Shown in pieces: positions 1-64,000 of a stretch of DNA of 64,000 nt. Origin of the DNA: a virus. Within the stretch, counting starts at the first letter, position 1; every line of letters begins with the position of its first letter. The position numbers were made by a program, and so were the translations under genes. Under the pieces are notes generated by a model, which saw nothing but the letters and a program-made list of their open reading frames with translations, was not told where the DNA came from and did no database searches. The stretch is from positions 1 to 64,000 of the IMG/VR virus record IMGVR_UViG_3300008267_000040; one strand, written 5' to 3'.

Positions 1-972
1 CATGTTGCCCTTTCCTCTACGAGTTCTTTGTGCAATCTGGTTTGCATCACGCTCGATTTGGAAGATAAGACCCTTGAACTTCTCAACTGACCAACGACCG
101 TTGGAGTCAACGTCTAGGTCGAAGATACCTGAAGTTGCTGTGTTTAGAGTTGCACCCTGTTCAGCAATCTTGTAGATGGTTCTGATAACTTCACGGTTGA
201 TTTCAGCAAGAATCTCTGTTGAGAGAATGTTTGCCAACTCAGCCTCAGCATTTAGACCATGGATTGCCTTAAGGTCTTGTGCAAGCTCTAGTGAGTACTC
301 AGCCTTGAGTGCTCTGGACTTTGCAGTAACGGTGACTTTCTCGATTGAGAATGCCATCTCGTTGAATGCACCAGAACCAGAACCATCAAGTGCTTCTGAC
401 TCAGCAGTGCTCATACCTTGACCTACATTGTAGGATCCAGCAGGAGATGCAGTTGGGTTAAGAAGACCTGGGTTTGCACCAGACTGTGCAGTAGTACCGA
501 AACCAGCAGCAACACCAGTTGCTCCTGCGGTATTACCAAATCCAGCATTCTGACCTGAGAATGCGGTATCTGCTTCGTTGAAGAATGCTTCTGTTCCGTT
601 CTGGTTTGTATACTTCGAACGCATTGCGAAGATAAGACCAGTTGGAGCATTCATTGGTTGAACACCTGCGAGGTCATATGCGACCAAGTTAGGCATTGAA
701 CGACGAATGAGTGAAATTAGAACTGGGTCAAAACCAGCAACAGGAGATGATGCTGAACCACTGAAACCTGCAGCACCAGTTGCTGATGGGTCAGTACTTA
801 CAGTTGGGGTTTCGTAGAGGAACTCACGCTCTTCACGGAGTGCTCTCTCTTGGTTTTCTAGCAGGATAGCAGTAACTGCTCTACGGTGGGAATCTCTGAT
901 TTCACCTAGACCGTTATAGTCTAGGAGAGGTGCCCACTTCTCCTGCAATTGTTCTGCATTGAACATTTGCAT
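1..972 (-). CDS. gp23: Major capsid protein gp23 (5' part; runs off the left edge)
   Basis: Not in the ORF track. Manual translation from ATG at 972 gives MQMFNAEQLQEKWAPLLD...AVTAILLENQE...AGFDPVLISLIRRSMPNLVAYDLAGVQPMNAPTGLIFAMRS, the T4-like MCP signature; GAGG RBS upstream; follows gp22. Confidence 0.97.
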   Translation of the reverse strand, partial: MQMFNAEQLQEKWAPLLDYNGLGEIRDSHRRAVTAILLENQERALREEREFLYETPTVSTDPSATGAAGFSGSASSPVAGFDPVLISLIRRSMPNLVAYDLAGVQPMNAPTGLIFAMRSKYTNQNGTEAFFNEADTAFSGQNAGFGNTAGATGVAAGFGTTAQSGANPGLLNPTASPAGSYNVGQGMSTAESEALDGSGSGAFNEMAFSIEKVTVTAKSRALKAEYSLELAQDLKAIHGLNAEAELANILSTEILAEINREVIRTIYKIAEQGATLNTATSGIFDLDVDSNGRWSVEKFKGLIFQIERDANQIAQRTRRGKGNM

Positions 973-1025
973 TGTTTTTACCTCTGTATGGAAATTGTTA
1001 GTTTGATATTTTTATTATATAAAAA

Positions 1026-2225
1026 TCACTTTTTAGAAACTCTTTCAAGTGCTTGGAGATAAGCACCCATTGTTCCAGTAACTGGTTGTGAGTAGTCAGT
1101 CTCCTCTGCCATATAGTCTTGATTGTCTCTTTGAGTAACTACATTTGATGGGAAATATGATTCCCTCAAAGTTACTAGTTTCTCACGATAGTCTTCTTCA
1201 CTACCAAACTCAACATTTTCTGCAAGAGAAGCGAGCTTGTCTTTCTGTGAAAGTGCAAGTCCTTCAGAAACTTCCGCAAAAATTACGTCAGTTACTGATT
1301 CTGCTAGTCTCTTATTTAGAGCAACATTTCTTTCGATTTGCTCGTTGAGTTTTGACTCCATTTCATCAAGTTTTTCTACCATGCTTTCAAGCACATCATA
1401 TTTATCTTCAGGGATTGTTACATAATGTTCTTCAAAAAGTCCTTTCAGACCCATAAGGAATGATTCAGTTGCTTGAGATTGAATTCCTCTTTCGATTGCA
1501 ATTGCATTCTCCTGAATCCACTCATCAGCAACATACTCAAGATAAGCATCAAGTCTTTCTTCTAGTGCTTCCTCAAGTTCAGCAACTTCTTCTGCTAGTT
1601 TCTCTTCATAATGCGTAAGAATTGCTTCTTCGATTTGTTGAGTTCTAGCATTTAGTGCTGCTTCGAAGATTGTTCTTGCTTTGTCTCTAAACTCTTCTGA
1701 TAAATCTTCACCAGAGAGTAAAGCATCAACATCTTCTTGAATTTCATTCTCAATGGCAATAAATGCCTCTTTCATTTTCTTCTTCTTGCCGTCTTCTTCT
1801 TCACCATCTTCTTCATCATCTTCTTCTTCTTCATCTTCATCTTCATCATCTTCACATGATGCTGCTTCTTCTAGTTCTTCTTCACCTTCTTCGAGTTCGT
1901 ACTCATCTTCTACGAGTTCTTCATCTTCGTCTTCGGACTCCTCTTTCATTGCTTTCATTGGGTCTGCAGACTTAGCACCCTTATTTACAACATCCTTAAC
2001 TTGTGCCAAAGTTGCACCAGGAGTCTTCAGCTTTGCAGAATCATCTGTAGACTTATAATTTTCTGGAGTAGGACCACCAAGGTCTTCCCAACTTCCTGTT
2101 TGACCAGCAACTGCTCCTGGAGCAAGTTTATGCATTGCTTCTGCTGCAGCAGCGTTTGCATTTACAGCAGTTTTAGATTGTTTAGTGCCTGTTTCCATTT
2201 CTTGTAAGTTTTTACCACGGGACAT
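1026..2225 (-). CDS. gp22: Prohead core scaffolding protein gp22
   Basis: Very acidic coiled coil with LSEEF..KA.TIFEAA, YLEYVADEW and GLKGLFEEHY motifs; lies between gp21 and gp23. Confidence 0.93.
   Translation of the reverse strand: MSRGKNLQEMETGTKQSKTAVNANAAAAEAMHKLAPGAVAGQTGSWEDLGGPTPENYKSTDDSAKLKTPGATLAQVKDVVNKGAKSADPMKAMKEESEDEDEELVEDEYELEEGEEELEEAASCEDDEDEDEEEEDDEEDGEEEDGKKKKMKEAFIAIENEIQEDVDALLSGEDLSEEFRDKARTIFEAALNARTQQIEEAILTHYEEKLAEEVAELEEALEERLDAYLEYVADEWIQENAIAIERGIQSQATESFLMGLKGLFEEHYVTIPEDKYDVLESMVEKLDEMESKLNEQIERNVALNKRLAESVTDVIFAEVSEGLALSQKDKLASLAENVEFGSEEDYREKLVTLRESYFPSNVVTQRDNQDYMAEETDYSQPVTGTMGAYLQALERVSKK
1777..1950. repeat. Low-complexity (TCT/TCA)n tract encoding the poly-Glu/Asp segment of gp22
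   Basis: Runs of tcttcttca/tcatct encode EDDEDEDEEEEDDEEDGEEEDG. Confidence 0.8.
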
Positions 2226-2265
2226 TTGAACTCTCCGATTTTACTATATATCTAAAATCTATATT

Positions 2266-2273
2266 TATTTATA
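2266..2273 (-). promoter_or_regulatory. T4-type late promoter TATAAATA upstream of gp22
   Basis: tatttata on + strand in the intergenic gap. Confidence 0.8.
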
Positions 2274-2275
2274 AA

Positions 2276-2926
2276 TCAAAGATTTGATAAAAATTCTTGG
2301 AACAAATTTAGCTTCTGCTCATCAAGAATTTTTTGATCAACTAATGTATTTATTCTCTTATAAGTCTTCTGTGCAAGTTGCTCACGAAGAATTCCACCTT
2401 CCCAAACCCACTCCTTGCCTTCCATAATTCCAGATACAAAAGCATCAGGTGCTGAAGGATCTGCAACAATATCTGCTGCAGTTGCTAACATAAAATCTTC
2501 ACCAACAACTGAATATCCTTCATTGGTTGGCATCAATGAACCAACACCACGAGAAGAAACACCAAGCATTACTCCTTCACCAAGAAGAGAAGAAGCAATT
2601 TTACCCATTGGAGTTTCAAGGATTTTTGCTTTTCCTACGAAATTACTTCCACTTCTATAAAGTTCACAAATTTTGTGTGAAACTCTATCAAGATTTACAG
2701 TTGGACCATCGGGATGTCCAAGTTCTCCAAGAGCACGACCTTTTTGGATAAAGTTTTCATTATACCTTTTAACCTCTCTCTCAAGAGTTCTCATTTCATA
2801 GAGTCTCTTGTTTCTGTTTGGTTTGTCTGCTTGGAGGAAAATTCCTTCAATAAAAAGAGATTTTTTACCGTTCTTTTCTTCGGTAATAACTTTAACCTTT
2901 TCGATTTCTTCTGTGATTAGTTTCAT
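2276..2926 (-). CDS. gp21: Prohead maturation protease gp21
   Basis: MKLITE start; GIFLQA, NRNKRLY, ALGELGHP, RVSH, GVSSRGVGS and DPSAPDAFV motifs. Confidence 0.96.
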   Translation of the reverse strand: MKLITEEIEKVKVITEEKNGKKSLFIEGIFLQADKPNRNKRLYEMRTLEREVKRYNENFIQKGRALGELGHPDGPTVNLDRVSHKICELYRSGSNFVGKAKILETPMGKIASSLLGEGVMLGVSSRGVGSLMPTNEGYSVVGEDFMLATAADIVADPSAPDAFVSGIMEGKEWVWEGGILREQLAQKTYKRINTLVDQKILDEQKLNLFQEFLSNL

Positions 2927-2931
2927 TGTTC

Positions 2932-3201
2932 TTAGTTAGTGAATCCTACTTTTGCTGCTTTAACAGTATTTGCAGATGCAAAAATTACATCAGTCGGAAG
3001 TTTTTGTAAGAATTCAACAGTTCCAGTTGGCATTGTGAATGTTAAAGTTGATGCAGCACCAACAGCAGTAGAAATACTTACAGTGGCAGCAGCACCAGAA
3101 CCGTTATATAGTCTTACGCAGGTAGCTTCACTAATACTTGATGCAGTACCAGCAGTAGTTGGCATTGCAATCTCAGTTGTAATTATTTTAGTTCTTTGCA
3201 T
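2932..3201 (-). CDS. Small hypothetical late protein (89 aa)
   Basis: Co-oriented ORF directly upstream of gp21, preceded by an ATAAATA motif at 3226-3232. Confidence 0.7.
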   Translation of the reverse strand: MQRTKIITTEIAMPTTAGTASSISEATCVRLYNGSGAAATVSISTAVGAASTLTFTMPTGTVEFLQKLPTDVIFASANTVKAAKVGFTN

Positions 3202-3243
3202 TTGTATAATAAAGACCTTATTAGTTATTTATTATTTTAATAA

Positions 3244-4518
3244 TTACCTCTGTTCAATCCAGTTCAATGCTGCAAGTGCTTTTTTGTTAGTATTAGGACT
3301 TGCACAAGCAAGAGTATAAGTATCACTGATTGTTCCAATACCACTTCTACCCAACTGAAGTGCTGCTCTAACATCAAGATCAATTAATGAAGAAGTACCT
3401 GCAACGACAAAACCACTCAAAAGATCACTTCCACCAGATACTGCAGTTTGAGTAATATTATACTGCATAAAAGAGTTTGGATCGGGATGATCTACCCAAG
3501 TTCCTCCAGTCAATGTTGCATTCTGAAGAAGTTTCCAATAAATGTTTGTATTATCATTGGTTGCTGCTTGTAGTGACCTTAAAAGCATTACACCAGTTAG
3601 ATTATTGGACTTCAAACGAATACTTATAATTGGATAGAATGTATCTGAAGATGGCATCGTTGTCCCTGTGATGGGATTGGATATACTCAAAAGAGTTCCA
3701 AGTTTCTCTGGTTCTCCTTCCTGAATAAGAGAATTAGAACCCTGGTATAGGTAATGATTTCCTGCAACACCAGTTACATTTTCAATCTCAAGTCTAATTG
3801 GTAAGAATGGAGTAGAGCACCAAACTCCAGTATTAGTATTTGAGTTCTCAAAAGTATGACTTGGGATAGTTTCGTTCTTTATCAACCAAGCAAATTCTAC
3901 AATTCCAGCACCATACCATTCATAATTGATAGAGATCATTTGTTGTTTTGTTGGATCTGCAACAACTCCTGTATATCCATTACCATCAAACTTTTCACCA
4001 TTCCAATCATCCCTATACACTCTAGTTTCTGAAACAATTCCAGTTACACTACTACGAATAACATAAGAGTATGTTCCTCCGTCATCCTCAAAGTATGCAC
4101 CATTATATTCATCAAACAATCCAAATCTTCTGCGAATACCTACCTGTGGTGTAGTAAGACGAATTGCAAATGCTAGAGTTGCACCCCTACCAGGAATGTA
4201 TCTCATCACATTCTTGGTTTGTCTAATAACTTTACTTCCTGCAGTCGATCCAACTTGCATTATCACATTACTAGATGCTGTATTGTGAGCTGCAGTTCCT
4301 ACTCCAACTATTCTTTCATCCCATACATCAGTCTCTTTACCATACTGGAAGGTGTTAAAAAACACTGTTTGATATGGAGATATTTTTAATCTGTCATTGT
4401 TGGTAAATTGAGGTCTCCAGTCCGTCTGGTTTCCCCAGTGATCTGCAATATTAAAGACCTCAAAGAGACTTCTCTCTTGATTTAGATAATCTTGTGTATT
4501 CTTATTCCACTGTGCCAT
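3244..4518 (-). CDS. Putative virion structural protein (424 aa); compact paralogue of the core of the 1681-aa protein
   Basis: Shares RQ(T/S)K...RY..G(R/K)G, G.FD..NG, WN..K.DG.G..G and QMI...Y.WYGAG motifs with 16721..21766. Confidence 0.75.
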   Translation of the reverse strand: MAQWNKNTQDYLNQERSLFEVFNIADHWGNQTDWRPQFTNNDRLKISPYQTVFFNTFQYGKETDVWDERIVGVGTAAHNTASSNVIMQVGSTAGSKVIRQTKNVMRYIPGRGATLAFAIRLTTPQVGIRRRFGLFDEYNGAYFEDDGGTYSYVIRSSVTGIVSETRVYRDDWNGEKFDGNGYTGVVADPTKQQMISINYEWYGAGIVEFAWLIKNETIPSHTFENSNTNTGVWCSTPFLPIRLEIENVTGVAGNHYLYQGSNSLIQEGEPEKLGTLLSISNPITGTTMPSSDTFYPIISIRLKSNNLTGVMLLRSLQAATNDNTNIYWKLLQNATLTGGTWVDHPDPNSFMQYNITQTAVSGGSDLLSGFVVAGTSSLIDLDVRAALQLGRSGIGTISDTYTLACASPNTNKKALAALNWIEQR

Positions 4519-4520
4519 TA

Positions 4521-4835
4521 CTAATCAGTCCAAGTTAGTCTTTCTGGTTGATATCTTTGCGAACTCTTAATTTTTAAAGAACTTGTTGTTTGTGGATAGA
4601 TGTTATGAACGATTGCTCCTGGATAATCTCCTTGAAGATTTTCTGCAAGTTCATTTTTTGACATCATTTTACCTTCTACTTCAAGACGATATAATTTTCC
4701 TTCCCAAATTACATCGGCAACAAAAGATTCACCAACTGGTTCTGATTGATTTTCAGAACCGTTGATGTATAGATTTCCATTGAAATCACCAGCAATATTA
4801 ACTGATTCTGAAATAAATTGTCTGTATGATTTCAT
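4521..4835 (-). CDS. Putative internal head/core protein with a T4-type capsid-targeting N-terminus (104 aa)
   Basis: Begins MKSYRQFISE (compare T4 IPIII CTS MKTYQEFIAE); located between gp67 and gp21. Confidence 0.65.
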   Translation of the reverse strand: MKSYRQFISESVNIAGDFNGNLYINGSENQSEPVGESFVADVIWEGKLYRLEVEGKMMSKNELAENLQGDYPGAIVHNIYPQTTSSLKIKSSQRYQPERLTWTD

Positions 4836-4844
4836 TTTTATGAC

Positions 4845-5009
4845 TCACTCTTCTTCTGTGTTGTCTTCTAAATCAAACATGTCCGAAACAACATGGGGTC
4901 TAACGGTTTCGATTCTCTCCAATGCTTTTTGCATTAGCATTTGTTTGATTTCGTCACTAACTTCCATGGGAGATTCACCTGTTGCGATTTTACTAATTAA
5001 GTCACTCAT
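4845..5009 (-). CDS. Small acidic prohead core protein, gp67-like (54 aa; missing from the track)
   Basis: Manual translation MSDLISKIATGESPMEVSDEIKQMLMQKALERIETVRPHVVSDMFDLEDNTEEE*; immediately after gp20, which is the T4 gp67 position; late promoter upstream. Confidence 0.75.
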   Translation of the reverse strand: MSDLISKIATGESPMEVSDEIKQMLMQKALERIETVRPHVVSDMFDLEDNTEEE

Positions 5010-5033
5010 AGTCTTTAAATGTTAATTTAAAAT

Positions 5034-5041
5034 TATTTATA
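5034..5041 (-). promoter_or_regulatory. Late promoter TATAAATA overlapping the gp20 stop codon
   Basis: tatttata at 5034-5041; its TAA is the gp20 stop. Confidence 0.75.
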
Positions 5042-6701
5042 TTTGTCCTGCTTCTGGTTCCATTACTGGAGATCCCATTGAAGCATTAGATTGTGGTTCT
5101 GTTTGTTGAGGAATCTGTTGCCCATCTTGAGGCATTGCCTCTGGGGGCATTGCATTTGGATCTGGTAAAATTCCCTTTTCTATTTCTTTTTTAATTTGCT
5201 TATCAATATCAATAATATCTCCATCAGTTTGCTTCAGGATCTTTGTTCTTACATACTGAACTGAAAAATACCTACCAAGATATGGTTCCATCGCAGCAAC
5301 CACAGCAAGTTTGTCATTCATCAATTCAGATTCTTTTAATTCAGCAAAATGATTATCATAAAGAAAATCATACTGAATGTGATCTGAAAGAACATTCCAG
5401 TCTTCTGGAGTTACAATATTCTTAAGAATAAGTTGTGTTTTTAGAATGTCATTAAATAAATTAGAAAATCTTTTTCTTAGTCTCCCCACAAACTTTGTAA
5501 ATCTTACTTCATCTCTTAGGATTTCTGAAGAACGACCAAGACTAAAACCACTACTAGAATTTGTTCTAGTTTCTGGAACATTCAATGAACGGAATAATTT
5601 CTTTTGGAAATACTCAATATCTGCCAATTCCCCAAGATTTTGCCCACCAGGAAGAGTGGTAATTTCTGTTCCTCTTCCTCCTTCTCTACGTGGCAACCAG
5701 AAATCTTCAAGCATTGCCATATATTTTCTATCATCACGAATCTCTCCAGTGTCTGCGTTATAGACTAATTTGTTTCTATAACGATTCATTACATCACGAA
5801 GATATTGTTCTGCTTTAATCTTTGGAAGATTGCCAACATCAATGTAAAAAATACGACGTTCTGGAGCACGAGATAGTCTATAAATCACAAGACTATCTTC
5901 AATCATTCTAAGTTGATTAAGTGCCTTAATTGCTTTATGTAGATATGATAATACTGTTTGCCTATTCCTATCTACTAATCCAGAAGTAATGTAAGTGACA
6001 GAATCTTTAGACAATCTAACCATTCTAGCATCATTCTTATAACTGTTTGATGTCTGACTACCACCAGTTTGCAATGCTGCATTTGGATTATAAATGTAAT
6101 ACTCTTCCATCTCTGGATTGGTAAAATCAATTGTATTATCCTTATTGATAATAGTATTGAGAGTTCCAGTTAAAGTCTGCTTATCATTTTTTAATTTTCT
6201 GATATAACGAATCTTTAATGGGTCAATGTATCTTACTTCTTTAATACCATCTGCTGGTTTGGTTACATCAATAACTTTGTGGTAATATAATCTTCCATCA
6301 ATATACCAATTCCTAAAAATTTCATGGGCTTTTTTATCAAAGTCCATGATTTCTTTGATGTACTTAAACTCGTTTCTAATTGCTTCTTTTAATTTGTCTG
6401 AAGCAGGAAGATTTGAAAGTTCTATCTCTACTGGAGAATCATTCAAATCCGAAACAATTGCCTCGTCTACAATATCTTCAATAGCACTATCACACTCAGG
6501 GTGAAGTGCCATTTCTCTGTATCTTCTTACTAAATCTTGTTCATTTTTGTATACACCTTCAATATCTACATACTGGCCATAAAACCCACTAGAGATATAA
6601 TAATCTGACTTATCTTCGTCATTTTGAGGAACAGGGGAAAGAATTTTTTCTGAATTTTCTCTCCCCTTATCTTCAAACTTGTAACCAAATAATTTAGGCA
6701 T
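5037..6701 (-). CDS. gp20: Portal vertex protein gp20
   Basis: YREMALHPECDSAI, LRMIEDSLVIYRLSRAPERRIFYIDVGNLPK and EDFWLPRREGGRGTEITTLPGGQNLG motifs. Confidence 0.98.
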   Translation of the reverse strand: MPKLFGYKFEDKGRENSEKILSPVPQNDEDKSDYYISSGFYGQYVDIEGVYKNEQDLVRRYREMALHPECDSAIEDIVDEAIVSDLNDSPVEIELSNLPASDKLKEAIRNEFKYIKEIMDFDKKAHEIFRNWYIDGRLYYHKVIDVTKPADGIKEVRYIDPLKIRYIRKLKNDKQTLTGTLNTIINKDNTIDFTNPEMEEYYIYNPNAALQTGGSQTSNSYKNDARMVRLSKDSVTYITSGLVDRNRQTVLSYLHKAIKALNQLRMIEDSLVIYRLSRAPERRIFYIDVGNLPKIKAEQYLRDVMNRYRNKLVYNADTGEIRDDRKYMAMLEDFWLPRREGGRGTEITTLPGGQNLGELADIEYFQKKLFRSLNVPETRTNSSSGFSLGRSSEILRDEVRFTKFVGRLRKRFSNLFNDILKTQLILKNIVTPEDWNVLSDHIQYDFLYDNHFAELKESELMNDKLAVVAAMEPYLGRYFSVQYVRTKILKQTDGDIIDIDKQIKKEIEKGILPDPNAMPPEAMPQDGQQIPQQTEPQSNASMGSPVMEPEAGQI

Positions 6702-6724
6702 ATTTCAAAAATAGACGTTTCTAG

Positions 6725-6732
6725 TATTTATA
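6725..6732 (-). promoter_or_regulatory. Late promoter TATAAATA upstream of gp20, overlapping the gp19 stop
   Basis: tatttata at 6725-6732. Confidence 0.75.
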
Positions 6733-7363
6733 CGTCTTCCTTCGTGCCTAAAATACTCTTTTGGTCACTTCCAAGAGAATCATACCATTGAACTTGTAAA
6801 TCTACACTGAATTCTTCAATAGCATCTGCATTATCGTAGGATAATTCAATCGCACTAACTGATGTTGGGAAAGTTCCGTAGAATTTGTATGATTTCAAAA
6901 TAGGAATCTGTGATTCTGTATTTGGAATTGCCCCAGCATCTGAAGATTGACCAGTAATTCCTCTTCCCAATTGATGAACAACCATTTCGGTTTGATATGC
7001 ATTTGGTGTAATAACACCAGCATTGTCATCGTGTCTATTCATAAAGTTCATCCACTTCTCAAATGCATCTCTAATCTTAAAGTTTGTATCATTAATTACT
7101 GTGATTGACCATGGATCAAATGTTCTATCACCAGCAATCTTTAAGTTTCTTCCTCTAAATGGAATATCAATTACATTAATATTTGATGCAGGAAGACTTG
7201 CTGCTTTAATCATAAATCTATAATCATCATCTTCAAGAATTCCTAGACCGCCTGGAAATTTAATTACACATTCAAATAGATTAGGTCTTGCTCCTCCTCC
7301 GATTAGCTTTCCTTTAAAACTGGATAAAGTTCTTTCTGTGTAGTTTGGTAAATTGTTTGCCAT
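6728..7363 (-). CDS. gp19: Tail tube protein gp19
   Basis: GGARPNLF, PFRGRNLKIAGDRTFDPWSITVIND and FPTSVSAIELSYD motifs. Confidence 0.95.
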   Translation of the reverse strand: MANNLPNYTERTLSSFKGKLIGGGARPNLFECVIKFPGGLGILEDDDYRFMIKAASLPASNINVIDIPFRGRNLKIAGDRTFDPWSITVINDTNFKIRDAFEKWMNFMNRHDDNAGVITPNAYQTEMVVHQLGRGITGQSSDAGAIPNTESQIPILKSYKFYGTFPTSVSAIELSYDNADAIEEFSVDLQVQWYDSLGSDQKSILGTKEDV

Positions 7364-7383
7364 TTTTAGTTACCTCTATTAAA

Positions 7384-9768
7384 TTAAACAGTTCCGACTA
7401 CTTCGGAGAAGCTTACGCCAGTGCGGGTGGCAACAAATGTCAGACCAATATAATTAATTGATCTTGCAGGCTTTATGAAGATATCTGCCTTGAATTGATT
7501 TGAATCAATTACATCTGGAGTATTGTTTGATTCATCACAAACAACAATAAATTCAGAAACTCCTCTCTTTGCTTTTACATCACGTAAATAAGGTTCGACA
7601 ATGTTTATAAAGTTTGTCCTTGTGATGAGGTCATTGAATTCAAATAGTTGCGATCTTGCTGCTCTTTCAACTGCTTTTTCTAGGGTTAGGAATAAACGAC
7701 GAACGTTAATTCTATCAAATGCTGATGGATAACCGAGAGCAGTTTTATCACCAAACAAGATAATACCAGCACCAGGAGAAGCAATAACTGGATTAACTCT
7801 CTTGGAATATAGAAGATCTCTTTGTGTTTGTGATGGATTATAAGCAAGTTTGATTGCGTTGTTAAGTGCTCCTCTCACAGATCCTGCTGGGGAGAACCAT
7901 GCATACTGCTCACTAGAAGTTCTTGCCATTAAACCAGCAATATCTGCATTTGTTGGTAGATATAAGAACTTATTATTGAATCTATCTAATGTATATTTAA
8001 ATCCAGTATCAAAAACAGCGTATGAACTAGATGCCAGAGGTTCAAAGAATTCAATAATTTTATTCGTTTGTGTAGTTGAATTTGGTTGATTAACTACATC
8101 ATCTTTATGGGGAGAAATACATGCAATACAATCTTTTCTTTCCTCGGCAATTGCAATCAAAGCACTTGCTTTTGCTTGAGATTCATAAATTGTTGCCCCA
8201 CCAGAAGGACCTTGAATTAGGAAATCCAAAGTATATTCTGCAGGATTTTCAAACTTTTTGTATGCAGAAACAATATTTGCAAGAGTTGCTGCCATTCCAC
8301 CAGAGTTGGAATAATCAGAACCTGCAGTTAGTGTGTATGATTTATTTCCCTGAACACTAAATTTAATTGATTGTGCAGCAGAACCCCAAGAACCAGTTTC
8401 TAGAGTATATGCTCTAGCATTGCCTGAACTTGGAATTAGACCTGAAGCAATATTTGCTCTTGCTGCACCAACATATAAGTTCTCAGAATTTTTTGAAATA
8501 TAATCTTTATAGTAAATTGCTTGAGATGGACTTATCTTTGCGTCAGATGCTTTTGATAAGAAGGTATATTTTTCAATTACATTTGAAGCACTTCCAGTAA
8601 TTTTTCCAGAATCATCAACAACAACTATATGGACCTGATCATTCTTTGAACTTCTTTCTAGTGCATATTGTGATGAACTTGGTTTTGGTGCAATATTTTT
8701 CCAGTAAATGGTTGCATTTGATAGACCAAGTGTTTGTTGGTCATACCAATCCTTTGTTCCCAAATCAGTAGTAAATGTAGAGGTTGTGACACCTGCAGTA
8801 GTTACTACATTGATAGCTTCTACTGTACCAAAAGAATATGCATTAGTAGATTCTCCTGGATTTTTATAGTCAATTGGTTCAGATACACCAGATGAATTTA
8901 CTCTATCTGTAATTTTTACACTAATCTGCTCTCTTCCAACTTCAGTAATAATACCTCTAATAAATCCATCAAAGTTATTTACAACTCCACCAGAAGCATA
9001 TTGGGCAGAAAGTTTTTGTGTTACTGCAAGTCCAACTTGTACTGTTGTTGGTGTTACTACAGTAGATACTTCATTGAATGTAAAAGATGCACCAGTTTCT
9101 ACTGTAGAGTTAGTAGAATCTGCACTTAAAATTAAAGTACTTGAACCAATTGAAATAATATTTGTTCCAGTTGCAAAAAATCCACTAACAATTCTATTTC
9201 CAACAGTAAGAGACGAAGTGTTAATACCAGTAACTAAATTCGTTGTAATTCCAAGATTACCAGTTTTAGTTCCAATATTTGTTGTTACTGTGGTTGTTAG
9301 TGATGTTGTTCCGATTCCAGAGATGATTTGATCTGCTAAAGCATCAATAGAACATACCTTTAATTGGTTTGCCCATGTACCTGGTGTTTTTGCTGCAAAT
9401 TCCCAGGTAGAATCATTTAGATGGTTACTCTGATAATCATCATCTGATTCTATTTTTAGGGTTGATAGTGCATCTGAGTTTGCATTATACAGAGTTGGTC
9501 CATCTGCTCTAACGACTCTCAGTACTCCACCATAAGATAAAAATGAAGATGCGGATAACCAGTACTCGTTCTGGGAATCTTTTTCTAGTGGTTTTCCAAA
9601 ACTTCTTAGTAAGTCTGCTTCAGTTTCTACTAAAACAGGAACTCCAATAGGTCCTTTCTCGAATGGACCTGCAAAAGCACCAACTTGATCAGTTACTGCA
9701 TCAATTCTACCAATAGTTAAGTCAACTTCTCTTATTTTTACCCCAGGTGATACTAAATTTAACGCCAT
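7384..9768 (-). CDS. gp18: Tail sheath protein gp18
   Basis: SPGVKIREVDLT, WFSPAG..RG, FGDKT, AFDRINVRRLF and IFIKPARSINYI motifs. Confidence 0.97.
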   Translation of the reverse strand: MALNLVSPGVKIREVDLTIGRIDAVTDQVGAFAGPFEKGPIGVPVLVETEADLLRSFGKPLEKDSQNEYWLSASSFLSYGGVLRVVRADGPTLYNANSDALSTLKIESDDDYQSNHLNDSTWEFAAKTPGTWANQLKVCSIDALADQIISGIGTTSLTTTVTTNIGTKTGNLGITTNLVTGINTSSLTVGNRIVSGFFATGTNIISIGSSTLILSADSTNSTVETGASFTFNEVSTVVTPTTVQVGLAVTQKLSAQYASGGVVNNFDGFIRGIITEVGREQISVKITDRVNSSGVSEPIDYKNPGESTNAYSFGTVEAINVVTTAGVTTSTFTTDLGTKDWYDQQTLGLSNATIYWKNIAPKPSSSQYALERSSKNDQVHIVVVDDSGKITGSASNVIEKYTFLSKASDAKISPSQAIYYKDYISKNSENLYVGAARANIASGLIPSSGNARAYTLETGSWGSAAQSIKFSVQGNKSYTLTAGSDYSNSGGMAATLANIVSAYKKFENPAEYTLDFLIQGPSGGATIYESQAKASALIAIAEERKDCIACISPHKDDVVNQPNSTTQTNKIIEFFEPLASSSYAVFDTGFKYTLDRFNNKFLYLPTNADIAGLMARTSSEQYAWFSPAGSVRGALNNAIKLAYNPSQTQRDLLYSKRVNPVIASPGAGIILFGDKTALGYPSAFDRINVRRLFLTLEKAVERAARSQLFEFNDLITRTNFINIVEPYLRDVKAKRGVSEFIVVCDESNNTPDVIDSNQFKADIFIKPARSINYIGLTFVATRTGVSFSEVVGTV

Positions 9769-9806
9769 TTGTTTCCCCTCTTGAAGAAGTTCATTTAGTC
9801 TAAAAG

Positions 9807-9814
9807 TATTTATA
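9807..9814 (-). promoter_or_regulatory. Late promoter TATAAATA upstream of gp18
   Basis: tatttata at 9807-9814 in the intergenic gap. Confidence 0.8.
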
Positions 9815-9853
9815 ATTTAGACCCTTTATAATGGGGAAATCAATAGTGAACAA

Positions 9854-10087
9854 TTACCAGTCTGGATACTCCCATTTACTTACTTTTTTGTGATTAGTTT
9901 TTCTGCTTTCCTTTATCCTGTTTATCGTACATAATTTACATTCATATGAATAAGCAGAATGGATATTTCCCCTCCCCTTTCTAGTCAAGTAAAATCCATC
10001 TACCAAGTCTTTTATTTCCCCACACACTCTACATTTTCTTTCGGTGAGAAATACACAGTCTAATTCAAACTGTTCTTCTAAATCCAT
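9854..10087 (-). CDS. Small CxxC...CxxC zinc-binding protein (about 77 aa)
   Basis: CRVC...YECKLC; likely start ATG at 10087 overlaps the gp17 stop (TAATG). Confidence 0.7.
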   Translation of the reverse strand: MDLEEQFELDCVFLTERKCRVCGEIKDLVDGFYLTRKGRGNIHSAYSYECKLCTINRIKESRKTNHKKVSKWEYPDW

Positions 10088-11739
10088 TATCTGTAATCCC
10101 ACATATAGGACCTATCACCATATTCATCTGTATACCATCTATCACCATTATTATCCACAAAGGTTGTTTCCATTTCCGATAATCCATCAGATATAAAACC
10201 AAAAGGTGACATATCCTGCTCTATCTGATTTTTTTGTTCATCGTAAATTCTTTTGCGGATATCATTATCCGTCATTTCCTTAAAGTATGGTTGAACAATC
10301 AACCAGGATAATATGACCAAACACATTGCTAAGTCATCATTACAACCATCCTCTGCTTCAAATGATTGACTCTTTTGAATAAAAGTAGTTAACTCACTGA
10401 TTACATCATAGTCTTTGATAATTAATTTATCATCTTCTATAATTGTTTTTAAGTTTGAGCATCCAACCTTTTTAACATTTTTAGACATCTTTACACCAAG
10501 TTGAGATTTCTTCCCAGAGAAACCTTGCCCCACTAATTGACCTGCACGACCTCTCATCGCACACATCAAAAGATTGCTATACTCCAAATCGAAGTGGAGC
10601 ATATTTGATACTTGCTCACCAATATCATTCACCTCCACAAGAATATATGAGTAATTATATGCTCTCCCAACTTTGTCAATAATTGATGGAAATAGGATTG
10701 GTTTTATATCATTATCTCTATATTTTGCCACTAATGTATATGGGAAAGTTGTTATGTCAACAACAACAAATGCAGAATAATCTTTACCAGTTCCTCTAGC
10801 AACGTCAACTGTCATCATATAATTATGGTCTTTTATTGGTTCCTCATAAACATCAAGACCTTTATTTGATGTCAGTGGGTCTTCATATACCATTGAACGA
10901 AGTTTTGATGGTGCAATCAATGTATCAACCGAACCCAGGAACTCGCATTCAAATTCCTGTGTAAACTGACGTTCAGAAGTATTGCGTATCGTTTCTTCTT
11001 TCCATGCAGCATCTCTGCCAGGAACTGCACTCCAGTGAACTTCCAATGGTCTATACCCATTTCTACCCCTCTCGGCATCGTGCCAGAGTTTGTAGAACAT
11101 GTTCATCCCATTTGGAGTTGAGATGATAATAACCTTAGTTGTCTTACCAGAAGAAATTGTAGGATATACAGAACTAAAGAACTGTTCTGCAATATGATTT
11201 GGAATGAACGCAAATTCGTCCAAGAAGATGATATTAAATGAGTTTCCTCGGACAGCAGATGATGAGGTAGATGCTGCTACAATCTTACTACCATTCTCAA
11301 GTTCTAATGAACCTTTGTTCCAAGAACCAACACCCTGCTGTAACCACTTGGGTAGGTTCTCATAAGAAAGTTGCAATCTTTGAAGAAGTTCTCTAGCAGT
11401 TTCTGCTTTGTTTGCAAGGATTGCAATTCTTATGTTATCATTAAACAAAGCATAGTGAAGCAAATATGAAACTACGGTAGTAGATTTCCCTGTCTGTCTA
11501 GGTAATTTCGCAATATTAAATCTATTATTATGGAAGTTTGAAATTAACTCTTTTTGAAAATCATACATTTCAAAGGGAATCAAACCTTCATCAAGTGAAA
11601 CAATCTTGACATAGTTCATTGCAAAGTAAACTGGGTCGTCTTTGCACCTTAAGTATTCTTGAATTTGATCTGTTGTAAATTCAATTTGGACATTCTCTGC
11701 CTTAAGGTTTGGATTGCCCTTATAATGTTTTTCAGTCAT
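10087..11739 (-). CDS. gp17: Terminase large subunit gp17
   Basis: Walker A PRQTGKST, Walker B IIFLDEFAF, ISTPNG, nuclease VDVARG...DYSAF and DDLAMC; uninterrupted. Confidence 0.98.
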   Translation of the reverse strand: MTEKHYKGNPNLKAENVQIEFTTDQIQEYLRCKDDPVYFAMNYVKIVSLDEGLIPFEMYDFQKELISNFHNNRFNIAKLPRQTGKSTTVVSYLLHYALFNDNIRIAILANKAETARELLQRLQLSYENLPKWLQQGVGSWNKGSLELENGSKIVAASTSSSAVRGNSFNIIFLDEFAFIPNHIAEQFFSSVYPTISSGKTTKVIIISTPNGMNMFYKLWHDAERGRNGYRPLEVHWSAVPGRDAAWKEETIRNTSERQFTQEFECEFLGSVDTLIAPSKLRSMVYEDPLTSNKGLDVYEEPIKDHNYMMTVDVARGTGKDYSAFVVVDITTFPYTLVAKYRDNDIKPILFPSIIDKVGRAYNYSYILVEVNDIGEQVSNMLHFDLEYSNLLMCAMRGRAGQLVGQGFSGKKSQLGVKMSKNVKKVGCSNLKTIIEDDKLIIKDYDVISELTTFIQKSQSFEAEDGCNDDLAMCLVILSWLIVQPYFKEMTDNDIRKRIYDEQKNQIEQDMSPFGFISDGLSEMETTFVDNNGDRWYTDEYGDRSYMWDYR

Positions 11740-11915
11740 AAACTATTAAAATTTAAACTTGCTAGTGTTTCTTGATACTTTAAATGGAGTTTTACATATG
11801 ATTTTGCAATATTTTTAAGTTGCTCTACATCATTGCATGAATCAATTTCCCTTGAAATCCTTTCGTATTCAAAGTTTTTATTTAGGTTTTCTAGGGTTAT
11901 TTTGGACGGATCCAT
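11736..11915 (-). CDS. 59-aa helical protein (missing from the track); NblA-like candidate
   Basis: MDPSKITLENLNKNFEYERISREIDSCNDVEQLKNIAKSYVKLHLKYQETLASLNFNSL*; ATGA overlap with the gp17 start; fills an otherwise empty gap. The ORF is well supported, the function is tentative. Confidence 0.7.
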   Translation of the reverse strand: MDPSKITLENLNKNFEYERISREIDSCNDVEQLKNIAKSYVKLHLKYQETLASLNFNSL

Positions 11916-12927
11916 TCTGTTCTCCCGTGAATAATAATGGTTTTGTGGGGTCTTTTGGGGTTGGTTTCCAAGATAGAACTATTGCTCCTGGATATATTTT
12001 ATTAATTTCAAATGAAACTTGCTCTTTTGATGGTCTTGTAAATTGTGGGAAGAATATTTGAACCCCCAAAGTCTTGCCCCTCCAGTTTAACATTATACCA
12101 TAAGTTGTGCCACGAGATTGTATAAAAGAATAATTTTCTTCTACTGAAGAACCTCTTAGTGGAGATGGTTTAATGATATCAGTAAATATGTACTCAACTG
12201 GTTTAAATTCATCTCTCCAGTTTGAGTAATCATAACTTTCTTTTTTGGTTTTATTTCCCCAATTTGCTGCTCCAACTTTACGACATTTAACTAATGCCCC
12301 AGATGCATAAGCACTGGGCCATACAGAGTAACGAGATTTTACCTTACTGTAGCAGGCATCCTTTTTCTCAATAATAGTCTCTTCCGTTGCAACATTAGTT
12401 GGTTTTGCTGCACCTGTCTTTTCTGGTTGATTTGGGTCTTTTCTATTTTTTCTTCTAAATGCTTTATCCTCTTCGTCATCTGATAAGTTTGCTGCCATCT
12501 TAGAACTTCCACATTTTGGAGTAGAGGTTTGTCCTGGTTGACGGGCACAAGGAGCACCTGCATATTTACCTCCAAGTTGTCTCCAACCTGGAACTTTTCT
12601 TCCTGTTTTGGGGTCAGTTGCACTTGATTTTCTAAACCAATCCCCAAGGGTTTCATCTCCAGATGCTGTCTCTTCTTTTATCTTCTCTGCTTTTTTTAAT
12701 CTAGAATAATAATCTGGTAATTCTTCAAGATGCTGCAATGCAATCATTCTTGCCATCTTCTTACTTCCAGTATGTTCACTCTCTACTTTAATTCCCATCT
12801 CCAACTGAGAATTTAAAGCATCCATTGTGATTTTGTGCTTTTTCACAATTTCTTCTGGGGACATATATTTTTTGATAGGTCCCTTTGGGTCAGTTGCTTC
12901 TGAAATAAATTGAGAAAAAGGTTTCAT
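11878..12927 (-). CDS. Modular basic protein, probably an internal head protein (DUF5661-like and DUF5872-like segments)
   Basis: MKPFSQFISE N-terminus; LEMGIKVESEH...IALQHLEELPDYYSRL and KKDACYSKVKSRYSVWPSAYASGALVKCRK modules; CTAAATA at 12949-12955. Confidence 0.65.
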   Translation of the reverse strand: MKPFSQFISEATDPKGPIKKYMSPEEIVKKHKITMDALNSQLEMGIKVESEHTGSKKMARMIALQHLEELPDYYSRLKKAEKIKEETASGDETLGDWFRKSSATDPKTGRKVPGWRQLGGKYAGAPCARQPGQTSTPKCGSSKMAANLSDDEEDKAFRRKNRKDPNQPEKTGAAKPTNVATEETIIEKKDACYSKVKSRYSVWPSAYASGALVKCRKVGAANWGNKTKKESYDYSNWRDEFKPVEYIFTDIIKPSPLRGSSVEENYSFIQSRGTTYGIMLNWRGKTLGVQIFFPQFTRPSKEQVSFEINKIYPGAIVLSWKPTPKDPTKPLLFTGEQNGSVQNNPRKPK

Positions 12928-12947
12928 TTGAAAAATAAGTTCTCTAG

Positions 12948-13388
12948 TTATTTAGAATCTTCTACCTGTGCGAGATTTTGCTTAAGAAGTTTTTGTAGTT
13001 CTGCAGTAGAACCAACAAATAGAGTATTGTTATTGGTAACACTTCTTGGTGCTGAAGGATCTTCTTCTTTTAATTTTTTCATTTTCTGCTGAAGGTCCAA
13101 TAACTTATCTGTTGTGTCCGCAACATTTTTAATTAACTGTCCAGCGACTTCAAATGCTCTTGGTGAGTCGGATTGCTGTGCTATTTCTAATATACCATCA
13201 ATTGCTTCTTGTCCTTTTTCAATTAAACTATAAAGTTGTCCTCTAGTATAATCATAATCGTAGTCACTCTCATCGTCTCCTTTCTTTGGTGATTTTACTA
13301 TTTTTGGAGACTCAGAAACTATTTCTTTGGATATTGATGATACTTCTATATCTAAAGACTCATTTATTGCATCAAAATCATTTTTCAT
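12948..13388 (-). CDS. gp16: Terminase small subunit gp16
   Basis: DYDYTRGQLYSLIEKG, PRAFEVAGQLIK and NNTLFVGSTAELQK motifs. Confidence 0.93.
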   Translation of the reverse strand: MKNDFDAINESLDIEVSSISKEIVSESPKIVKSPKKGDDESDYDYDYTRGQLYSLIEKGQEAIDGILEIAQQSDSPRAFEVAGQLIKNVADTTDKLLDLQQKMKKLKEEDPSAPRSVTNNNTLFVGSTAELQKLLKQNLAQVEDSK

Positions 13389-14431
13389 ACATCAGCACCT
13401 TTTCTTGAACTATAAATTCTTCCATCTCCAAAATCAAAACGATTCTCATCAAATCCAAATTCATCTCCGTAAGTTATCAATTCTTTATCTGCTGAATTTA
13501 TTACATTGACCGCATCACCTTCTTCGTGAATTCCAGGCAAACTATTATCCCTTCCTCTAGAAACATCAATTGTGTTTCCTGTAATTTTGCTAATAAACAT
13601 TTCCTCGGCATTTATCATAATATAAGTATCAACAATTAGTGAAGATGAATCTGATACAAGAATTTGAGTGTCGTCCCTATCTACATTCCTAGTCAATACT
13701 GTTGTTGCATCATTATTATAATCTTTGATTGGTCTTGGTTCTGCAGTATATCTTAATTGTCTTGTTGCATTGGCTCTATCTGTATTTGAATAATAATCAA
13801 CCTGCACTTTTTTAATTATTGGAGATTTTGTATCGGAAATGGCACCAAAAATAGCAGTCTTTGCTGTAAAATTTAAAGTATATACTAGACTTCTTCTTGT
13901 TGAGTAATCACCCTCATAATCATCTGACATTGCTATACTTTCTAAAATTATTGGAATATCTCTTTTCTCACCAATAGAATTTACCAAATCTACAGTAACA
14001 TTAAGTTGTGGCTGAAAGTATGGGAGTATTTGCTCAATAATTTGAAGCATGTCATCTTGATACTTAGTTATAATACTAAGTTGTATTCCTATATTATAAG
14101 GTGCTGGCATATACACCTGAACTGGTCCAGTTCCAGATTTATTTGCTTGAAATGTTTGTATTGTTGATACTTTTCTTGATGGGTCATACTGAATGCCAGT
14201 CATTTCAAATGACATTCTCGGTAAAGTTATAGCAACCCTGTTTCTAGGATCTGGTTTTTCATCAAGTCTTGATAGAAATTTTTGAATTGGTCCATACGCA
14301 ATAGGAACTTTGATAAGGCTAATATCATTATCTGCCCCATCTTGATGTCTAATCTGGATATTATTAAATAATGTTCCGAAAGAAATAATTGTTCTTTTTA
14401 TTATCTCGTGATATGCGTATTTTCCAAACAT
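13385..14431 (-). CDS. gp15: Tail sheath terminator/stabiliser gp15, with an extra C-terminal domain
   Basis: FGTLFN, VPIAYGP.QKF, LPRMSFE and QIIEQILPYFQP motifs; CTAAATA at 14453-14459. Confidence 0.93.
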   Translation of the reverse strand: MFGKYAYHEIIKRTIISFGTLFNNIQIRHQDGADNDISLIKVPIAYGPIQKFLSRLDEKPDPRNRVAITLPRMSFEMTGIQYDPSRKVSTIQTFQANKSGTGPVQVYMPAPYNIGIQLSIITKYQDDMLQIIEQILPYFQPQLNVTVDLVNSIGEKRDIPIILESIAMSDDYEGDYSTRRSLVYTLNFTAKTAIFGAISDTKSPIIKKVQVDYYSNTDRANATRQLRYTAEPRPIKDYNNDATTVLTRNVDRDDTQILVSDSSSLIVDTYIMINAEEMFISKITGNTIDVSRGRDNSLPGIHEEGDAVNVINSADKELITYGDEFGFDENRFDFGDGRIYSSRKGADV

Positions 14432-14455
14432 TTCATTAGTACTAATATAATATAT

Positions 14456-15880
14456 TTAGAATTCCCCAAAGGGATTTTTCTCAGAGAAATCAATGATGGT
14501 ATCTGCCTTTTCTTCAATAGTGTGGTTTTCGGCAAAGGCATCATAGATATTGTCAGTTATTATTGATAATACTTTATAACTTGCTCCTGCACCAACAACG
14601 GTTTCACCTAATGCAAAATTTCCACTTACAATAGAAACTTTAAGAATTCTTGTATCATAATTCCAACTCTTGACATATGCACTAGTTCCAGTTGAAACAC
14701 CTCTAATGACTTCATTAAACTCATAATCTCCTGTTGAAATCCCGACTGGAGAATCTATTTGTAATGTTGGGGGATTTGCCTGAGATAAGTGATAATTTGA
14801 ACCAGCATTTGTAAATCTCACTGCAGTAACTATTCCTGCTGATGTTAATACTACTTCTGCTGTTGCAGAATTTATACCAGATAATGGGAACGGTGAATTT
14901 GGATCAACAGGACCAGAGAATCTAACTTTAGGAACAGTAGAATACCCAACACCACCAGAATTTATTATGATAGGAGCAAGAACACCATCAGATATGATTG
15001 CTGTTGCAATTCCACCACTTCCAGCAGAACTATTGCTCTTTATTGTTATTGTTGGTGGGATTGTATAACCAATTCCAGGATTTGTAATAAGAATTTTACT
15101 TATAGAACCTCTATCCAAAATAGATATTCCTTCTGCCCTTATTCCAAATCCACCAGGTTTCGAGAAAGTAATAGTAGGTGGTGACTTATATCCATAACCA
15201 CCATCAAAAATATCAATTCTTGCAACTGATTTTCCAGAGATTCCAGGGTAACGTGCTGTAGCAAGACCAACGGAAAGTGAGGCAGAAGAAGCAGCAGCAC
15301 CAACCATTTGTAAAGTGGCAATATATCCAAAATCTTTCACATTCTTATCAACATCATCTAATCCAGTATCAATAATTTCATCTTCATATTCAAAGAGCTC
15401 ACAACGCAGCTCATAAACATAGAGATTGTTCAATTGATAAAAAGGTGTTTTTGATTCTACATATTTTATTTCAAATAGTGCATTATCTAGTGGCAAATAA
15501 ATCAAATCTCCTTCTTGTGGTCGTTTTGCGGTCTTTATAATTTCTTTGCTGAATAAACTCAGTTTTGGTGTAATAAAATCTTCATATCTCTCTTTGGATA
15601 TAATAAAAGTTATTTGGTCCGTACTTCTTACCCCAAACTTACTTAAAATGTCTGCGTTACCACCAAATCCATCAAAAGTTGATATATATGCTTCTAATCT
15701 AAAACTGTCATCAAATTTTGATACAATTACCTCTTTAATTATTTTTTTCTCATTAATAATCTTTCTGGGCATGTAAACAACATCTTGCCCATAAATTGAC
15801 AATTGTTCATTGATTAAATCCTGAACTAATCTTTGTTCACTTGGTGAACCTTGTAAAAAATAGGAATTTAGTGGAGTCAT
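14456..15880 (-). CDS. gp14: Neck protein gp14 with inserted GxGY-repeat domains
   Basis: EQ..IYGQDV.YMPR, LSKFG, RPQEGDLIY.P, PFYQL and C-terminal DFSEKNPFG motifs. Confidence 0.93.
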   Translation of the reverse strand: MTPLNSYFLQGSPSEQRLVQDLINEQLSIYGQDVVYMPRKIINEKKIIKEVIVSKFDDSFRLEAYISTFDGFGGNADILSKFGVRSTDQITFIISKERYEDFITPKLSLFSKEIIKTAKRPQEGDLIYLPLDNALFEIKYVESKTPFYQLNNLYVYELRCELFEYEDEIIDTGLDDVDKNVKDFGYIATLQMVGAAASSASLSVGLATARYPGISGKSVARIDIFDGGYGYKSPPTITFSKPGGFGIRAEGISILDRGSISKILITNPGIGYTIPPTITIKSNSSAGSGGIATAIISDGVLAPIIINSGGVGYSTVPKVRFSGPVDPNSPFPLSGINSATAEVVLTSAGIVTAVRFTNAGSNYHLSQANPPTLQIDSPVGISTGDYEFNEVIRGVSTGTSAYVKSWNYDTRILKVSIVSGNFALGETVVGAGASYKVLSIITDNIYDAFAENHTIEEKADTIIDFSEKNPFGEF

Positions 15881-16692
15881 TATCCAATCATATCCATTGG
15901 AGGAAGTTCATATTCTGTCTTAAGTGCTCTTTCTATTTCTTCTAATTCTCTAATTGCATCTTCATACAACTGTCTTCCATTTAGACTTATTCCGCCAGGA
16001 AGTTGAACACCATTAAATTTAATCATATTTTGTCCCCACTGCCTTTTAATTAGAGCAGTTAGGTATCTTTTTAACCAAAAATCATTATAAATTTTTGGAA
16101 AATCATTTGGATTTACAATTCTATAGCAATCTAAGACTACGTACTGGTCAGAAACTTGCTGCCAATCAATATCTAGATATAATCTGTGTTGTTTTTTATT
16201 AAATCTCAATTGAACATCTGGAGTTAATATTCTACTAATATCCTCTAAATGAGTTTTCACCATTGCATAGTTTAATAAATCTAATGCACCATAATAGTAT
16301 AAATCATTTAAAAATATTTGATATTTAATATTAAATAAACCACTTGATATGGTACTAGAATCAACTTTAAATACATTATTTACACCAATAATAGTATCTG
16401 GCAAGGCAAGGAAATTTGTTGTTTCTTCAAAATTAACCACAGTTACTCCAATTCCAGCAGTACCTGTAGTTGTTTGAATACCAGATCTAATAATACTTCT
16501 TTCTGATGATGAGAGTTTATGCTTTAAGTAAACTCTTTCTATCCCATCAAAATGCCTTTCGTGGAAATATTGCAATGCATCATCGACCAAATCACCGATT
16601 TGGTCATCATCGACATTTATCTCTAAAACTGGTTTCCCAAGTTTCCTGAGACAATATTCTATTAAACCTTGACGAGAATTTGGTGATGCCAT
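15880..16692 (-). CDS. gp13: Neck protein gp13
   Basis: YCLRKLG.PVLEINVDDDQ and ALIKRQWGQN..KFNGVQLPGG..LNG motifs; ATAAATA at 16718-16724. Confidence 0.94.
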   Translation of the reverse strand: MASPNSRQGLIEYCLRKLGKPVLEINVDDDQIGDLVDDALQYFHERHFDGIERVYLKHKLSSSERSIIRSGIQTTTGTAGIGVTVVNFEETTNFLALPDTIIGVNNVFKVDSSTISSGLFNIKYQIFLNDLYYYGALDLLNYAMVKTHLEDISRILTPDVQLRFNKKQHRLYLDIDWQQVSDQYVVLDCYRIVNPNDFPKIYNDFWLKRYLTALIKRQWGQNMIKFNGVQLPGGISLNGRQLYEDAIRELEEIERALKTEYELPPMDMIG

Positions 16693-16720
16693 TGCAATAT
16701 ATACACCCTATAGAAGGTAT

Positions 16721-19700
16721 TTATGCTTGTGCTTCTGACCAACGCAGAACTAGATTGCTCGTAATGTTACTGCCATTTGTTAAGTAGACGTTAATTGCAA
16801 GAACATCGGGGCCATTCGGGAATGTGCCTCTTCCACCAATTGGTGTGTTGTTAAGCTCTTTAAGTTCGGAGAGGTCAATGGTTGACTTATCTGTTGCTGT
16901 TGCAACAAAAGAGAATACAGTTTCTCCAGGTGCAGCAGATACGGTGTTTGCTGTAAATGTGTAAGTAGTTCCTGATGGACCAGAATTTACAGAGTTAGAA
17001 AACTGCACATAATTTCTATTCGCATCACGTCTAAAAATATTAATAACTCTTGTACCACCAGGAACACCTGTTCCACTAACAAAGAATCCAATTCTTACAT
17101 TTGCTACATCTACTGCATTAAAGACTTGATACTGTGTAAAATAGTTTTGAACTTCTGCTGTTGCTGCATTTATTGTTTGTGCTCCACCTTCCCAAGTAAT
17201 TGCAGATGCGTTGGCAATTTGTGCAAATGATGGTTGTCCACCAGCACCCTGTGATGTAAGAGTAAACCACTGAACTAAAGATGGATTTGATGGATAGTTG
17301 GAAGGATTCAAAATACCTTCAATGATGACTGCTTGTGATGTTGAACCACCTGTTGGAGTGAATTCGAGTGACTTCAATAGCAATTGTGCTCGGTTTATTA
17401 ATTCTCTCTGTCCTAAGTCTCCAGTAATCGCATTTGAAACACTAGGAGAAAGTCGAATCATGAATGCAGTCGTCTTTGTTGTTGATATAGTTCCACCAAC
17501 ATATGGATAGTTAAAAATATATCCCCTATCACTATCAAATAAACCATCGGTTAAGAATGCAGAACCCCAGTGACTGATTACTGGAGTTGCAGTATTACTT
17601 AATAAAATAGCACCAGAACCTTCCGAGTGGGATGCTGCTGCTCCTGCAGTATATGTTCTAAATGAACCAGAAGAATAATTTCCGAATGATGCTGCTCTTG
17701 TGATACCAGTTAAAGTATTTCCAGATTTTCCTGTATAATTTATTAATTCATTATCAACATAAATTGTTCCTGAGGATGGATATAGAGAAGCATCTACTAG
17801 GGAAACTGTTGTTTGTGATTGAGATATAGTTGAAGCAAGTTTAGATTTGGGACCTTCATTGATGACTTCATATCTAACTGGTAGGTTACCAGATCTCATA
17901 TATGCTTCTGTATTTGAGTTATTATTCTTTAATCTATGAACGAATAAGTAATTTCCATCTGGACCACGTAACATCCAATCGATAAATCCAGCACCATACC
18001 AAGTATATTGGAAACCAATCATTTGCATTTTATTGATTTCAATTTCATAACCACTAGCACCAGTTCCATCAGCTTTATCGATATTCCATTGAGTTTGTGG
18101 AATAATTCTATCTTGAACTAATGTTGCTTTTGCACCTGAAATTGAACTTACCCCTCTAAAGTCTGGTGATACCGTAATCGCATTATTTCCAATAATTGTT
18201 GTTACAACATGAGTCATTCCCCTAATAACAATTCTATCTCCTACAACTAATTGATCAGTAAATCTTGTATTTGCTCCAGTCACCAAATTGGAATCTGGAG
18301 TAGCAGAAATTGTTCCAGCAAGTTGGAATGTTGCCGATCTTAGTCCAACTGCCAAATTAATTCCATCATATTGCCAGAAAATACCATTTTGGTCATCAAA
18401 TGCACCAGCACGTACTGTTGCACCTTTCCATCTATAAAGTGATAAAGTGGGTGGTCTTCCCAGAACTGGACTTGTTGATGCCAATGAATTTACTGCTAGT
18501 ACTGTAAATGTGTTCTCATTAATTACGCTATTTACAGTATAATGACCATTATATCCTGGAGTTTCAATATTACTAATTGCTACCTCTGCTCCTACCTGAA
18601 CACCGTGTTCAGTGTCATCAGTTGTTATTGTAACGACACTTCCAATTGAGGTTGATGCTGCAGAAACACTTCTAATATCATAACTTGGTGCGAACAAAGC
18701 ACCAGTGGTGTACATTACACCTTTACCTGATTGATATCTAATATACTTTTTGGATTGACGAACTGCATGTGCTCCATGGGCAGGTCCACCGACACCCAAT
18801 TGAACTCCACCATCAAAAGGTCTATGAACATAGAAGCAGTCTGGTCTTGGGTATACAGTTCCAGCAATTCCAGATGCCGAAACAGAACCAGGTGTTCTTG
18901 CATTAAAAACAATTGAATTGCTAGTTGGAGTACTGTCAATAACGAATGGACCTGATGCTAATGAATGTCCTGTTCCCGCAGAAGTTACTGTTGATGTAAT
19001 GGTGTCTCCTGGAACGAGACCATGTGCATTTGCAAATGAAACCTGGAATCTTGCTAAAGATGAATGAGAAATTGAAGCACCATCTGAAATTGGAGAAGAT
19101 GTCAATTCCGAAACAGCAACTGATGGGAAGAAGTTTAATATTGCTCCAGTATTTGGTGTTCCAGTAGCAACTACTGTTTGTATTCTTCCTCTTGTTGAAC
19201 TATCTGGTGTAGTAGTAGAAACTGTAATGAATAAATCATTCGATGGAGTTGTTCCTCCTAATAAATTTCCCAAAATCTTTAATTGGTAACCTGGGAAATA
19301 TCCAGTTCCTTGAGCATCAGGAGTTACAATATACCCACCAGCAGATTTTGTAATATTAAATGTTCCACCAGAACCAGTAAGAATTGGAGCAACATTGGTG
19401 TATGAAACATTTCCAGAAATAGAAGTTCCAGAAACAGTAAATGCAGAAATTGCACCACTACCATCTACAGAAGTTGCTGTAATAACTAAATTATTTGTTC
19501 CAGAAGAACCACCTAAAACTGAACCATCAATTGTAATGGTATCGGACAAAGCATATGCCGATCCAGTTGATGTTTGTCCTGTTCTAAAAGTTACAGTATA
19601 TGCTCCAGAACCAGATCTATAAACATCAAATTCTGCACCAACACCAAAACCAGTTGTTATTCCTGTTATACCAGAATAAGTTCTATAACTTGGTACTGCA

Positions 19701-21766
19701 ACCCCATATGCATCATCTGCAATGACAGTAGAATTGGTGACACCATTATAATTTAAGAGTAATTTTGTATAAGCATCTGGATAGAATGGAGAACCAAGTC
19801 CAAAAATATCCAGAGATGCAACTTCAAATGATGACCCACTATATCTAGAATTTCCAATCGAAAGTCTAGTAGCATCAAGAAATCCAAAGAATCCTTGAGA
19901 ACCACTAAAGTTATTACCAATTTTTACTTGAGATTGTGGATATGAATTTGTATCCGTATATACACTTCCTTCTTGAATTCCATTTACATATAATCTTGTT
20001 GATGTTCCATTTCTTGTTACTGCAACATGTGTCCAAGAACCTGCAGTAATAGATGTTACTCCAACAATCCTTTCTGAACCATTTACATAATAAGATAATA
20101 CATCGGCAGAGGTGATTCTAAGCATTGGAGCAACAGAAGGTTCTGCTGTTCTCATATCAAATAAAACTTCTTGTGTTGCTACTCTATTTCTATAAACCCA
20201 AGTTTCAAATGCAAAATCAGAAGTTTGAATTTCAAAATCAATATTTGAATCAACAACCAAAGAATCCGCAGTAGATCCTGCAGTTGGGTTTAGCAGTAAA
20301 GAAGAATTACCCCATTTTTTCTGGGATTGAGATATTGCAGCATCACCCAAAGCAGTAACACTCTTTGAAGTCGTGAATGTTGCAATCCCTGATGCACCAG
20401 CATCCACTCCTCTAACATGAATGACTAAATCATTATCAGAATTTCCACCTAAACTTGACCCTGGAATAATTAATCTTTGATTGTTCTTATATAAAGCACC
20501 AGCAGAATTTAAATTTACTAAGTATCTTCCTTGAGTTCTATCTATATCAAAAGTTCCACCACCACCAGTATTAAAGTTTTCTGGAACTGCGGATAATATT
20601 CCAACATTATTTGAACCACCAGAAGCATTTACTAAGTATGGACTGGAAAGTGTGATAGTATTTCCGTCAATGTTAGTTACAAATGTCGAATGTCCAGTTC
20701 CATCACTTACAGCAGAACCAACTTGAACACCTGAAACACTAGTAACTACTAAAGTATTTGATGGAGCAACAACATCCTCTAGCAATGTAGTTGTTGCAGT
20801 ATTAGTCGTAATACCAGTTACTTGTGTTCCTGAGGGAATACCACTTGCCGTTAAAGGAGAACCTAAAAGTGCATTATTTACTCCAGTATATGCAATTCTA
20901 TTTGAACCAGAACGTGTTATAAATCTTGAAGTAAACGAACCAGTAACACCATTTGATAGTAGAGAATATGATGGTGATCCTATTGCTGCTCCAGTGTAAA
21001 ATCCACCTCTTCTTAATTGAGAATATGGGGCAAATAGACTTTCAGTTGGATCACTTGTTCCCACTTTTCCCTTGGCAAAATATGTAAACACATTTGCATT
21101 TGGGACTGTTTCTACTAAAAATGAACCTTCTGCCCTAGATGAACCAGAAACAGTTTCTAACAGACCAAAAATTCTAAATGGTTGTCCAGCACCAAACCCA
21201 TGTGGTTCTACTGTTTGTACGGTTATAATTGATGCACCAACACCTCCAGTGTTTTGGCTTGCATCTGTTTGTACATTGGATATTGAAATATCAGAACCTG
21301 GAATTTCAAATGTACTTGGGTAACCTCTTAAGTGGTCAATTGTCTGCCACTTTGTTGGTTGAATTCCATATTCAAAGTCAGCATCAATCATGGACTGAGG
21401 TGTTGCCACTCTCATCCTTTCTACCGCATCAGTTCCAAAATTATATGGTCTGAATCTTACTTCTTCATCTTCAATAAAAATAGTTATAGAATCAGTTGCT
21501 TGCTGATCTGATGTATCGAATTCAAAGTGTATAGTTGTTACACCATTAGAGATTGATGATGCATATGGAAACTCTGCACTATTGCCAGGAGTAAATTCTA
21601 CAATAATTGGATTTACTGGATCCGCAAAATTATAAAGTATTTTATTACTTGTTACATTGACAAGCATCAGAATCTGATTTTTTCTGACCTTATCTAAGAT
21701 TTTTAAATTTCCAGACCCAGCAACTCCAGGTGAAAAAACATAATCTCTAATCTGTCTCTTAGCCAT
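16721..21766 (-). CDS. Large multidomain virion structural protein (1681 aa) with a LamG/concanavalin-A-like domain
   Basis: DFAFETWVY...WTHVAVTRNG..TRLYVNG LamG-like motif; Gly/Ser/Thr-rich beta modules; C-terminal FPNGPDVLAI...RWSEAQA. Confidence 0.8.
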   Translation of the reverse strand: MAKRQIRDYVFSPGVAGSGNLKILDKVRKNQILMLVNVTSNKILYNFADPVNPIIVEFTPGNSAEFPYASSISNGVTTIHFEFDTSDQQATDSITIFIEDEEVRFRPYNFGTDAVERMRVATPQSMIDADFEYGIQPTKWQTIDHLRGYPSTFEIPGSDISISNVQTDASQNTGGVGASIITVQTVEPHGFGAGQPFRIFGLLETVSGSSRAEGSFLVETVPNANVFTYFAKGKVGTSDPTESLFAPYSQLRRGGFYTGAAIGSPSYSLLSNGVTGSFTSRFITRSGSNRIAYTGVNNALLGSPLTASGIPSGTQVTGITTNTATTTLLEDVVAPSNTLVVTSVSGVQVGSAVSDGTGHSTFVTNIDGNTITLSSPYLVNASGGSNNVGILSAVPENFNTGGGGTFDIDRTQGRYLVNLNSAGALYKNNQRLIIPGSSLGGNSDNDLVIHVRGVDAGASGIATFTTSKSVTALGDAAISQSQKKWGNSSLLLNPTAGSTADSLVVDSNIDFEIQTSDFAFETWVYRNRVATQEVLFDMRTAEPSVAPMLRITSADVLSYYVNGSERIVGVTSITAGSWTHVAVTRNGTSTRLYVNGIQEGSVYTDTNSYPQSQVKIGNNFSGSQGFFGFLDATRLSIGNSRYSGSSFEVASLDIFGLGSPFYPDAYTKLLLNYNGVTNSTVIADDAYGVAVPSYRTYSGITGITTGFGVGAEFDVYRSGSGAYTVTFRTGQTSTGSAYALSDTITIDGSVLGGSSGTNNLVITATSVDGSGAISAFTVSGTSISGNVSYTNVAPILTGSGGTFNITKSAGGYIVTPDAQGTGYFPGYQLKILGNLLGGTTPSNDLFITVSTTTPDSSTRGRIQTVVATGTPNTGAILNFFPSVAVSELTSSPISDGASISHSSLARFQVSFANAHGLVPGDTITSTVTSAGTGHSLASGPFVIDSTPTSNSIVFNARTPGSVSASGIAGTVYPRPDCFYVHRPFDGGVQLGVGGPAHGAHAVRQSKKYIRYQSGKGVMYTTGALFAPSYDIRSVSAASTSIGSVVTITTDDTEHGVQVGAEVAISNIETPGYNGHYTVNSVINENTFTVLAVNSLASTSPVLGRPPTLSLYRWKGATVRAGAFDDQNGIFWQYDGINLAVGLRSATFQLAGTISATPDSNLVTGANTRFTDQLVVGDRIVIRGMTHVVTTIIGNNAITVSPDFRGVSSISGAKATLVQDRIIPQTQWNIDKADGTGASGYEIEINKMQMIGFQYTWYGAGFIDWMLRGPDGNYLFVHRLKNNNSNTEAYMRSGNLPVRYEVINEGPKSKLASTISQSQTTVSLVDASLYPSSGTIYVDNELINYTGKSGNTLTGITRAASFGNYSSGSFRTYTAGAAASHSEGSGAILLSNTATPVISHWGSAFLTDGLFDSDRGYIFNYPYVGGTISTTKTTAFMIRLSPSVSNAITGDLGQRELINRAQLLLKSLEFTPTGGSTSQAVIIEGILNPSNYPSNPSLVQWFTLTSQGAGGQPSFAQIANASAITWEGGAQTINAATAEVQNYFTQYQVFNAVDVANVRIGFFVSGTGVPGGTRVINIFRRDANRNYVQFSNSVNSGPSGTTYTFTANTVSAAPGETVFSFVATATDKSTIDLSELKELNNTPIGGRGTFPNGPDVLAINVYLTNGSNITSNLVLRWSEAQA

Positions 21767-21792
21767 TTAAGAATATCTCCTTGTAGTGCAAA

Positions 21793-22869
21793 TTAAGAAA
21801 GTGCGATTGCCATTACAATTGCTCTTACATCAACATACTTTTTATTGGCAGCATCCGAATCAGAAGTTGCAGTTCCAACATTTATAACTTTATTATTTAG
21901 TGCATTGATTGTTGAACCAACACTTAAAGAGCCTCCTATTACAGCACCATCATTGATTGAAATGCTTTCCGATAAAGATAAATTTGCAATATCATTTGAT
22001 ATTGTTAAATTTAAATTTTTATTTGCTGATAATGTTCTAGCAACTCCAACTGGACTTTGGTTACTTCTAAATCTTATAGTGGAAGAAACGTTTGTTGGAG
22101 TATTTCCAGTTAGATTAGCTGCATTTAATGAAGCATTTACTGAAGTGGCAGTAATAACACCAGATACATTTAAATTTCCACCTATTGTGGCAGAATTAAC
22201 AACTGTAAGATTTGAAAATGTATTTGGTGGTGCTGTTTCCTCTACTGATTTTCCAAATACAGTAAAAGATACTCTAGAGTTATCAGATGAAGAGTATACT
22301 AATGTTTGTCCGTTTGATAATTTTAAATTAGTTCTTACATAGGATTGATTTGGTGAAACCAATTCATCATATTCTACATACTGTGAACTATTAAAATCTA
22401 ATGCAGACGAAGTTGCAATTCCCAATCTTACTTTAGAATTTAAAGATCCAAGATTGCAAGCAACTACTGTTACTTCAACTGACCTTCCAGAAGGTGCTGT
22501 ATATAAAGCAAGTCTTTTATTTTTTGTAGATATTTCAGAGTTTAAAATTACAGAATCTGTTGTGTCTGCATATTCTTCACCATACAAAAGAAAGTTTGTA
22601 TTTAATGATGATGATTGTATAATTAAACTCTGTCCATTTCCAAAATAAATATTTTCAGATTCATATGTTTCTCCCCTCTCTAATACTGTAGAGGCAATGT
22701 AGTTCAAATCAATAGAATTTGTAGAAATACCTACTTTGATTCTTACTGGTTCAAAATTTTTATGTGAAATGGAAATTTTTCCATCAACTAAAATACCAGA
22801 TGAAGAGGTATATAATATAGTATTTTTATTTGGAACTGGTATTGAAGACGATAAAAGGCCAAAAGCCAT
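21793..22869 (-). CDS. Putative structural protein (358 aa) with two tandem ~100-aa beta domains and a fibre-like C-terminus
   Basis: Both domains resemble 34423..34743; C-terminal DAANKKYVD fibre motif; TATAAATA upstream. Confidence 0.7.
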   Translation of the reverse strand: MAFGLLSSSIPVPNKNTILYTSSSGILVDGKISISHKNFEPVRIKVGISTNSIDLNYIASTVLERGETYESENIYFGNGQSLIIQSSSLNTNFLLYGEEYADTTDSVILNSEISTKNKRLALYTAPSGRSVEVTVVACNLGSLNSKVRLGIATSSALDFNSSQYVEYDELVSPNQSYVRTNLKLSNGQTLVYSSSDNSRVSFTVFGKSVEETAPPNTFSNLTVVNSATIGGNLNVSGVITATSVNASLNAANLTGNTPTNVSSTIRFRSNQSPVGVARTLSANKNLNLTISNDIANLSLSESISINDGAVIGGSLSVGSTINALNNKVINVGTATSDSDAANKKYVDVRAIVMAIALS

Positions 22870-22891
22870 AATCTACAACTTAACTTTTAAT

Positions 22892-22899
22892 TATTTATA
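22892..22899 (-). promoter_or_regulatory. Late promoter TATAAATA in the 41-bp divergent gap
   Basis: tatttata at 22892-22899; overlaps a + strand TATAAT at 22896-22901. Confidence 0.7.
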
Positions 22900-22910
22900 A
22901 TTCACTTATT

Positions 22911-23696
22911 ATGATTATTCTTACTGGATATTCTGGATTTATTGGGAAAAAATTTCTTGAAAAAATAAATCAACCAATTATTAAAGTTGAAAAGGAGGAT
23001 TCTTTTAAATTCTTATCCTCCTTTACTGACTGGGACAAAGTATCATTAATTTTGCACCAAGGGGCAATTTCATCAACAACTGAACGTAATATTTCTACTC
23101 TGCATCACCATAATGTTGCATTTACTTTGATGCTGTTTGACTATGCCATTCAACACCAAATCCCAGTAAAGTTTGCATCATCTGCATCGGTTTATGGAAA
23201 TACTTTGGGTACTATTAATCCATTAAATCATTACGCAATCACTAAATTGCAAATTGATTATTTTATTCAAGACAATATCGATAAATTTTCTTCTATTCAA
23301 TCATTCAGATATTTTAATGTATACGGTCAAGGAGAAGACCATAAAGGAGACCAAGCATCACCAATATCAAAGTTCACTAAACAGATTAAAGAAACTGGTA
23401 AACTTAAACTATTTGAAGGTTCTGATAAATTTTTGAGGGACTTTATATGTGTTGATGATGTAGTTGATATTGTTATGAATAGTAATGTTCCTTCTGGAAT
23501 TTATGATTTGGGAACTGGTGAACCAATTTCATTTCAAGAAGTTGCAGAACTAGTCACAAAAAAAGAAGGAGGTGAGATTGAACTCATCCCCTTCCCAGAA
23601 CATCTTAAAGGTAAATATCAGGACTATACTAAAGCAAATATGCAATGGATTGACAAATATAAATTTACTACTGTCGAAGAGTATCTCCTTCGATAA
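22911..23696 (+). CDS. hldD: ADP-L-glycero-D-manno-heptose 6-epimerase-like extended SDR
   Basis: TGYSGFIG Rossmann motif, HQGAISSTTE, ASSASVYG, YAITK (YxxxK), FRYFNVYG.GE.HKG.QAS and RDFICVDD; only + strand gene in the window. Confidence 0.88.
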   Translation: MIILTGYSGFIGKKFLEKINQPIIKVEKEDSFKFLSSFTDWDKVSLILHQGAISSTTERNISTLHHHNVAFTLMLFDYAIQHQIPVKFASSASVYGNTLGTINPLNHYAITKLQIDYFIQDNIDKFSSIQSFRYFNVYGQGEDHKGDQASPISKFTKQIKETGKLKLFEGSDKFLRDFICVDDVVDIVMNSNVPSGIYDLGTGEPISFQEVAELVTKKEGGEIELIPFPEHLKGKYQDYTKANMQWIDKYKFTTVEEYLLR

Positions 23697-24039
23697 CTCT
23701 AATACTATCTTCATCAAAATGCTCTGTAGAAAATTCAAATAATTCAGTATCTTCTAGAGCATACATCCTATGTCTAAGTCCTACAGGAACATGGAATTTA
23801 TCACCTTTCCGTAGGACTCTTTTTTGTGCGAGTTCAATATTATCGTCTTCCCCATAGAATAATATAAGTTTTCCAGACTGAATATAAAATGTTTCGTCTT
23901 TAACTTTATGGTAATGCCAGGAGCATTTTTTTCCTTTTACAAAGTAAAGGAGTTTACCACAATACTGGTCACAATTTACAATCCACTTTTCAAATCCCCA
24001 TCCTTTGGGAACAAATTTAATTGAAGAAGTCATTAGCAT
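23668..24039 (-). CDS. Cupin-fold protein (sugar-phosphate isomerase-like)
   Basis: VPKGWG.E.W, CSWHYHKVKDETFY and H..VG.RHR metal-binding cupin motifs. Confidence 0.8.
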   Translation of the reverse strand: MLMTSSIKFVPKGWGFEKWIVNCDQYCGKLLYFVKGKKCSWHYHKVKDETFYIQSGKLILFYGEDDNIELAQKRVLRKGDKFHVPVGLRHRMYALEDTELFEFSTEHFDEDSIRVIEGDTLRQ

Positions 24040-24349
24040 TCATTCCTTTATCGTCTATGTATATATCTCCACTTGGTTTTCCAAGTATTAGTTCATGGTA
24101 CTTGCAACCCCATATTTCTAGTTGCATTTTAGTTAAGTTGTAAAACTTTTGGGTTGCTTTATCACTATCATCTTTACATCTTCCCATACCACGGGCAGTA
24201 AAATATTTAATTATATGTCCATCATCAAATAAAGAATTAATTTTGTTTATTCTTTCTGGAATTGGAGAACTCCCTTCATACTTACATGAAGAGCAATCAC
24301 CATTGGTACAAATAGTACCATCAATGTCTATTACAAATGTCATTAACAT
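24017..24349 (-). CDS. Small HAD-superfamily phosphatase (capsule-biosynthesis phosphatase-like)
   Basis: DIDGT (motif I), FTARG (II), GKP (III) and YIDDK (IV). Confidence 0.85.
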   Translation of the reverse strand: MLMTFVIDIDGTICTNGDCSSCKYEGSSPIPERINKINSLFDDGHIIKYFTARGMGRCKDDSDKATQKFYNLTKMQLEIWGCKYHELILGKPSGDIYIDDKGMNANDFFN

Positions 24350-25091
24350 CTTTTTGATTTAATACGTAAGTTCCTTGATTTTGAATTGCTATAGATGCTG
24401 CTCTATTTGCCAATGATATTGATTTGTTTATGTCATTTGTCTTTAAATATCCATATGTTAATGCTGCAAGAAAAGTATCCCCAGCACCAACGACATCATA
24501 TACATTAACTTTTTCTGCTGGGTAATGAGTGTCTCTATAGTAACAACCATCAGAACCTCTTGTGACAATTAAATTAAAGTATTCATATTTGTTTTCTAAT
24601 TTTTCATATTCAATATCATTTATTTTGATAAAACAATTTTCTTTATTTGGCAATACAGTTTTTTTACTATCAATAAAAACTGGAATACTAGATGACTCTG
24701 CAATTTCAAATAGTTTTTTAATTGTCAAATAACCTTTATTATAATCTGATATTACAATAGCATCAAAATTTGTACTGCTCACAGGAAGCATTAATGGTTT
24801 TATTGGTTCTTCATTATCAACCCTAAGAAGTTGTTGATTTGATTTTTCATCTATGAACCTAGTTTTAACTAGTTTTTCAGAGTTAGTCAGAAAAGTAACG
24901 TCTATATCAAATGCCTGAAGATTAAAACAGACATTTGCTGCCATTCCTGCTTTAGTTTCTATTTTGGAATAGTTCATCACTGGAACTGGTGCTTCTGGAT
25001 TTAGTCTTTCGCACCTCCCATAGATATATTCATCTTCGCAACTATCCCCTATCAATAATACTTTGAATGATTTTTGTTGAGGAGTATTCAT
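24321..25091 (-). CDS. hldA: D-glycero-D-manno-heptose-7-phosphate kinase (HldE/RfaE domain I, PfkB family)
   Basis: LLIGDSC.D.Y.YG..ERLNPEAPVPV, AANV, KTRF, QQLLRVD, ISDYNKG and DVVGAGDTF motifs. Confidence 0.88.
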   Translation of the reverse strand: MNTPQQKSFKVLLIGDSCEDEYIYGRCERLNPEAPVPVMNYSKIETKAGMAANVCFNLQAFDIDVTFLTNSEKLVKTRFIDEKSNQQLLRVDNEEPIKPLMLPVSSTNFDAIVISDYNKGYLTIKKLFEIAESSSIPVFIDSKKTVLPNKENCFIKINDIEYEKLENKYEYFNLIVTRGSDGCYYRDTHYPAEKVNVYDVVGAGDTFLAALTYGYLKTNDINKSISLANRAASIAIQNQGTYVLNQKDVNDICNRH

Positions 25092-25443
25092 TTATTCTAT
25101 CGAAAAATTTTAATTCTTTTGCATGTTGTGATCCTATAACTGGTTTATCCTTCCAATCAGATCCTACCACCATTATATCAGGTTTATAGTATTCTACAAG
25201 GTCTTCAAGTTCTCCATCACTATCAAATGTTCTGACCTCATCAATAGTAGAAAGATTTGCAAGCATAAACGCACGTTCCCATAAACAATTAATTGGTCTC
25301 GTTGGTCCTTTTTTCTCTTTTACTCTTTCATCAGAATCAATTGCTACTATCACATAATCACCTAAAGATTTTGCATATTGAAATAGAGAAAGATGTCCCG
25401 TATGTAGGACATCGAATGTGCCATTAACAAATACTTTTTTCAT
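25042..25443 (-). CDS. hldC: Heptose-1-phosphate nucleotidyltransferase (HldE/RfaE domain II-like, cytidylyltransferase fold)
   Basis: NGTFDVLHTGH (HxGH), DSDERV...KGPTRPIN, VGSDW and YSSTKII; overlaps the kinase gene. Confidence 0.82.
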   Translation of the reverse strand: MKKVFVNGTFDVLHTGHLSLFQYAKSLGDYVIVAIDSDERVKEKKGPTRPINCLWERAFMLANLSTIDEVRTFDSDGELEDLVEYYKPDIMVVGSDWKDKPVIGSQHAKELKFFDRINEYSSTKIIQSIIDRG

Positions 25444-27016
25444 TTGGAATATAAATCAATTTATTAATTTCTGGGAGATATAGATATTCAATTTTACTAG
25501 TACGAAGAGTATTGAGAGCATCTTCCATAGTATCAACAATAGTGTCACCTGCTTTATTGAATGATGTATTAAAAAGTATAGGGACTCCAGTTAAGTTATA
25601 AAACTCTGATATCAAATTATAGTAATTTTTATTTTGTTCTTTTTTCAGGGTCTGAATTCTACAGGTTCCATCAACATGAGTTATTGCTGGAATTTTTTCT
25701 GGGTATAAAACATTAACGGTATACATCATATTTGGACTTTCTATCAATTCTCCCATATCAAACCATTCATGAGTCCGTTCAAATAAAACAGTTCCAGCAA
25801 ATGGTCTGAAAGATTCCCTTCCTTTCACTTTATTTACTATATCTTTTCCATTAGAAACTCTAGGGTCAAATAAGATAGATCTATTGCCTAGTGCTCTTGG
25901 TCCAGACTCTGACCGTCCTTGTGCTATCGCAACTATATTTCCATCTACTATTAAGTTTGCTACTTCCTTTGGTAATATAGGTTTTTCTATTTCATTTTCA
26001 AGAAGAGTGTAGTCGTATTTTAATTTTTCTCCAAGATATAAAGTTGAAATTGATTTTCTATCAGTTAACCCACCACCTTCTCTTCCCATTTCACAGAAAT
26101 ATGCTGCTCCGAGGGAAATACCACTATCACTAGAGATTGGTTCAACATAAAGATTTACGTCTTTTGGTAATTTTTTTCTTAAATTAAAATTAGCAACGCA
26201 ATTTAAAGCACATCCACCAGTCCATACAAGATTTTTATTTCCAGTTAGTTCTAGTGTTTTTAATACAAAGTCTAATACATAGTCTTCAAAATCTTTTTGG
26301 ACTCTATATGCTATGTCTTCTTTTTCTATATTTTTTAACCAGGAATAATCTCTTAATGAATACCCAATTAGACCTTGTTTTTTTGCAGTATTTTTAAATA
26401 GTGTGGTTACTCCACCCCTTTCAGTAATTAATTTTTTAACTTTTGGGTTTTCTTTTCCATACGAAAATAAACCCATAGTTTTTCCACACTGAATTGGGTC
26501 CCAACCCAGATAAGAGGTTACTGCAGCATATACTTGTCCAGCACCAATAAATCCCTCACCAGAATAATTTTGTTTAATTGTATAAAAAGTTTGTGGTTTT
26601 GTAAAAGTAAAAATACTCTCAATTTCAATTTGTGTAGGTGATATATTAGCACCGCCCCCATCCATAACCATAACGGCAGCGTTATCAAATCCTGAATGAA
26701 CAAAACCACAAGTAGCATGAAGAAGATGATGATCCTGAGATAAATTCACGACATTTTTTACAGTAATGCCAAGAATTTGTGTTATGTACTTATAGTAAGT
26801 TTTTACAGAAGACTTATTTTCGTCTAAGTGTAAAAATGTATAAGCACATATATCAACGGTATCGGTGTATTCTTTAACTTTTTTTAAAGCATTTAATGGT
26901 GAGGAGTCGTATTTTTTATGAGTTATACGTTCTTCTTGTATATGAAAAACAACCTCACCGTCCTTTAATAAAGTTACAGATGCATCGTGTGTTATGTTAA
27001 ATGCAAGGATCCACAT
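25424..27016 (-). CDS. Carbamoyltransferase, NodU/CmcH family (copy 2)
   Basis: HDAS, EER, HHLLHA, DGGG, GKTMGL, GGCALNCVAN, GPRALGNRSIL, RPFAG, HVDGTCRIQT and NTSFN motifs. Confidence 0.93.
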   Translation of the reverse strand: MWILAFNITHDASVTLLKDGEVVFHIQEERITHKKYDSSPLNALKKVKEYTDTVDICAYTFLHLDENKSSVKTYYKYITQILGITVKNVVNLSQDHHLLHATCGFVHSGFDNAAVMVMDGGGANISPTQIEIESIFTFTKPQTFYTIKQNYSGEGFIGAGQVYAAVTSYLGWDPIQCGKTMGLFSYGKENPKVKKLITERGGVTTLFKNTAKKQGLIGYSLRDYSWLKNIEKEDIAYRVQKDFEDYVLDFVLKTLELTGNKNLVWTGGCALNCVANFNLRKKLPKDVNLYVEPISSDSGISLGAAYFCEMGREGGGLTDRKSISTLYLGEKLKYDYTLLENEIEKPILPKEVANLIVDGNIVAIAQGRSESGPRALGNRSILFDPRVSNGKDIVNKVKGRESFRPFAGTVLFERTHEWFDMGELIESPNMMYTVNVLYPEKIPAITHVDGTCRIQTLKKEQNKNYYNLISEFYNLTGVPILFNTSFNKAGDTIVDTMEDALNTLRTSKIEYLYLPEINKLIYIPNEKSIC

Positions 27017-27030
27017 TATTCATTTAGTAA

Positions 27031-28713
27031 TCAATTGGGAATATGAACAAGTTTTTGAATTTCTGGGAGGTACATATACTCAATATCACTTTTTTTCAGA
27101 GTATCAACACCATCTTCAACAGTCTCAACCAAGGGATCACCACCCAAATTAAAACTAGTATTGAAGAGAATTGGAACATCACTCAATTTTTCGAAGGCAT
27201 CAATCAGATTATAATAATGTTCGTTTTGTTCTGGAGTTACAGTCTGAATGCGACAAGTTCCGTCAACGTGAATGACTGAAGGAATCTTTTCTTCGACACC
27301 ATCTTGACACTTCACTGCATACATCATATGAGGAGTTTCTTCACGTCCAGTAAGGTCAAACCAATCATGCACACATTCTTTTTTGATTGAACATGCAAAT
27401 GGACGGAACCATTCACGACGTTTTACAGTGTTAACAATATCTTTACCGTCTTTAATAGTTGGGTCAAACAGAATTGAACGATTGCCAAGGGCACGAGGAC
27501 CACCTTCAGAACGACCTTGATACATGGTAACGATATTCCCTTCACGAATTAGTTGTGCAACTTCATCATAAGAAGTGTCAGTTACTTCAAGTCCATCTAG
27601 AGCATCTTCATATGTATTTGGATTATATTGAGGACCATAATAGACGGAAGACTGCTTTTGTGGTGTTTTATTTGAGGTTACCTTATGCCAAATATACTTT
27701 GCTCCACCAATTGATGTGCCACCATCATGGGAAATGGGTTCACAGTAGATGTTTAGATCTGGGAACTCTTTCCAATACTTATAATTGGCAACGCAGTTAA
27801 GACCATAACCACCACAAATAACAATATTCTTTTCTCCAGTTTCTTCGTGTGCCTTACGAATCAGTTCAACCATTCTATCCGAAGTTGCTTCTTGGATAGC
27901 ATATGCCATATCTTTTTGGATTTCTGTATACTCATTCTGTTTGTGATTTTCTACATCATCCATTAAGATTGAATATCTTCCAACATTTATTTTTGCAGCA
28001 TTTGGATATGTGGGAAGAATCACTTCTCTGTTTCCCCATCCATTAGCAAAGAATTTGGGAAGTGAATCATTTGGGTTTCCATATGGGGCAAGACCCATTA
28101 GTTTTCCTGCTTCGATTGCGGGAAAACCACAGTATTCAGTCACTGCTTCATACATTTTTGTATGACCAGGATATTCAGTTATAAAAATACCATCCTTAAC
28201 TTGATTGCAACCTATTGGTGCTTTTGTTCCGAGGTGTTTATAAACTACTTCGAAGTTTTTAGGATAAGATGCTTTAAAAATAGTTTCAAATTCAAATACA
28301 ACATCGTCAATTCCTTCAAATTGAAGAAAACTTCCAGCACCATCAGCAATTACACAAGCAGCGGTTTCAAATCCTGAGTTATAAAAACCACAGGCAGCGT
28401 GCATTTCATGATGAATGTTATCGATAAAATGCACTTCAAAGTCAAACTTTTTCTTTGCAAGTTTCCTTACCCATCCATGGTATAAATCTTCACCAGTCCA
28501 GTCTAACTGGGGTCCATGCCTATGGGTGTGACAAACAACCAAATGGTCAATATGGTCTACGTAATCAAATACCTTTTCAAGCCCCAATAGTGGAGAACCA
28601 TCATATTTAAATTTGGACAATCTTTCTTCTTCTAGATAGAAAATAACTTCACCATCTTTTAAAAGAGTTGTGCTTCCATTATGTCCACGAGCACATGCTG
28701 CAATAATAGTCAT
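27031..28713 (-). CDS. Carbamoyltransferase, NodU/CmcH family (copy 1)
   Basis: EEERLSK.K, HHEMHA, DGAG, GKLMGLAPYG, LNCVANY, DGGTSIG, GPRALGNRSIL, REWFRPFA and NTSFN motifs. Confidence 0.93.
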   Translation of the reverse strand: MTIIAACARGHNGSTTLLKDGEVIFYLEEERLSKFKYDGSPLLGLEKVFDYVDHIDHLVVCHTHRHGPQLDWTGEDLYHGWVRKLAKKKFDFEVHFIDNIHHEMHAACGFYNSGFETAACVIADGAGSFLQFEGIDDVVFEFETIFKASYPKNFEVVYKHLGTKAPIGCNQVKDGIFITEYPGHTKMYEAVTEYCGFPAIEAGKLMGLAPYGNPNDSLPKFFANGWGNREVILPTYPNAAKINVGRYSILMDDVENHKQNEYTEIQKDMAYAIQEATSDRMVELIRKAHEETGEKNIVICGGYGLNCVANYKYWKEFPDLNIYCEPISHDGGTSIGGAKYIWHKVTSNKTPQKQSSVYYGPQYNPNTYEDALDGLEVTDTSYDEVAQLIREGNIVTMYQGRSEGGPRALGNRSILFDPTIKDGKDIVNTVKRREWFRPFACSIKKECVHDWFDLTGREETPHMMYAVKCQDGVEEKIPSVIHVDGTCRIQTVTPEQNEHYYNLIDAFEKLSDVPILFNTSFNLGGDPLVETVEDGVDTLKKSDIEYMYLPEIQKLVHIPN

Positions 28714-28723
28714 AGTTTACTCC

Positions 28724-29884
28724 TCAAACTGTTTTCATTGTGTCCATAAATCCTAATGATTTTTTATTTCCATTAGATTTGATGCCATTCTCTTCTAGAA
28801 CTGCATCTATTGAATTAAGTGCTTTTTTTGTTTGCTCCGATGATGCTCCAGTAAGTTGAGGTGCTTGTTCCAACTTTGCGGGAGGCATACCACAAGATGC
28901 TTGTTGCTGTTCCATTGTTGGAAGAACAACAGAATCAGTCTTCTTTACATAATATCTATTCATCAATTTATCGACCGACTGAAGAATGACCGACTCAACT
29001 TTGTCATTCATTGCCATAATACCATCATTTGTTCTGCCACTTACTTCATCCATTGTAATACGAATTGGATCGTAGATTCTTAGACCTTCACCCATATCAA
29101 GAACTTCAAATTTATCACAATTTGGATAACTGATATTTTCTTTACAAGTTGCCCCAACTATAACTACAGCAGGAATATCCAAAGAATATGCCATATGCTG
29201 ACCAACAGAATCGCACCCAATGAAAAGATCTGACTCAGCAATAATACCTGCCCATTGTCTTAAGTCAATACCTCTTGGGCAAGCAACTGGATCTTTACAA
29301 CCTTCTTTCTGGAAGTCTAGTTCAACTTCCCCCATATAAATTACGGAATATTTCTTTTGTAGTTTTTTTATGATTGATACAACGTTAGTAAATTCAAAAC
29401 TTCTACCACTAGAATCAGTAATGAAATTGCCCATCACCTGAGTTCCACGTCCAAATGGTTGGAAGACTACAACTTTTTCTTTCTTTGTTTTTTGCTTAAC
29501 TTCCTCTACTACAAATTTACCATTAATCATTTCTTGTCTAGAAAGTTTAATGGTCGGTTTTTGAAGTTCTCGAACGCCTTTACCATTGATTTGAATATCA
29601 AAAGCCTGAGATAGATTACACTTTTGATTATAGTATTCCCAGATACGATATGGTTCTGTTGTAACGATGTCCATATCCTTCAGTTTATCTCTGAAGAGAT
29701 TTTTGTGCCAATGGTCGTAAACTTTTTGGAAAAGAGTTGGGTGTCCTTTGAAGAAATCTGTGCCTCCTTCGCAGACAATCAAAAAGTCTTTATCTGGGTT
29801 TTCTTCTTGGTATTTTTCAAATGCTGGTATCGAGCAAATCACTCTGCCTGCCCCACCATTTACAAAAAATGCTTTTGATCTCAT
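28724..29884 (-). CDS. Glycosyltransferase family 9 (heptosyltransferase-like, GT-B)
   Basis: N-terminal GGAGRVICSIPA (compare GT9 GIGD.....P); C-terminal DLRQWAGII..SDLFIGCDSVGQHMAYSLDIPAVVI (GT9 DSG..H.A signature). Confidence 0.8.
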   Translation of the reverse strand: MRSKAFFVNGGAGRVICSIPAFEKYQEENPDKDFLIVCEGGTDFFKGHPTLFQKVYDHWHKNLFRDKLKDMDIVTTEPYRIWEYYNQKCNLSQAFDIQINGKGVRELQKPTIKLSRQEMINGKFVVEEVKQKTKKEKVVVFQPFGRGTQVMGNFITDSSGRSFEFTNVVSIIKKLQKKYSVIYMGEVELDFQKEGCKDPVACPRGIDLRQWAGIIAESDLFIGCDSVGQHMAYSLDIPAVVIVGATCKENISYPNCDKFEVLDMGEGLRIYDPIRITMDEVSGRTNDGIMAMNDKVESVILQSVDKLMNRYYVKKTDSVVLPTMEQQQASCGMPPAKLEQAPQLTGASSEQTKKALNSIDAVLEENGIKSNGNKKSLGFMDTMKTV

Positions 29885-29927
29885 TTTATCGCCTCAAACA
29901 AATGATGATGTTTTAATTATACAATTT

Positions 29928-29936
29928 TATTTATTA
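29928..29936 (-). promoter_or_regulatory. Late promoter variant TAATAAATA upstream of the GT9/carbamoyl/heptose operon
   Basis: tatttatta on + strand, between the terminator and the GT9 start. Confidence 0.65.
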
Positions 29937-29939
29937 TAT

Positions 29940-29967
29940 AAAAAAAGGAGGGTTTTCCCCCTCCTTT
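29940..29967 (-). terminator. Rho-independent terminator after the Cys-rich/chaperone genes
   Basis: Minus strand reads AAAGGAGGG-GGAAAA-CCCTCC-TTTTTTT. Confidence 0.85.
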
Positions 29968-30000
29968 ATTCTAGCAGTTCAAAATTAAAACAGTCAATTA

Positions 30001-30879
30001 TTAGTTTTCTGATTCTTCTGTATTTTCTTCTTCTTCTGCTGAATCACTAATTTGTGGTGGTTCTATAGTCGAGATATCAATTTCTTTTCCGTCTCTATAC
30101 GGTTTACCATCAACATATTCAACTGGACCTTCTGGTTTTGGAGGTGCTTCTGTTCCTGTTTTGTTATCAATACCAAATGCATTTCCATTTGATGCACTCC
30201 AATTATCCAATCCCATTGGATTCGATGGGAATGGAACCATCCAAGGAGTATCTAAATAGTCTGCATATTTAACTGTAACATTATCAAGTGCAGTTAAATA
30301 TGCTGCCCATTTTGTCTTTTGTGTGGAAGTAAATCCAGTTGTTTCTACTTGTTTTTCTAGTTCTTTGATTGACTCTAAGGCATACAAAAGTTCTTCTTTT
30401 GTAATATGTGGTTTTTTCCATGGGAATGGTTTTTTCCATTCTTTAGTTTCGAAATCAAATTCAACCTCTCCCACTTCAATTGTTTTATTTGGATATGGTG
30501 GATTTGGTCTAGTATAAAATGGTTCTGTCTCTCCATCCAAAGTATACGTCTTATGTGGTACTTCGTCTATAGATGGACCTATTGAATTACCAACAACTGC
30601 TGCTAAAAGTAAGGGTTCTTCTTCTACGTCAATCAAGGCATAATCATATGCTAAACCAGAGAAAGTATCTGCAGCTGCGTCATTTTCTTCTCTAGTTCTA
30701 TCATCCTCATATAACATCCAACCCAACATGCTATTAATTTTTTTGGTATCTTTAAGTATCATAACATAAACTTTGTCTGGACCTTCATAAGTCCATTCAG
30801 CAGTCAAACCAAGTTTATTTGTTTGCAGCAAATAATCGTCTGGTATATTATATGTGAATTTTTTAGTCGTTTTTGCCAT
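30001..30879 (-). CDS. Acidic protein with a tail-fibre assembly chaperone-like C-terminal motif (292 aa)
   Basis: KWAAYLTALDNV...PWMVPFPSNP resembles the W..YRQALRD...WP..P chaperone motif; ATAAATA at 30905-30911. Confidence 0.55.
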   Translation of the reverse strand: MAKTTKKFTYNIPDDYLLQTNKLGLTAEWTYEGPDKVYVMILKDTKKINSMLGWMLYEDDRTREENDAAADTFSGLAYDYALIDVEEEPLLLAAVVGNSIGPSIDEVPHKTYTLDGETEPFYTRPNPPYPNKTIEVGEVEFDFETKEWKKPFPWKKPHITKEELLYALESIKELEKQVETTGFTSTQKTKWAAYLTALDNVTVKYADYLDTPWMVPFPSNPMGLDNWSASNGNAFGIDNKTGTEAPPKPEGPVEYVDGKPYRDGKEIDISTIEPPQISDSAEEEENTEESEN

Positions 30880-30921
30880 AATACTTAACCTTTCTCCTGT
30901 TTTTTATTTATTTAAATCTAA

Positions 30922-31881
30922 TTAAACATACCTTACGGTTACACGTACTGCACCTGCCCAACCAGGGTTTCCACAGCAGCAACCACCCGCACATACAGTT
31001 GCAGAAGCACCACCTAAACCAGGAACATAATTATGTTCAATATAACCACCAAAACCTAAATTACCTGCTGCCCATGTTTGATTCCAGTTTCCGCAAGTAG
31101 AATTTTCACATTGGTGTGATGAGACCCAACCACCTTTTTGGTTTACTAATCCTCCTGGATAAGCAATGTGGTACAAGTTCCAGCAACGGTTTTGGTGGCA
31201 GAACAGACCATAAGCACCAGGAAGACCAAATGCCCCACCATCCGCACCAAAATAACGAGCACAACATCCAACACACGAAGTATTAAGACCTACAATATTG
31301 TCAGTTCCACCAAATCCTTCAGAAGCACCTATTGCAGTTTTCCAATAACATTTCTTACCACAAAACTGAGTAATACAGAATGAGCAACCACCCCATCCAC
31401 CTTCAGCATAAAATCCAGTAAGTCCAGTTCCAGTTACTGTAGTGCATTCACCTCTTAAACCAGTAACATCAGGAACTTTACATGTTGGTGAACCAATTCT
31501 AAAGACATATGGTGTTCCAGATGCTACACCAACAACGGTTTTGAATGCATATGCACCAGCACCTCCAGGAATTCCGTAAGCACAGCAGCAAGCACCTGCT
31601 CCACCGCCACCAGCACCCCAAATTTCAAAGGTAATTGCAGTTGTACCTGCTCCAGGATATGAAGGAACTTTCCAGCAACAATATACAAAATTGTTAAAAC
31701 CCATCGTATAGTCACCTGCTGGTGCTTGACAACAAGTGGTTTCATAACTACCATCGGTATTACCGCACATGTGTGCCATGAAATAAGTTACTTGACCCTC
31801 TCTGAGTCTTCCAATACCACCTGAATGAATTCCTGTGAAATTTGGTTCTGCTGAACCCAACAGAGTTCTAAGATTTGCCAT
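30922..31881 (-). CDS. Cys/Gly-rich putative fibre-tip/adhesin protein, paralogue 3 (25 Cys in 319 aa)
   Basis: FEIWGAGGGGAGACCC...GGAGAYAFK, F.AEGG, YFGADGG and GAVRVT motifs; ATAAATA at 31904-31910. Confidence 0.75.
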   Translation of the reverse strand: MANLRTLLGSAEPNFTGIHSGGIGRLREGQVTYFMAHMCGNTDGSYETTCCQAPAGDYTMGFNNFVYCCWKVPSYPGAGTTAITFEIWGAGGGGAGACCCAYGIPGGAGAYAFKTVVGVASGTPYVFRIGSPTCKVPDVTGLRGECTTVTGTGLTGFYAEGGWGGCSFCITQFCGKKCYWKTAIGASEGFGGTDNIVGLNTSCVGCCARYFGADGGAFGLPGAYGLFCHQNRCWNLYHIAYPGGLVNQKGGWVSSHQCENSTCGNWNQTWAAGNLGFGGYIEHNYVPGLGGASATVCAGGCCCGNPGWAGAVRVTVRYV

Positions 31882-31906
31882 TTTTAATATTTCCTCTTAA
31901 AGGTAT

Positions 31907-32869
31907 TTATCTATAGGTGATTCTAATTAGACCAGCTGTTCCAGGTGCAGCAACGCAGCAACCACCAGCACATACAGTTACGGAGGGGTGACCTGCTCCT
32001 CTCATTCCCATACTACAGTTACCATTTCCAGGCCATTCACCCAACCAACATTGTGCTCTTTCATTGCAGCAAGCATTTCCTGGATTTCTATTAATAACAT
32101 ATCTTGTTTCTCTGTCACGGACTCCGCCTGGTTGAGGAATTCCAAGTCTTACAAAGCAATTATTTCCACAAATACAATCTACACGGAACCATCCCATTCT
32201 TCCAGGAACACCGAAATCTGCTCCATAAAAACAAGCACAATCACAAGCTCTGCAAGTACCAGGAACTGGATCTAGTGAATAGCAACCTAATGAGTTTCTT
32301 GGTGTTGTTCCAGTTGTTCCTCCAGGACCATATGTTCCAGTTATATTAGAACCATGGGCATCATGGTAAATGAAACAACATGTTCTGCCTGGCATTCCAC
32401 CTTCAGCACAGAAGTTAGTAAGTCCACATCCAGTAATCCATGTTTTGCATCCAGTACTACCTAAGCAGGCTGCTGAGCAAGTTGATGGTGGACTAAGGCA
32501 CCATAGATAACAAAGACCCCCTAAGGAATTTAGTCCCATGTCACTTGCACAAAGAGTCTTCATTGCATATGCACCAGAACCACTTGGAGTTCCTTGCATA
32601 CAGCAACATCCTCCTGCACCACCTCCTCCACCACCCCAAATGTGGAATTGGACGGTAGTTACTCCAGGATAGACACAAAATCCACCACACCACTGCCTGT
32701 AATTGGTATCACAGGGAGTAAGCCAACAGTGTCCACCAAAAAACATATCAAAACCCTCTACAAGAGTATTGCCCCATCCATTTCCCCATTGGGTGGAACG
32801 AAATCCGCACACTCTTTGTTGGAGTTCAACTTGATTTTCTGTATTTAATAATTCTCTTAATCTAGCCAT
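31907..32869 (-). CDS. Cys/Gly-rich putative fibre-tip/adhesin protein, paralogue 2 (33 Cys in 320 aa)
   Basis: FHIWGGGGGGAGGCCC...GSGAYAMK, NFCAEGG, FYGAD and GLIRITY motifs. Confidence 0.75.
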   Translation of the reverse strand: MARLRELLNTENQVELQQRVCGFRSTQWGNGWGNTLVEGFDMFFGGHCWLTPCDTNYRQWCGGFCVYPGVTTVQFHIWGGGGGGAGGCCCMQGTPSGSGAYAMKTLCASDMGLNSLGGLCYLWCLSPPSTCSAACLGSTGCKTWITGCGLTNFCAEGGMPGRTCCFIYHDAHGSNITGTYGPGGTTGTTPRNSLGCYSLDPVPGTCRACDCACFYGADFGVPGRMGWFRVDCICGNNCFVRLGIPQPGGVRDRETRYVINRNPGNACCNERAQCWLGEWPGNGNCSMGMRGAGHPSVTVCAGGCCVAAPGTAGLIRITYR

Positions 32870-32882
32870 TTAAAATCTCCTA

Positions 32883-34022
32883 TTAACCGTAAGTGATACG
32901 AACCATTCCAGAATGTCCTGGACCACCACAATAGCAGTTTCCACTTTCTGAAGAAGCTGATCTTCCACCCAACCCAACAATACCTTCTTCTGCACGTAGA
33001 GAACTATGTCCAAAGTAATCTGAGAATCTATATTGGGCACCATCTGCACCAGCAAGATTCATAGATGCATGTCTATATGGAAGATAACCACCTCTAGTAT
33101 TAATTAGTCCACCAGGGAATGGATGATACTGAAGAACCATACACCAGTCCATTGCTTGATTGCATGGTGAACCTAACAGTCCAGGAAGACCTCTTGCTCC
33201 ACCATCAGCACCATAGAATGGAGCACAATAAGCACATTGATTGGTGCATAGACCACCGTAGCAAGGATTGAGTCCATGACCATAATAAACTCTACGTCCA
33301 TTTGAACCGAATGTAGTTCCAGCACCAATTAAATCATATTGGAGTTCTGTTACGTCTTGATACTCAAGTGGATAATTTCCAATACCACCACCAGGAGTAA
33401 AGCAAGAATGTCCACAATTTCCCCAGTGAGGACCACAAGCTTCACACATGTGTCCACCATATGGCATTGCTTGGCTTTCATTACATGAGTGACAATAATC
33501 ACATATGCAATACATTTCAAAAGTGCTTTCTCTGTTCATGCAGTTTGAACAGAATGATGCACCACCAAAACCACCTTCCGCACAGAAGTTGTTCAATCCG
33601 CATCCAACTACAAATGACTTACATCCACGAGACCCCCACTGGACTGGTGTGCAGCAAGAAGCAGATGCAACACATATTTCGTATGGCTGTCCACCTAAAT
33701 CAAATCCAGTGCAAATACACTTAAAAGCATATGCACCAGATCCACCAGGAGTTCCCCACATGCAGCAACATGTACCAGGTCCTCCACCACCTCCACCCCA
33801 AATTTCGAACTTGATAAAGGTAGTTCCCGCTGGTGGTCTCCAAACATAGCATTCAAAATACCTAAATCTATTTACAGCGCAATGGGTTCTGAATTGTACT
33901 TGATGATACTCAGAACCAGGAAAACTAATAGGTGTTGATGGAACCGTACTAATTCCTGTTGTTTGGAATGACGCAATTTGTTGTTGGTCGGTATAACTAA
34001 TTAAATCTCTTAAATTTGCCAT
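32883..34022 (-). CDS. Cys/Gly-rich putative fibre-tip/adhesin protein, paralogue 1 (31 Cys in 379 aa)
   Basis: FEIWGGGGGGPGTCCC...GGSGAYAFK, NFCAEGG, FYGADGG and GMVRITY motifs. Confidence 0.75.
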   Translation of the reverse strand: MANLRDLISYTDQQQIASFQTTGISTVPSTPISFPGSEYHQVQFRTHCAVNRFRYFECYVWRPPAGTTFIKFEIWGGGGGGPGTCCCMWGTPGGSGAYAFKCICTGFDLGGQPYEICVASASCCTPVQWGSRGCKSFVVGCGLNNFCAEGGFGGASFCSNCMNRESTFEMYCICDYCHSCNESQAMPYGGHMCEACGPHWGNCGHSCFTPGGGIGNYPLEYQDVTELQYDLIGAGTTFGSNGRRVYYGHGLNPCYGGLCTNQCAYCAPFYGADGGARGLPGLLGSPCNQAMDWCMVLQYHPFPGGLINTRGGYLPYRHASMNLAGADGAQYRFSDYFGHSSLRAEEGIVGLGGRSASSESGNCYCGGPGHSGMVRITYG

Positions 34023-34053
34023 TTTATATCTCCCCTAATTTTTTTGGCAATTA

Positions 34054-34392
34054 TCATGCGTTCAGAAGAACCCATCCATATTGTGAGCCAGAATAAAGAA
34101 GATCTACAGCATTATTAGGAATATTTAATATTAGGGGCTCATTCAAGTTAGCAATTTTTGTAGTTGTTGTATTGACTCCTACAGTGCAGAAATTTGTTCT
34201 CCAGTTCCCTGTTGGGTCAACGATGGAAACTCTATCTCCAATATTTGCTGTATCAGCACTTGGAATATTAATTGTAATAGCAGTGCTTGTTGTATCAACA
34301 AGATAAGTTCTGCCAGATATTGCAGTAAATGGTGTAGTACTTACAGTTACAACTTCTGTCGTAAATGTTGGTGCAGAAATGAAACGTCCCAT
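34054..34392 (-). CDS. Small fibre-associated beta protein (112 aa)
   Basis: YLVDTT..AITINIP...GDRVSIVD..GNW; paralogous to the C-half of 38747..39196; GGAG RBS. Confidence 0.7.
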   Translation of the reverse strand: MGRFISAPTFTTEVVTVSTTPFTAISGRTYLVDTTSTAITINIPSADTANIGDRVSIVDPTGNWRTNFCTVGVNTTTTKIANLNEPLILNIPNNAVDLLYSGSQYGWVLLNA

Positions 34393-34422
34393 TGTTCTAA
34401 ATTACTCCTATATGGTTGTTAA

Positions 34423-34743
34423 TTAAAGTGTGGATTGCTCAACACCGTAAACGTTAACGCTTACATTGCTGGAATTAGAGAAAGCAATTACTCTTTTGCC
34501 AGCATCCAAAACTAATCCAGTTCTCTCCAGAACACCATTGGGTGCAATAAAAGAATTAAATTCAATAAATTCAGCATTTGTTGGTGTTGCGGTTGCTGCA
34601 ATTGCTACACGAACAGCAATGTCAGTAGCATTTCTATTTGCCACGTTAACATTAACGTATGCAAGTGTGTTAGTAGGAACAGTATAAACTGTTGTGAAAG
34701 TTGTAGAAGCAAGTGCTACTTGTCCTAGTACTCCAGATGCCAT
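34423..34743 (-). CDS. Small structural beta-sandwich protein (106 aa)
   Basis: Stand-alone copy of the domain duplicated in 21793..22869; GGAG RBS; TATAAATA at 34785-34792. Confidence 0.7.
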   Translation of the reverse strand: MASGVLGQVALASTTFTTVYTVPTNTLAYVNVNVANRNATDIAVRVAIAATATPTNAEFIEFNSFIAPNGVLERTGLVLDAGKRVIAFSNSSNVSVNVYGVEQSTL

Positions 34744-34784
34744 TTAAATCTCCCAATCTTTGTTTATTCAATCTTATATGCAAA

Positions 34785-34792
34785 TATTTATA
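34785..34792 (-). promoter_or_regulatory. Late promoter TATAAATA upstream of the 106-aa, 112-aa and Cys-rich genes
   Basis: tatttata at 34785-34792. Confidence 0.75.
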
Positions 34793-34803
34793 ATGCACAA
34801 CAA

Positions 34804-37800
34804 TCAAGAAGTTGCAACCCAATAAGTAAATGGTCTTGATTTAATAATTGTATTGTCAACGTATGCCTTCACTGCCGCTTGAGTGGAAACTTTTTCATTA
34901 CTATTTTGAGAGAGTGTAATATCAGTAGAGAATTCATTAATTTGAGCTCCCAACTGAGCACCGATAGAACCCAATCTCAATGAGGTTAGACCAGAAAGGT
35001 CGAACGCAGAAGCATTCAATGTTGCTGCACCAGTTGCCTGGTTAACACGGAAATACTTACCTACACGGAAGTTACCATTTTGGTCGGTGGATACGTAGTA
35101 AACACGACCAGGATAATCTTCTGTAACTTCTCTTGATGGGATTGGATCTACTGTTGGTACACCAGGCCAATTGGTTGTTGATGTTCCACCAGTACCAATC
35201 TGCAAGAAGTCATGACCAGTCAATCTAACTTGTGAATACAAGTATCTGATTCTAAATACTTGCTCATCGTAAGTTTTATTTGCTTTTTCTTCTGCGAGAA
35301 TCAATGTAGTTCTTCCTGTGGTATCGATACCAATAGAAGTAACTTTCATGAATTCACTATCAATCTTAATAAAGTTATCTGTACTAAAACCAGTTACATT
35401 ATTTACTCTCACGAAAGATTGTACAGGAGTCTGGTCCTTAATGATTTGAGTTCCAGAAATAGTATTTGCGACTCCAATTGCTCTGAATGATGTTCCATTT
35501 GAATAACCAGTTGCAATTCCTGCTCCTTCTTGTGCTCTCAATACAGTCATTGCAATGGATGAATCCAAACTCACAATCTTCATTAATTCATTTGTTGGTG
35601 TTAGCACAAATCCATTTTGGAAGAATCCTGCAGTTGAACTTACAACAATTTGAGTATCATTAGTACCAATTGGAGCCGCAACTGTTGCAATAACGTTTGT
35701 CCAAGGATAATTTCTAATATTATTATTAGTACCAAAATGCTTTGCTGCAGTTGTGGTGAGTTGTGCTCTATTTACACCAATATTTCCTCTGCCATCTGGA
35801 GCAACATAGCTTACGTTCTGGATAACATAGGTAAATGGATCTGCACCAGTAATTGTAGTTGCCGCAGTTCCAATAACACCACCGTTTCCACTACCAGTTA
35901 CGAACTCGACACTTCCACCTGTTTGAAGATTATTCTGAAGACCTCTTACAACAATAGTGAAACCACTTTGTCCAACGTTTGCATCAGTATTATTTGTTAA
36001 AAATGCTTGAGTTCCAGAAGTTTGTCCAGTAATCAGTTCGTTCTGTCTAAATCCAGAACCATTTGGTCCAGATGTAACTACACTATAATAAAGTGCGGCA
36101 ATAGAAGTCTGGACGGAGGTTAATTCCCCAACTGCTCCTGAAGTTGCACCAATAATTCTTTCTCCTTGAGTAAATCCAGGAGCAGTGATTGTTTCAACAT
36201 TATACTTTAATTGAAGACCTTCTACTGTTCCAGATAAGAATGATTCATCAGTGTTATATCCAGAGCTGACAATAGCATAGTTGCCCCATGAGCTGTTTCC
36301 TGCGAGAGAACGAATTCTTCCTCCACGAGTTGAACAGTAACTAACATGTGCATAATAAGTAAAGCAGGAAACCATTTCTGCTGCAGCATTATTGGTAATC
36401 CAGAATCCAACACCATTGTCATGGATATTTGTCCAAGAGTCAAAAACGATAGACTTATTAGATCTTTGTGGAGTATTATCGTATTGTTTGTGTACTTTTC
36501 CATCGACTACTGCTCCAACACCACCAGTTGAAAACGCAGAGCAGTTAGAAACGTATGGTGATTTTGTAATTGGTGAATTTGGATTCAGTTTTACAAATAC
36601 ACCACGAACTGTTGCATTATTTAAATCTCTATCACTAGCAGTAAATGTTATAGGTGTGGATGAAACTGTTTGTGCAGTATCTACTTCTACCTGTGTTGTA
36701 CTTAGATATGTTACTACTTTGGTTCCAACTGCAATTCCAGTTCCACTAATGACAGTTCCAACCAAATCTGGTTCCATTTCTGCGGTTGAATTGGTTAAAA
36801 TTGTCCCAGAAATTGAAGCAGTTGCAGTTTTGAGAACACCAGCAGGAACAAAACCAGTCATTCCGTCCATAACAATGTCCTTAAGCATAGTTCTGTCACT
36901 AAGCATAAACATTGTTGATTGAGCATTAGTCAAGGTAACTGCATTATCTACAGTAATATCAGAGGCGCCATTTTCCCAAGTATCAACACCTGATACCCAT
37001 ACACCACCAGTAAGTGGTTCAATTTCTACCTTTGTCTGTGAAAAGTTGAAATCTAAAATTCTAGCAGTTTTAGTTCCAGCACCATTAGCAATAGTTGCAC
37101 CATACTGCATAGCAGTTGATGGAGCAGAGTTTAAAGTTAAAACTTGATGATTTGAATTTCCTGCTGCTGGTACTATCTTTGTTGTTCTTAGGTTATCACC
37201 TACAATTGTTACATTGGGTGGAACTGTAATAGGAAGTTGCTCTTCATAAGTTCCTGCTTTTACATAAATTGTTGCTGGACCAGTTACGATTCCACATGCA
37301 TGTTTAATTGTGGCATATGCACGATTAATGTTCTTACCGTCATTGGAATCACTTCCTTCTTCTGCTACATAGAAAACTGGATAAGTTACATTATTTGTTT
37401 CCCAAACTGGCACTCCTGATGGAGAAACAGTTAATACTTTTCCATTAGTTCCAATTGGGAGAGATGCTGGACCTGCACCAGATTGGTAAATAATATCACC
37501 AGTTGCAGAAAGAACATTAGTTGCAGAACCCTGAGTTAATGGATTCCAATATGTGCCGAGAGAATCTGTGGCAGGGTCATTATTAAAGTTAGTTGATGCA
37601 ATACTAACATAACTGTTTGAATTTCTATAAATTGTGTCACCTTGTTGATATGTGGTGACTGATGACCATGCACCTTTCCACTCAAATCCCTTAACAATTA
37701 AATCCCACTTGTTAGGAACTTGAACTGGATTGCTGGTCATTCCAGCACCAACTTCTTCCTTAGCAACGTAAGAATAACCACCAAAACGAATTACTTCACC

Positions 37801-38337
37801 TGGAAGGTATGAAGTAGTGGTTGAATATGCTCCAATAAAATCAAAACCAGTTGATAGTGTATCCCAATCGGATGTATTAGAACTTGGTGCTTTATTGGTG
37901 TTTAATGTTTTGGAAACATAGTTGTTTCCACCGTATAGAACAACATCCCCTACTTGATATGCTGTTCCTGAGTTCCAAGCTCCTTCATAATTGAAACCTC
38001 CAAAATATGGAGTTAGATTAGAAGAATTGAAATTGGAGGTTGAAGCAAAAGAAGTAACTACTCTATATTGAGTATTACCAAATTTTACTAAATCATTAAT
38101 CTTGTAAAAAGTTGATGGTGCCCAATCACCTCTATTTGCAATACCCTCAACGTGCAAAGACCACTTTGCTAGATCCGTTGAGTACCAGTTTGTTTCTGAT
38201 GATACAGAAGTGTGATTCTGGGTACAGACATAAGTATTCGCACCGAACTTAACGATATCATCAATAACATAGTCTGTACTTGCTGTCCAAGCACCTCTCC
38301 AGTTAAATTTTAGTCTTCCTAATCTAAAATCAGCCAT
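34804..38337 (-). CDS. Tail fibre/spike-like protein (1177 aa) with N-terminal CBM5/12-like repeats and a pectin-lyase-like beta-helix
   Basis: Five GAW...T.Y..GD.V.(F/Y)GG..Y repeats; TIKHAC...IYVKAGTYEEQLPI.VP.NVTIVGD beta-helix cap. Confidence 0.75.
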   Translation of the reverse strand: MADFRLGRLKFNWRGAWTASTDYVIDDIVKFGANTYVCTQNHTSVSSETNWYSTDLAKWSLHVEGIANRGDWAPSTFYKINDLVKFGNTQYRVVTSFASTSNFNSSNLTPYFGGFNYEGAWNSGTAYQVGDVVLYGGNNYVSKTLNTNKAPSSNTSDWDTLSTGFDFIGAYSTTTSYLPGEVIRFGGYSYVAKEEVGAGMTSNPVQVPNKWDLIVKGFEWKGAWSSVTTYQQGDTIYRNSNSYVSIASTNFNNDPATDSLGTYWNPLTQGSATNVLSATGDIIYQSGAGPASLPIGTNGKVLTVSPSGVPVWETNNVTYPVFYVAEEGSDSNDGKNINRAYATIKHACGIVTGPATIYVKAGTYEEQLPITVPPNVTIVGDNLRTTKIVPAAGNSNHQVLTLNSAPSTAMQYGATIANGAGTKTARILDFNFSQTKVEIEPLTGGVWVSGVDTWENGASDITVDNAVTLTNAQSTMFMLSDRTMLKDIVMDGMTGFVPAGVLKTATASISGTILTNSTAEMEPDLVGTVISGTGIAVGTKVVTYLSTTQVEVDTAQTVSSTPITFTASDRDLNNATVRGVFVKLNPNSPITKSPYVSNCSAFSTGGVGAVVDGKVHKQYDNTPQRSNKSIVFDSWTNIHDNGVGFWITNNAAAEMVSCFTYYAHVSYCSTRGGRIRSLAGNSSWGNYAIVSSGYNTDESFLSGTVEGLQLKYNVETITAPGFTQGERIIGATSGAVGELTSVQTSIAALYYSVVTSGPNGSGFRQNELITGQTSGTQAFLTNNTDANVGQSGFTIVVRGLQNNLQTGGSVEFVTGSGNGGVIGTAATTITGADPFTYVIQNVSYVAPDGRGNIGVNRAQLTTTAAKHFGTNNNIRNYPWTNVIATVAAPIGTNDTQIVVSSTAGFFQNGFVLTPTNELMKIVSLDSSIAMTVLRAQEGAGIATGYSNGTSFRAIGVANTISGTQIIKDQTPVQSFVRVNNVTGFSTDNFIKIDSEFMKVTSIGIDTTGRTTLILAEEKANKTYDEQVFRIRYLYSQVRLTGHDFLQIGTGGTSTTNWPGVPTVDPIPSREVTEDYPGRVYYVSTDQNGNFRVGKYFRVNQATGAATLNASAFDLSGLTSLRLGSIGAQLGAQINEFSTDITLSQNSNEKVSTQAAVKAYVDNTIIKSRPFTYWVATS

Positions 38338-38351
38338 TTTTGTTTAATTCC

Positions 38352-38750
38352 TTACTTAGGTCCTGCGGTATTGTAATCGTATGTGCCACCAACTCTGGCA
38401 ACAAAGTATCCATCATCATCGATGAAATAAGAAATTCTTCGAAAATCAAACCTGAACTGTTGATATTTATCAGCAGGGTGATTGGTATATGTTTTTTCTT
38501 CTGTAGTTTCTTCGACGTAATCAATTCCCTCCAAAAAGTCGGGATACTGACTGCCATCTGTTCTATAAAAATCACCAACTACATTGGAATCAGTTGATCT
38601 TACTTGTGTATAATAAAGCATTCCACTAGAATCTCTGCGAAGAGCGTGAATATACCAATCATTTTCTTTTTTTAGAGTAGAAGTATCATTGAATGAATTA
38701 CTTCCACTCGAAGAAGAAGATGTCATACTTCCGCTTAAGAACATTGTCAT
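38352..38750 (-). CDS. Hypothetical late protein (132 aa)
   Basis: Co-oriented ORF with ATGA overlap to the upstream gene; HALRRD..GMLYYT and YFIDDDGYFVAR. Confidence 0.7.
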   Translation of the reverse strand: MTMFLSGSMTSSSSSGSNSFNDTSTLKKENDWYIHALRRDSSGMLYYTQVRSTDSNVVGDFYRTDGSQYPDFLEGIDYVEETTEEKTYTNHPADKYQQFRFDFRRISYFIDDDGYFVARVGGTYDYNTAGPK

Positions 38751-39196
38751 ACAGAGACCCTCCAGTAAGTACCTTCCCAGATCAATTCGACACTAGCACC
38801 AGAAACATCACATACAAGTGGGGCATCAATTAACCCAGAAGCATTTTTAAATTTCTGATTATTTTGAGTGACTACTATAAGATTATTTATGCTCCAGAAA
38901 GATTTTGAATCAAACAGACTAATATAGTCACCTGTGTTGATAAGAGTTGGTAAAGTTACTGAATATTCGGCATTAGTAGTATCTGCATGATATTTTGTAT
39001 TTGCCTTTAATGTTGTTGCTGATGAAATAAGTGTATATCTTGCTTTTGATACTTCAAAACCACCAGTTGTCAAACCATCATGGACTCTTATTACACTTTT
39101 ATCCGTATCAACGGTAACTTCAGCCAAAGCACCAGTAAACGAAGCATGTTCTTGCTCAGTACCTTTTCTGAGTTGAACTCGTTTTGTATTTGACAT
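38747..39196 (-). CDS. Small protein with an Mtd_N-like (major tropism determinant N-terminal) fibre anchor domain
   Basis: VQLRKGT..EH..FTGA.AEVTVDTDK..IRVHDG.T.GG; ATAAATA at 39219-39225. Confidence 0.72.
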   Translation of the reverse strand: MSNTKRVQLRKGTEQEHASFTGALAEVTVDTDKSVIRVHDGLTTGGFEVSKARYTLISSATTLKANTKYHADTTNAEYSVTLPTLINTGDYISLFDSKSFWSINNLIVVTQNNQKFKNASGLIDAPLVCDVSGASVELIWEGTYWRVSV

Positions 39197-39224
39197 TGAT
39201 ATAAAGATTGTATATCTTTATTTA

Positions 39225-42200
39225 TCAAATTATGTATATTCTTATTGGTTTTGGTGAATCAAATTCAACATATCTATTTGTTGATATTCCATTAAATTGT
39301 GCTTGAGTAATTCCAACATAACCAGCACGTCCAAATGTTTCTTTAGATACACCAGATAGTCTAAAGAGTATTTGTGTTCTATCATAAGGAACAACTCTTG
39401 CGATACCTGCAGACTGGAATCCAAATATTCTTCCTGTTCCAAAATATGCTTCGGTATTCTTCTCGACAGCATTTCCTGTGAACTTGAATAGATTTGTTGT
39501 TGGTGGTGAGAATGTAACTGATTCCGTCTTGCTGACAAATGCAAATAGTGAACCAGTACCAACATAAGTTGCTGGAAGTACGGATTCTTTTGCAGAACCA
39601 GTAATTTTGAATAGTCCACCAGTTGTACTGACAACTGCAGAAGATTCTGCAGCACCAATAAATCCGAATATACTTCCAGATCCAGCATAACTCTTACTCT
39701 TTCTTTCTTCGGCAGTTCCAACAAAGTCAAATAGTGTTGTTGAAATTGCTGGAGTGAAGGATACTCTTTCTGCACCACCACCAAAACCAAATAATGTTCC
39801 AGTAGTAGTCCAGTTTGTATTTCTTTCTGTTTTTGCTGCTCCACCAAACTTGAACAATGTAGTTGAAGTTGGGGGTACAACAGTAGAAGACTCCTGAGCA
39901 CTGACAAAGATGACTTTGCCATTGATATCGAGAATTGAATCCCTGGTACGGAATCGAACAAGACCAGAACCAATATAAGATTCTGTATTCTTTTCTGCCG
40001 CAGATCCAGTAAACTTGAATAGTGTTGTTTTTGTCTCTGCAGAACTGGTTGTTTCTGTCTTGCTGACAAACGTAAAGAGAGAACCAGTACCAATGTGAGT
40101 ATAAAGATTGCGTACTATACCAGAACCAGTGATTCTGAATAGAGTCTTGAATTCTGGTAGTTTTCTGCCAATAGACTCTGCACCACCAGTAAATCCAAAG
40201 ATGCGTCCAGAACCAACATAAGATTCTGTATTCTTCTCGATTGCAGAACCAAATATAGTTGTTTTTCCAGATCCAATATGCTTCAGTCTTGCAATTATAT
40301 TTGCATTTCCAGAGAGTTTTGTCTCTGTTGAACCAGTATAAGATTCTACATTCTTCTCTACTGCAGATCCAGTAAATCTGAATAGTGTTCCACTTACTGG
40401 TGGTCTGCTTGCCGCAACAGTTACTGAAGAATTTAAACCAAAGAGTGAACCAGTTCCGATATATGGTCTTGCTCTTGGTGTTTCAGCACTACCATTAATC
40501 GAAAGTTGTCCTTGACCAACGTGAACTGGTTTTGTTTGCGTTCTTGCATTTCCAGAAAGGGTAATGAAACCAGAACCAACTTCTCCGTAGATAAAGAATA
40601 GTGTGACAACACCAGTTGCTCTGAATAACGCACCATCAGTTTTTGGAACAACTGTGTTCCTTTCAATTCCAGAGATATAACGTTGTTTTTCACGAGCATC
40701 AAGACCAGAAACTCTTTGTCTGAGATTGAATGTTCCTCCTCCAACTTCTGTTAGAGTGAATCCAATTGCGGAAGAACCACCAAATCTGAATAGTGCTCCC
40801 TGTGGGAGCAGTGAACCAGAAACAACAGAAGTTGAACTGTCGAATGTAAAGAGTGAACCAGAACCAACATAAGATTCTGTATTTCTCTCGTCTGCAGATC
40901 CAGTAAACTTGAAGAGACCTGTTGAAACCTTGGTTGCTGCAGAAGACTCGGTAGAACTGATGAAGGTAAAGAGTGAACCAGTACCAACATAAGATTCTGT
41001 ATTCTTCTCAATTGCATTTCCTGCAAACTTGAAGAGACCTGTTGTTGATGGAGCATTTGATTTGACTTCTGATGCACCAGTGAATGCAAAGATGCGTCCA
41101 GTACCAACATAAGATTCTGTATTCTTCTCAATTGCATTTCCTGCAAACTTGAAGAGTACTGTTGCAACAAGAGAACTTGAGGTAGATTCTGCTGCTCCAG
41201 TAAACGCAAAGATACGACCAGAACCAATATGTGGTGCGGGAGTAATTGCTTGCGGAGAAGATCCAAAGAACTTGAAGAGACCTGTTGCTGATGGAGCATT
41301 GGACTTGACTTCTGTTTTGGTTCCAAATGCGAAGAGTGAACCAGAACCAACATAGGATTCTGTATTCTTGATATTTGTTGCTGCACCAAATAAGGTAATA
41401 GTACCAGAACCAATATGTGGTTCTTGAGTAATAGATTCTTGACCACCAACAATTGCAAAGAGAGATCCAGAACCAACATGAACTAAACCAAAACCTATAG
41501 TTGCAGAACTAATTCTGGTTATTTGTAGGTTTCCACTACCATTATATCCAAATGATCTATATGCAGGTATTGGTGTCGAGAATACTTTTACTCGACCAGT
41601 ACCAAAGTAGGATTCTGTATTTCTTTCTGTTGCAGTTCCAAATAATGTAATTCCACCAGAACCAATATGTGGTTCTTGAGTAATAGATTCTTGACCACCA
41701 ACAATTGCAAACAGTGAACCAGAACCAACATGAGATAGAGATGCTTTTAACTGGGAAGAACCAAGGAACTTGAATAGTCCAGTTGTTTCTTGTGCAGATA
41801 GTCTTGTCTCTGAAGCACCAGTAAATGCATATAATGTTCCAGAACCAACATGAGATAGTGCTGCTTGTACTGATGCCTTATTATCACTAAATCTAAATCT
41901 TCCATATGGGAAGATATTTTCATTGTCAGTAATATAACCATAATTAACTTTTTGTTGACCATAATTAGTTGGTTCACTTATGAATCCATAATCATCTTCA
42001 GAAGTATAATTATCAGCAACAAATCCATAATCAAGTCCATCAATAGTTACTACAGAAGATTCGTTGTAGTCATAAGTGACTTTTTCTGCATGACCAACAA
42101 ATCCAAATAGTGAACCAGAACCAATATAGGATTCTGCATTCTTCTGGACTGCAGAACCAAAGAATTTAAATAGACCTGTTGTTGATTTTACTAGTGCTCT

Positions 42201-43538
42201 TGCTTCTCCAGAACCAGTAAATGCATATAATGTTCCAGAACCAATATGTGGTGCAGGAACGATAGATTGACCAGCAGAACCAGAAATCTTAATATCCGAT
42301 TTTTTGATTTCTGTTTTTTCTGCAGTTGCTTTTGATATTGCTGTCCCAACAAATCCAAATAGTGAACCAGAACCAATTTGTGATAAAGATGCTTTTGGTT
42401 CTGAGTTTCCAAATATAGTGAATTTTCCAACACCAATGTGTTTTGGTAAAATGAATAAACGAGCATTTCCAAATATGGAAATTGTTCCAGTGGTAGTTTG
42501 ATTTGGTGAGAATACAATTCCAGTATCGGAACTTAATTTTAACTTACCAAATGGTAATCTTGTATCATTATCGGTAATATAACCATAATCAATCTTATTC
42601 CATGGTTTTTGTGGACTTGGTTCTTCACTTATTAGTCCAAAGTCATCTTCAGAAGTGTAATTATCGGTAACAAATCCATAATCAAGTCCTTCTGGTCTTA
42701 TTACTGATGATTCATTATAGTCATAAGTTACTCTTTCTGCATGTCCAACGAATCCAAATAGGGAACCAGAACCAACATAAGATTCTCCATTCTTTTCTGT
42801 AGCAGAACCAGAGAATCTAAAGATATTTGTTTCTGACTTCGTAATGATAACTCTTGATAGTCCAGCACCAGTAAATGCAGAGAATAGTCCAGTGCTGGAA
42901 TAATTTCCTCTTGAGAATGCATCAAAAGCACCACCAAAAACACGAATGCGGAGTTTTGCTTCTGGTGGTGTATTTGTTGTAGATTTTGCTGCTCCATTGA
43001 ATCCAAACAAAGCACCAGAACCATACTGATACGCAGTTCTGGTGCTTTGAGAATATCCAAATGGTCGAATTCTTCCTGAACCAATATGTATTGGTAATAC
43101 GTAAATTTTTGCCTTTCCACTGACAAGGAAAGTTAAACCACCAACACTATTCCTTACCAGACTTACATCTGCAAACTCTGTAGAAATAGATAATTTTCCA
43201 AATGGTGTCGATGCCGATATAATTGTAATTGTACCGTAATCGAAAATTTGAGAACGACTTACTATGGAATCAGTTACGTCACCAAAATCATCATAATATG
43301 AAACTAAATCCGAAATTAGACCATAATCTTCACTCTCAAATGAAACAATGGCAGATTCATTATATGAATATGCTCTTTGTTCTTCTAGTTCTTCTGAATG
43401 GGAAGAAATTTTAAAGTCTGGATCTCCTATAAAAGTAAAATCCGACAACAAAACTGAGGAGTAGTTGCTAATGATTTCATTAGCATAACGACTAATCCTA
43501 TGGCTGTCAGATCCAGTTGTATAGGAGAATATGGCCAT
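39225..43538 (-). CDS. Large repeat-rich putative structural/fibre protein (1437 aa)
   Basis: Dozens of ~20-aa units (E.NTESY.G(S/T)GSLF.F.G and TGLFKF.G); three acidic YNES...DYG...DDYG modules in the N-terminal third. Confidence 0.75.
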   Translation of the reverse strand: MAIFSYTTGSDSHRISRYANEIISNYSSVLLSDFTFIGDPDFKISSHSEELEEQRAYSYNESAIVSFESEDYGLISDLVSYYDDFGDVTDSIVSRSQIFDYGTITIISASTPFGKLSISTEFADVSLVRNSVGGLTFLVSGKAKIYVLPIHIGSGRIRPFGYSQSTRTAYQYGSGALFGFNGAAKSTTNTPPEAKLRIRVFGGAFDAFSRGNYSSTGLFSAFTGAGLSRVIITKSETNIFRFSGSATEKNGESYVGSGSLFGFVGHAERVTYDYNESSVIRPEGLDYGFVTDNYTSEDDFGLISEEPSPQKPWNKIDYGYITDNDTRLPFGKLKLSSDTGIVFSPNQTTTGTISIFGNARLFILPKHIGVGKFTIFGNSEPKASLSQIGSGSLFGFVGTAISKATAEKTEIKKSDIKISGSAGQSIVPAPHIGSGTLYAFTGSGEARALVKSTTGLFKFFGSAVQKNAESYIGSGSLFGFVGHAEKVTYDYNESSVVTIDGLDYGFVADNYTSEDDYGFISEPTNYGQQKVNYGYITDNENIFPYGRFRFSDNKASVQAALSHVGSGTLYAFTGASETRLSAQETTGLFKFLGSSQLKASLSHVGSGSLFAIVGGQESITQEPHIGSGGITLFGTATERNTESYFGTGRVKVFSTPIPAYRSFGYNGSGNLQITRISSATIGFGLVHVGSGSLFAIVGGQESITQEPHIGSGTITLFGAATNIKNTESYVGSGSLFAFGTKTEVKSNAPSATGLFKFFGSSPQAITPAPHIGSGRIFAFTGAAESTSSSLVATVLFKFAGNAIEKNTESYVGTGRIFAFTGASEVKSNAPSTTGLFKFAGNAIEKNTESYVGTGSLFTFISSTESSAATKVSTGLFKFTGSADERNTESYVGSGSLFTFDSSTSVVSGSLLPQGALFRFGGSSAIGFTLTEVGGGTFNLRQRVSGLDAREKQRYISGIERNTVVPKTDGALFRATGVVTLFFIYGEVGSGFITLSGNARTQTKPVHVGQGQLSINGSAETPRARPYIGTGSLFGLNSSVTVAASRPPVSGTLFRFTGSAVEKNVESYTGSTETKLSGNANIIARLKHIGSGKTTIFGSAIEKNTESYVGSGRIFGFTGGAESIGRKLPEFKTLFRITGSGIVRNLYTHIGTGSLFTFVSKTETTSSAETKTTLFKFTGSAAEKNTESYIGSGLVRFRTRDSILDINGKVIFVSAQESSTVVPPTSTTLFKFGGAAKTERNTNWTTTGTLFGFGGGAERVSFTPAISTTLFDFVGTAEERKSKSYAGSGSIFGFIGAAESSAVVSTTGGLFKITGSAKESVLPATYVGTGSLFAFVSKTESVTFSPPTTNLFKFTGNAVEKNTEAYFGTGRIFGFQSAGIARVVPYDRTQILFRLSGVSKETFGRAGYVGITQAQFNGISTNRYVEFDSPKPIRIYII
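40978..41156. repeat. Identical 59-bp direct repeats at 120-bp spacing inside the 1437-aa gene
   Basis: ccagtaccaacataagattctgtattcttctcaattgcatttcctgcaaacttgaagag at 40978-41036 and 41098-41156. Confidence 0.85.
41404..41711. repeat. Identical ~56-bp direct repeats inside the 1437-aa gene
   Basis: ccagaaccaatatgtggttcttgagtaatagattcttgaccaccaacaattgcaaa at about 41404 and 41656, encoding FAIVGGQESITQEPHIGSG twice. Confidence 0.8.
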
Positions 43539-44509
43539 CAGTTAATTTTAAACACCTCCATCTTCGTCCATGAACCATCAACAGTTCCTCTAACAGTTTG
43601 ACTGGTTGGATTTGAAGTATAAACTGTAAAATCAATATAATCTGTTGTTCCGTTCATTGTGACAATTCCACAGACAGTTTGACTATATGAAAAAGTTGTT
43701 ATCCCAACTTGATGTAATGCAAATGTAGTTCCATTTTTTCTTAGTTGAATATTTGATTGATTATTTGTTACAGTTCCTGCTTGCCAGTTCATCATTGCAT
43801 CAACACGATAAGTTCCTGCAACGGTTGGTGTGGTACGAGTTGTAATTCCACTGTACCAACCATTACTATCACTTGTTGCAGTAAAAACAATTAAAGTGTC
43901 AACACCTGTAGTAACAGTTTGATCTGTTGTTCTTGCAAGTTTTACATAATAATTTCCAGGTGCATTGAGATTACCAGTGATTGTTGTGGCACCAGAAACA
44001 CTTAACTGATTTGTAAAAGTAGTTCCAGTGACTGTTACACCAGTGCCAAGAGTTTCAAACTTTTTAGAGTTATCAAAATAAAGTTCTACAGAACCATTAG
44101 TATTAAATTTTGCTTTATTCTCAGTATATGAAAGATCGGTGATAATTAAACTATTATCACCAGCAATATAAAGATCACCAGTTCCAGAATCTGCAATAGC
44201 ACTTATGGATCCATTGTGTCCAATATACAAATCACCACTATTACCAAAATATCCAAACACATTGTCTGCAAAGTAAGCAGAAGTCCCAAAACTTACGGAC
44301 CCAGTGAATGTAGAAAAACCAGTGACTTGCAGTTGAGTGACTGAACTGATACCACCTATGACACTTGTAGATACTCCAGAGGTTGCTGCATAACCAGCAG
44401 TAATAACATAAGTAGGAGTTCCCAACCCAACAACGTCTAGTGCAAGATTATTAATCTCAACACGTTGCTGTTCGAAGGTATAATTTGGACCGACATAACG
44501 TAATGTCAT
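43538..44509 (-). CDS. Short fibre-like protein with a C-terminal C1q/TNF-like domain (323 aa)
   Basis: GSVELYFDNSKKFET.GTGVTVTG shaft motif; PTVAGTY.V...MNGTTDYI C1q-like head. Confidence 0.65.
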   Translation of the reverse strand: MTLRYVGPNYTFEQQRVEINNLALDVVGLGTPTYVITAGYAATSGVSTSVIGGISSVTQLQVTGFSTFTGSVSFGTSAYFADNVFGYFGNSGDLYIGHNGSISAIADSGTGDLYIAGDNSLIITDLSYTENKAKFNTNGSVELYFDNSKKFETLGTGVTVTGTTFTNQLSVSGATTITGNLNAPGNYYVKLARTTDQTVTTGVDTLIVFTATSDSNGWYSGITTRTTPTVAGTYRVDAMMNWQAGTVTNNQSNIQLRKNGTTFALHQVGITTFSYSQTVCGIVTMNGTTDYIDFTVYTSNPTSQTVRGTVDGSWTKMEVFKIN

Positions 44510-44525
44510 ATTAATCTCCTACCTT

Positions 44526-44560
44526 AAAAAAATAGGAGGGATTACTTTTGCAACCCCTCC
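44526..44560 (-). terminator. Rho-independent terminator after the 459-aa gene
   Basis: Minus strand reads GGAGGGGTTGC-AAAA-GTAATCCCTCC-TATTTTTTT. Confidence 0.8.
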
Positions 44561-44585
44561 ATAATAAAGATATAATTTTGAAAAA

Positions 44586-45965
44586 TCAGTCGAGGCTGAT
44601 ATTTAGAGTAACCTTAATTTGGTCTCCGTTGTTCTGAATGTTGTAAGGACCGTTTGTAAATCTTTCAGCAAACATGATGCTACTGTAAAGAGTAGCACTT
44701 CCAACACCAGCAAGTGCTGGAGTCGTTCTGAATACGTCTGTTCCAACAGTCTCAAAGATTGTATATGTTGATGAAGCAGTTGTTGTATTTCCTGTTCCTG
44801 CTGCGATATAAATTACATCTCCAGGAACTAGTCCGTGACTTGGTGCAGTTACTTGGCTGCAGTTGAAGAATACAGTAGCACCAGTAGCAGCCTGAATGTT
44901 ATTTACCAGGTTGTTGCTTAGGTAAACAATTCTTTCACGTTCATCAAAACCAGTTACTAAAGTTCCTTCTGGGAGTGCATTAACTTCCCCAACAACGTTT
45001 CCATGAGTGACTGCCATACCTACAGTGATGTTTTCTCCAACATTTTCTGTAAATGTAACGATTCCAGCTACTGTTGTTGTATTTCCTTTATCTAATACAA
45101 TAGTATTTGTGCCAGCAACACCAACAACTCTTGCGTTTGGTGCGATTCCAGTACCAACTACTCTTTGGTTAGTGGTGATTCCAGTTGGAGCATCAACTTC
45201 AACTACAAATGAACCAGTTGAACCAACACCAGTTGGACTATATTTCTTATCAAATAAGGTAATATAGTTTCTACCAATGGTTCCTGTTGTTTGGGTTTTT
45301 GCTACTGCTACAGCAGTTGAAACAGTTGCAGCATCTTGAACCCCATGAATTTCAACAGGCATATTATTTGCTCTTACCAAGTAGTAACCATACTGGTTAT
45401 TGGCAGCAGAGCTGAATGTAAATGTTTGCTCTGGGTATGAAGCAGTAGTTGTTCCTCTACCAAATTCCAATGATTGGTTTAGGAAAGTTCCTGTATTTGG
45501 AACAGTAAGAACGATTGTATTTCCATCAATAGCAGCAACTGTAGCACGAGTTCCAACACCACCACCAGAAACGTAGTGACCAACTGCAATATTTGTTGTT
45601 GATGATACAGTAATTGTGTACTGGTTTACAGTTCCAGAACCGTTTGTGGTAACAATTGGAGTGGTGATTGTTCTAACATTCCACAAGTTTCCATTTAGCA
45701 GAATGCCAAATTGTTCTGTATAGTCTTGATCAAATCTATTATTGATTACTCTTGGATATCCATTGGATGGGTCAGTTCCATAACCAATGTTGCCAGAAGC
45801 ATCATATGGTTCATAAAACTTATTTTGAGCAGGAACATCAGATTCCGCTGGGGTTGTGTCACTTGAATATAATTTAAGAATTAAATTCCTTGGAATTTCG
45901 TGACTACTATTTACAAGATATCTTAGGGATTGAAGTTCGCCACAATCTGGAACTAATAGTGCCAT
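44586..45965 (-). CDS. Putative virion structural protein (459 aa)
   Basis: N-terminal LILKLY...TPAESD and C-terminal AERFTNGPYNIQNNGDQIKVT flanking three inserted beta modules; has its own promoter and terminator. Confidence 0.7.
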   Translation of the reverse strand: MALLVPDCGELQSLRYLVNSSHEIPRNLILKLYSSDTTPAESDVPAQNKFYEPYDASGNIGYGTDPSNGYPRVINNRFDQDYTEQFGILLNGNLWNVRTITTPIVTTNGSGTVNQYTITVSSTTNIAVGHYVSGGGVGTRATVAAIDGNTIVLTVPNTGTFLNQSLEFGRGTTTASYPEQTFTFSSAANNQYGYYLVRANNMPVEIHGVQDAATVSTAVAVAKTQTTGTIGRNYITLFDKKYSPTGVGSTGSFVVEVDAPTGITTNQRVVGTGIAPNARVVGVAGTNTIVLDKGNTTTVAGIVTFTENVGENITVGMAVTHGNVVGEVNALPEGTLVTGFDERERIVYLSNNLVNNIQAATGATVFFNCSQVTAPSHGLVPGDVIYIAAGTGNTTTASSTYTIFETVGTDVFRTTPALAGVGSATLYSSIMFAERFTNGPYNIQNNGDQIKVTLNISLD

Positions 45966-46006
45966 TGATAATGTCTCCTGACTCGTTATAAATTACTTTA
46001 TATTCT

Positions 46007-46014
46007 TATTTATA
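46007..46014 (-). promoter_or_regulatory. Late promoter TATAAATA upstream of the 459-aa gene
   Basis: tatttata at 46007-46014. Confidence 0.78.
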
Positions 46015-46026
46015 TATTACTAAAAA

Positions 46027-46734
46027 TCAAATTTTTAGTTTCAAAAATACGGAACACCTTTGTATTCCGACACAACTCAATACTTCAAATCTTAAAACAT
46101 CACCAAGTTCTAATGTTTTTGACCATGTTGTAAGATTATCGTCTTTATTTTTATTTTGATTATTTAGGATGGGGTATTCATTTCCCACAATAGAAGAAAA
46201 ATTATTCGGAAAATTAGTATAAGATGATTTTTCAATGTCAAATGCTATTGTTCCTGTTGTTTCTGATAATATTGTCCATGATTCTAAAGTCCCAGTCACA
46301 TCTAAAGTTAAATATCCTTTATTTCCTGGAGCAATGTCCTGAGACCCATTATCAACCATAAAAACAATGGTTCTTGTTAAATCTGCCGTTGTTTGTAGAG
46401 CTATTCCAGAAAAATTTGATCCAGATACTGGTGGATTTGTAAAATATAAAGTATTTCCAGATACTTGATAATCAACGATTGGTCTTAAAACTATTCCATT
46501 AATTGAAATTACTAATTGTTGCTCATTCGCTGGTGTATATGGTTGACCATTTACTGTCAATAAAAAAGATGTAGTAGACCCATTAAATTGTAATGATATA
46601 TTATCCAATATCAAATTAGTATATTGAATACTTCTTAGAGGTGCCTCATAATTTACACCAATGTTATATTGGTCCTCTTGGACCAAATTGACATTAAAAT
46701 TAGGAGACGATACTACTACATCGTAGTTGCTCAT
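46027..46734 (-). CDS. Baseplate-associated hypothetical protein (235 aa)
   Basis: LDNIS.QFNG.TTSF.L...INGIV.RP..DY..SG module also found in the gp7-like protein. Confidence 0.65.
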   Translation of the reverse strand: MSNYDVVVSSPNFNVNLVQEDQYNIGVNYEAPLRSIQYTNLILDNISLQFNGSTTSFLLTVNGQPYTPANEQQLVISINGIVLRPIVDYQVSGNTLYFTNPPVSGSNFSGIALQTTADLTRTIVFMVDNGSQDIAPGNKGYLTLDVTGTLESWTILSETTGTIAFDIEKSSYTNFPNNFSSIVGNEYPILNNQNKNKDDNLTTWSKTLELGDVLRFEVLSCVGIQRCSVFLKLKI

Positions 46735-47066
46735 ATACTAACTCCAGGAGTAACTAAAAGACTTCCTTGAACAACTCTTGTATTATAATTTGATGGAGAT
46801 GTAATTACAACATCATAAACATATCTTCCACCTTCCATTAGTGAAGTTTCCGTTTTTGCCATTGAAACCATTATTTTTCCCTGTGTTCTATCGGGAAAAG
46901 AAATAGTAAATGGATATGTTTTTGATGAATAAGGGCTCTTTTTGATATAACTTATTGCAGTATAGTTGAATAAGTTCAATCTTGAACCATTTTCATTATA
47001 AATCGTAAAGGTACTTTGAAAATCTGCACCTTGCTCTAAAACGAGATTTATAATCTTAGCAGACAT
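46731..47066 (-). CDS. Small baseplate-associated Ig-like protein (111 aa)
   Basis: NLVLEQGADF...GRYVYDVVI...RVVQG...VTPGV; ATAAATA at 47088-47094. Confidence 0.7.
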   Translation of the reverse strand: MSAKIINLVLEQGADFQSTFTIYNENGSRLNLFNYTAISYIKKSPYSSKTYPFTISFPDRTQGKIMVSMAKTETSLMEGGRYVYDVVITSPSNYNTRVVQGSLLVTPGVSI

Positions 47067-47082
47067 TGCAAGAAGTTACTTT

Positions 47083-47286
47083 TTAGTTATTTATCCTTTC
47101 TACCAATAATTTTAGGCAATCTTTTATTTCTTGGATATCTGATTTTATGTTATCCAATTCTTCCCGTTCTTGTATTTTTCTATTTTTTATTTTCATATAC
47201 TCATTGTATTCGTGTTCATTGCAATTCAAAACTGCATTGGTCTCTTCATCTCTAAAGAGACCATTACTATCTTTTATGGGTATCAT
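47083..47286 (-). CDS. Small coiled-coil protein (67 aa)
   Basis: L.RD..T.AVLN...IK.DI.EIK..L; ATGA overlap with the 2516-aa gene. Confidence 0.7.
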   Translation of the reverse strand: MIPIKDSNGLFRDEETNAVLNCNEHEYNEYMKIKNRKIQEREELDNIKSDIQEIKDCLKLLVERINN

Positions 47287-50200
47287 AATACTGCGATTGC
47301 TCTTAGATCTTTAATTTTTGGTACAACTGATTGATTTTTTCCTGCCATGATAATTTTTATTTGGAACCCATTGAATAATGGTAGGTCTTTAGCAGTATAT
47401 TCATAACTTCTATATTCCGATTCGGAAGAAGAAGGTAAAACATTAATATCTGGAGTACCATCATTATTTTTTGGATCAATCACATTGCCATTTAAATCTA
47501 CATTTCTGAAACCAGGGAACAATTCAAATAGTTGTTGGTCATCTGGAGTGTCAGATCTCAACAATCGATACATTACTATAATTTCATTTGAAACATCTCT
47601 ATAAGCATCAAAGTAAACTTTGAGACTATCTGCACCTTTTTGCAATCTAATTACTTTGGAGATATAAATTGCAGAAGTTGGATCATCATAAAGACTATTA
47701 ACTCTAGGATCAGTTACATAATTTGCAACTGGTCTATCAAGTCTATTCATTGTTGTAATAATATTAACTCTATCCAAGTCTATAATTGGTGAAACTTTAG
47801 TATCACTAGTGGAAAGAGTCATTTCCATAACAAAGGACTTATATCCAAGATAGCTCTGAAGATTTGCAACTTCGTTGACCCTTGATGCAATAATTCTTGG
47901 ATTATCAAAGTAATTATTTGAATTCAATGATATTGATTCAAATTCTCTGGCACTAAATGGTAGTTCAGTCCCATTTACACTCTTTCCAGTCACTGTTCTA
48001 ATTTTTGCATCAAGTGATGTTGTTTCTGGAAGAAGTGATTGAATATTTGGTCTTAAACTATCAAATTGTATATTTTGAGATGCCTTTGGTCCAGAAATAG
48101 TATTTGCTCCAGATGAACCAACATTTAAATCATATGTTCCACCTGTCTTTGTTTCACTAAAGAATAATTGTGGTGGACCAAATCTTCTATCTTTTCCTTT
48201 CTCATCAGTTTTTACTTTAATATGATAACTATCTAGAGTGATTGGATATTTATTGGTATCTACATCCGCAAATGAGTGTGTTCGATTTATTCTTCTCAAA
48301 GAAATACCATTAAACTCATATTTAAATACTGGGGAGCCAGAGAAGTGGTACGGTATAACTGTGACATTAAAAACACCAGGATTGTCGATATCAATTCCTC
48401 TAGTTATACCAGTAAGAGTATTTGCATCAGAGTCATATCCAGTGTATCTGATTATTTCATTATTTACCTTGATATATCCTGGATTGTCCGATGATATCCC
48501 AATATTTTCAAAACTAGTAAAGATTCCAACAGAAGATACTTGGATACTTCCAGTTGCAGCCTGATTGAAGTCACTTACTAATTTTTGTGGAGGTACATCT
48601 GATTCAATTCCATAAAGAGTAACCAGGTTAGTATCAGAATACATTCCATGATTGTTGTGATTTACTTTGAAATGTAATCCATCAGTTAAAAGTTCAGAGT
48701 AATTTACGAGTCCATTTGAAATCGTTGATATTCCATTGCTTGGATTTACATAAGAAATCTCATTAGCAACGTTCGATGTATTGATTTCATCTTGAACTTG
48801 ATCTATAATCAATGAATTGAATGATGAAATGATTCCAACTAAATTCGGAATTGTCAATACCAAATTTCTACCAAATCCACCAGTTTGACTGCTTGGAACA
48901 GTTAATGTATCACCAATAGCATAACCTGTTCCACCAATAGATACTGTTGCTGCAATTGCAACTCCAGATTGGATAGTTAAATTAACTTTAGCACCAGAAC
49001 CTCTACCCGATAATGTGGTTAATGGAAGATTATTGTATACTGTATTTTCGGTATATCCAACTCCAGGATTCGTTATGCTGAGGTTTGAGTTAATTCCTAC
49101 AGCACCTACAATACTTGACAACTTTCCAGAGAAATTAGGATAGTTGGATTGCAATATTGTTGTTCCAGGTACTAAATTGGTAATATCGTAAGTAGATAAT
49201 GTTCCCGAAAGACCGACTAGAATTTTCTTAGAATATGCAACTATTGGATTTGGTCTTAGAGAAGCAATTTGTCTATTTCCTACACCTAAATCGGGGTTGT
49301 AGAATCGGAAACTTCCAGTGGTTGAAGTAAATTCTGCTCTATGTAGAATGAATTTTAGATCTTCCAATTGCGATGGTTCCCATGTAGCACCATTTTGCGA
49401 TTTAAACAATGAACCAAGAGTTGGTTGTTGGGAAACGATGATTTTTTCTGCTTCTGGTTTATTGATTGTCGATACATCAACTTCAGTCATTCTTGAAATC
49501 CAAACATTATATGAGTTTGAATTGGAAATCAATACGATAGCATAATCATTGCCACTTTCTAAGAATACGGGAGCAGGGAAAGTAAATGTTGTTGAGACAG
49601 AAGCATCTTCAGAAATTGTAATTTGATCTGGATTTAAAACAACTTCACCAAATGGAAGAATTTCCTGTGATGGTAAACCAAGATATGATGTTCTTAATTG
49701 TAAAGTTATAGGAATATTTGCTTCATCTTTAGTTCTGAAGAAAATTTCACATTTGGTTATGAATACACCATTGTTATCATTTACTTCAAATGTTTGGGCA
49801 AGTGGGTCTACCCATCTTCTCTGAATTACTCTAGTTGATATTACTGATCTATTTGTAAGAGTTGTATTTGCAACAAGTCTGTCTTCAGTTTCTGTTAAAG
49901 TTCTAGAATCTGTTCTAATATTTCTTTCAATATCAGCATTTCTTACTCTTAAAGTCAAACTTTCTACATTATCTACTGTTCCACTAGAAGTAAAGTTTGC
50001 TTCAGCAATACTATCAACGGAACCACCAATAGTGGAATTGGTTGAACTTGTGGTCAATGATAATGTTTTTGTTCCAGATTCAAATGTTGGATTTGATGGA
50101 ATGGTTGGATCTGGAATGAATAAAGCTCCAATAAATGTTCCAGAGGAATCGGTAACAAGTCTAATGTCTGTTACTGTTGCAATCGCATTGCTCAATGCTC

Positions 50201-53200
50201 CAACTAGTTGCATTGAAGGTGCAACAGATCCAAAGAATCTTGAATCTGCTTGGTTTTCCAAACTAGCAGTATCAACATTTAAAATAGTTGTTGTTGATGA
50301 ATATGAACCAGACAATGAACTTGTTGGATTATATGGATTTTCCTTATAGAATTCTGTTGGTTGATTGTAAGGTCCATATTTGTGATTTTGCTTAGCAAGT
50401 CTAAATGTAATTGCACGATTTACTCCAGTGACTGGCATAAATCCAGTTATAGTTTCACCTTCAATAAAGGTTCCGCTAGTCATTCTAACTTCAAGAAGTT
50501 TAGGGACCATGAATGTGGTCATGTCCCTATTGTCAAAGAATGCGTAGAATCTTGTTGATGGTTTTAATCTTCTTGCTAAAATTTCAATATTTCTAGACCT
50601 CATTAAGGTTAGGATTGCTCTAGATACAACTCTGTCCCCAAGACTAGTTGTATCAAATCTTTCACTGACTCCAAATTGTATACCCTGCCTAGTTTGTTCT
50701 GTTCTTGTTGTTACTGTATTATTTCTAAATTGAGTTAAGGAATCTTGGAAAATATCAGTAGTTGTAATTACATCCCCAGAAGATACTGTTGTTGAAGATA
50801 ATAAAGTTGATGGATTTTGTATCTGTGTGATTACAGGACCTTCAACGGTTGAAGTTCCTGTCCAGTTTGTTTCCCATGCATTCCAATTAATTGGAGATAG
50901 ACCAGTATTGGTATCAACTCCAAGCATTTGAATTGCTGTATTATAATTTCCCTCTACATCCTGAGTTCTTTCAGTTTTTCTTGTTTCTATCCAAGTGTCT
51001 GTAGATGGATTCAATTCAATAGTTCCAATCCAACTTGGGGTATTAAATGGATTTACATTTTCTGTTCTAGTTGCAAATCTATTTTCTGTATAAACTACAT
51101 CAGTATAATCTAAACAAACAATATCACCGATACGTTTTACATTTTTGGAACCAAGATCATTAGCAAATCTTAAATCCACATTTGGATTAGATGTTGTTCC
51201 AATACCAATGACTGCCTCAGACCCAAGTATTAAATCAACGGAAGTTGTATAATGTTGGGGTCTTAGAACACCGAGTGCTGTGTCTACACTTGCTTTATAT
51301 GATTGATTTGCAATGTCTCCACCATTATATGATTTAAAATTATCTACAAAAAATCCAGATTTGAATTTATCAAGACCAGTTTGTGGGTCTCTGATAGAAA
51401 GATTTTTAGTATCTGTTTCTAGTAGAGACAGTGAACTATAATATTCTACGTTTGATAATCTATTTTCAAGTCTTGAGATATCTTTCATTGTATATCTCTT
51501 GTGACTGGAAAGAGAAACTCTAACATCTTTCATATCATAAAGATATGGTGGATAGTAGAAAGTTGCAATCTCTAATGCAGAATCTAAATTGTTTGGTGCC
51601 TTTGGGGAATTTGATGGAACACCATTATTAATAATAAATGTTCCTTCTTTAGTTAGGAACAGTTTATCTATTCTTGGTAGATAATAATTGTAAGAAAGAT
51701 TTATTGTCTTATCTTTAGTGAAAATATGATTTGATGCATTTGCATTTAATGAGAATCTTCTAGATGAATATTCAAAAGGAGATTTTGTAGCAGTTGAAGC
51801 ATCAAATTGCGAAACTCTTGGTCTTAAATCAATAATATCAGTGTTTCTGTATCCATCGATAATTGGTACGTCTTTACTGTATCTATCTTTATCAAATGAA
51901 TCTGCAGAAACAAAATCACCAGGGTCAGAAGAATTAATTGTATAGTTATTAAATATAACTTTTATTTTTTTAGTAGGCGATGAAACTTCTTTTTTTCTAA
52001 TTATTCTTGAATAATCGTAGTATTCTGGTCTTTGACCATTATCCAAGATATAATTATCTTTAATATTTTTATCACCAATGGAAACAGCATTAATAGTACC
52101 AGAGATATTGGTCTCTGAAGATGTTACTCTTTCACCTAATGAAAATCTATTTTCATTTAAGTAAACAATCTCAATGCTGTTTACTCCATCATTTCCAACA
52201 TAAGCAGCAACAGCACCACTGGTACTTCCAATTATTCTTTCACCTTTTATGAAGTTATTTAAACTTGAATTTAAAGATGTGAAATAGATTCTTGGAAGTG
52301 ATGGTTCTGATGTTGTTGAAGATTCATAAATTCCAAGAATGTTAACAACATCTGGAACATTTAAAGATATTGCTTTATCTTGAACTCTAAGACCATATGG
52401 TTTTCTGTAAGTAAGACCATCATTTAATGTAGTTTTTCCAATTCCAGACGAAATTAACGATGAACCATCAATAATTATGCTTGAGCATCTGTTGAATAGT
52501 TTTTTCTTTAGTTTTGTATTTACTTTTTTATATGTTACGGTTAATATTGCTTGTCCATTTTGACTTAGATTAACTAAGCTAACAGTTCTTCCAGAAACAT
52601 AGACTTTTTGATTATCCAGAGATTCTATATTTCCATTTGAAACATATGAAAGACTGTAATCTTCTTCGTCAAATGGTTCTAAAGTTAGGTCAACGTTTGT
52701 TTCCAGATTACCATTAAATGAATTGCTGACTACTGTAATGACATATGATTTTCTTATAGAAATATCTGATGAACTTAAGTCTAAATTGGAAATATTATTA
52801 TTGCCAAGTTTAGCATACAAGAATGCATTAGATGTATTTAAAACATCTAATGTCACTTTTTTGAAGTCATTGGCAGTAATTACAGTAGAAGGTAATGTTC
52901 CATCAGAAACACCAGGAACTGTATTGGTTGGTACTAAAATTAGTTTTTTCTCTGAAGTATCAATACTTACAACTTCATTGTAGGTTGGTACAACATTTCC
53001 TTGCTTTGTATAAGAAACAATATCACCAGTTTTTATACCAACATAAAAATTGTTAGTTGAAGTTGTTACTGTACTGATTCCTGATGCCCCACTAGTGATA
53101 GTATATTGAACACCAGATTCTGTTAGGGATATTTTTTTGTTTAAAATTGGATCAGCAGTAAAAGAACCAATTCCAGCAGCAGTGTTTATACCAACAATTT

Positions 53201-54833
53201 GATGAACATCTGTTAGATTATAATCCCTAACTCTTGTTATGACTCTTCCATCTTCTATGCCGTCAATTATTAAACCTTCATCTTGCTTGAAAGAACCAGA
53301 AACTTGATATAATTTAACTATATTTGAATTGATTACATCAGAAACAACATATCCACTAGAAGAGCTATACTTTCCTTCAATAAATGTGGATGCACTTAAA
53401 GTTATTGAAGCACTTAATTCTATAACTGTATATGTTTGAATATCATAAAGTGAACAATCAAATTCACTTAATGTATTTGCATATCCAGCATTTCTTAGTT
53501 TTAAATCATAAACTCTTGCTACACCAATTTTTTCTCCAGACGCAAGACCAGGAGTTTGTGTTCTTCCAGAATAAAGAGAAATTTGAGATGTAGACCCAAA
53601 ACCAACAGGAAGAGAACCAAAAACATTATTTACTAAAATTTGTCTACCAACACTGAATGGTATGGATTGATTGACTACTTTTTCTGTAGTTCTTGGTTTT
53701 TGAAAATCTACAATAGTAGTATCAATAGTTTCAATGTCGTATCCTCTTACAACTGCCTTTCCTGGTGAAACTAATATACAACCTACAGAATCATTTGGTA
53801 CATTGCCTTGCTTTGTTTGTTGATTTTCTACAAACAAACCGTTGTTGCCAATTTGATCATTTAAAGATTCTTTTAGTGAAATATTAAATGGTCTTACATA
53901 ATAATCACCAGACTCATCATAAGTTCTTCTTGCCAGTTCATCCTTAATTAAATCATAATTAGTAGTTTTGACAAATTTTTGTAGGACACCTTTTTCTGCA
54001 CGTAGTAATTCTACAAAATTTTCATCATTAAAATCACTTAACTCTTTCTTAATTAAAGTTACATCAAACTTTAATCTATCTGCACCAGGTGCAGAAAAGT
54101 TAGAAAATCCTTGAGCATTATCAAACAAATCATTATACGAGTTTGATGCTACTGCTAATTCTTCATTAATAAGTAATCCAACTCTATACGAAGGTGAGTT
54201 TGAGTATTGGTCTAATATTACAGTTTGTGGTTCTACAGTCACAAAGAAACCACGAATAAAATATACACCAGATGCTATTTTTGCTGCGGAACCAATAGCA
54301 GTTGAATTTGAGATAATTGAAGTAGCAAAAGAAGAACCACCTCTAATAGCAGAAATTCCATAAGTTATATCATTAACTGCTAGTAAATTTTCACCATCAA
54401 TAAATGTATTGGTTGAAAAATTAGTGTCACTTGAACTTTGGTACTTAATATAAAGAGTATAGTTTTTTCTATCTGAAGTTGAATTTGAAATATAATTTTC
54501 TACTTTTGCAGTTACACCACTAGATTCACCTTTAATTAATTTTCCAACTAAACTACTAATGTACAAAGATACTGGTATCCCAAGATGAGTTTCGTCAATC
54601 TGGACGCAAGTATAATTTGAATCATAAGAAATTTGTCCAGGAATAACCATTGCACCTTCTTTGAAGAAGTGCTGTCCAAACTTCTCAATTTGATTTTGGA
54701 GAATTGTCTGTAGTGTAGTTAATTCTCTTGCTTGTATTGGAGTTGCTGGTTTAAATAGAACTCTTTGATAATTTTTCTTTGGATCAAAATCATCAAAGTA
54801 TGGAGATACATTTAAATTAGTATTCTGAGGCAT
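47283..54833 (-). CDS. Giant baseplate/virion structural protein, DUF4815/VrlC-like (2516 aa)
   Basis: NLNVSPYFDDF...QARELTTLQ, APGADRLK, LARRTYDESGDY, FKSGFFVDNF, DPLAQTF and GSLFKSQNG.TW; directly downstream of gp8. Confidence 0.85.
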   Translation of the reverse strand: MPQNTNLNVSPYFDDFDPKKNYQRVLFKPATPIQARELTTLQTILQNQIEKFGQHFFKEGAMVIPGQISYDSNYTCVQIDETHLGIPVSLYISSLVGKLIKGESSGVTAKVENYISNSTSDRKNYTLYIKYQSSSDTNFSTNTFIDGENLLAVNDITYGISAIRGGSSFATSIISNSTAIGSAAKIASGVYFIRGFFVTVEPQTVILDQYSNSPSYRVGLLINEELAVASNSYNDLFDNAQGFSNFSAPGADRLKFDVTLIKKELSDFNDENFVELLRAEKGVLQKFVKTTNYDLIKDELARRTYDESGDYYVRPFNISLKESLNDQIGNNGLFVENQQTKQGNVPNDSVGCILVSPGKAVVRGYDIETIDTTIVDFQKPRTTEKVVNQSIPFSVGRQILVNNVFGSLPVGFGSTSQISLYSGRTQTPGLASGEKIGVARVYDLKLRNAGYANTLSEFDCSLYDIQTYTVIELSASITLSASTFIEGKYSSSSGYVVSDVINSNIVKLYQVSGSFKQDEGLIIDGIEDGRVITRVRDYNLTDVHQIVGINTAAGIGSFTADPILNKKISLTESGVQYTITSGASGISTVTTSTNNFYVGIKTGDIVSYTKQGNVVPTYNEVVSIDTSEKKLILVPTNTVPGVSDGTLPSTVITANDFKKVTLDVLNTSNAFLYAKLGNNNISNLDLSSSDISIRKSYVITVVSNSFNGNLETNVDLTLEPFDEEDYSLSYVSNGNIESLDNQKVYVSGRTVSLVNLSQNGQAILTVTYKKVNTKLKKKLFNRCSSIIIDGSSLISSGIGKTTLNDGLTYRKPYGLRVQDKAISLNVPDVVNILGIYESSTTSEPSLPRIYFTSLNSSLNNFIKGERIIGSTSGAVAAYVGNDGVNSIEIVYLNENRFSLGERVTSSETNISGTINAVSIGDKNIKDNYILDNGQRPEYYDYSRIIRKKEVSSPTKKIKVIFNNYTINSSDPGDFVSADSFDKDRYSKDVPIIDGYRNTDIIDLRPRVSQFDASTATKSPFEYSSRRFSLNANASNHIFTKDKTINLSYNYYLPRIDKLFLTKEGTFIINNGVPSNSPKAPNNLDSALEIATFYYPPYLYDMKDVRVSLSSHKRYTMKDISRLENRLSNVEYYSSLSLLETDTKNLSIRDPQTGLDKFKSGFFVDNFKSYNGGDIANQSYKASVDTALGVLRPQHYTTSVDLILGSEAVIGIGTTSNPNVDLRFANDLGSKNVKRIGDIVCLDYTDVVYTENRFATRTENVNPFNTPSWIGTIELNPSTDTWIETRKTERTQDVEGNYNTAIQMLGVDTNTGLSPINWNAWETNWTGTSTVEGPVITQIQNPSTLLSSTTVSSGDVITTTDIFQDSLTQFRNNTVTTRTEQTRQGIQFGVSERFDTTSLGDRVVSRAILTLMRSRNIEILARRLKPSTRFYAFFDNRDMTTFMVPKLLEVRMTSGTFIEGETITGFMPVTGVNRAITFRLAKQNHKYGPYNQPTEFYKENPYNPTSSLSGSYSSTTTILNVDTASLENQADSRFFGSVAPSMQLVGALSNAIATVTDIRLVTDSSGTFIGALFIPDPTIPSNPTFESGTKTLSLTTSSTNSTIGGSVDSIAEANFTSSGTVDNVESLTLRVRNADIERNIRTDSRTLTETEDRLVANTTLTNRSVISTRVIQRRWVDPLAQTFEVNDNNGVFITKCEIFFRTKDEANIPITLQLRTSYLGLPSQEILPFGEVVLNPDQITISEDASVSTTFTFPAPVFLESGNDYAIVLISNSNSYNVWISRMTEVDVSTINKPEAEKIIVSQQPTLGSLFKSQNGATWEPSQLEDLKFILHRAEFTSTTGSFRFYNPDLGVGNRQIASLRPNPIVAYSKKILVGLSGTLSTYDITNLVPGTTILQSNYPNFSGKLSSIVGAVGINSNLSITNPGVGYTENTVYNNLPLTTLSGRGSGAKVNLTIQSGVAIAATVSIGGTGYAIGDTLTVPSSQTGGFGRNLVLTIPNLVGIISSFNSLIIDQVQDEINTSNVANEISYVNPSNGISTISNGLVNYSELLTDGLHFKVNHNNHGMYSDTNLVTLYGIESDVPPQKLVSDFNQAATGSIQVSSVGIFTSFENIGISSDNPGYIKVNNEIIRYTGYDSDANTLTGITRGIDIDNPGVFNVTVIPYHFSGSPVFKYEFNGISLRRINRTHSFADVDTNKYPITLDSYHIKVKTDEKGKDRRFGPPQLFFSETKTGGTYDLNVGSSGANTISGPKASQNIQFDSLRPNIQSLLPETTSLDAKIRTVTGKSVNGTELPFSAREFESISLNSNNYFDNPRIIASRVNEVANLQSYLGYKSFVMEMTLSTSDTKVSPIIDLDRVNIITTMNRLDRPVANYVTDPRVNSLYDDPTSAIYISKVIRLQKGADSLKVYFDAYRDVSNEIIVMYRLLRSDTPDDQQLFELFPGFRNVDLNGNVIDPKNNDGTPDINVLPSSSESEYRSYEYTAKDLPLFNGFQIKIIMAGKNQSVVPKIKDLRAIAVL

Positions 54834-54839
54834 TTTTCT

Positions 54840-56405
54840 TTAGAACTCCAATACGATTTTAATATCTTCTTTTTGGCTTGCTGATCTTGGAATTGCCTTT
54901 CTGTTATCGATATAAATTATATCACCAGATTTTTTGTTATATTCTGCCGATGATATTCCAGCAACAAAATTGCTTCCCAACTGGTATGTCCTACTATTTA
55001 TTACTGTACTAATACCCGTAAAGTTTCTATCAATTGATAATGCTGGACCAACAATATTAGGACAATTTATTGTATACGAACCACCAGCAATAGCAGATGA
55101 GGTAAATCCATAAATTCTGTATCCAACACCAACTGTAGCAAGACCAACTGGTTGATAATATTTTAAAACACCAGTTACATTATCCCAAGAAGCAACAAAT
55201 CCAATTGCTGTCATACCTGTACCAATTGTTTGCCTAATTACAGAGTCTACTGGATATGTAGTTTGAGTTGTTAATCCAGAAAGTTTTATAGAATTTAAAG
55301 CACTTACCTGCCCTAAACTCAATCTTTCTGTATCACTACCAAAAATTGTTGGATTTTTTATAATTCCGATTCTGGCAAAATCGTTTCCAAGAATAATATC
55401 TGGATTTTGTTCATCGGTTAGATATCTGGAATAAACCAACACTCGATATGCACCAAGTTCTCTGTAAATATTATATCCATGTCCTCCTTTTGGTGGAATA
55501 ATAACATCAAATGTCGCAATTCTTCCATCATTTGACAATTCTGATGGAATTCCAGGAGCACCAGGTTGGAATTTGATAATACCTTTTGTGTAACCAGATC
55601 CACCATCTGTAACAAAGACTTCAGACACTTTTCCAAAAGAATCTACTGTTATTGTTGCCTTTCCTCCAACTCCATCACCAAGAATTGGAATATTTGTAAA
55701 TGATTTTGAAATGGGTTGATAATTTATTCCTCTATCTGTGATAGTAACAATCTCAACTTTACCATTAACTGCATTATTTTTTGTTGCAATAGTCTCACCA
55801 ACTTCTCCCCAACTTTCTGGGACTGGAATGAATTCAATAGAATCAAATTTCACAATTTCAGATGGTTTAATTGTGAATAGATATTTCCAAATATACCCAT
55901 CACCACTTGTTCCTGCTGGTCTTGCCTCTAAGTCAATAAATGTTGGTTGGTCAAATGATGGTCTTCCATTTGGGTTTTCTGGATCAGTTCCATTTTGAAG
56001 ACAAATATAAACTCTAAAATCTTCATTAATTACATAAAAATTTGATTCGTATAAACTTGGTTGATTCGTTACTGGAGTTTTCTTATAAATTGAATAATCA
56101 TGTCTGTACATTTCATAAGTTGTTCCAGAAGTCCACTGGACTTTTCTAATCATCCTCCTTACATCTTCATTTGTAATTTTTTTCATAGCAATGATGGTTT
56201 CTTTGACCTGATTTTCTTCGTCAAATCCGTCCAATGGAGTCAATCCATCACCCCAAATAGCAGATCCACCTGCCTGTGGATTTAAACTATTTGGTTGACC
56301 AATAAAGGTATAATAATTATTTGCAGTATTACCAACTGAAACTAGACTTTTTACAAAGGTTTCAGCATTCATCACCCTAAATTGTTCAGTTATGATAGCA
56401 GGCAT
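54840..56405 (-). CDS. gp8: Baseplate wedge subunit gp8
   Basis: MPAIITEQFR start, W.SGTTY..Y, VY.CL.NG, DGYIWKYLFTI and IIYIDNR.AI.RS.SQKEDIKIVLEF; CTAAATA at 56427-56433. Confidence 0.9.
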   Translation of the reverse strand: MPAIITEQFRVMNAETFVKSLVSVGNTANNYYTFIGQPNSLNPQAGGSAIWGDGLTPLDGFDEENQVKETIIAMKKITNEDVRRMIRKVQWTSGTTYEMYRHDYSIYKKTPVTNQPSLYESNFYVINEDFRVYICLQNGTDPENPNGRPSFDQPTFIDLEARPAGTSGDGYIWKYLFTIKPSEIVKFDSIEFIPVPESWGEVGETIATKNNAVNGKVEIVTITDRGINYQPISKSFTNIPILGDGVGGKATITVDSFGKVSEVFVTDGGSGYTKGIIKFQPGAPGIPSELSNDGRIATFDVIIPPKGGHGYNIYRELGAYRVLVYSRYLTDEQNPDIILGNDFARIGIIKNPTIFGSDTERLSLGQVSALNSIKLSGLTTQTTYPVDSVIRQTIGTGMTAIGFVASWDNVTGVLKYYQPVGLATVGVGYRIYGFTSSAIAGGSYTINCPNIVGPALSIDRNFTGISTVINSRTYQLGSNFVAGISSAEYNKKSGDIIYIDNRKAIPRSASQKEDIKIVLEF

Positions 56406-56435
56406 TTTATACAACCGTTTTTTCTTTATTTAGTT

Positions 56436-59400
56436 CTATTTTAGACCACGAGTTCTATATACGTCTGGAGCAGTTGATAATCCAATCAATCCATTATTGG
56501 TATTTACGGGGAAATTTCTTGGTTGGAATCTTGTTCTATTTTGGAAATCATAAATCTTGCCCCAAGTATATTTTCCATAAATTCCATTTTCATTAGTGTT
56601 AGTATCTACTTGGATTGGAATGTTTCCTGGTCCAGTTGTAAAGTAGCATCTTACTGTAACTATTCCAGAAACAGCAGGTGAAACTGTGCCAACTCTATAA
56701 ACACCATCAAGATACGAAGTTGCAGTTCCAACTCTTGATGCTGGATAATTATTCATTCCCCCCATTGAAGTAGTAATTCCAGTTAATGCATGACCAACTG
56801 TAGAATTGCTATTGTAAATTACAAAATAATCATTTACTTCTAATTGACTATTTGTTACTCCAAATGTATTCAGTGAGGAATAACCAATACCCAAAGTTAC
56901 ATTATCATATTGCTCACTCTTCAGTACAAAATCAATATGAGTAGCACCAACACCAACATAAGTAATTACACCAAAATCACCTTTAGATTTGATTGAATAT
57001 ATCTTTTCACTAACTGCATCATCACCTTCAAGAAGAACTGGTGGTGGAGTTGATTGCGAATAACCAAATCCAGGATTTACAACTCGAATTGAAGACACAG
57101 CACCATTTGATACTGTGGAAACTCCTGTTGCTCTGTTGTAAATTGGTTCAGCATACATTGTGGTTCCAGAAGTTCCAACGAGTAAATATCTACCCTCTTC
57201 AGCAATAATTGGTCCAATTGGTCTTATTTCTGGAGGTAATGGAGCAGGTATAAATGCAAGATCTTTTACTACATTGTTCTGGTTTGTTAACCTTTGTGTC
57301 CAATATTGTAAATCCAAGGAGAATAGTAATTGATTTGTGCCAGTTAAAGCAACATATACACCATACTCGTATTTTATATTAATTAGGTCATCTGATATAT
57401 TTGGAATTATTCTTTCCCAACCAGTATTTCCAGTTGTAGAAACAAAAATTGTTGCATTTTGTCCAACAGCAACAAATTGAGTTCCTGTCCATATAACTTT
57501 TTCAAAATTTCTGGTTGTTGGTAAAGAAACAATTCTGTCCCAAATATTTCCATTAGTAGAATGAATAATTGTTCCACTATCACCAACGACAACAAATCTT
57601 GCGTCATTGTTGGCAACACCATTTAAATTAGTAAACACTGGTGGATTTTTCTTAAAGAATGCAGTTGTTCCAATTCCTACACCAGTAAATAGACCAATTC
57701 CATCACCAACTGCAACAGCAGTCCTTCTCAATGAGGAATAACTAATATCATTAAATGTATTGTAATAACTACTAAAATTGATGATAGGATCTGGAAGACC
57801 AACGACAACCTGCTCTTCAAGTAATTTTATTTCTGTCCATGCAGATAAAGTTGTATTAATACCAACTGATGTTGCAATCTTTGCAAATTCACCAACAACA
57901 TAATAACGATTAGGTTCTGCAACAGATACGGAGTTGAAAGATATTGTCTGTCCATAACCTATGGATGATTGGGACCATTCTATTCCATTTGTAGATATTG
58001 CAACTATTCCACTTGAACCAACAGAAACAATTGGATTTCCTATTACAACTTTATTTAAAGTATAAGAAGAAGATATTCCATTGTTTGACCCTTTCCAGTT
58101 ATAAATTGGGTCTTTTCTTTGTATGAATGCTGAAGATATTGCAACAATTGGATTTGTTAATGTATTATAACCAGTTCCTGCATACGAAATAGATAGACTC
58201 GAAATTGTTGACGCAGAAGAAACAATAGCAGTAGATATTGCTGGTTGAATATCATTTACATCTACAATAATAACATCTCTTAAGTTTTCACTCAGTAAAT
58301 CAACCTCACTGAAAAGTGGGAATGCATTATTAACGTATATCTTTTCATCTTCGGAGAAAACATTTGCAATTAACTTTGTATTTGGGGTTATTCTTGATTT
58401 TAAGTCTGGTCTGGATTTGGAATATAAGACACCATTGATAATTCTATCTACAGTTTGCTTTGCCCATCTCAATGGCCTTTCTTTTGTTACATCGGTGTTT
58501 ATGCCAATGCTATCATATGTAAATGTATCTAAAGCATCAGAGGATACAATCTTTTTGACAATTCTTTCAAATTGTGGTCTATCTCCAGGGTCTAAAATAT
58601 TTTCTCCAATTTGTATGGTATCACCTTCTTTTATTGTTTTTGGTGGGTCAATTTGTTCAACATCTAAGTCAGATCCTCTAAAGAATAGTATGGTGCATTT
58701 TGAATTTTCTTTTGGTGCTTCAGTAAAAGTAAGTCTAGATCCGTTAAATGTGTATGATTTTATTGGTTCCTGCAATACATCATTTATAAACACAAATAGA
58801 TTATTTTCAATCTGAACATCTGTGCTAGGGTCAGATTTTAGACTCAATACTTCTGTTGTTCCTCCTTGAGATATGGTCAGTGTGAATTTTTTCTTTGAAC
58901 CAGTAAAGTATTTTGCTATGTCATCAAATTGTATAAATTGACCTGGATAGAAACCACTAAACTTATCTGTCAGTGTTTCCTCTACTGTAATTCTAAACTC
59001 ACTAAATCCAATTCCAATTGATGGATTTGTTGTTACACCAACTACTTTTAATACATCACCTACCTTATAATATAATCCTGGTTCTTCAATATCAAATCCA
59101 ATTACATTTCCTTGATTTCCTACAATAACTGAAGCCTTTGCACCAAATCCATTTCCTGTGGACCCAGAAATATACTCTAAAGGCAAATCACTATAACTTG
59201 ATGGAATTCCAATTAATACTCTTGGAACTGGTGATGTTGTATATCCAGTTCCTGGATTGACAATGGAAATTGATGTAATAGTTCCTCCAGTTCCTATTAT
59301 TGCAACTAAAGAAGCACCAGTACCGACATTTGATAAAATTTCAATTTTTGGTGGAGTCCTATACCCACTACCGAAACCTTTTATAGTTACTGCTGATATT

Positions 59401-61277
59401 GTTCCTGCAGCAGAAACTGTTACTGTTGCACCAGCACCAACTAATGGTTGATAACCATATCCAGTAGTAATCCCAGTTCTAACAATTTTACCTGCGCCTG
59501 GTGTTCCAGTTAAGAATTTAATTCTATTTTTTGCTGGATTGTCAATAACAAAATCAGTATTTGATATCTGTGGAATATTATTAATTAGTACAATTGGATT
59601 ATTATTAACATCAATTGAACTTGTTAAAACTGTGTTGGTATTTGTATAAATTCCTACAATATCTTGATCATAATTCTGGAGGAAAAATTCTGTTGAAGAA
59701 GCACCAACAAATTTTGTCGATATGTCATCGAAAATCACATTTTTATCATTTGGAGTTCCTGGGTCAAACTTTCTTGTGAATGCTCTTCCAGAAAAACTAG
59801 ACGTTATTTTAAGTCCTTCATATCCAGATGGTCCATATGGTGGTGTAGTGAAATGAATTTCATCTTTAGATATATTAAAATCACCTCTAAGGATAGTAAC
59901 AGCAGCACCAACTGTATGATAACCAACCCTAGAACCCAAGTACCCTCTTGTTACATTGAAGGCATTTGTAGAACCTATTCCGATGGTATTAATTTTTAAA
60001 TACTCAGAATCAATTTGGATTGTATCTAATGATGTGATTGATGAGATTCCCGAAAGATAGATTATGTCTGTGGTGACACCAACTATTGAAACTAAAGATA
60101 CAGATAAATCTCTCTTATATAAAGGACTTTGAATAATATTATCTACTGATATAATTGCACTAGCATTTGGATTATTAAATGTAAATGACTGATATCCTGT
60201 CCCATAAGAAATGATATCCAATTCATTTGATGTAGATAGTCCAGATACTTTATAATTATCATTGTCTATCTTAGAGACATACAATGTTGATGGTAATTTA
60301 TCTGTTCCTAAAACCTTCGGAGTTAAATATAAATCATCAGCAGGAGTTACACCACCAACTGAAGAACCTAAAATTTTGATTTTATCTGTTAATGCATATC
60401 CAACACCACCATTTGCCACAGTGATGGAAGACACATCACCAAAAGAATTTCTAGATACATTAAATCTAGCACCAGAACCAAATCCAATTATTGTTGAACT
60501 TGGGAGATTTGAATATGAACTTCCTGCTTGACCAACAATCCTAGTGTTAGCAACAGAGGAAACAGTAAATGATAAATCATTTGTCGGACTTGTTCCATTC
60601 ATAAAGGTTCCAGAAATTGAAACCGTATCACCAACTGCATATCCTCTTCCACCTTCTCTCAAAACTAAAGATGTAGAAATAGGATATCCAGTAGATGAGT
60701 TGTAAACAATGAAGACATTGAACTTTGCTCCAGTTCCAACCCCACTTGTTGAGTATGCTGGGAATGGGTCAAAAAATCCGTAGAATCTATTTTGATTGAG
60801 GGAAAAATCTGGAGTTATTGAAGCAGATGTTCCAACAATAGCAGTTGAGATAGCAACATTGTATCCATTCTCAAAAATTGAAGTCCCATTTCCACCTTCA
60901 ACCTGCATGATGATTGAAGATTCCGTAGATGCTACAGACAAATATGGAGCAGTATCTGGTCCTTTTCTGACTATCAATGAACTTTCAACATATGATGTAG
61001 TCGCAATTCCAACTTGTGTCCCCAAATCTTCAGTTGTTGGAAAATATCCAGATCCAGAATTTAAAATAGCAACTCTTCTAATTGAACCATCAACAATTAC
61101 TGGATAAAATAAACCTTCAACAAGAGGCACTTTTGTTCCAGATATTTCTATTTTTGGTGGGTCAGTTGATGCATAACCAGCACCACCATTTAAAACATCT
61201 ATAGATGAAACACCATACTCTGAATTAAAGTTAGGTCTTAAAACAGCACCTGAACCTGGAACTTCTCTTGTTGACAT
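56436..61277 (-). CDS. Baseplate wedge initiator gp7-like protein with an inserted BNR-type beta-propeller (1613 aa)
   Basis: Directly upstream of gp8; GxGY repeats, TIKEGD.IQI motif, VG..G.I..S.(N/D)G..W propeller blades and a C-terminal GKYTWGKI motif. Confidence 0.7.
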   Translation of the reverse strand: MSTREVPGSGAVLRPNFNSEYGVSSIDVLNGGAGYASTDPPKIEISGTKVPLVEGLFYPVIVDGSIRRVAILNSGSGYFPTTEDLGTQVGIATTSYVESSLIVRKGPDTAPYLSVASTESSIIMQVEGGNGTSIFENGYNVAISTAIVGTSASITPDFSLNQNRFYGFFDPFPAYSTSGVGTGAKFNVFIVYNSSTGYPISTSLVLREGGRGYAVGDTVSISGTFMNGTSPTNDLSFTVSSVANTRIVGQAGSSYSNLPSSTIIGFGSGARFNVSRNSFGDVSSITVANGGVGYALTDKIKILGSSVGGVTPADDLYLTPKVLGTDKLPSTLYVSKIDNDNYKVSGLSTSNELDIISYGTGYQSFTFNNPNASAIISVDNIIQSPLYKRDLSVSLVSIVGVTTDIIYLSGISSITSLDTIQIDSEYLKINTIGIGSTNAFNVTRGYLGSRVGYHTVGAAVTILRGDFNISKDEIHFTTPPYGPSGYEGLKITSSFSGRAFTRKFDPGTPNDKNVIFDDISTKFVGASSTEFFLQNYDQDIVGIYTNTNTVLTSSIDVNNNPIVLINNIPQISNTDFVIDNPAKNRIKFLTGTPGAGKIVRTGITTGYGYQPLVGAGATVTVSAAGTISAVTIKGFGSGYRTPPKIEILSNVGTGASLVAIIGTGGTITSISIVNPGTGYTTSPVPRVLIGIPSSYSDLPLEYISGSTGNGFGAKASVIVGNQGNVIGFDIEEPGLYYKVGDVLKVVGVTTNPSIGIGFSEFRITVEETLTDKFSGFYPGQFIQFDDIAKYFTGSKKKFTLTISQGGTTEVLSLKSDPSTDVQIENNLFVFINDVLQEPIKSYTFNGSRLTFTEAPKENSKCTILFFRGSDLDVEQIDPPKTIKEGDTIQIGENILDPGDRPQFERIVKKIVSSDALDTFTYDSIGINTDVTKERPLRWAKQTVDRIINGVLYSKSRPDLKSRITPNTKLIANVFSEDEKIYVNNAFPLFSEVDLLSENLRDVIIVDVNDIQPAISTAIVSSASTISSLSISYAGTGYNTLTNPIVAISSAFIQRKDPIYNWKGSNNGISSSYTLNKVVIGNPIVSVGSSGIVAISTNGIEWSQSSIGYGQTISFNSVSVAEPNRYYVVGEFAKIATSVGINTTLSAWTEIKLLEEQVVVGLPDPIINFSSYYNTFNDISYSSLRRTAVAVGDGIGLFTGVGIGTTAFFKKNPPVFTNLNGVANNDARFVVVGDSGTIIHSTNGNIWDRIVSLPTTRNFEKVIWTGTQFVAVGQNATIFVSTTGNTGWERIIPNISDDLINIKYEYGVYVALTGTNQLLFSLDLQYWTQRLTNQNNVVKDLAFIPAPLPPEIRPIGPIIAEEGRYLLVGTSGTTMYAEPIYNRATGVSTVSNGAVSSIRVVNPGFGYSQSTPPPVLLEGDDAVSEKIYSIKSKGDFGVITYVGVGATHIDFVLKSEQYDNVTLGIGYSSLNTFGVTNSQLEVNDYFVIYNSNSTVGHALTGITTSMGGMNNYPASRVGTATSYLDGVYRVGTVSPAVSGIVTVRCYFTTGPGNIPIQVDTNTNENGIYGKYTWGKIYDFQNRTRFQPRNFPVNTNNGLIGLSTAPDVYRTRGLK

Positions 61278-61282
61278 ATTTT

Positions 61283-61513
61283 TTACTTATTATAAACACC
61301 ACGGGGGAATAATTGTCCTTTTGCTGGTCTTCTTCCTGTAAGATAACCAGGGGTAGATATGTCCTCATCTCTCAATGGAAGATTACCAATAGAAATTGTT
61401 CCATTTGTCTCTGGAATTACAAATGGAGTTGTTGCCGAATCAAATGTATATTCAACATTTGCATCTGTTCCAGAAACTTGAGGATCTAGTGAAATGAAAG
61501 TGAATTCAGGCAT
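61283..61513 (-). CDS. Hypothetical protein (76 aa)
   Basis: Start overlaps the upstream stop (TGATG); C-terminal GYLTGRRP..GQLFPRG. Confidence 0.65.
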   Translation of the reverse strand: MPEFTFISLDPQVSGTDANVEYTFDSATTPFVIPETNGTISIGNLPLRDEDISTPGYLTGRRPAKGQLFPRGVYNK

Positions 61514-63396
61514 CAGACTACCCTCGCACAGAATAAAATACCAGTTGTCCTTACTGTCTGAATATAAGAACCATTAATTACCTTATAAACTTCAGATGGA
61601 CTTACTGTAACAGTATCATTTTGTTGAATATTTACACCTGGTAAGTTGTAAGAAAATTCAATTAAAACAAAATCATCAGGGATATAATATGGAACTGGAA
61701 CTAATTGTCCATTTATTGGTATTCCTTTAATTACAGCATTAAAATCTGCATTAGATGCTATTTGTCTGTTGCCATTATACCCACCAGCACCTCTTTCTGG
61801 TGATTGAGATGCACTTCTATAATAGATTCTTTTACTTGAATTATTCGTAGAATAATAATATTCATTAGGATTATATGCAGCAGTAGAAACATACACATCC
61901 TCAGTATAAATGTTTGCATAATTAGAAGATGAATTTAGTGTGCTATATCCAAATTCTGCTGCTCTCTTTGACTGCCCACTGGCATAGTCTGTGTCTATAT
62001 TTCCTGCAGTCCAAGTTCTAAAGGTTATACTTGGTCTAAAATTTCCTGACCCAGATGGACCTGGAAGAACTTGAGTAAAACCACTTATGAATAACTCATC
62101 CAAGTCCCATAAGTTTGGATTTTCAAAATTATGTAAAATAAAAGTCCCGTAAGTATTATCTGAAATTTTTTGACTAGAAAGAGTTGGTGCTTTATAAGAT
62201 AATACTGAGAATGATGGGTCAAGACCTGAACGATAAATGTTTAAATCTAATTTATACCCAGTATTTGAACCAGTAATTATTTTATTTCCACTATTTCCAT
62301 TTTGAGATGAATATCTTCTCAAGTTATTAAGATTTTCAAAAGTACTATAGAAATCTGTTGGTCTTGTTTGGTTATCAAGTTTTTCTGATCCAACCCATCT
62401 TCTAGAATATGACATTCCACCAAAAGTCAAAGATCCAGCAGCATATGGATGGAATCCACTTCCTGCACCTAAAATTAAATTATAATCATCATAAATTAAA
62501 AACATCCTATATGTTGTTCCATATTTTTTATTTGGATTTATTGGTTGTTTTAATATAGCACCACTATTGTATCCACTTGATGAAAGTTGCTTATAGTAAA
62601 ATGAACTTGTTGTTCCATATCCAATTGGATTTACATCTCCAGTATTTGCTGGGAGAACAACAATGGTGCCTCCATTTATACCAGAACTAGTATTATCTTC
62701 AATATAATACGTTCCTGCCTGACCAGGAAGAGGTGACCAAGTTAAACTAAAACCATTATTAATATTATATGGTGCATTAAACGCAAGAGAATGTATAGCA
62801 TAAGCATAACCAGGAGTAGTTGTTTTTGCAATTCCTAGAGTATAACCATAACTATTAGTAAGTGTTAAAGTATCTCCTTCTCTAATGGTTATGGTTGTAT
62901 TGGCACCACCAACCGTACCATTTCTATCTTGTCCATTTATAATAAAATTATTACTAGAAATATTGGAAAATGTACATGCATATGATACGTTTCCAGTTAC
63001 AGTTGCTGCTATTGCTACTTTAACTTGGAAATTAACAGCTCCATTTGCTGCACCACCAATATCTGCTGCAGGTACTGTTACTATTTCTCCCCCAGTATAT
63101 CCATATCCTGGTCTATTTACATTGATATTGATAATTATTCCAGAACTTCTATAAACATCTAATGTGAGACCAGTTCCTATTCCAGATTCCGATGTTGTGG
63201 GAACATCAAAGTAATCATCATTGGTTGTACCAACAGTTCCACCAATACCAGCAGTAAATGTTGTAACTCCAACAACAAGACCACTATCAGTCCCGCCATG
63301 AAGATCCAACCAATCAAAAGCACTTTCTAGTTGATCGATTAAACTACTGGATGCCCATCCAGGATTTACAGAAATTGTTGTAGTTGTAATTGCCAT
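61513..63396 (-). CDS. Putative virion structural protein (627 aa)
   Basis: Gly/Ser/Thr/Asn-rich; NRPGYGY module; C-terminal PVPYYIPDDFVLI...SEVY.VI. Confidence 0.7.
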   Translation of the reverse strand: MAITTTTISVNPGWASSSLIDQLESAFDWLDLHGGTDSGLVVGVTTFTAGIGGTVGTTNDDYFDVPTTSESGIGTGLTLDVYRSSGIIININVNRPGYGYTGGEIVTVPAADIGGAANGAVNFQVKVAIAATVTGNVSYACTFSNISSNNFIINGQDRNGTVGGANTTITIREGDTLTLTNSYGYTLGIAKTTTPGYAYAIHSLAFNAPYNINNGFSLTWSPLPGQAGTYYIEDNTSSGINGGTIVVLPANTGDVNPIGYGTTSSFYYKQLSSSGYNSGAILKQPINPNKKYGTTYRMFLIYDDYNLILGAGSGFHPYAAGSLTFGGMSYSRRWVGSEKLDNQTRPTDFYSTFENLNNLRRYSSQNGNSGNKIITGSNTGYKLDLNIYRSGLDPSFSVLSYKAPTLSSQKISDNTYGTFILHNFENPNLWDLDELFISGFTQVLPGPSGSGNFRPSITFRTWTAGNIDTDYASGQSKRAAEFGYSTLNSSSNYANIYTEDVYVSTAAYNPNEYYYSTNNSSKRIYYRSASQSPERGAGGYNGNRQIASNADFNAVIKGIPINGQLVPVPYYIPDDFVLIEFSYNLPGVNIQQNDTVTVSPSEVYKVINGSYIQTVRTTGILFCARVV

Positions 63397-63402
63397 TTAA
63401 AC

Positions 63403-64000
63403 TTATGCCTCCAGTTGAAGAATGGTTAAATCTGCTGTAATGGATTGGGTAGTTCCCGATAAATTTTTAATTGATGCGTAAATTAGACCGACTTTCATCA
63501 AAGCATATGATTTGAATCCAGCAATATTTGTATTGCCAATACCGTTATTAGCAATTGATGTTGTTACACCAGTAACTACAACTCTTGATTGTAATGAACC
63601 ACCAGATGAGGTTACAGTAACAACTCCAGCAGAAACTGGTGAGACATCTAATCCTGAACCAAAATTAATTGTTCCTGCAGTACCTACTATTGCATTATCA
63701 TCTTTAATTTCAATACCAGTTCCAGATGCTATAACACCAAACAATGCACTTCCATCAAGAGCAGGAAGTGCTCCCACCAAAGATCCCGAATTAAGATTGG
63801 TTAGATTTGCTCCAGAACCAGAGAATGATGCTGCTGTAATAAAACCAACAGTGTTAATATTAATTGTTGTTGAAACTGCACTAGATATTCCAGCAGTAGT
63901 TGCATATCCAGCAGTTCCTGATGCCGTAGATACTCCAGCAGTTATTGCATAATTAGAAGTTACAGATACTGTCGATATTCCAGCAGTTGCTGAATAAGTT
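63403..64000 (-). CDS. C-terminal part of a tail-fibre-like protein (starts beyond the right edge)
   Basis: The frame of the 125-aa track ORF stays open to the window end; YA.TAG(I/V)ST repeats, FSGSGANLTNL and GALPALDGSAL fibre motifs. Confidence 0.8.
   Translation of the reverse strand, partial: TYSATAGISTVSVTSNYAITAGVSTASGTAGYATTAGISSAVSTTININTVGFITAASFSGSGANLTNLNSGSLVGALPALDGSALFGVIASGTGIEIKDDNAIVGTAGTINFGSGLDVSPVSAGVVTVTSSGGSLQSRVVVTGVTTSIANNGIGNTNIAGFKSYALMKVGLIYASIKNLSGTTQSITADLTILQLEA

Follow-up and report, generated by a model that had tools for sequence, protein, structure and literature searches.

Why would a virus of marine cyanobacteria carry enzymes for sugar activation and carbamoyl transfer among its tail-fibre genes? 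The window, the whole 64,000-nucleotide stretch of DNA that we analysed, is a fragment of a T4-like cyanomyovirus. Its minus strand encodes three Cys/Gly-rich paralogues, a Cys-free 292-aa partner, a GT9-fold protein and two NodU/TobZ-type carbamoyltransferases, together with an HldE-like kinase and nucleotidyltransferase, a 110-aa HAD phosphatase and a metal cupin, while an HldD-like epimerase is encoded on the plus strand. An earlier note on this DNA had named these genes, and we found every one of them where it had placed them. Such genes have previously been annotated as 'LPS genes' of unknown function (PMC3037559, PMC2984593, PMC12801897). The best explanation we can offer is that they belong to a conserved module with which T4-like cyanophages mature or decorate their tail fibres, a reading to which we give slightly less than even chances.

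Fibre genes and Cys/Gly-rich proteins

The structural genes of the module are as follows.

34804..38337, minus strand: large tail-fibre protein, 1177 aa, with CBM_5_12 repeats (Pfam CBM_5_12, 56 bits); heads the conserved module
34423..34743, minus strand: small fibre-associated protein, 106 aa (phrog_11338 'tail fiber protein', E 1.2e-10); position conserved in related loci
34054..34392, minus strand: small fibre-associated protein, 112 aa (weak matches to several tail/baseplate PHROGs); position conserved
32883..34022, minus strand: Cys/Gly-rich paralogue A, 379 aa, 8.2% Cys, 17.2% Gly (phrog_4205, E 7e-59)
31907..32869, minus strand: Cys/Gly-rich paralogue B, 320 aa, 10.3% Cys, 18.1% Gly (phrog_4205, E 1.6e-53)
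30922..31881, minus strand: Cys/Gly-rich paralogue C, 319 aa, 7.8% Cys, 20.1% Gly (phrog_4205, E 3.8e-53)
30001..30879, minus strand: Cys-free partner, 292 aa, with an acidic tail (phrog_9740, E 1.9e-32)
21793..22869, minus strand: next tail-fibre gene, 358 aa (phrog_11338, E 9.5e-49); closes the module

The large tail-fibre gene lies upstream in nearly all related loci, and the genes syntenic with it in S-CAM1, S-CAM3, S-SSM7 and P-SSM2 are 'tail fiber protein' genes. The description of the Cys-rich proteins as being of fibre-tip type is supported by structure prediction. In the PDB, the AF2 model of paralogue B (pLDDT 75, with residues 21-35 and 169-194 below 50) comes closest to the fiber of cyanophage Pam3 (7ypx_A, E 4.5e-5), the tail tip of Bxb1 (9d93) and the glycine-rich domains of ALK/LTK. 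Tip proteins of the polyglycine-II type (Pam3 fiber 7ypx/7yfw and Bxb1 9d93) are the top matches, at E 4.5e-5 to 8e-4, with TM-scores of only 0.35-0.52. As modelled, then, the fold of the Cys-rich proteins would resemble the glycine-rich domains of phage fibres and tail tips, a likeness that is new here. Like the Gly-rich tip proteins, they are encoded directly after fibre shaft genes, and Pfam Gly_rich_2 matches several relatives and one window paralogue, A (24.9 bits, barely above the cut-off), which is a putative fibre-tip adhesin with a glycine-rich domain. The family differs from the Cys-poor Gly-rich proteins of other cyanophages in its 8-12% Cys and its CC and CCC motifs, which are not seen in the latter. 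The 292-aa partner is probably a fibre assembly chaperone or adaptor; related loci have it once or twice, in every case interspersed with the Cys-rich genes or following them, and its language-model neighbours, a lead only, are the Phage_tail_APC and Caudo_TAP families (0.88-0.89).

Transcription signals

The late-promoter consensus NATAAATA (PMC2984593) occurs 21 times on the coding strand of the window and a single time on the opposite strand. Of the coding-strand copies, most lie 29-51 nt upstream of gene starts; paralogue C has its own copy, 30 nt upstream. Four further signals frame the locus.

34785..34792, minus strand: late promoter TATAAATA, 49 nt upstream of the small fibre genes and Cys-rich genes
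29944..29967, minus strand: intrinsic terminator hairpin (9-bp stem and T run), which ends the structural transcription unit and precedes AATAAATA
29928..29935, minus strand: late-type promoter AATAAATA, serving the enzyme operon; the GT start lies 51 nt downstream
22892-22899, minus strand: promoter TATAAATA of the 358-aa tail-fibre gene, before 21793..22869

The enzyme block thus has a late-type promoter of its own behind a terminator, as the earlier note had claimed. Most related loci have a hairpin at the same position as this terminator, and [TCA]ATAAATA or CTAAATA at the site matching AATAAATA.

These signals bear on the standard reading in the literature of such genes as 'LPS genes' (PMC3037559, PMC2984593, PMC12801897). 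On that view the enzymes would act on the surface of the infected cell, making or changing a glycan (of LPS, capsule or S-layer) that bears heptose and carbamoyl groups; protection from superinfection or from grazing would be one possible purpose, and the position beside fibre genes would be an accident of a recombination hot spot. The late promoter of the window's operon would be late for a superinfection barrier. On the other hand, in a sub-group of inverted-type loci, which have the core genes and no heptose genes within 10 kb, the GT and carbamoyltransferase unit stands behind a sigma-70-like promoter rather than a late one, which favours remodelling of the cell surface.

A GT9-like protein with an altered catalytic position

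28724..29884, minus strand: GT9-fold transferase-like protein, 386 aa (AF2 model pLDDT 91.6; Foldseek top matches all GT9)

The GT-B fold spans residues 1-313 of this protein and is followed by a C-terminal tail that varies. The model matches 3tov with Z 24.4, WaaF with 21.6, TibC with 20.2 and WaaC with 19.6, while other GT-B families reach 12.7 at most. In sequence it falls below the family thresholds (16.5 bits for Pfam GT9, where 22 are required, and 25 for NCBIfam, where 170 are). In its N-terminal GGAGR motif, Arg14 occupies the place of the WaaC catalytic Asp13, and Arg (rarely Lys) takes this place in nearly all of 79 representatives, so that catalysis is not assured. The proposal that this is a GT9 transferase therefore stands as to fold, which is clearly GT9, but not as to a canonical enzyme; the combination of a modelled GT9 structure (Z 24) with Arg for the catalytic Asp is new here.

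The WaaC/WaaF group (2gt1, 2h1h, 1psw, 3tov) shares with the phage protein the two-domain GT-B fold (Z 19-24 over about 255-281 residues), a donor-site motif, D(T/S)GxxH, resembling the invariant phage DSxGQH, and, in the window, linkage to an ADP-heptose pathway. Unlike WaaC and WaaF, the phage protein is encoded in fibre modules and not in LPS core clusters. TibC/AAH (4rap, 4rb4), GT9-type enzymes that transfer heptose from ADP-heptose onto a protein, an adhesin, match the model as strongly as WaaC does, and there too the gene adjoins that of the presumed protein substrate. TibC differs in an N-terminal extension absent from the phage protein, the model aligning to TibC residues 96-396 only; its catalytic Asp110 probably falls at about the position of Arg14, as judged from alignment ranges only. 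The targets also differ, being Ser-rich beta-helix repeats for TibC/AAH and presumably the Cys/Gly-rich fibre proteins here.

Could the protein have kept the GT-B fold alone, as a fibre assembly factor or structural adaptor, with the carbamoyltransferase and heptose genes acting elsewhere? The lost Asp would fit such a role, and plant NDH has a GT9-like subunit that is not an enzyme yet scores level with WaaC against the model (Z 19.6). Moreover, a homologue in Vibrio phages is shortened to 244 aa, and one in Aeromonas phage HJ05 occupies the position of the fibre chaperone in P2-like phages. Against this, D225, S226, H230 and many cleft-facing polar residues show no or almost no variation in 76 sequences with identity down to 25% (D225 and H230 being invariant), the Vibrio phage homologue exceeds the Pfam GT9 cut-off (25.4 against 22 bits), and a heptose kinase is present in all seven isolate species that have the GT. 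We regard a purely structural role as quite unlikely.

The carbamoyltransferases

27031..28713, minus strand: carbamoyltransferase 1 (CT1), 560 aa (Carbam_trans_C 1.2e-57, Carbam_trans_N 1e-21)
25424..27016, minus strand: carbamoyltransferase 2 (CT2), 530 aa, an accessory paralogue (both Carbam_trans_N and Carbam_trans_C)

Both proteins have the Kae1-like and YrdC-like domains of NodU, TobZ, GdmN and NovN (E 1e-21 to 1e-57) and are 41% identical to each other. CT1 matches 7xb6 (2.6e-51), TobZ (3.6e-47), GdmN and NovN in the PDB; its N-terminal motif is HNGS, in contrast to the usual HDAS found in CT2. Since NCBIfam NodU scores are 134-146 bits against a cut-off of 1000, neither is a NodU orthologue. 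CT1 lies behind the GT in 80 of 80 IMG/VR loci that reach that far, whereas only roughly one related locus in three has CT2.

A carbamoyltransferase of this kind might modify fibre proteins directly, at a side-chain hydroxyl, amine or thiol, with a separate role for the GT and no carbamoyl-sugar. HypF, a related enzyme, carbamoylates a protein cysteine, and the phage proteins match it weakly. NodU-type carbamoyltransferases are found in 146 phage records and, in the contexts examined, stand in structural modules that lack this GT: in P-RSM4 and S-SSM5 they converge with the fibre module, and in ACG-2014d they lie between gp24 and gp3. Yet the closest characterised relatives, TobZ, GdmN, NovN and NodU, O-carbamoylate hydroxyls of small molecules or sugars, and in the module the carbamoyltransferase always follows the GT directly or with one SGNH-like ORF between. 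Direct carbamoylation of protein is in our view improbable. In favour of fibre decoration, the fibre proteins of P-RSM4 and S-SSM5, which have the carbamoyltransferase and no GT, are Gly-rich but Cys-poor.

The heptose genes

25042..25443, minus strand: HldE-C/HldC-like heptose-1-phosphate nucleotidyltransferase, 133 aa (CTP_transf_like, 60.6 bits)
24321..25091, minus strand: HldE-N/HldA-like heptose-7-phosphate kinase, 256 aa (PfkB, 76.6 bits)
24017..24349, minus strand: minimal HAD phosphatase, 110 aa, with a DIDGT motif (phrog_1238, E 2.7e-28)
23668..24039, minus strand: metal-binding cupin, 123 aa (Cupin_2, 35.9 bits; HxH...E...H ligands in the sequence)
22911..23696, plus strand, opposite in transcription: HldD-like ADP-heptose 6-epimerase, 261 aa (Epimerase, 78.5 bits)

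The kinase (rfaE_dom_I, 160.8 bits, cut-off 345), the nucleotidyltransferase (best match rfaE_dom_II, 112.9 bits, cut-off 181.5) and the epimerase (heptose_epim, 203.7 bits, cut-off 274.6) all score below the NCBIfam equivalog cut-offs. The HAD phosphatase, which matches TIGR01689 capsule phosphatase at 22.5 bits, is a putative stand-in for GmhB; the name of phrog_1238, 'phosphoheptose isomerase', is a misnomer for it. No SIS/GmhA gene was found in the window or in five complete relatives, and the pathway thus falls short of the complete textbook one. The cupin, with weak PDB matches to L-ribose and D-lyxose isomerases, is a candidate that probably replaces the GmhA isomerase.

Of 121 genomes from the host family, only 18 have an HldE-like kinase, a new finding that explains why a phage would carry its own heptose pathway. 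Cyanobacterial LPS is without heptose and Kdo (PMC4515613), that is, without the inner core normally extended by GT9 enzymes, and this, like the missing WaaC catalytic Asp, counts against remodelling of the host surface. Classical remodelling of host LPS, an alternative in the earlier note, is unlikely.

Linkage and distribution

Because accessory genes accumulate in the fibre regions of T4-like phages, adjacency by itself can mislead. Five isolate lineages (S-CAM3, S-CAM1, S-SSM7, P-SSM2 and Sf-FS3) have the Cys-rich genes together with the partner, the GT and CT1, and this core is complete in all of 80 IMG/VR loci with enough upstream flank, including those in which the GT and carbamoyltransferase genes are inverted relative to the fibre genes. 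Three loci reached from the other side, through Cys-rich proteins 29-31% identical to those of the window, have the same order and 4-6 paralogues. An invariant core of Cys-rich proteins (2-6 copies), partner, GT9-like gene and one carbamoyltransferase is new here, and a P4H-type 2OG oxygenase, of a protein-modifying class, is often inserted in the module of relatives.

Co-occurrence with the Cys-rich family, which had been suggested for the enzyme cluster, accordingly holds for the GT9-like gene and one carbamoyltransferase but not for the whole block. The heptose genes are a separable sub-module, also new here: in the sub-group without them near the core they are missing or located elsewhere, two contigs of 176-185 kb have neither kinase nor nucleotidyltransferase, and other cyanophages have heptose genes without this GT, inside polysaccharide-type clusters. 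In S-SM2 and S-T4 these are large sugar/GT clusters adjoining hli and ferredoxin genes, and in Bellamy they lie near pstS, in each case away from fibre genes. Such settings favour a role at the cell surface.

Distant GT homologues (26-41% identical), in a further new observation, lie among the tail-fibre genes of the unrelated Aeromonas phage HJ05 and 31 N4-like Vibrio phages, adjoining Cys-enriched tail proteins (4.1% and 4.4% Cys, respectively). No heptose genes were found near these homologues; Aeromonas and Vibrio hosts produce ADP-heptose themselves. Both the presence of GT homologues in the fibre modules of unrelated phages and the fact that the GT and carbamoyltransferase pair has kept its place beside the partner and the Cys-rich genes despite inversions and deep divergence argue against surface remodelling, which we consider unlikely overall.

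Hypermodification of DNA bases with sugar and carbamoyl groups, to evade restriction, has precedent in phage GT-B enzymes that glucosylate DNA. A DNA-modification role has been suggested for cyanophage GTs (PMC12801897). We find this scarcely credible here, given that the fold is specifically GT9 and not of the T4 DNA-glucosyltransferase type, that no hydroxymethylase or other base-activating gene was found in the block, and that the consistent neighbours in three unrelated phage groups are fibre genes.

A proposed role in fibre decoration

Gene content, folds, conserved linkage, promoter type and the rarity of the HldE-like kinase in the host family are established; the donor, the acceptor and the arrival of any modification on the virion are what we infer. 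Judged from the genes, decoration of the fibre with carbamoyl-heptose is the best reading, held tentatively at just under an even chance. Late in infection the enzyme operon would be transcribed from its own NATAAATA promoter. The accessory sub-module of the window (kinase, nucleotidyltransferase, mini-HAD phosphatase, HldD-like epimerase and metal cupin) would act as a phage-borne ADP-heptose pathway, converting sedoheptulose-7-phosphate to ADP-heptose. The GT9-like enzyme would then move heptose onto the tip proteins of the fibre, or onto another fibre component closely bound to them, at Ser/Thr, Cys or some other acceptor, and the carbamoyltransferase would O-carbamoylate the sugar, using carbamoyl phosphate and ATP. 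The virion proteomes in print (S-SM1, S-PM2 and Syn9) are of phages without the Cys-rich/GT/carbamoyltransferase module.

The known precedent for self-glycosylation by phages is that reportedly described by Freeman et al. in 2023 (cited in PMC12801897), in which mycobacteriophage GTs encoded beside structural genes modify virion proteins; that system is said to use other GT families and host-supplied sugars, with capsid and tail-tube targets. The cyanophage module, known from genes alone, differs in having its own nucleotide-sugar pathway and a carbamoyltransferase, and in being tied to fibre-tip proteins. The placement of sugar and carbamoyl enzymes beside tip genes suggests that the virus may chemically decorate the host-recognising part of its particle.

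Gene content and late promoters

The window is low in G+C (about 0.31-0.43), and its genes, which include T4-type neck, tail-fibre and virion genes, lie almost all on the minus strand. The source IMG/VR record is 103.6 kb long, with a completeness estimate of 50%. Among cultured phages its nearest relatives are S-CAM1 and S-CAM3 (Kyanoviridae), with GT9-fold transferase-like proteins (GT) 61-66% identical to that of the window; megablast of the enzyme/fibre block against the phage collection gave no match. All genes named in the earlier note were found in the window, and those central to the argument are as follows.

Features of the fibre and enzyme block
32883-34022, minus strand: Cys-rich paralogue A, 8.2% Cys, Gly in the 17-20% range (phrog_4205)
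31907-32869, minus strand: Cys-rich paralogue B, 10.3% Cys, Gly in the 17-20% range (phrog_4205)
30922-31881, minus strand: Cys-rich paralogue C, 7.8% Cys, Gly in the 17-20% range (phrog_4205)
30001-30879, minus strand: partner, Cys-free, 292 aa, 3' of the three Cys-rich genes (phrog_9740)
29967-29944: terminator with a 9-bp stem, between partner and enzyme operon
51 nt 5' of the GT start codon, after the terminator: AATAAATA box
28724-29884, minus strand: GT, 386 aa
27031-28713, minus strand: carbamoyltransferase CT1
25424-27016, minus strand: carbamoyltransferase CT2

The enzyme operon is tightly packed, comprising GT, the two carbamoyltransferases, an HldE-C-like nucleotidyltransferase, an HldE-N-like kinase, a 110-aa HAD phosphatase and a cupin; the HldD-like epimerase lies on the opposite strand.

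The late promoter reported for cyanomyoviruses, NATAAATA (PMC2984593), occurs 21 times on the coding (minus) strand of the window and once on the plus strand. The coding-strand copies (for example at 47095, 46014, 39226, 34792, 31911, 30912, 29935, 22899, 16725, 9814, 6732 and 2273) lie mostly 29-51 nt 5' of gene starts, and precede the small fibre gene, Cys-rich paralogue C, the partner, GT and the next fibre gene. Given this strand bias and spacing, GT included, the late-type promoter that had been claimed for the enzyme block is real as a sequence feature, and at the level of sequence the distribution of NATAAATA is a usable late-promoter map for the source contig. The variant CTAAATA is found 28 nt 5' of three additional window genes. 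A sigma-70-like promoter (TTGACT, 18-nt spacer, TAGAAT, upstream TG) is also present at 29968-29997 on the minus strand, overlapping the end of the partner gene just 5' of the terminator hairpin, and a similar box is seen in a related locus, L013.

GT and one carbamoyltransferase accompany the Cys-rich genes

The gene order of the window is repeated in S-CAM3, S-CAM1, S-SSM7, P-SSM2 and Sf-FS3, which represent four named genera and one unclassified isolate, and each of these phages encodes two or three proteins with 8-12% Cys 5' of GT. Searching by tblastn with the Cys-rich proteins gave matches in S-CAM1 and S-CAM3 only, probably owing to the low-complexity filter; the paralogues of S-SSM7, P-SSM2 and Sf-FS3 were identified by composition and unfiltered blastp. 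The GT family as a whole numbers 3889 proteins in a set of 5.8 billion (445 clusters at 50% identity) and is found at no fewer than 552 IMG/VR loci. Among the best 80 of these loci, all those with sufficient flank carry the whole core, consisting of a fibre shaft, small fibre genes, two to four Cys-rich genes, one or two partner copies, GT and CT1.

The linkage persists where the arrangement has changed. In six related loci (L074, L083-L086 and L088) the pair of GT and carbamoyltransferase is inverted with respect to the fibre genes, with a sigma-70-like promoter before it, yet still adjoins them. Searching from Cys-rich proteins only 29-31% identical to those of the window, three loci out of three had 4-6 Cys-rich paralogues, the partner, GT and CT1. 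P-RSM4 and S-SSM5, by comparison, have a carbamoyltransferase beside the fibre module without GT, and their Gly-rich fibre proteins contain at most 1% Cys. CT2 is present in about a third of loci. We therefore conclude that the Cys-rich proteins go with GT plus one carbamoyltransferase, and that CT2 is accessory. The co-occurrence of enzyme cluster and Cys-rich family proposed in the earlier note thus holds for GT and one carbamoyltransferase; the heptose genes are separable from it.

Relatives of the module carry additional genes. One is a P4H-type 2OG-Fe(II) oxygenase (PF13640), which recurs among the relatives and is absent from the window block. In 17 of 71 loci its gene lies in the gap between partner and GT; in L184 and L185 it follows CT1, and in S-SSM7 and Sf-FS3 it precedes GT. 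This oxygenase may hydroxylate fibre proteins. Its recurrence fits the theme of protein modification, though such oxygenases are common in cyanophages anyway. Loci without nearby heptose genes have a further ORF of about 300 aa between GT and CT1, with no Pfam match. Its structure neighbours in the Atlas, among them DUF6071 and GDSL/SGNH-like proteins, hint that it may be a sugar esterase or acyltransferase. In one such locus, L087, the gene just 5' of GT encodes a carbon-nitrogen hydrolase (PF00795, 33 bits).

Additional genes in related loci (locus handle and position)
L021:6368-6937, P4H-type oxygenase (PF13640)
L050:3756-4328, P4H-type oxygenase (PF13640)
L059:9340-9924, P4H-type oxygenase (PF13640)
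L184:11226-11822, P4H-type oxygenase (PF13640)
L185:17751-18341, P4H-type oxygenase (PF13640)
L003:9314-9973, P4H-type oxygenase (PF13640)
L005:9308-9940, P4H-type oxygenase (PF13640)
L078:6503-7453, ORF between GT and CT1
L083:11001-11918, ORF between GT and CT1
L074:10996-11916, ORF between GT and CT1
L087:10935-11834, ORF between GT and CT1
L087:9135-9956, carbon-nitrogen hydrolase

Cys-rich proteins, partner and carbamoyltransferases

Paralogue A alone of the three passes the Pfam threshold for Gly_rich_2 (PF21722; 24.9 bits against 24.3), a domain also found in several Cys-rich homologues. For the AF2 model of paralogue B (pLDDT 75), the closest structures are those of the cyanophage Pam3 fiber, tail-tip proteins of Bxb1 and the glycine-rich domains of ALK/LTK, the matches to Pam3 and Bxb1 being significant but modest (TM 0.35-0.52). 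This predicted fold supports a fibre-tip role for the Cys-rich proteins. For the partner, a protein language model points to a possible resemblance to tail-assembly chaperone families, which we treat as a lead only.

CT1 and CT2, which are 41% identical, have the Kae1-like N-terminal and YrdC-like C-terminal domains of the NodU/CmcH/TobZ family, the two proteins scoring 78 and 91 bits for Carbam_trans_N and 195 and 191 bits for Carbam_trans_C, far over the cut-offs. Against solved structures, CT1 matches TobZ (3.6e-47), GdmN, NovN and another carbamoyltransferase at 1e-45 to 1e-51. There are carbamoyltransferase homologues in 146 phage records. In Synechococcus phage ACG-2014d (L183:5479-6978) a NodU-type carbamoyltransferase gene belongs to the head/neck late module, where gp24 (head vertex) and gp3 flank it, and in the contexts examined (ACG-2014d, P-RSM4 and S-SSM5) carbamoyltransferases are found within or beside structural modules. 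That these enzymes carbamoylate protein directly is a reading that in part overlaps the others, and to which we give a slim chance.

GT has the GT9 fold and donor site with an altered catalytic position

The AF2 model of GT (pLDDT 91.6) is closest to GT9 structures, with VIA Z scores of 24.4 (3tov), 21.6 (WaaF), 20.2 (the protein heptosyltransferase TibC) and 19.6 (WaaC). The best GT-B protein outside GT9 reaches 12.7, and the top Foldseek matches are GT9 throughout. By sequence, GT falls below the thresholds of Pfam PF01075 (16.5 bits against 22) and of the NCBIfam heptosyltransferase model TIGR02201 (25.5 bits against 170), phmmer of GT against PDB sequences gave no match, and the GT family profile finds WaaF in the PDB at E 0.014. 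The likeness is limited to the donor-site motif: hhalign pairs CDSVGQHMA of GT with VDTGLSHLTAA of WaaC and NDSGLMHVAAA of WaaF, at the C-terminal nucleotide-sugar site (the D261...H266 region of WaaC), and D225 and H230 are invariant in 76 GT family sequences.

The catalytic Asp is not matched in GT, which has Arg14 at the place of WaaC Asp13 (start of helix 1), the catalytic base of that enzyme. Since hhalign against the single WaaC and WaaF sequences aligned the C-terminal domain only, the Asp-to-Arg substitution rests on the shared fold and on a local N-terminal alignment, in which GRVICSIPAF of GT pairs with GDVLHTLPAL of WaaC and Arg14 falls on Asp13 (score 33, attained by 3 of 2000 shuffles). 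Judged from alignment ranges, Asp110 of TibC lies at about the same position. The surrounding motif GGxGR (rarely K) is present in nearly all of 79 family representatives. From the modelled fold, the donor motif and the Arg in place of Asp, the family appears to be GT9 by fold and donor site and not by catalytic base. The assignment as a GT9 transferase made in the earlier note is thus borne out for fold and donor-site motif, and fails on the family score thresholds and the catalytic Asp. A GT9-like but non-enzymatic subunit of plant NDH matches the GT model with Z 19.6, and the altered catalytic position together with this match brings in a non-catalytic assembly role for GT, which, set against the invariant donor-site residues, we regard as decidedly unlikely. 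The C-terminal 70 residues of GT (residues 314-386; 28724-28945, minus strand) form a low-confidence Gln/Ala/Pro-rich extension that is missing from most family members, which are about 300-335 aa long.

The heptose genes form a separable sub-module

The kinase and the nucleotidyltransferase have the HldE models as their best NCBIfam matches (160.8 bits against an equivalog cut-off of 345, and 112.9 against 181.5, respectively), and the epimerase has HldD (203.7 against 274.6). A SIS-fold GmhA (PF13580) was found neither in the 103.6-kb record nor in five complete related genomes. The cupin that co-occurs with the pathway has a full metal-ligand set (HxH...E...H) and is weakly similar to cupin sugar isomerases; it is a reasonable candidate for a replacement of the GmhA isomerase. 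Because the metal-ligand set is complete, we judged a role as an RmlC-type epimerase to be less likely. The module also offers a testable explanation of the proposed replacement of heptose-pathway enzymes by the cupin and the mini-HAD.

The heptose kinase is present in all seven isolate species that have GT. It is also present without GT in five more (S-SM2, S-T4, Sf-CH5, Sf-CH8 and P-TIM68), and S-SM2 and S-T4, the two examined, have the heptose genes inside large sugar/glycosyltransferase clusters, that of S-T4 adjoining hli and ferredoxin genes. Bellamy carries its cupin, 65% identical, in a sugar cluster of this kind. Beside such clusters stands the linkage of GT and CT1 to fibre genes, and that the enzymes remodel the host surface we consider unlikely. 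Sullivan et al. (2010) observed that T4-GC 304, 305, 307 and 308 travel together, and left function versus 'stuffer DNA' undecided (PMC3037559).

Conversely, no heptose gene is found within 10 kb in L074, L083-L086, L088, L076-L079 and L087. One contig with such a core carries HldE-like and epimerase genes 12-14 kb away, another has an epimerase-like gene only, and a third, of 176 kb, has no heptose genes, the CheckV completeness of these contigs being about 50%. Thus the heptose genes are a sub-module separable from the core.

GT homologues in unrelated phages and the supply of donor

Homologues of GT occur in tail modules beyond the cyanophages. In the P2-like tail module of Aeromonas phage HJ05 (L006), a homologue of 26% identity is flanked by putative fibre genes on one side and the sheath gene on the other, and is directly 3' of a gene for a 559-aa protein (L006:6303-7982) with 4.1% Cys, the C-terminal half of which is rich in Cys and Gly/Ala. 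The layout of this protein resembles that of the cyanophage Cys-rich proteins, with 21 of its 23 Cys in the C-terminal half, a VTLVGGGA start and a GIVEITWL end. In 31 N4-like Vibrio phages, a homologue that exceeds the Pfam GT9 threshold (25.4 bits against 22) has a beta-helix tail fibre on one side and, on the other, a tail-tip protein of 925 aa with 4.4% Cys. No Cys-rich tail protein of HJ05 or SBP1 was matched significantly by the HMM of the Cys-rich family; the likeness is compositional only. Neither heptose nor carbamoyltransferase genes are present at the HJ05 and Vibrio phage GT loci.

Cyanobacterial LPS has been reported to be without heptose and Kdo (PMC4515613). In the GTDB family of marine Synechococcus and Prochlorococcus to which Synechococcus MIT S9451 belongs, no more than 18 of 121 genomes encode an HldE-like kinase (E <=1e-30), which makes the synthesis of NDP-heptose a sporadic trait of the hosts, and probably an island-borne one. 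The host genes are bifunctional, with open frames of about 500 aa scoring 190-335 bits. Vibrio and Aeromonas, on the other hand, make ADP-heptose for their LPS cores. Cyanophages, unlike these proteobacterial phages, would carry the donor pathway beside GT because most of their hosts are without an HldE-like kinase.

Interpretation

We think it likely that the GT/carbamoyltransferase unit acts on or with the fibre tips: it is linked to the Cys-rich genes, the promoter of the enzyme operon is of the late type, the Cys-rich proteins are predicted to fold like fibre proteins, and GT family members are similarly placed in other lineages. As to how, heptose would be transferred to a fibre protein and O-carbamoylation would follow, a mechanism that we find plausible while stopping short of calling it probable. 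Our main doubts concern the loss of the canonical Asp, the loci without heptose genes, the sigma-70-like promoter in the inverted sub-group and, further, the presence of the same heptose genes in polysaccharide-type clusters elsewhere. Modification of phage DNA was rejected on grounds of fold, the absence of base-activating genes from the block and the gene neighbours, and we consider it highly improbable.

More tentatively, and with considerable reservation, we suggest that a widespread and hitherto unrecognised, fibre-dedicated GT9-like family (GGxGR, Arg for the catalytic Asp) glycosylates Cys-rich receptor-binding proteins of T4-like, N4-like and HJ05-type phages, by a chemistry that may differ from that of LPS heptosyltransferases (for example S-linked heptose on Cys, or a base-free reaction as in those eukaryotic O-fucosyltransferases that have Cys-rich domains as targets). 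Cyanophages would then have imported the ADP-heptose pathway, with a cupin replacing GmhA, and a carbamoyltransferase, most of their hosts not making the donor. Precedents exist for virion glycosylation, in mycobacteriophages, and for the heptosylation of proteins, by TibC and AAH.

The module genes have been in GenBank records since 2005, annotated as LPS genes or hypothetical proteins, and published virion proteomes are of S-SM1, S-PM2 and Syn9, phages without the module. Our literature search found no report linking the pair of GT9-like protein and carbamoyltransferase to Cys-rich fibre proteins, none of the GGxGR variant of GT9 or its occurrence in fibre modules of unrelated phages, and no host-based explanation of a phage-borne heptose pathway. 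Cyanophage genomes have had these genes on record for twenty years as 'LPS genes' with no known use, or even as stuffer DNA. If they instead decorate the fibre tips, a new and easily recognised family (GT9 fold, GGxGR) would be a marker of fibre glycosylation across several unrelated groups of phages, these would be the first phages with a complete nucleotide-sugar pathway for modifying their own particle, and a carbamoylated heptose glycan of the phage's own making would be needed for host recognition by some of the ocean's most abundant viruses.
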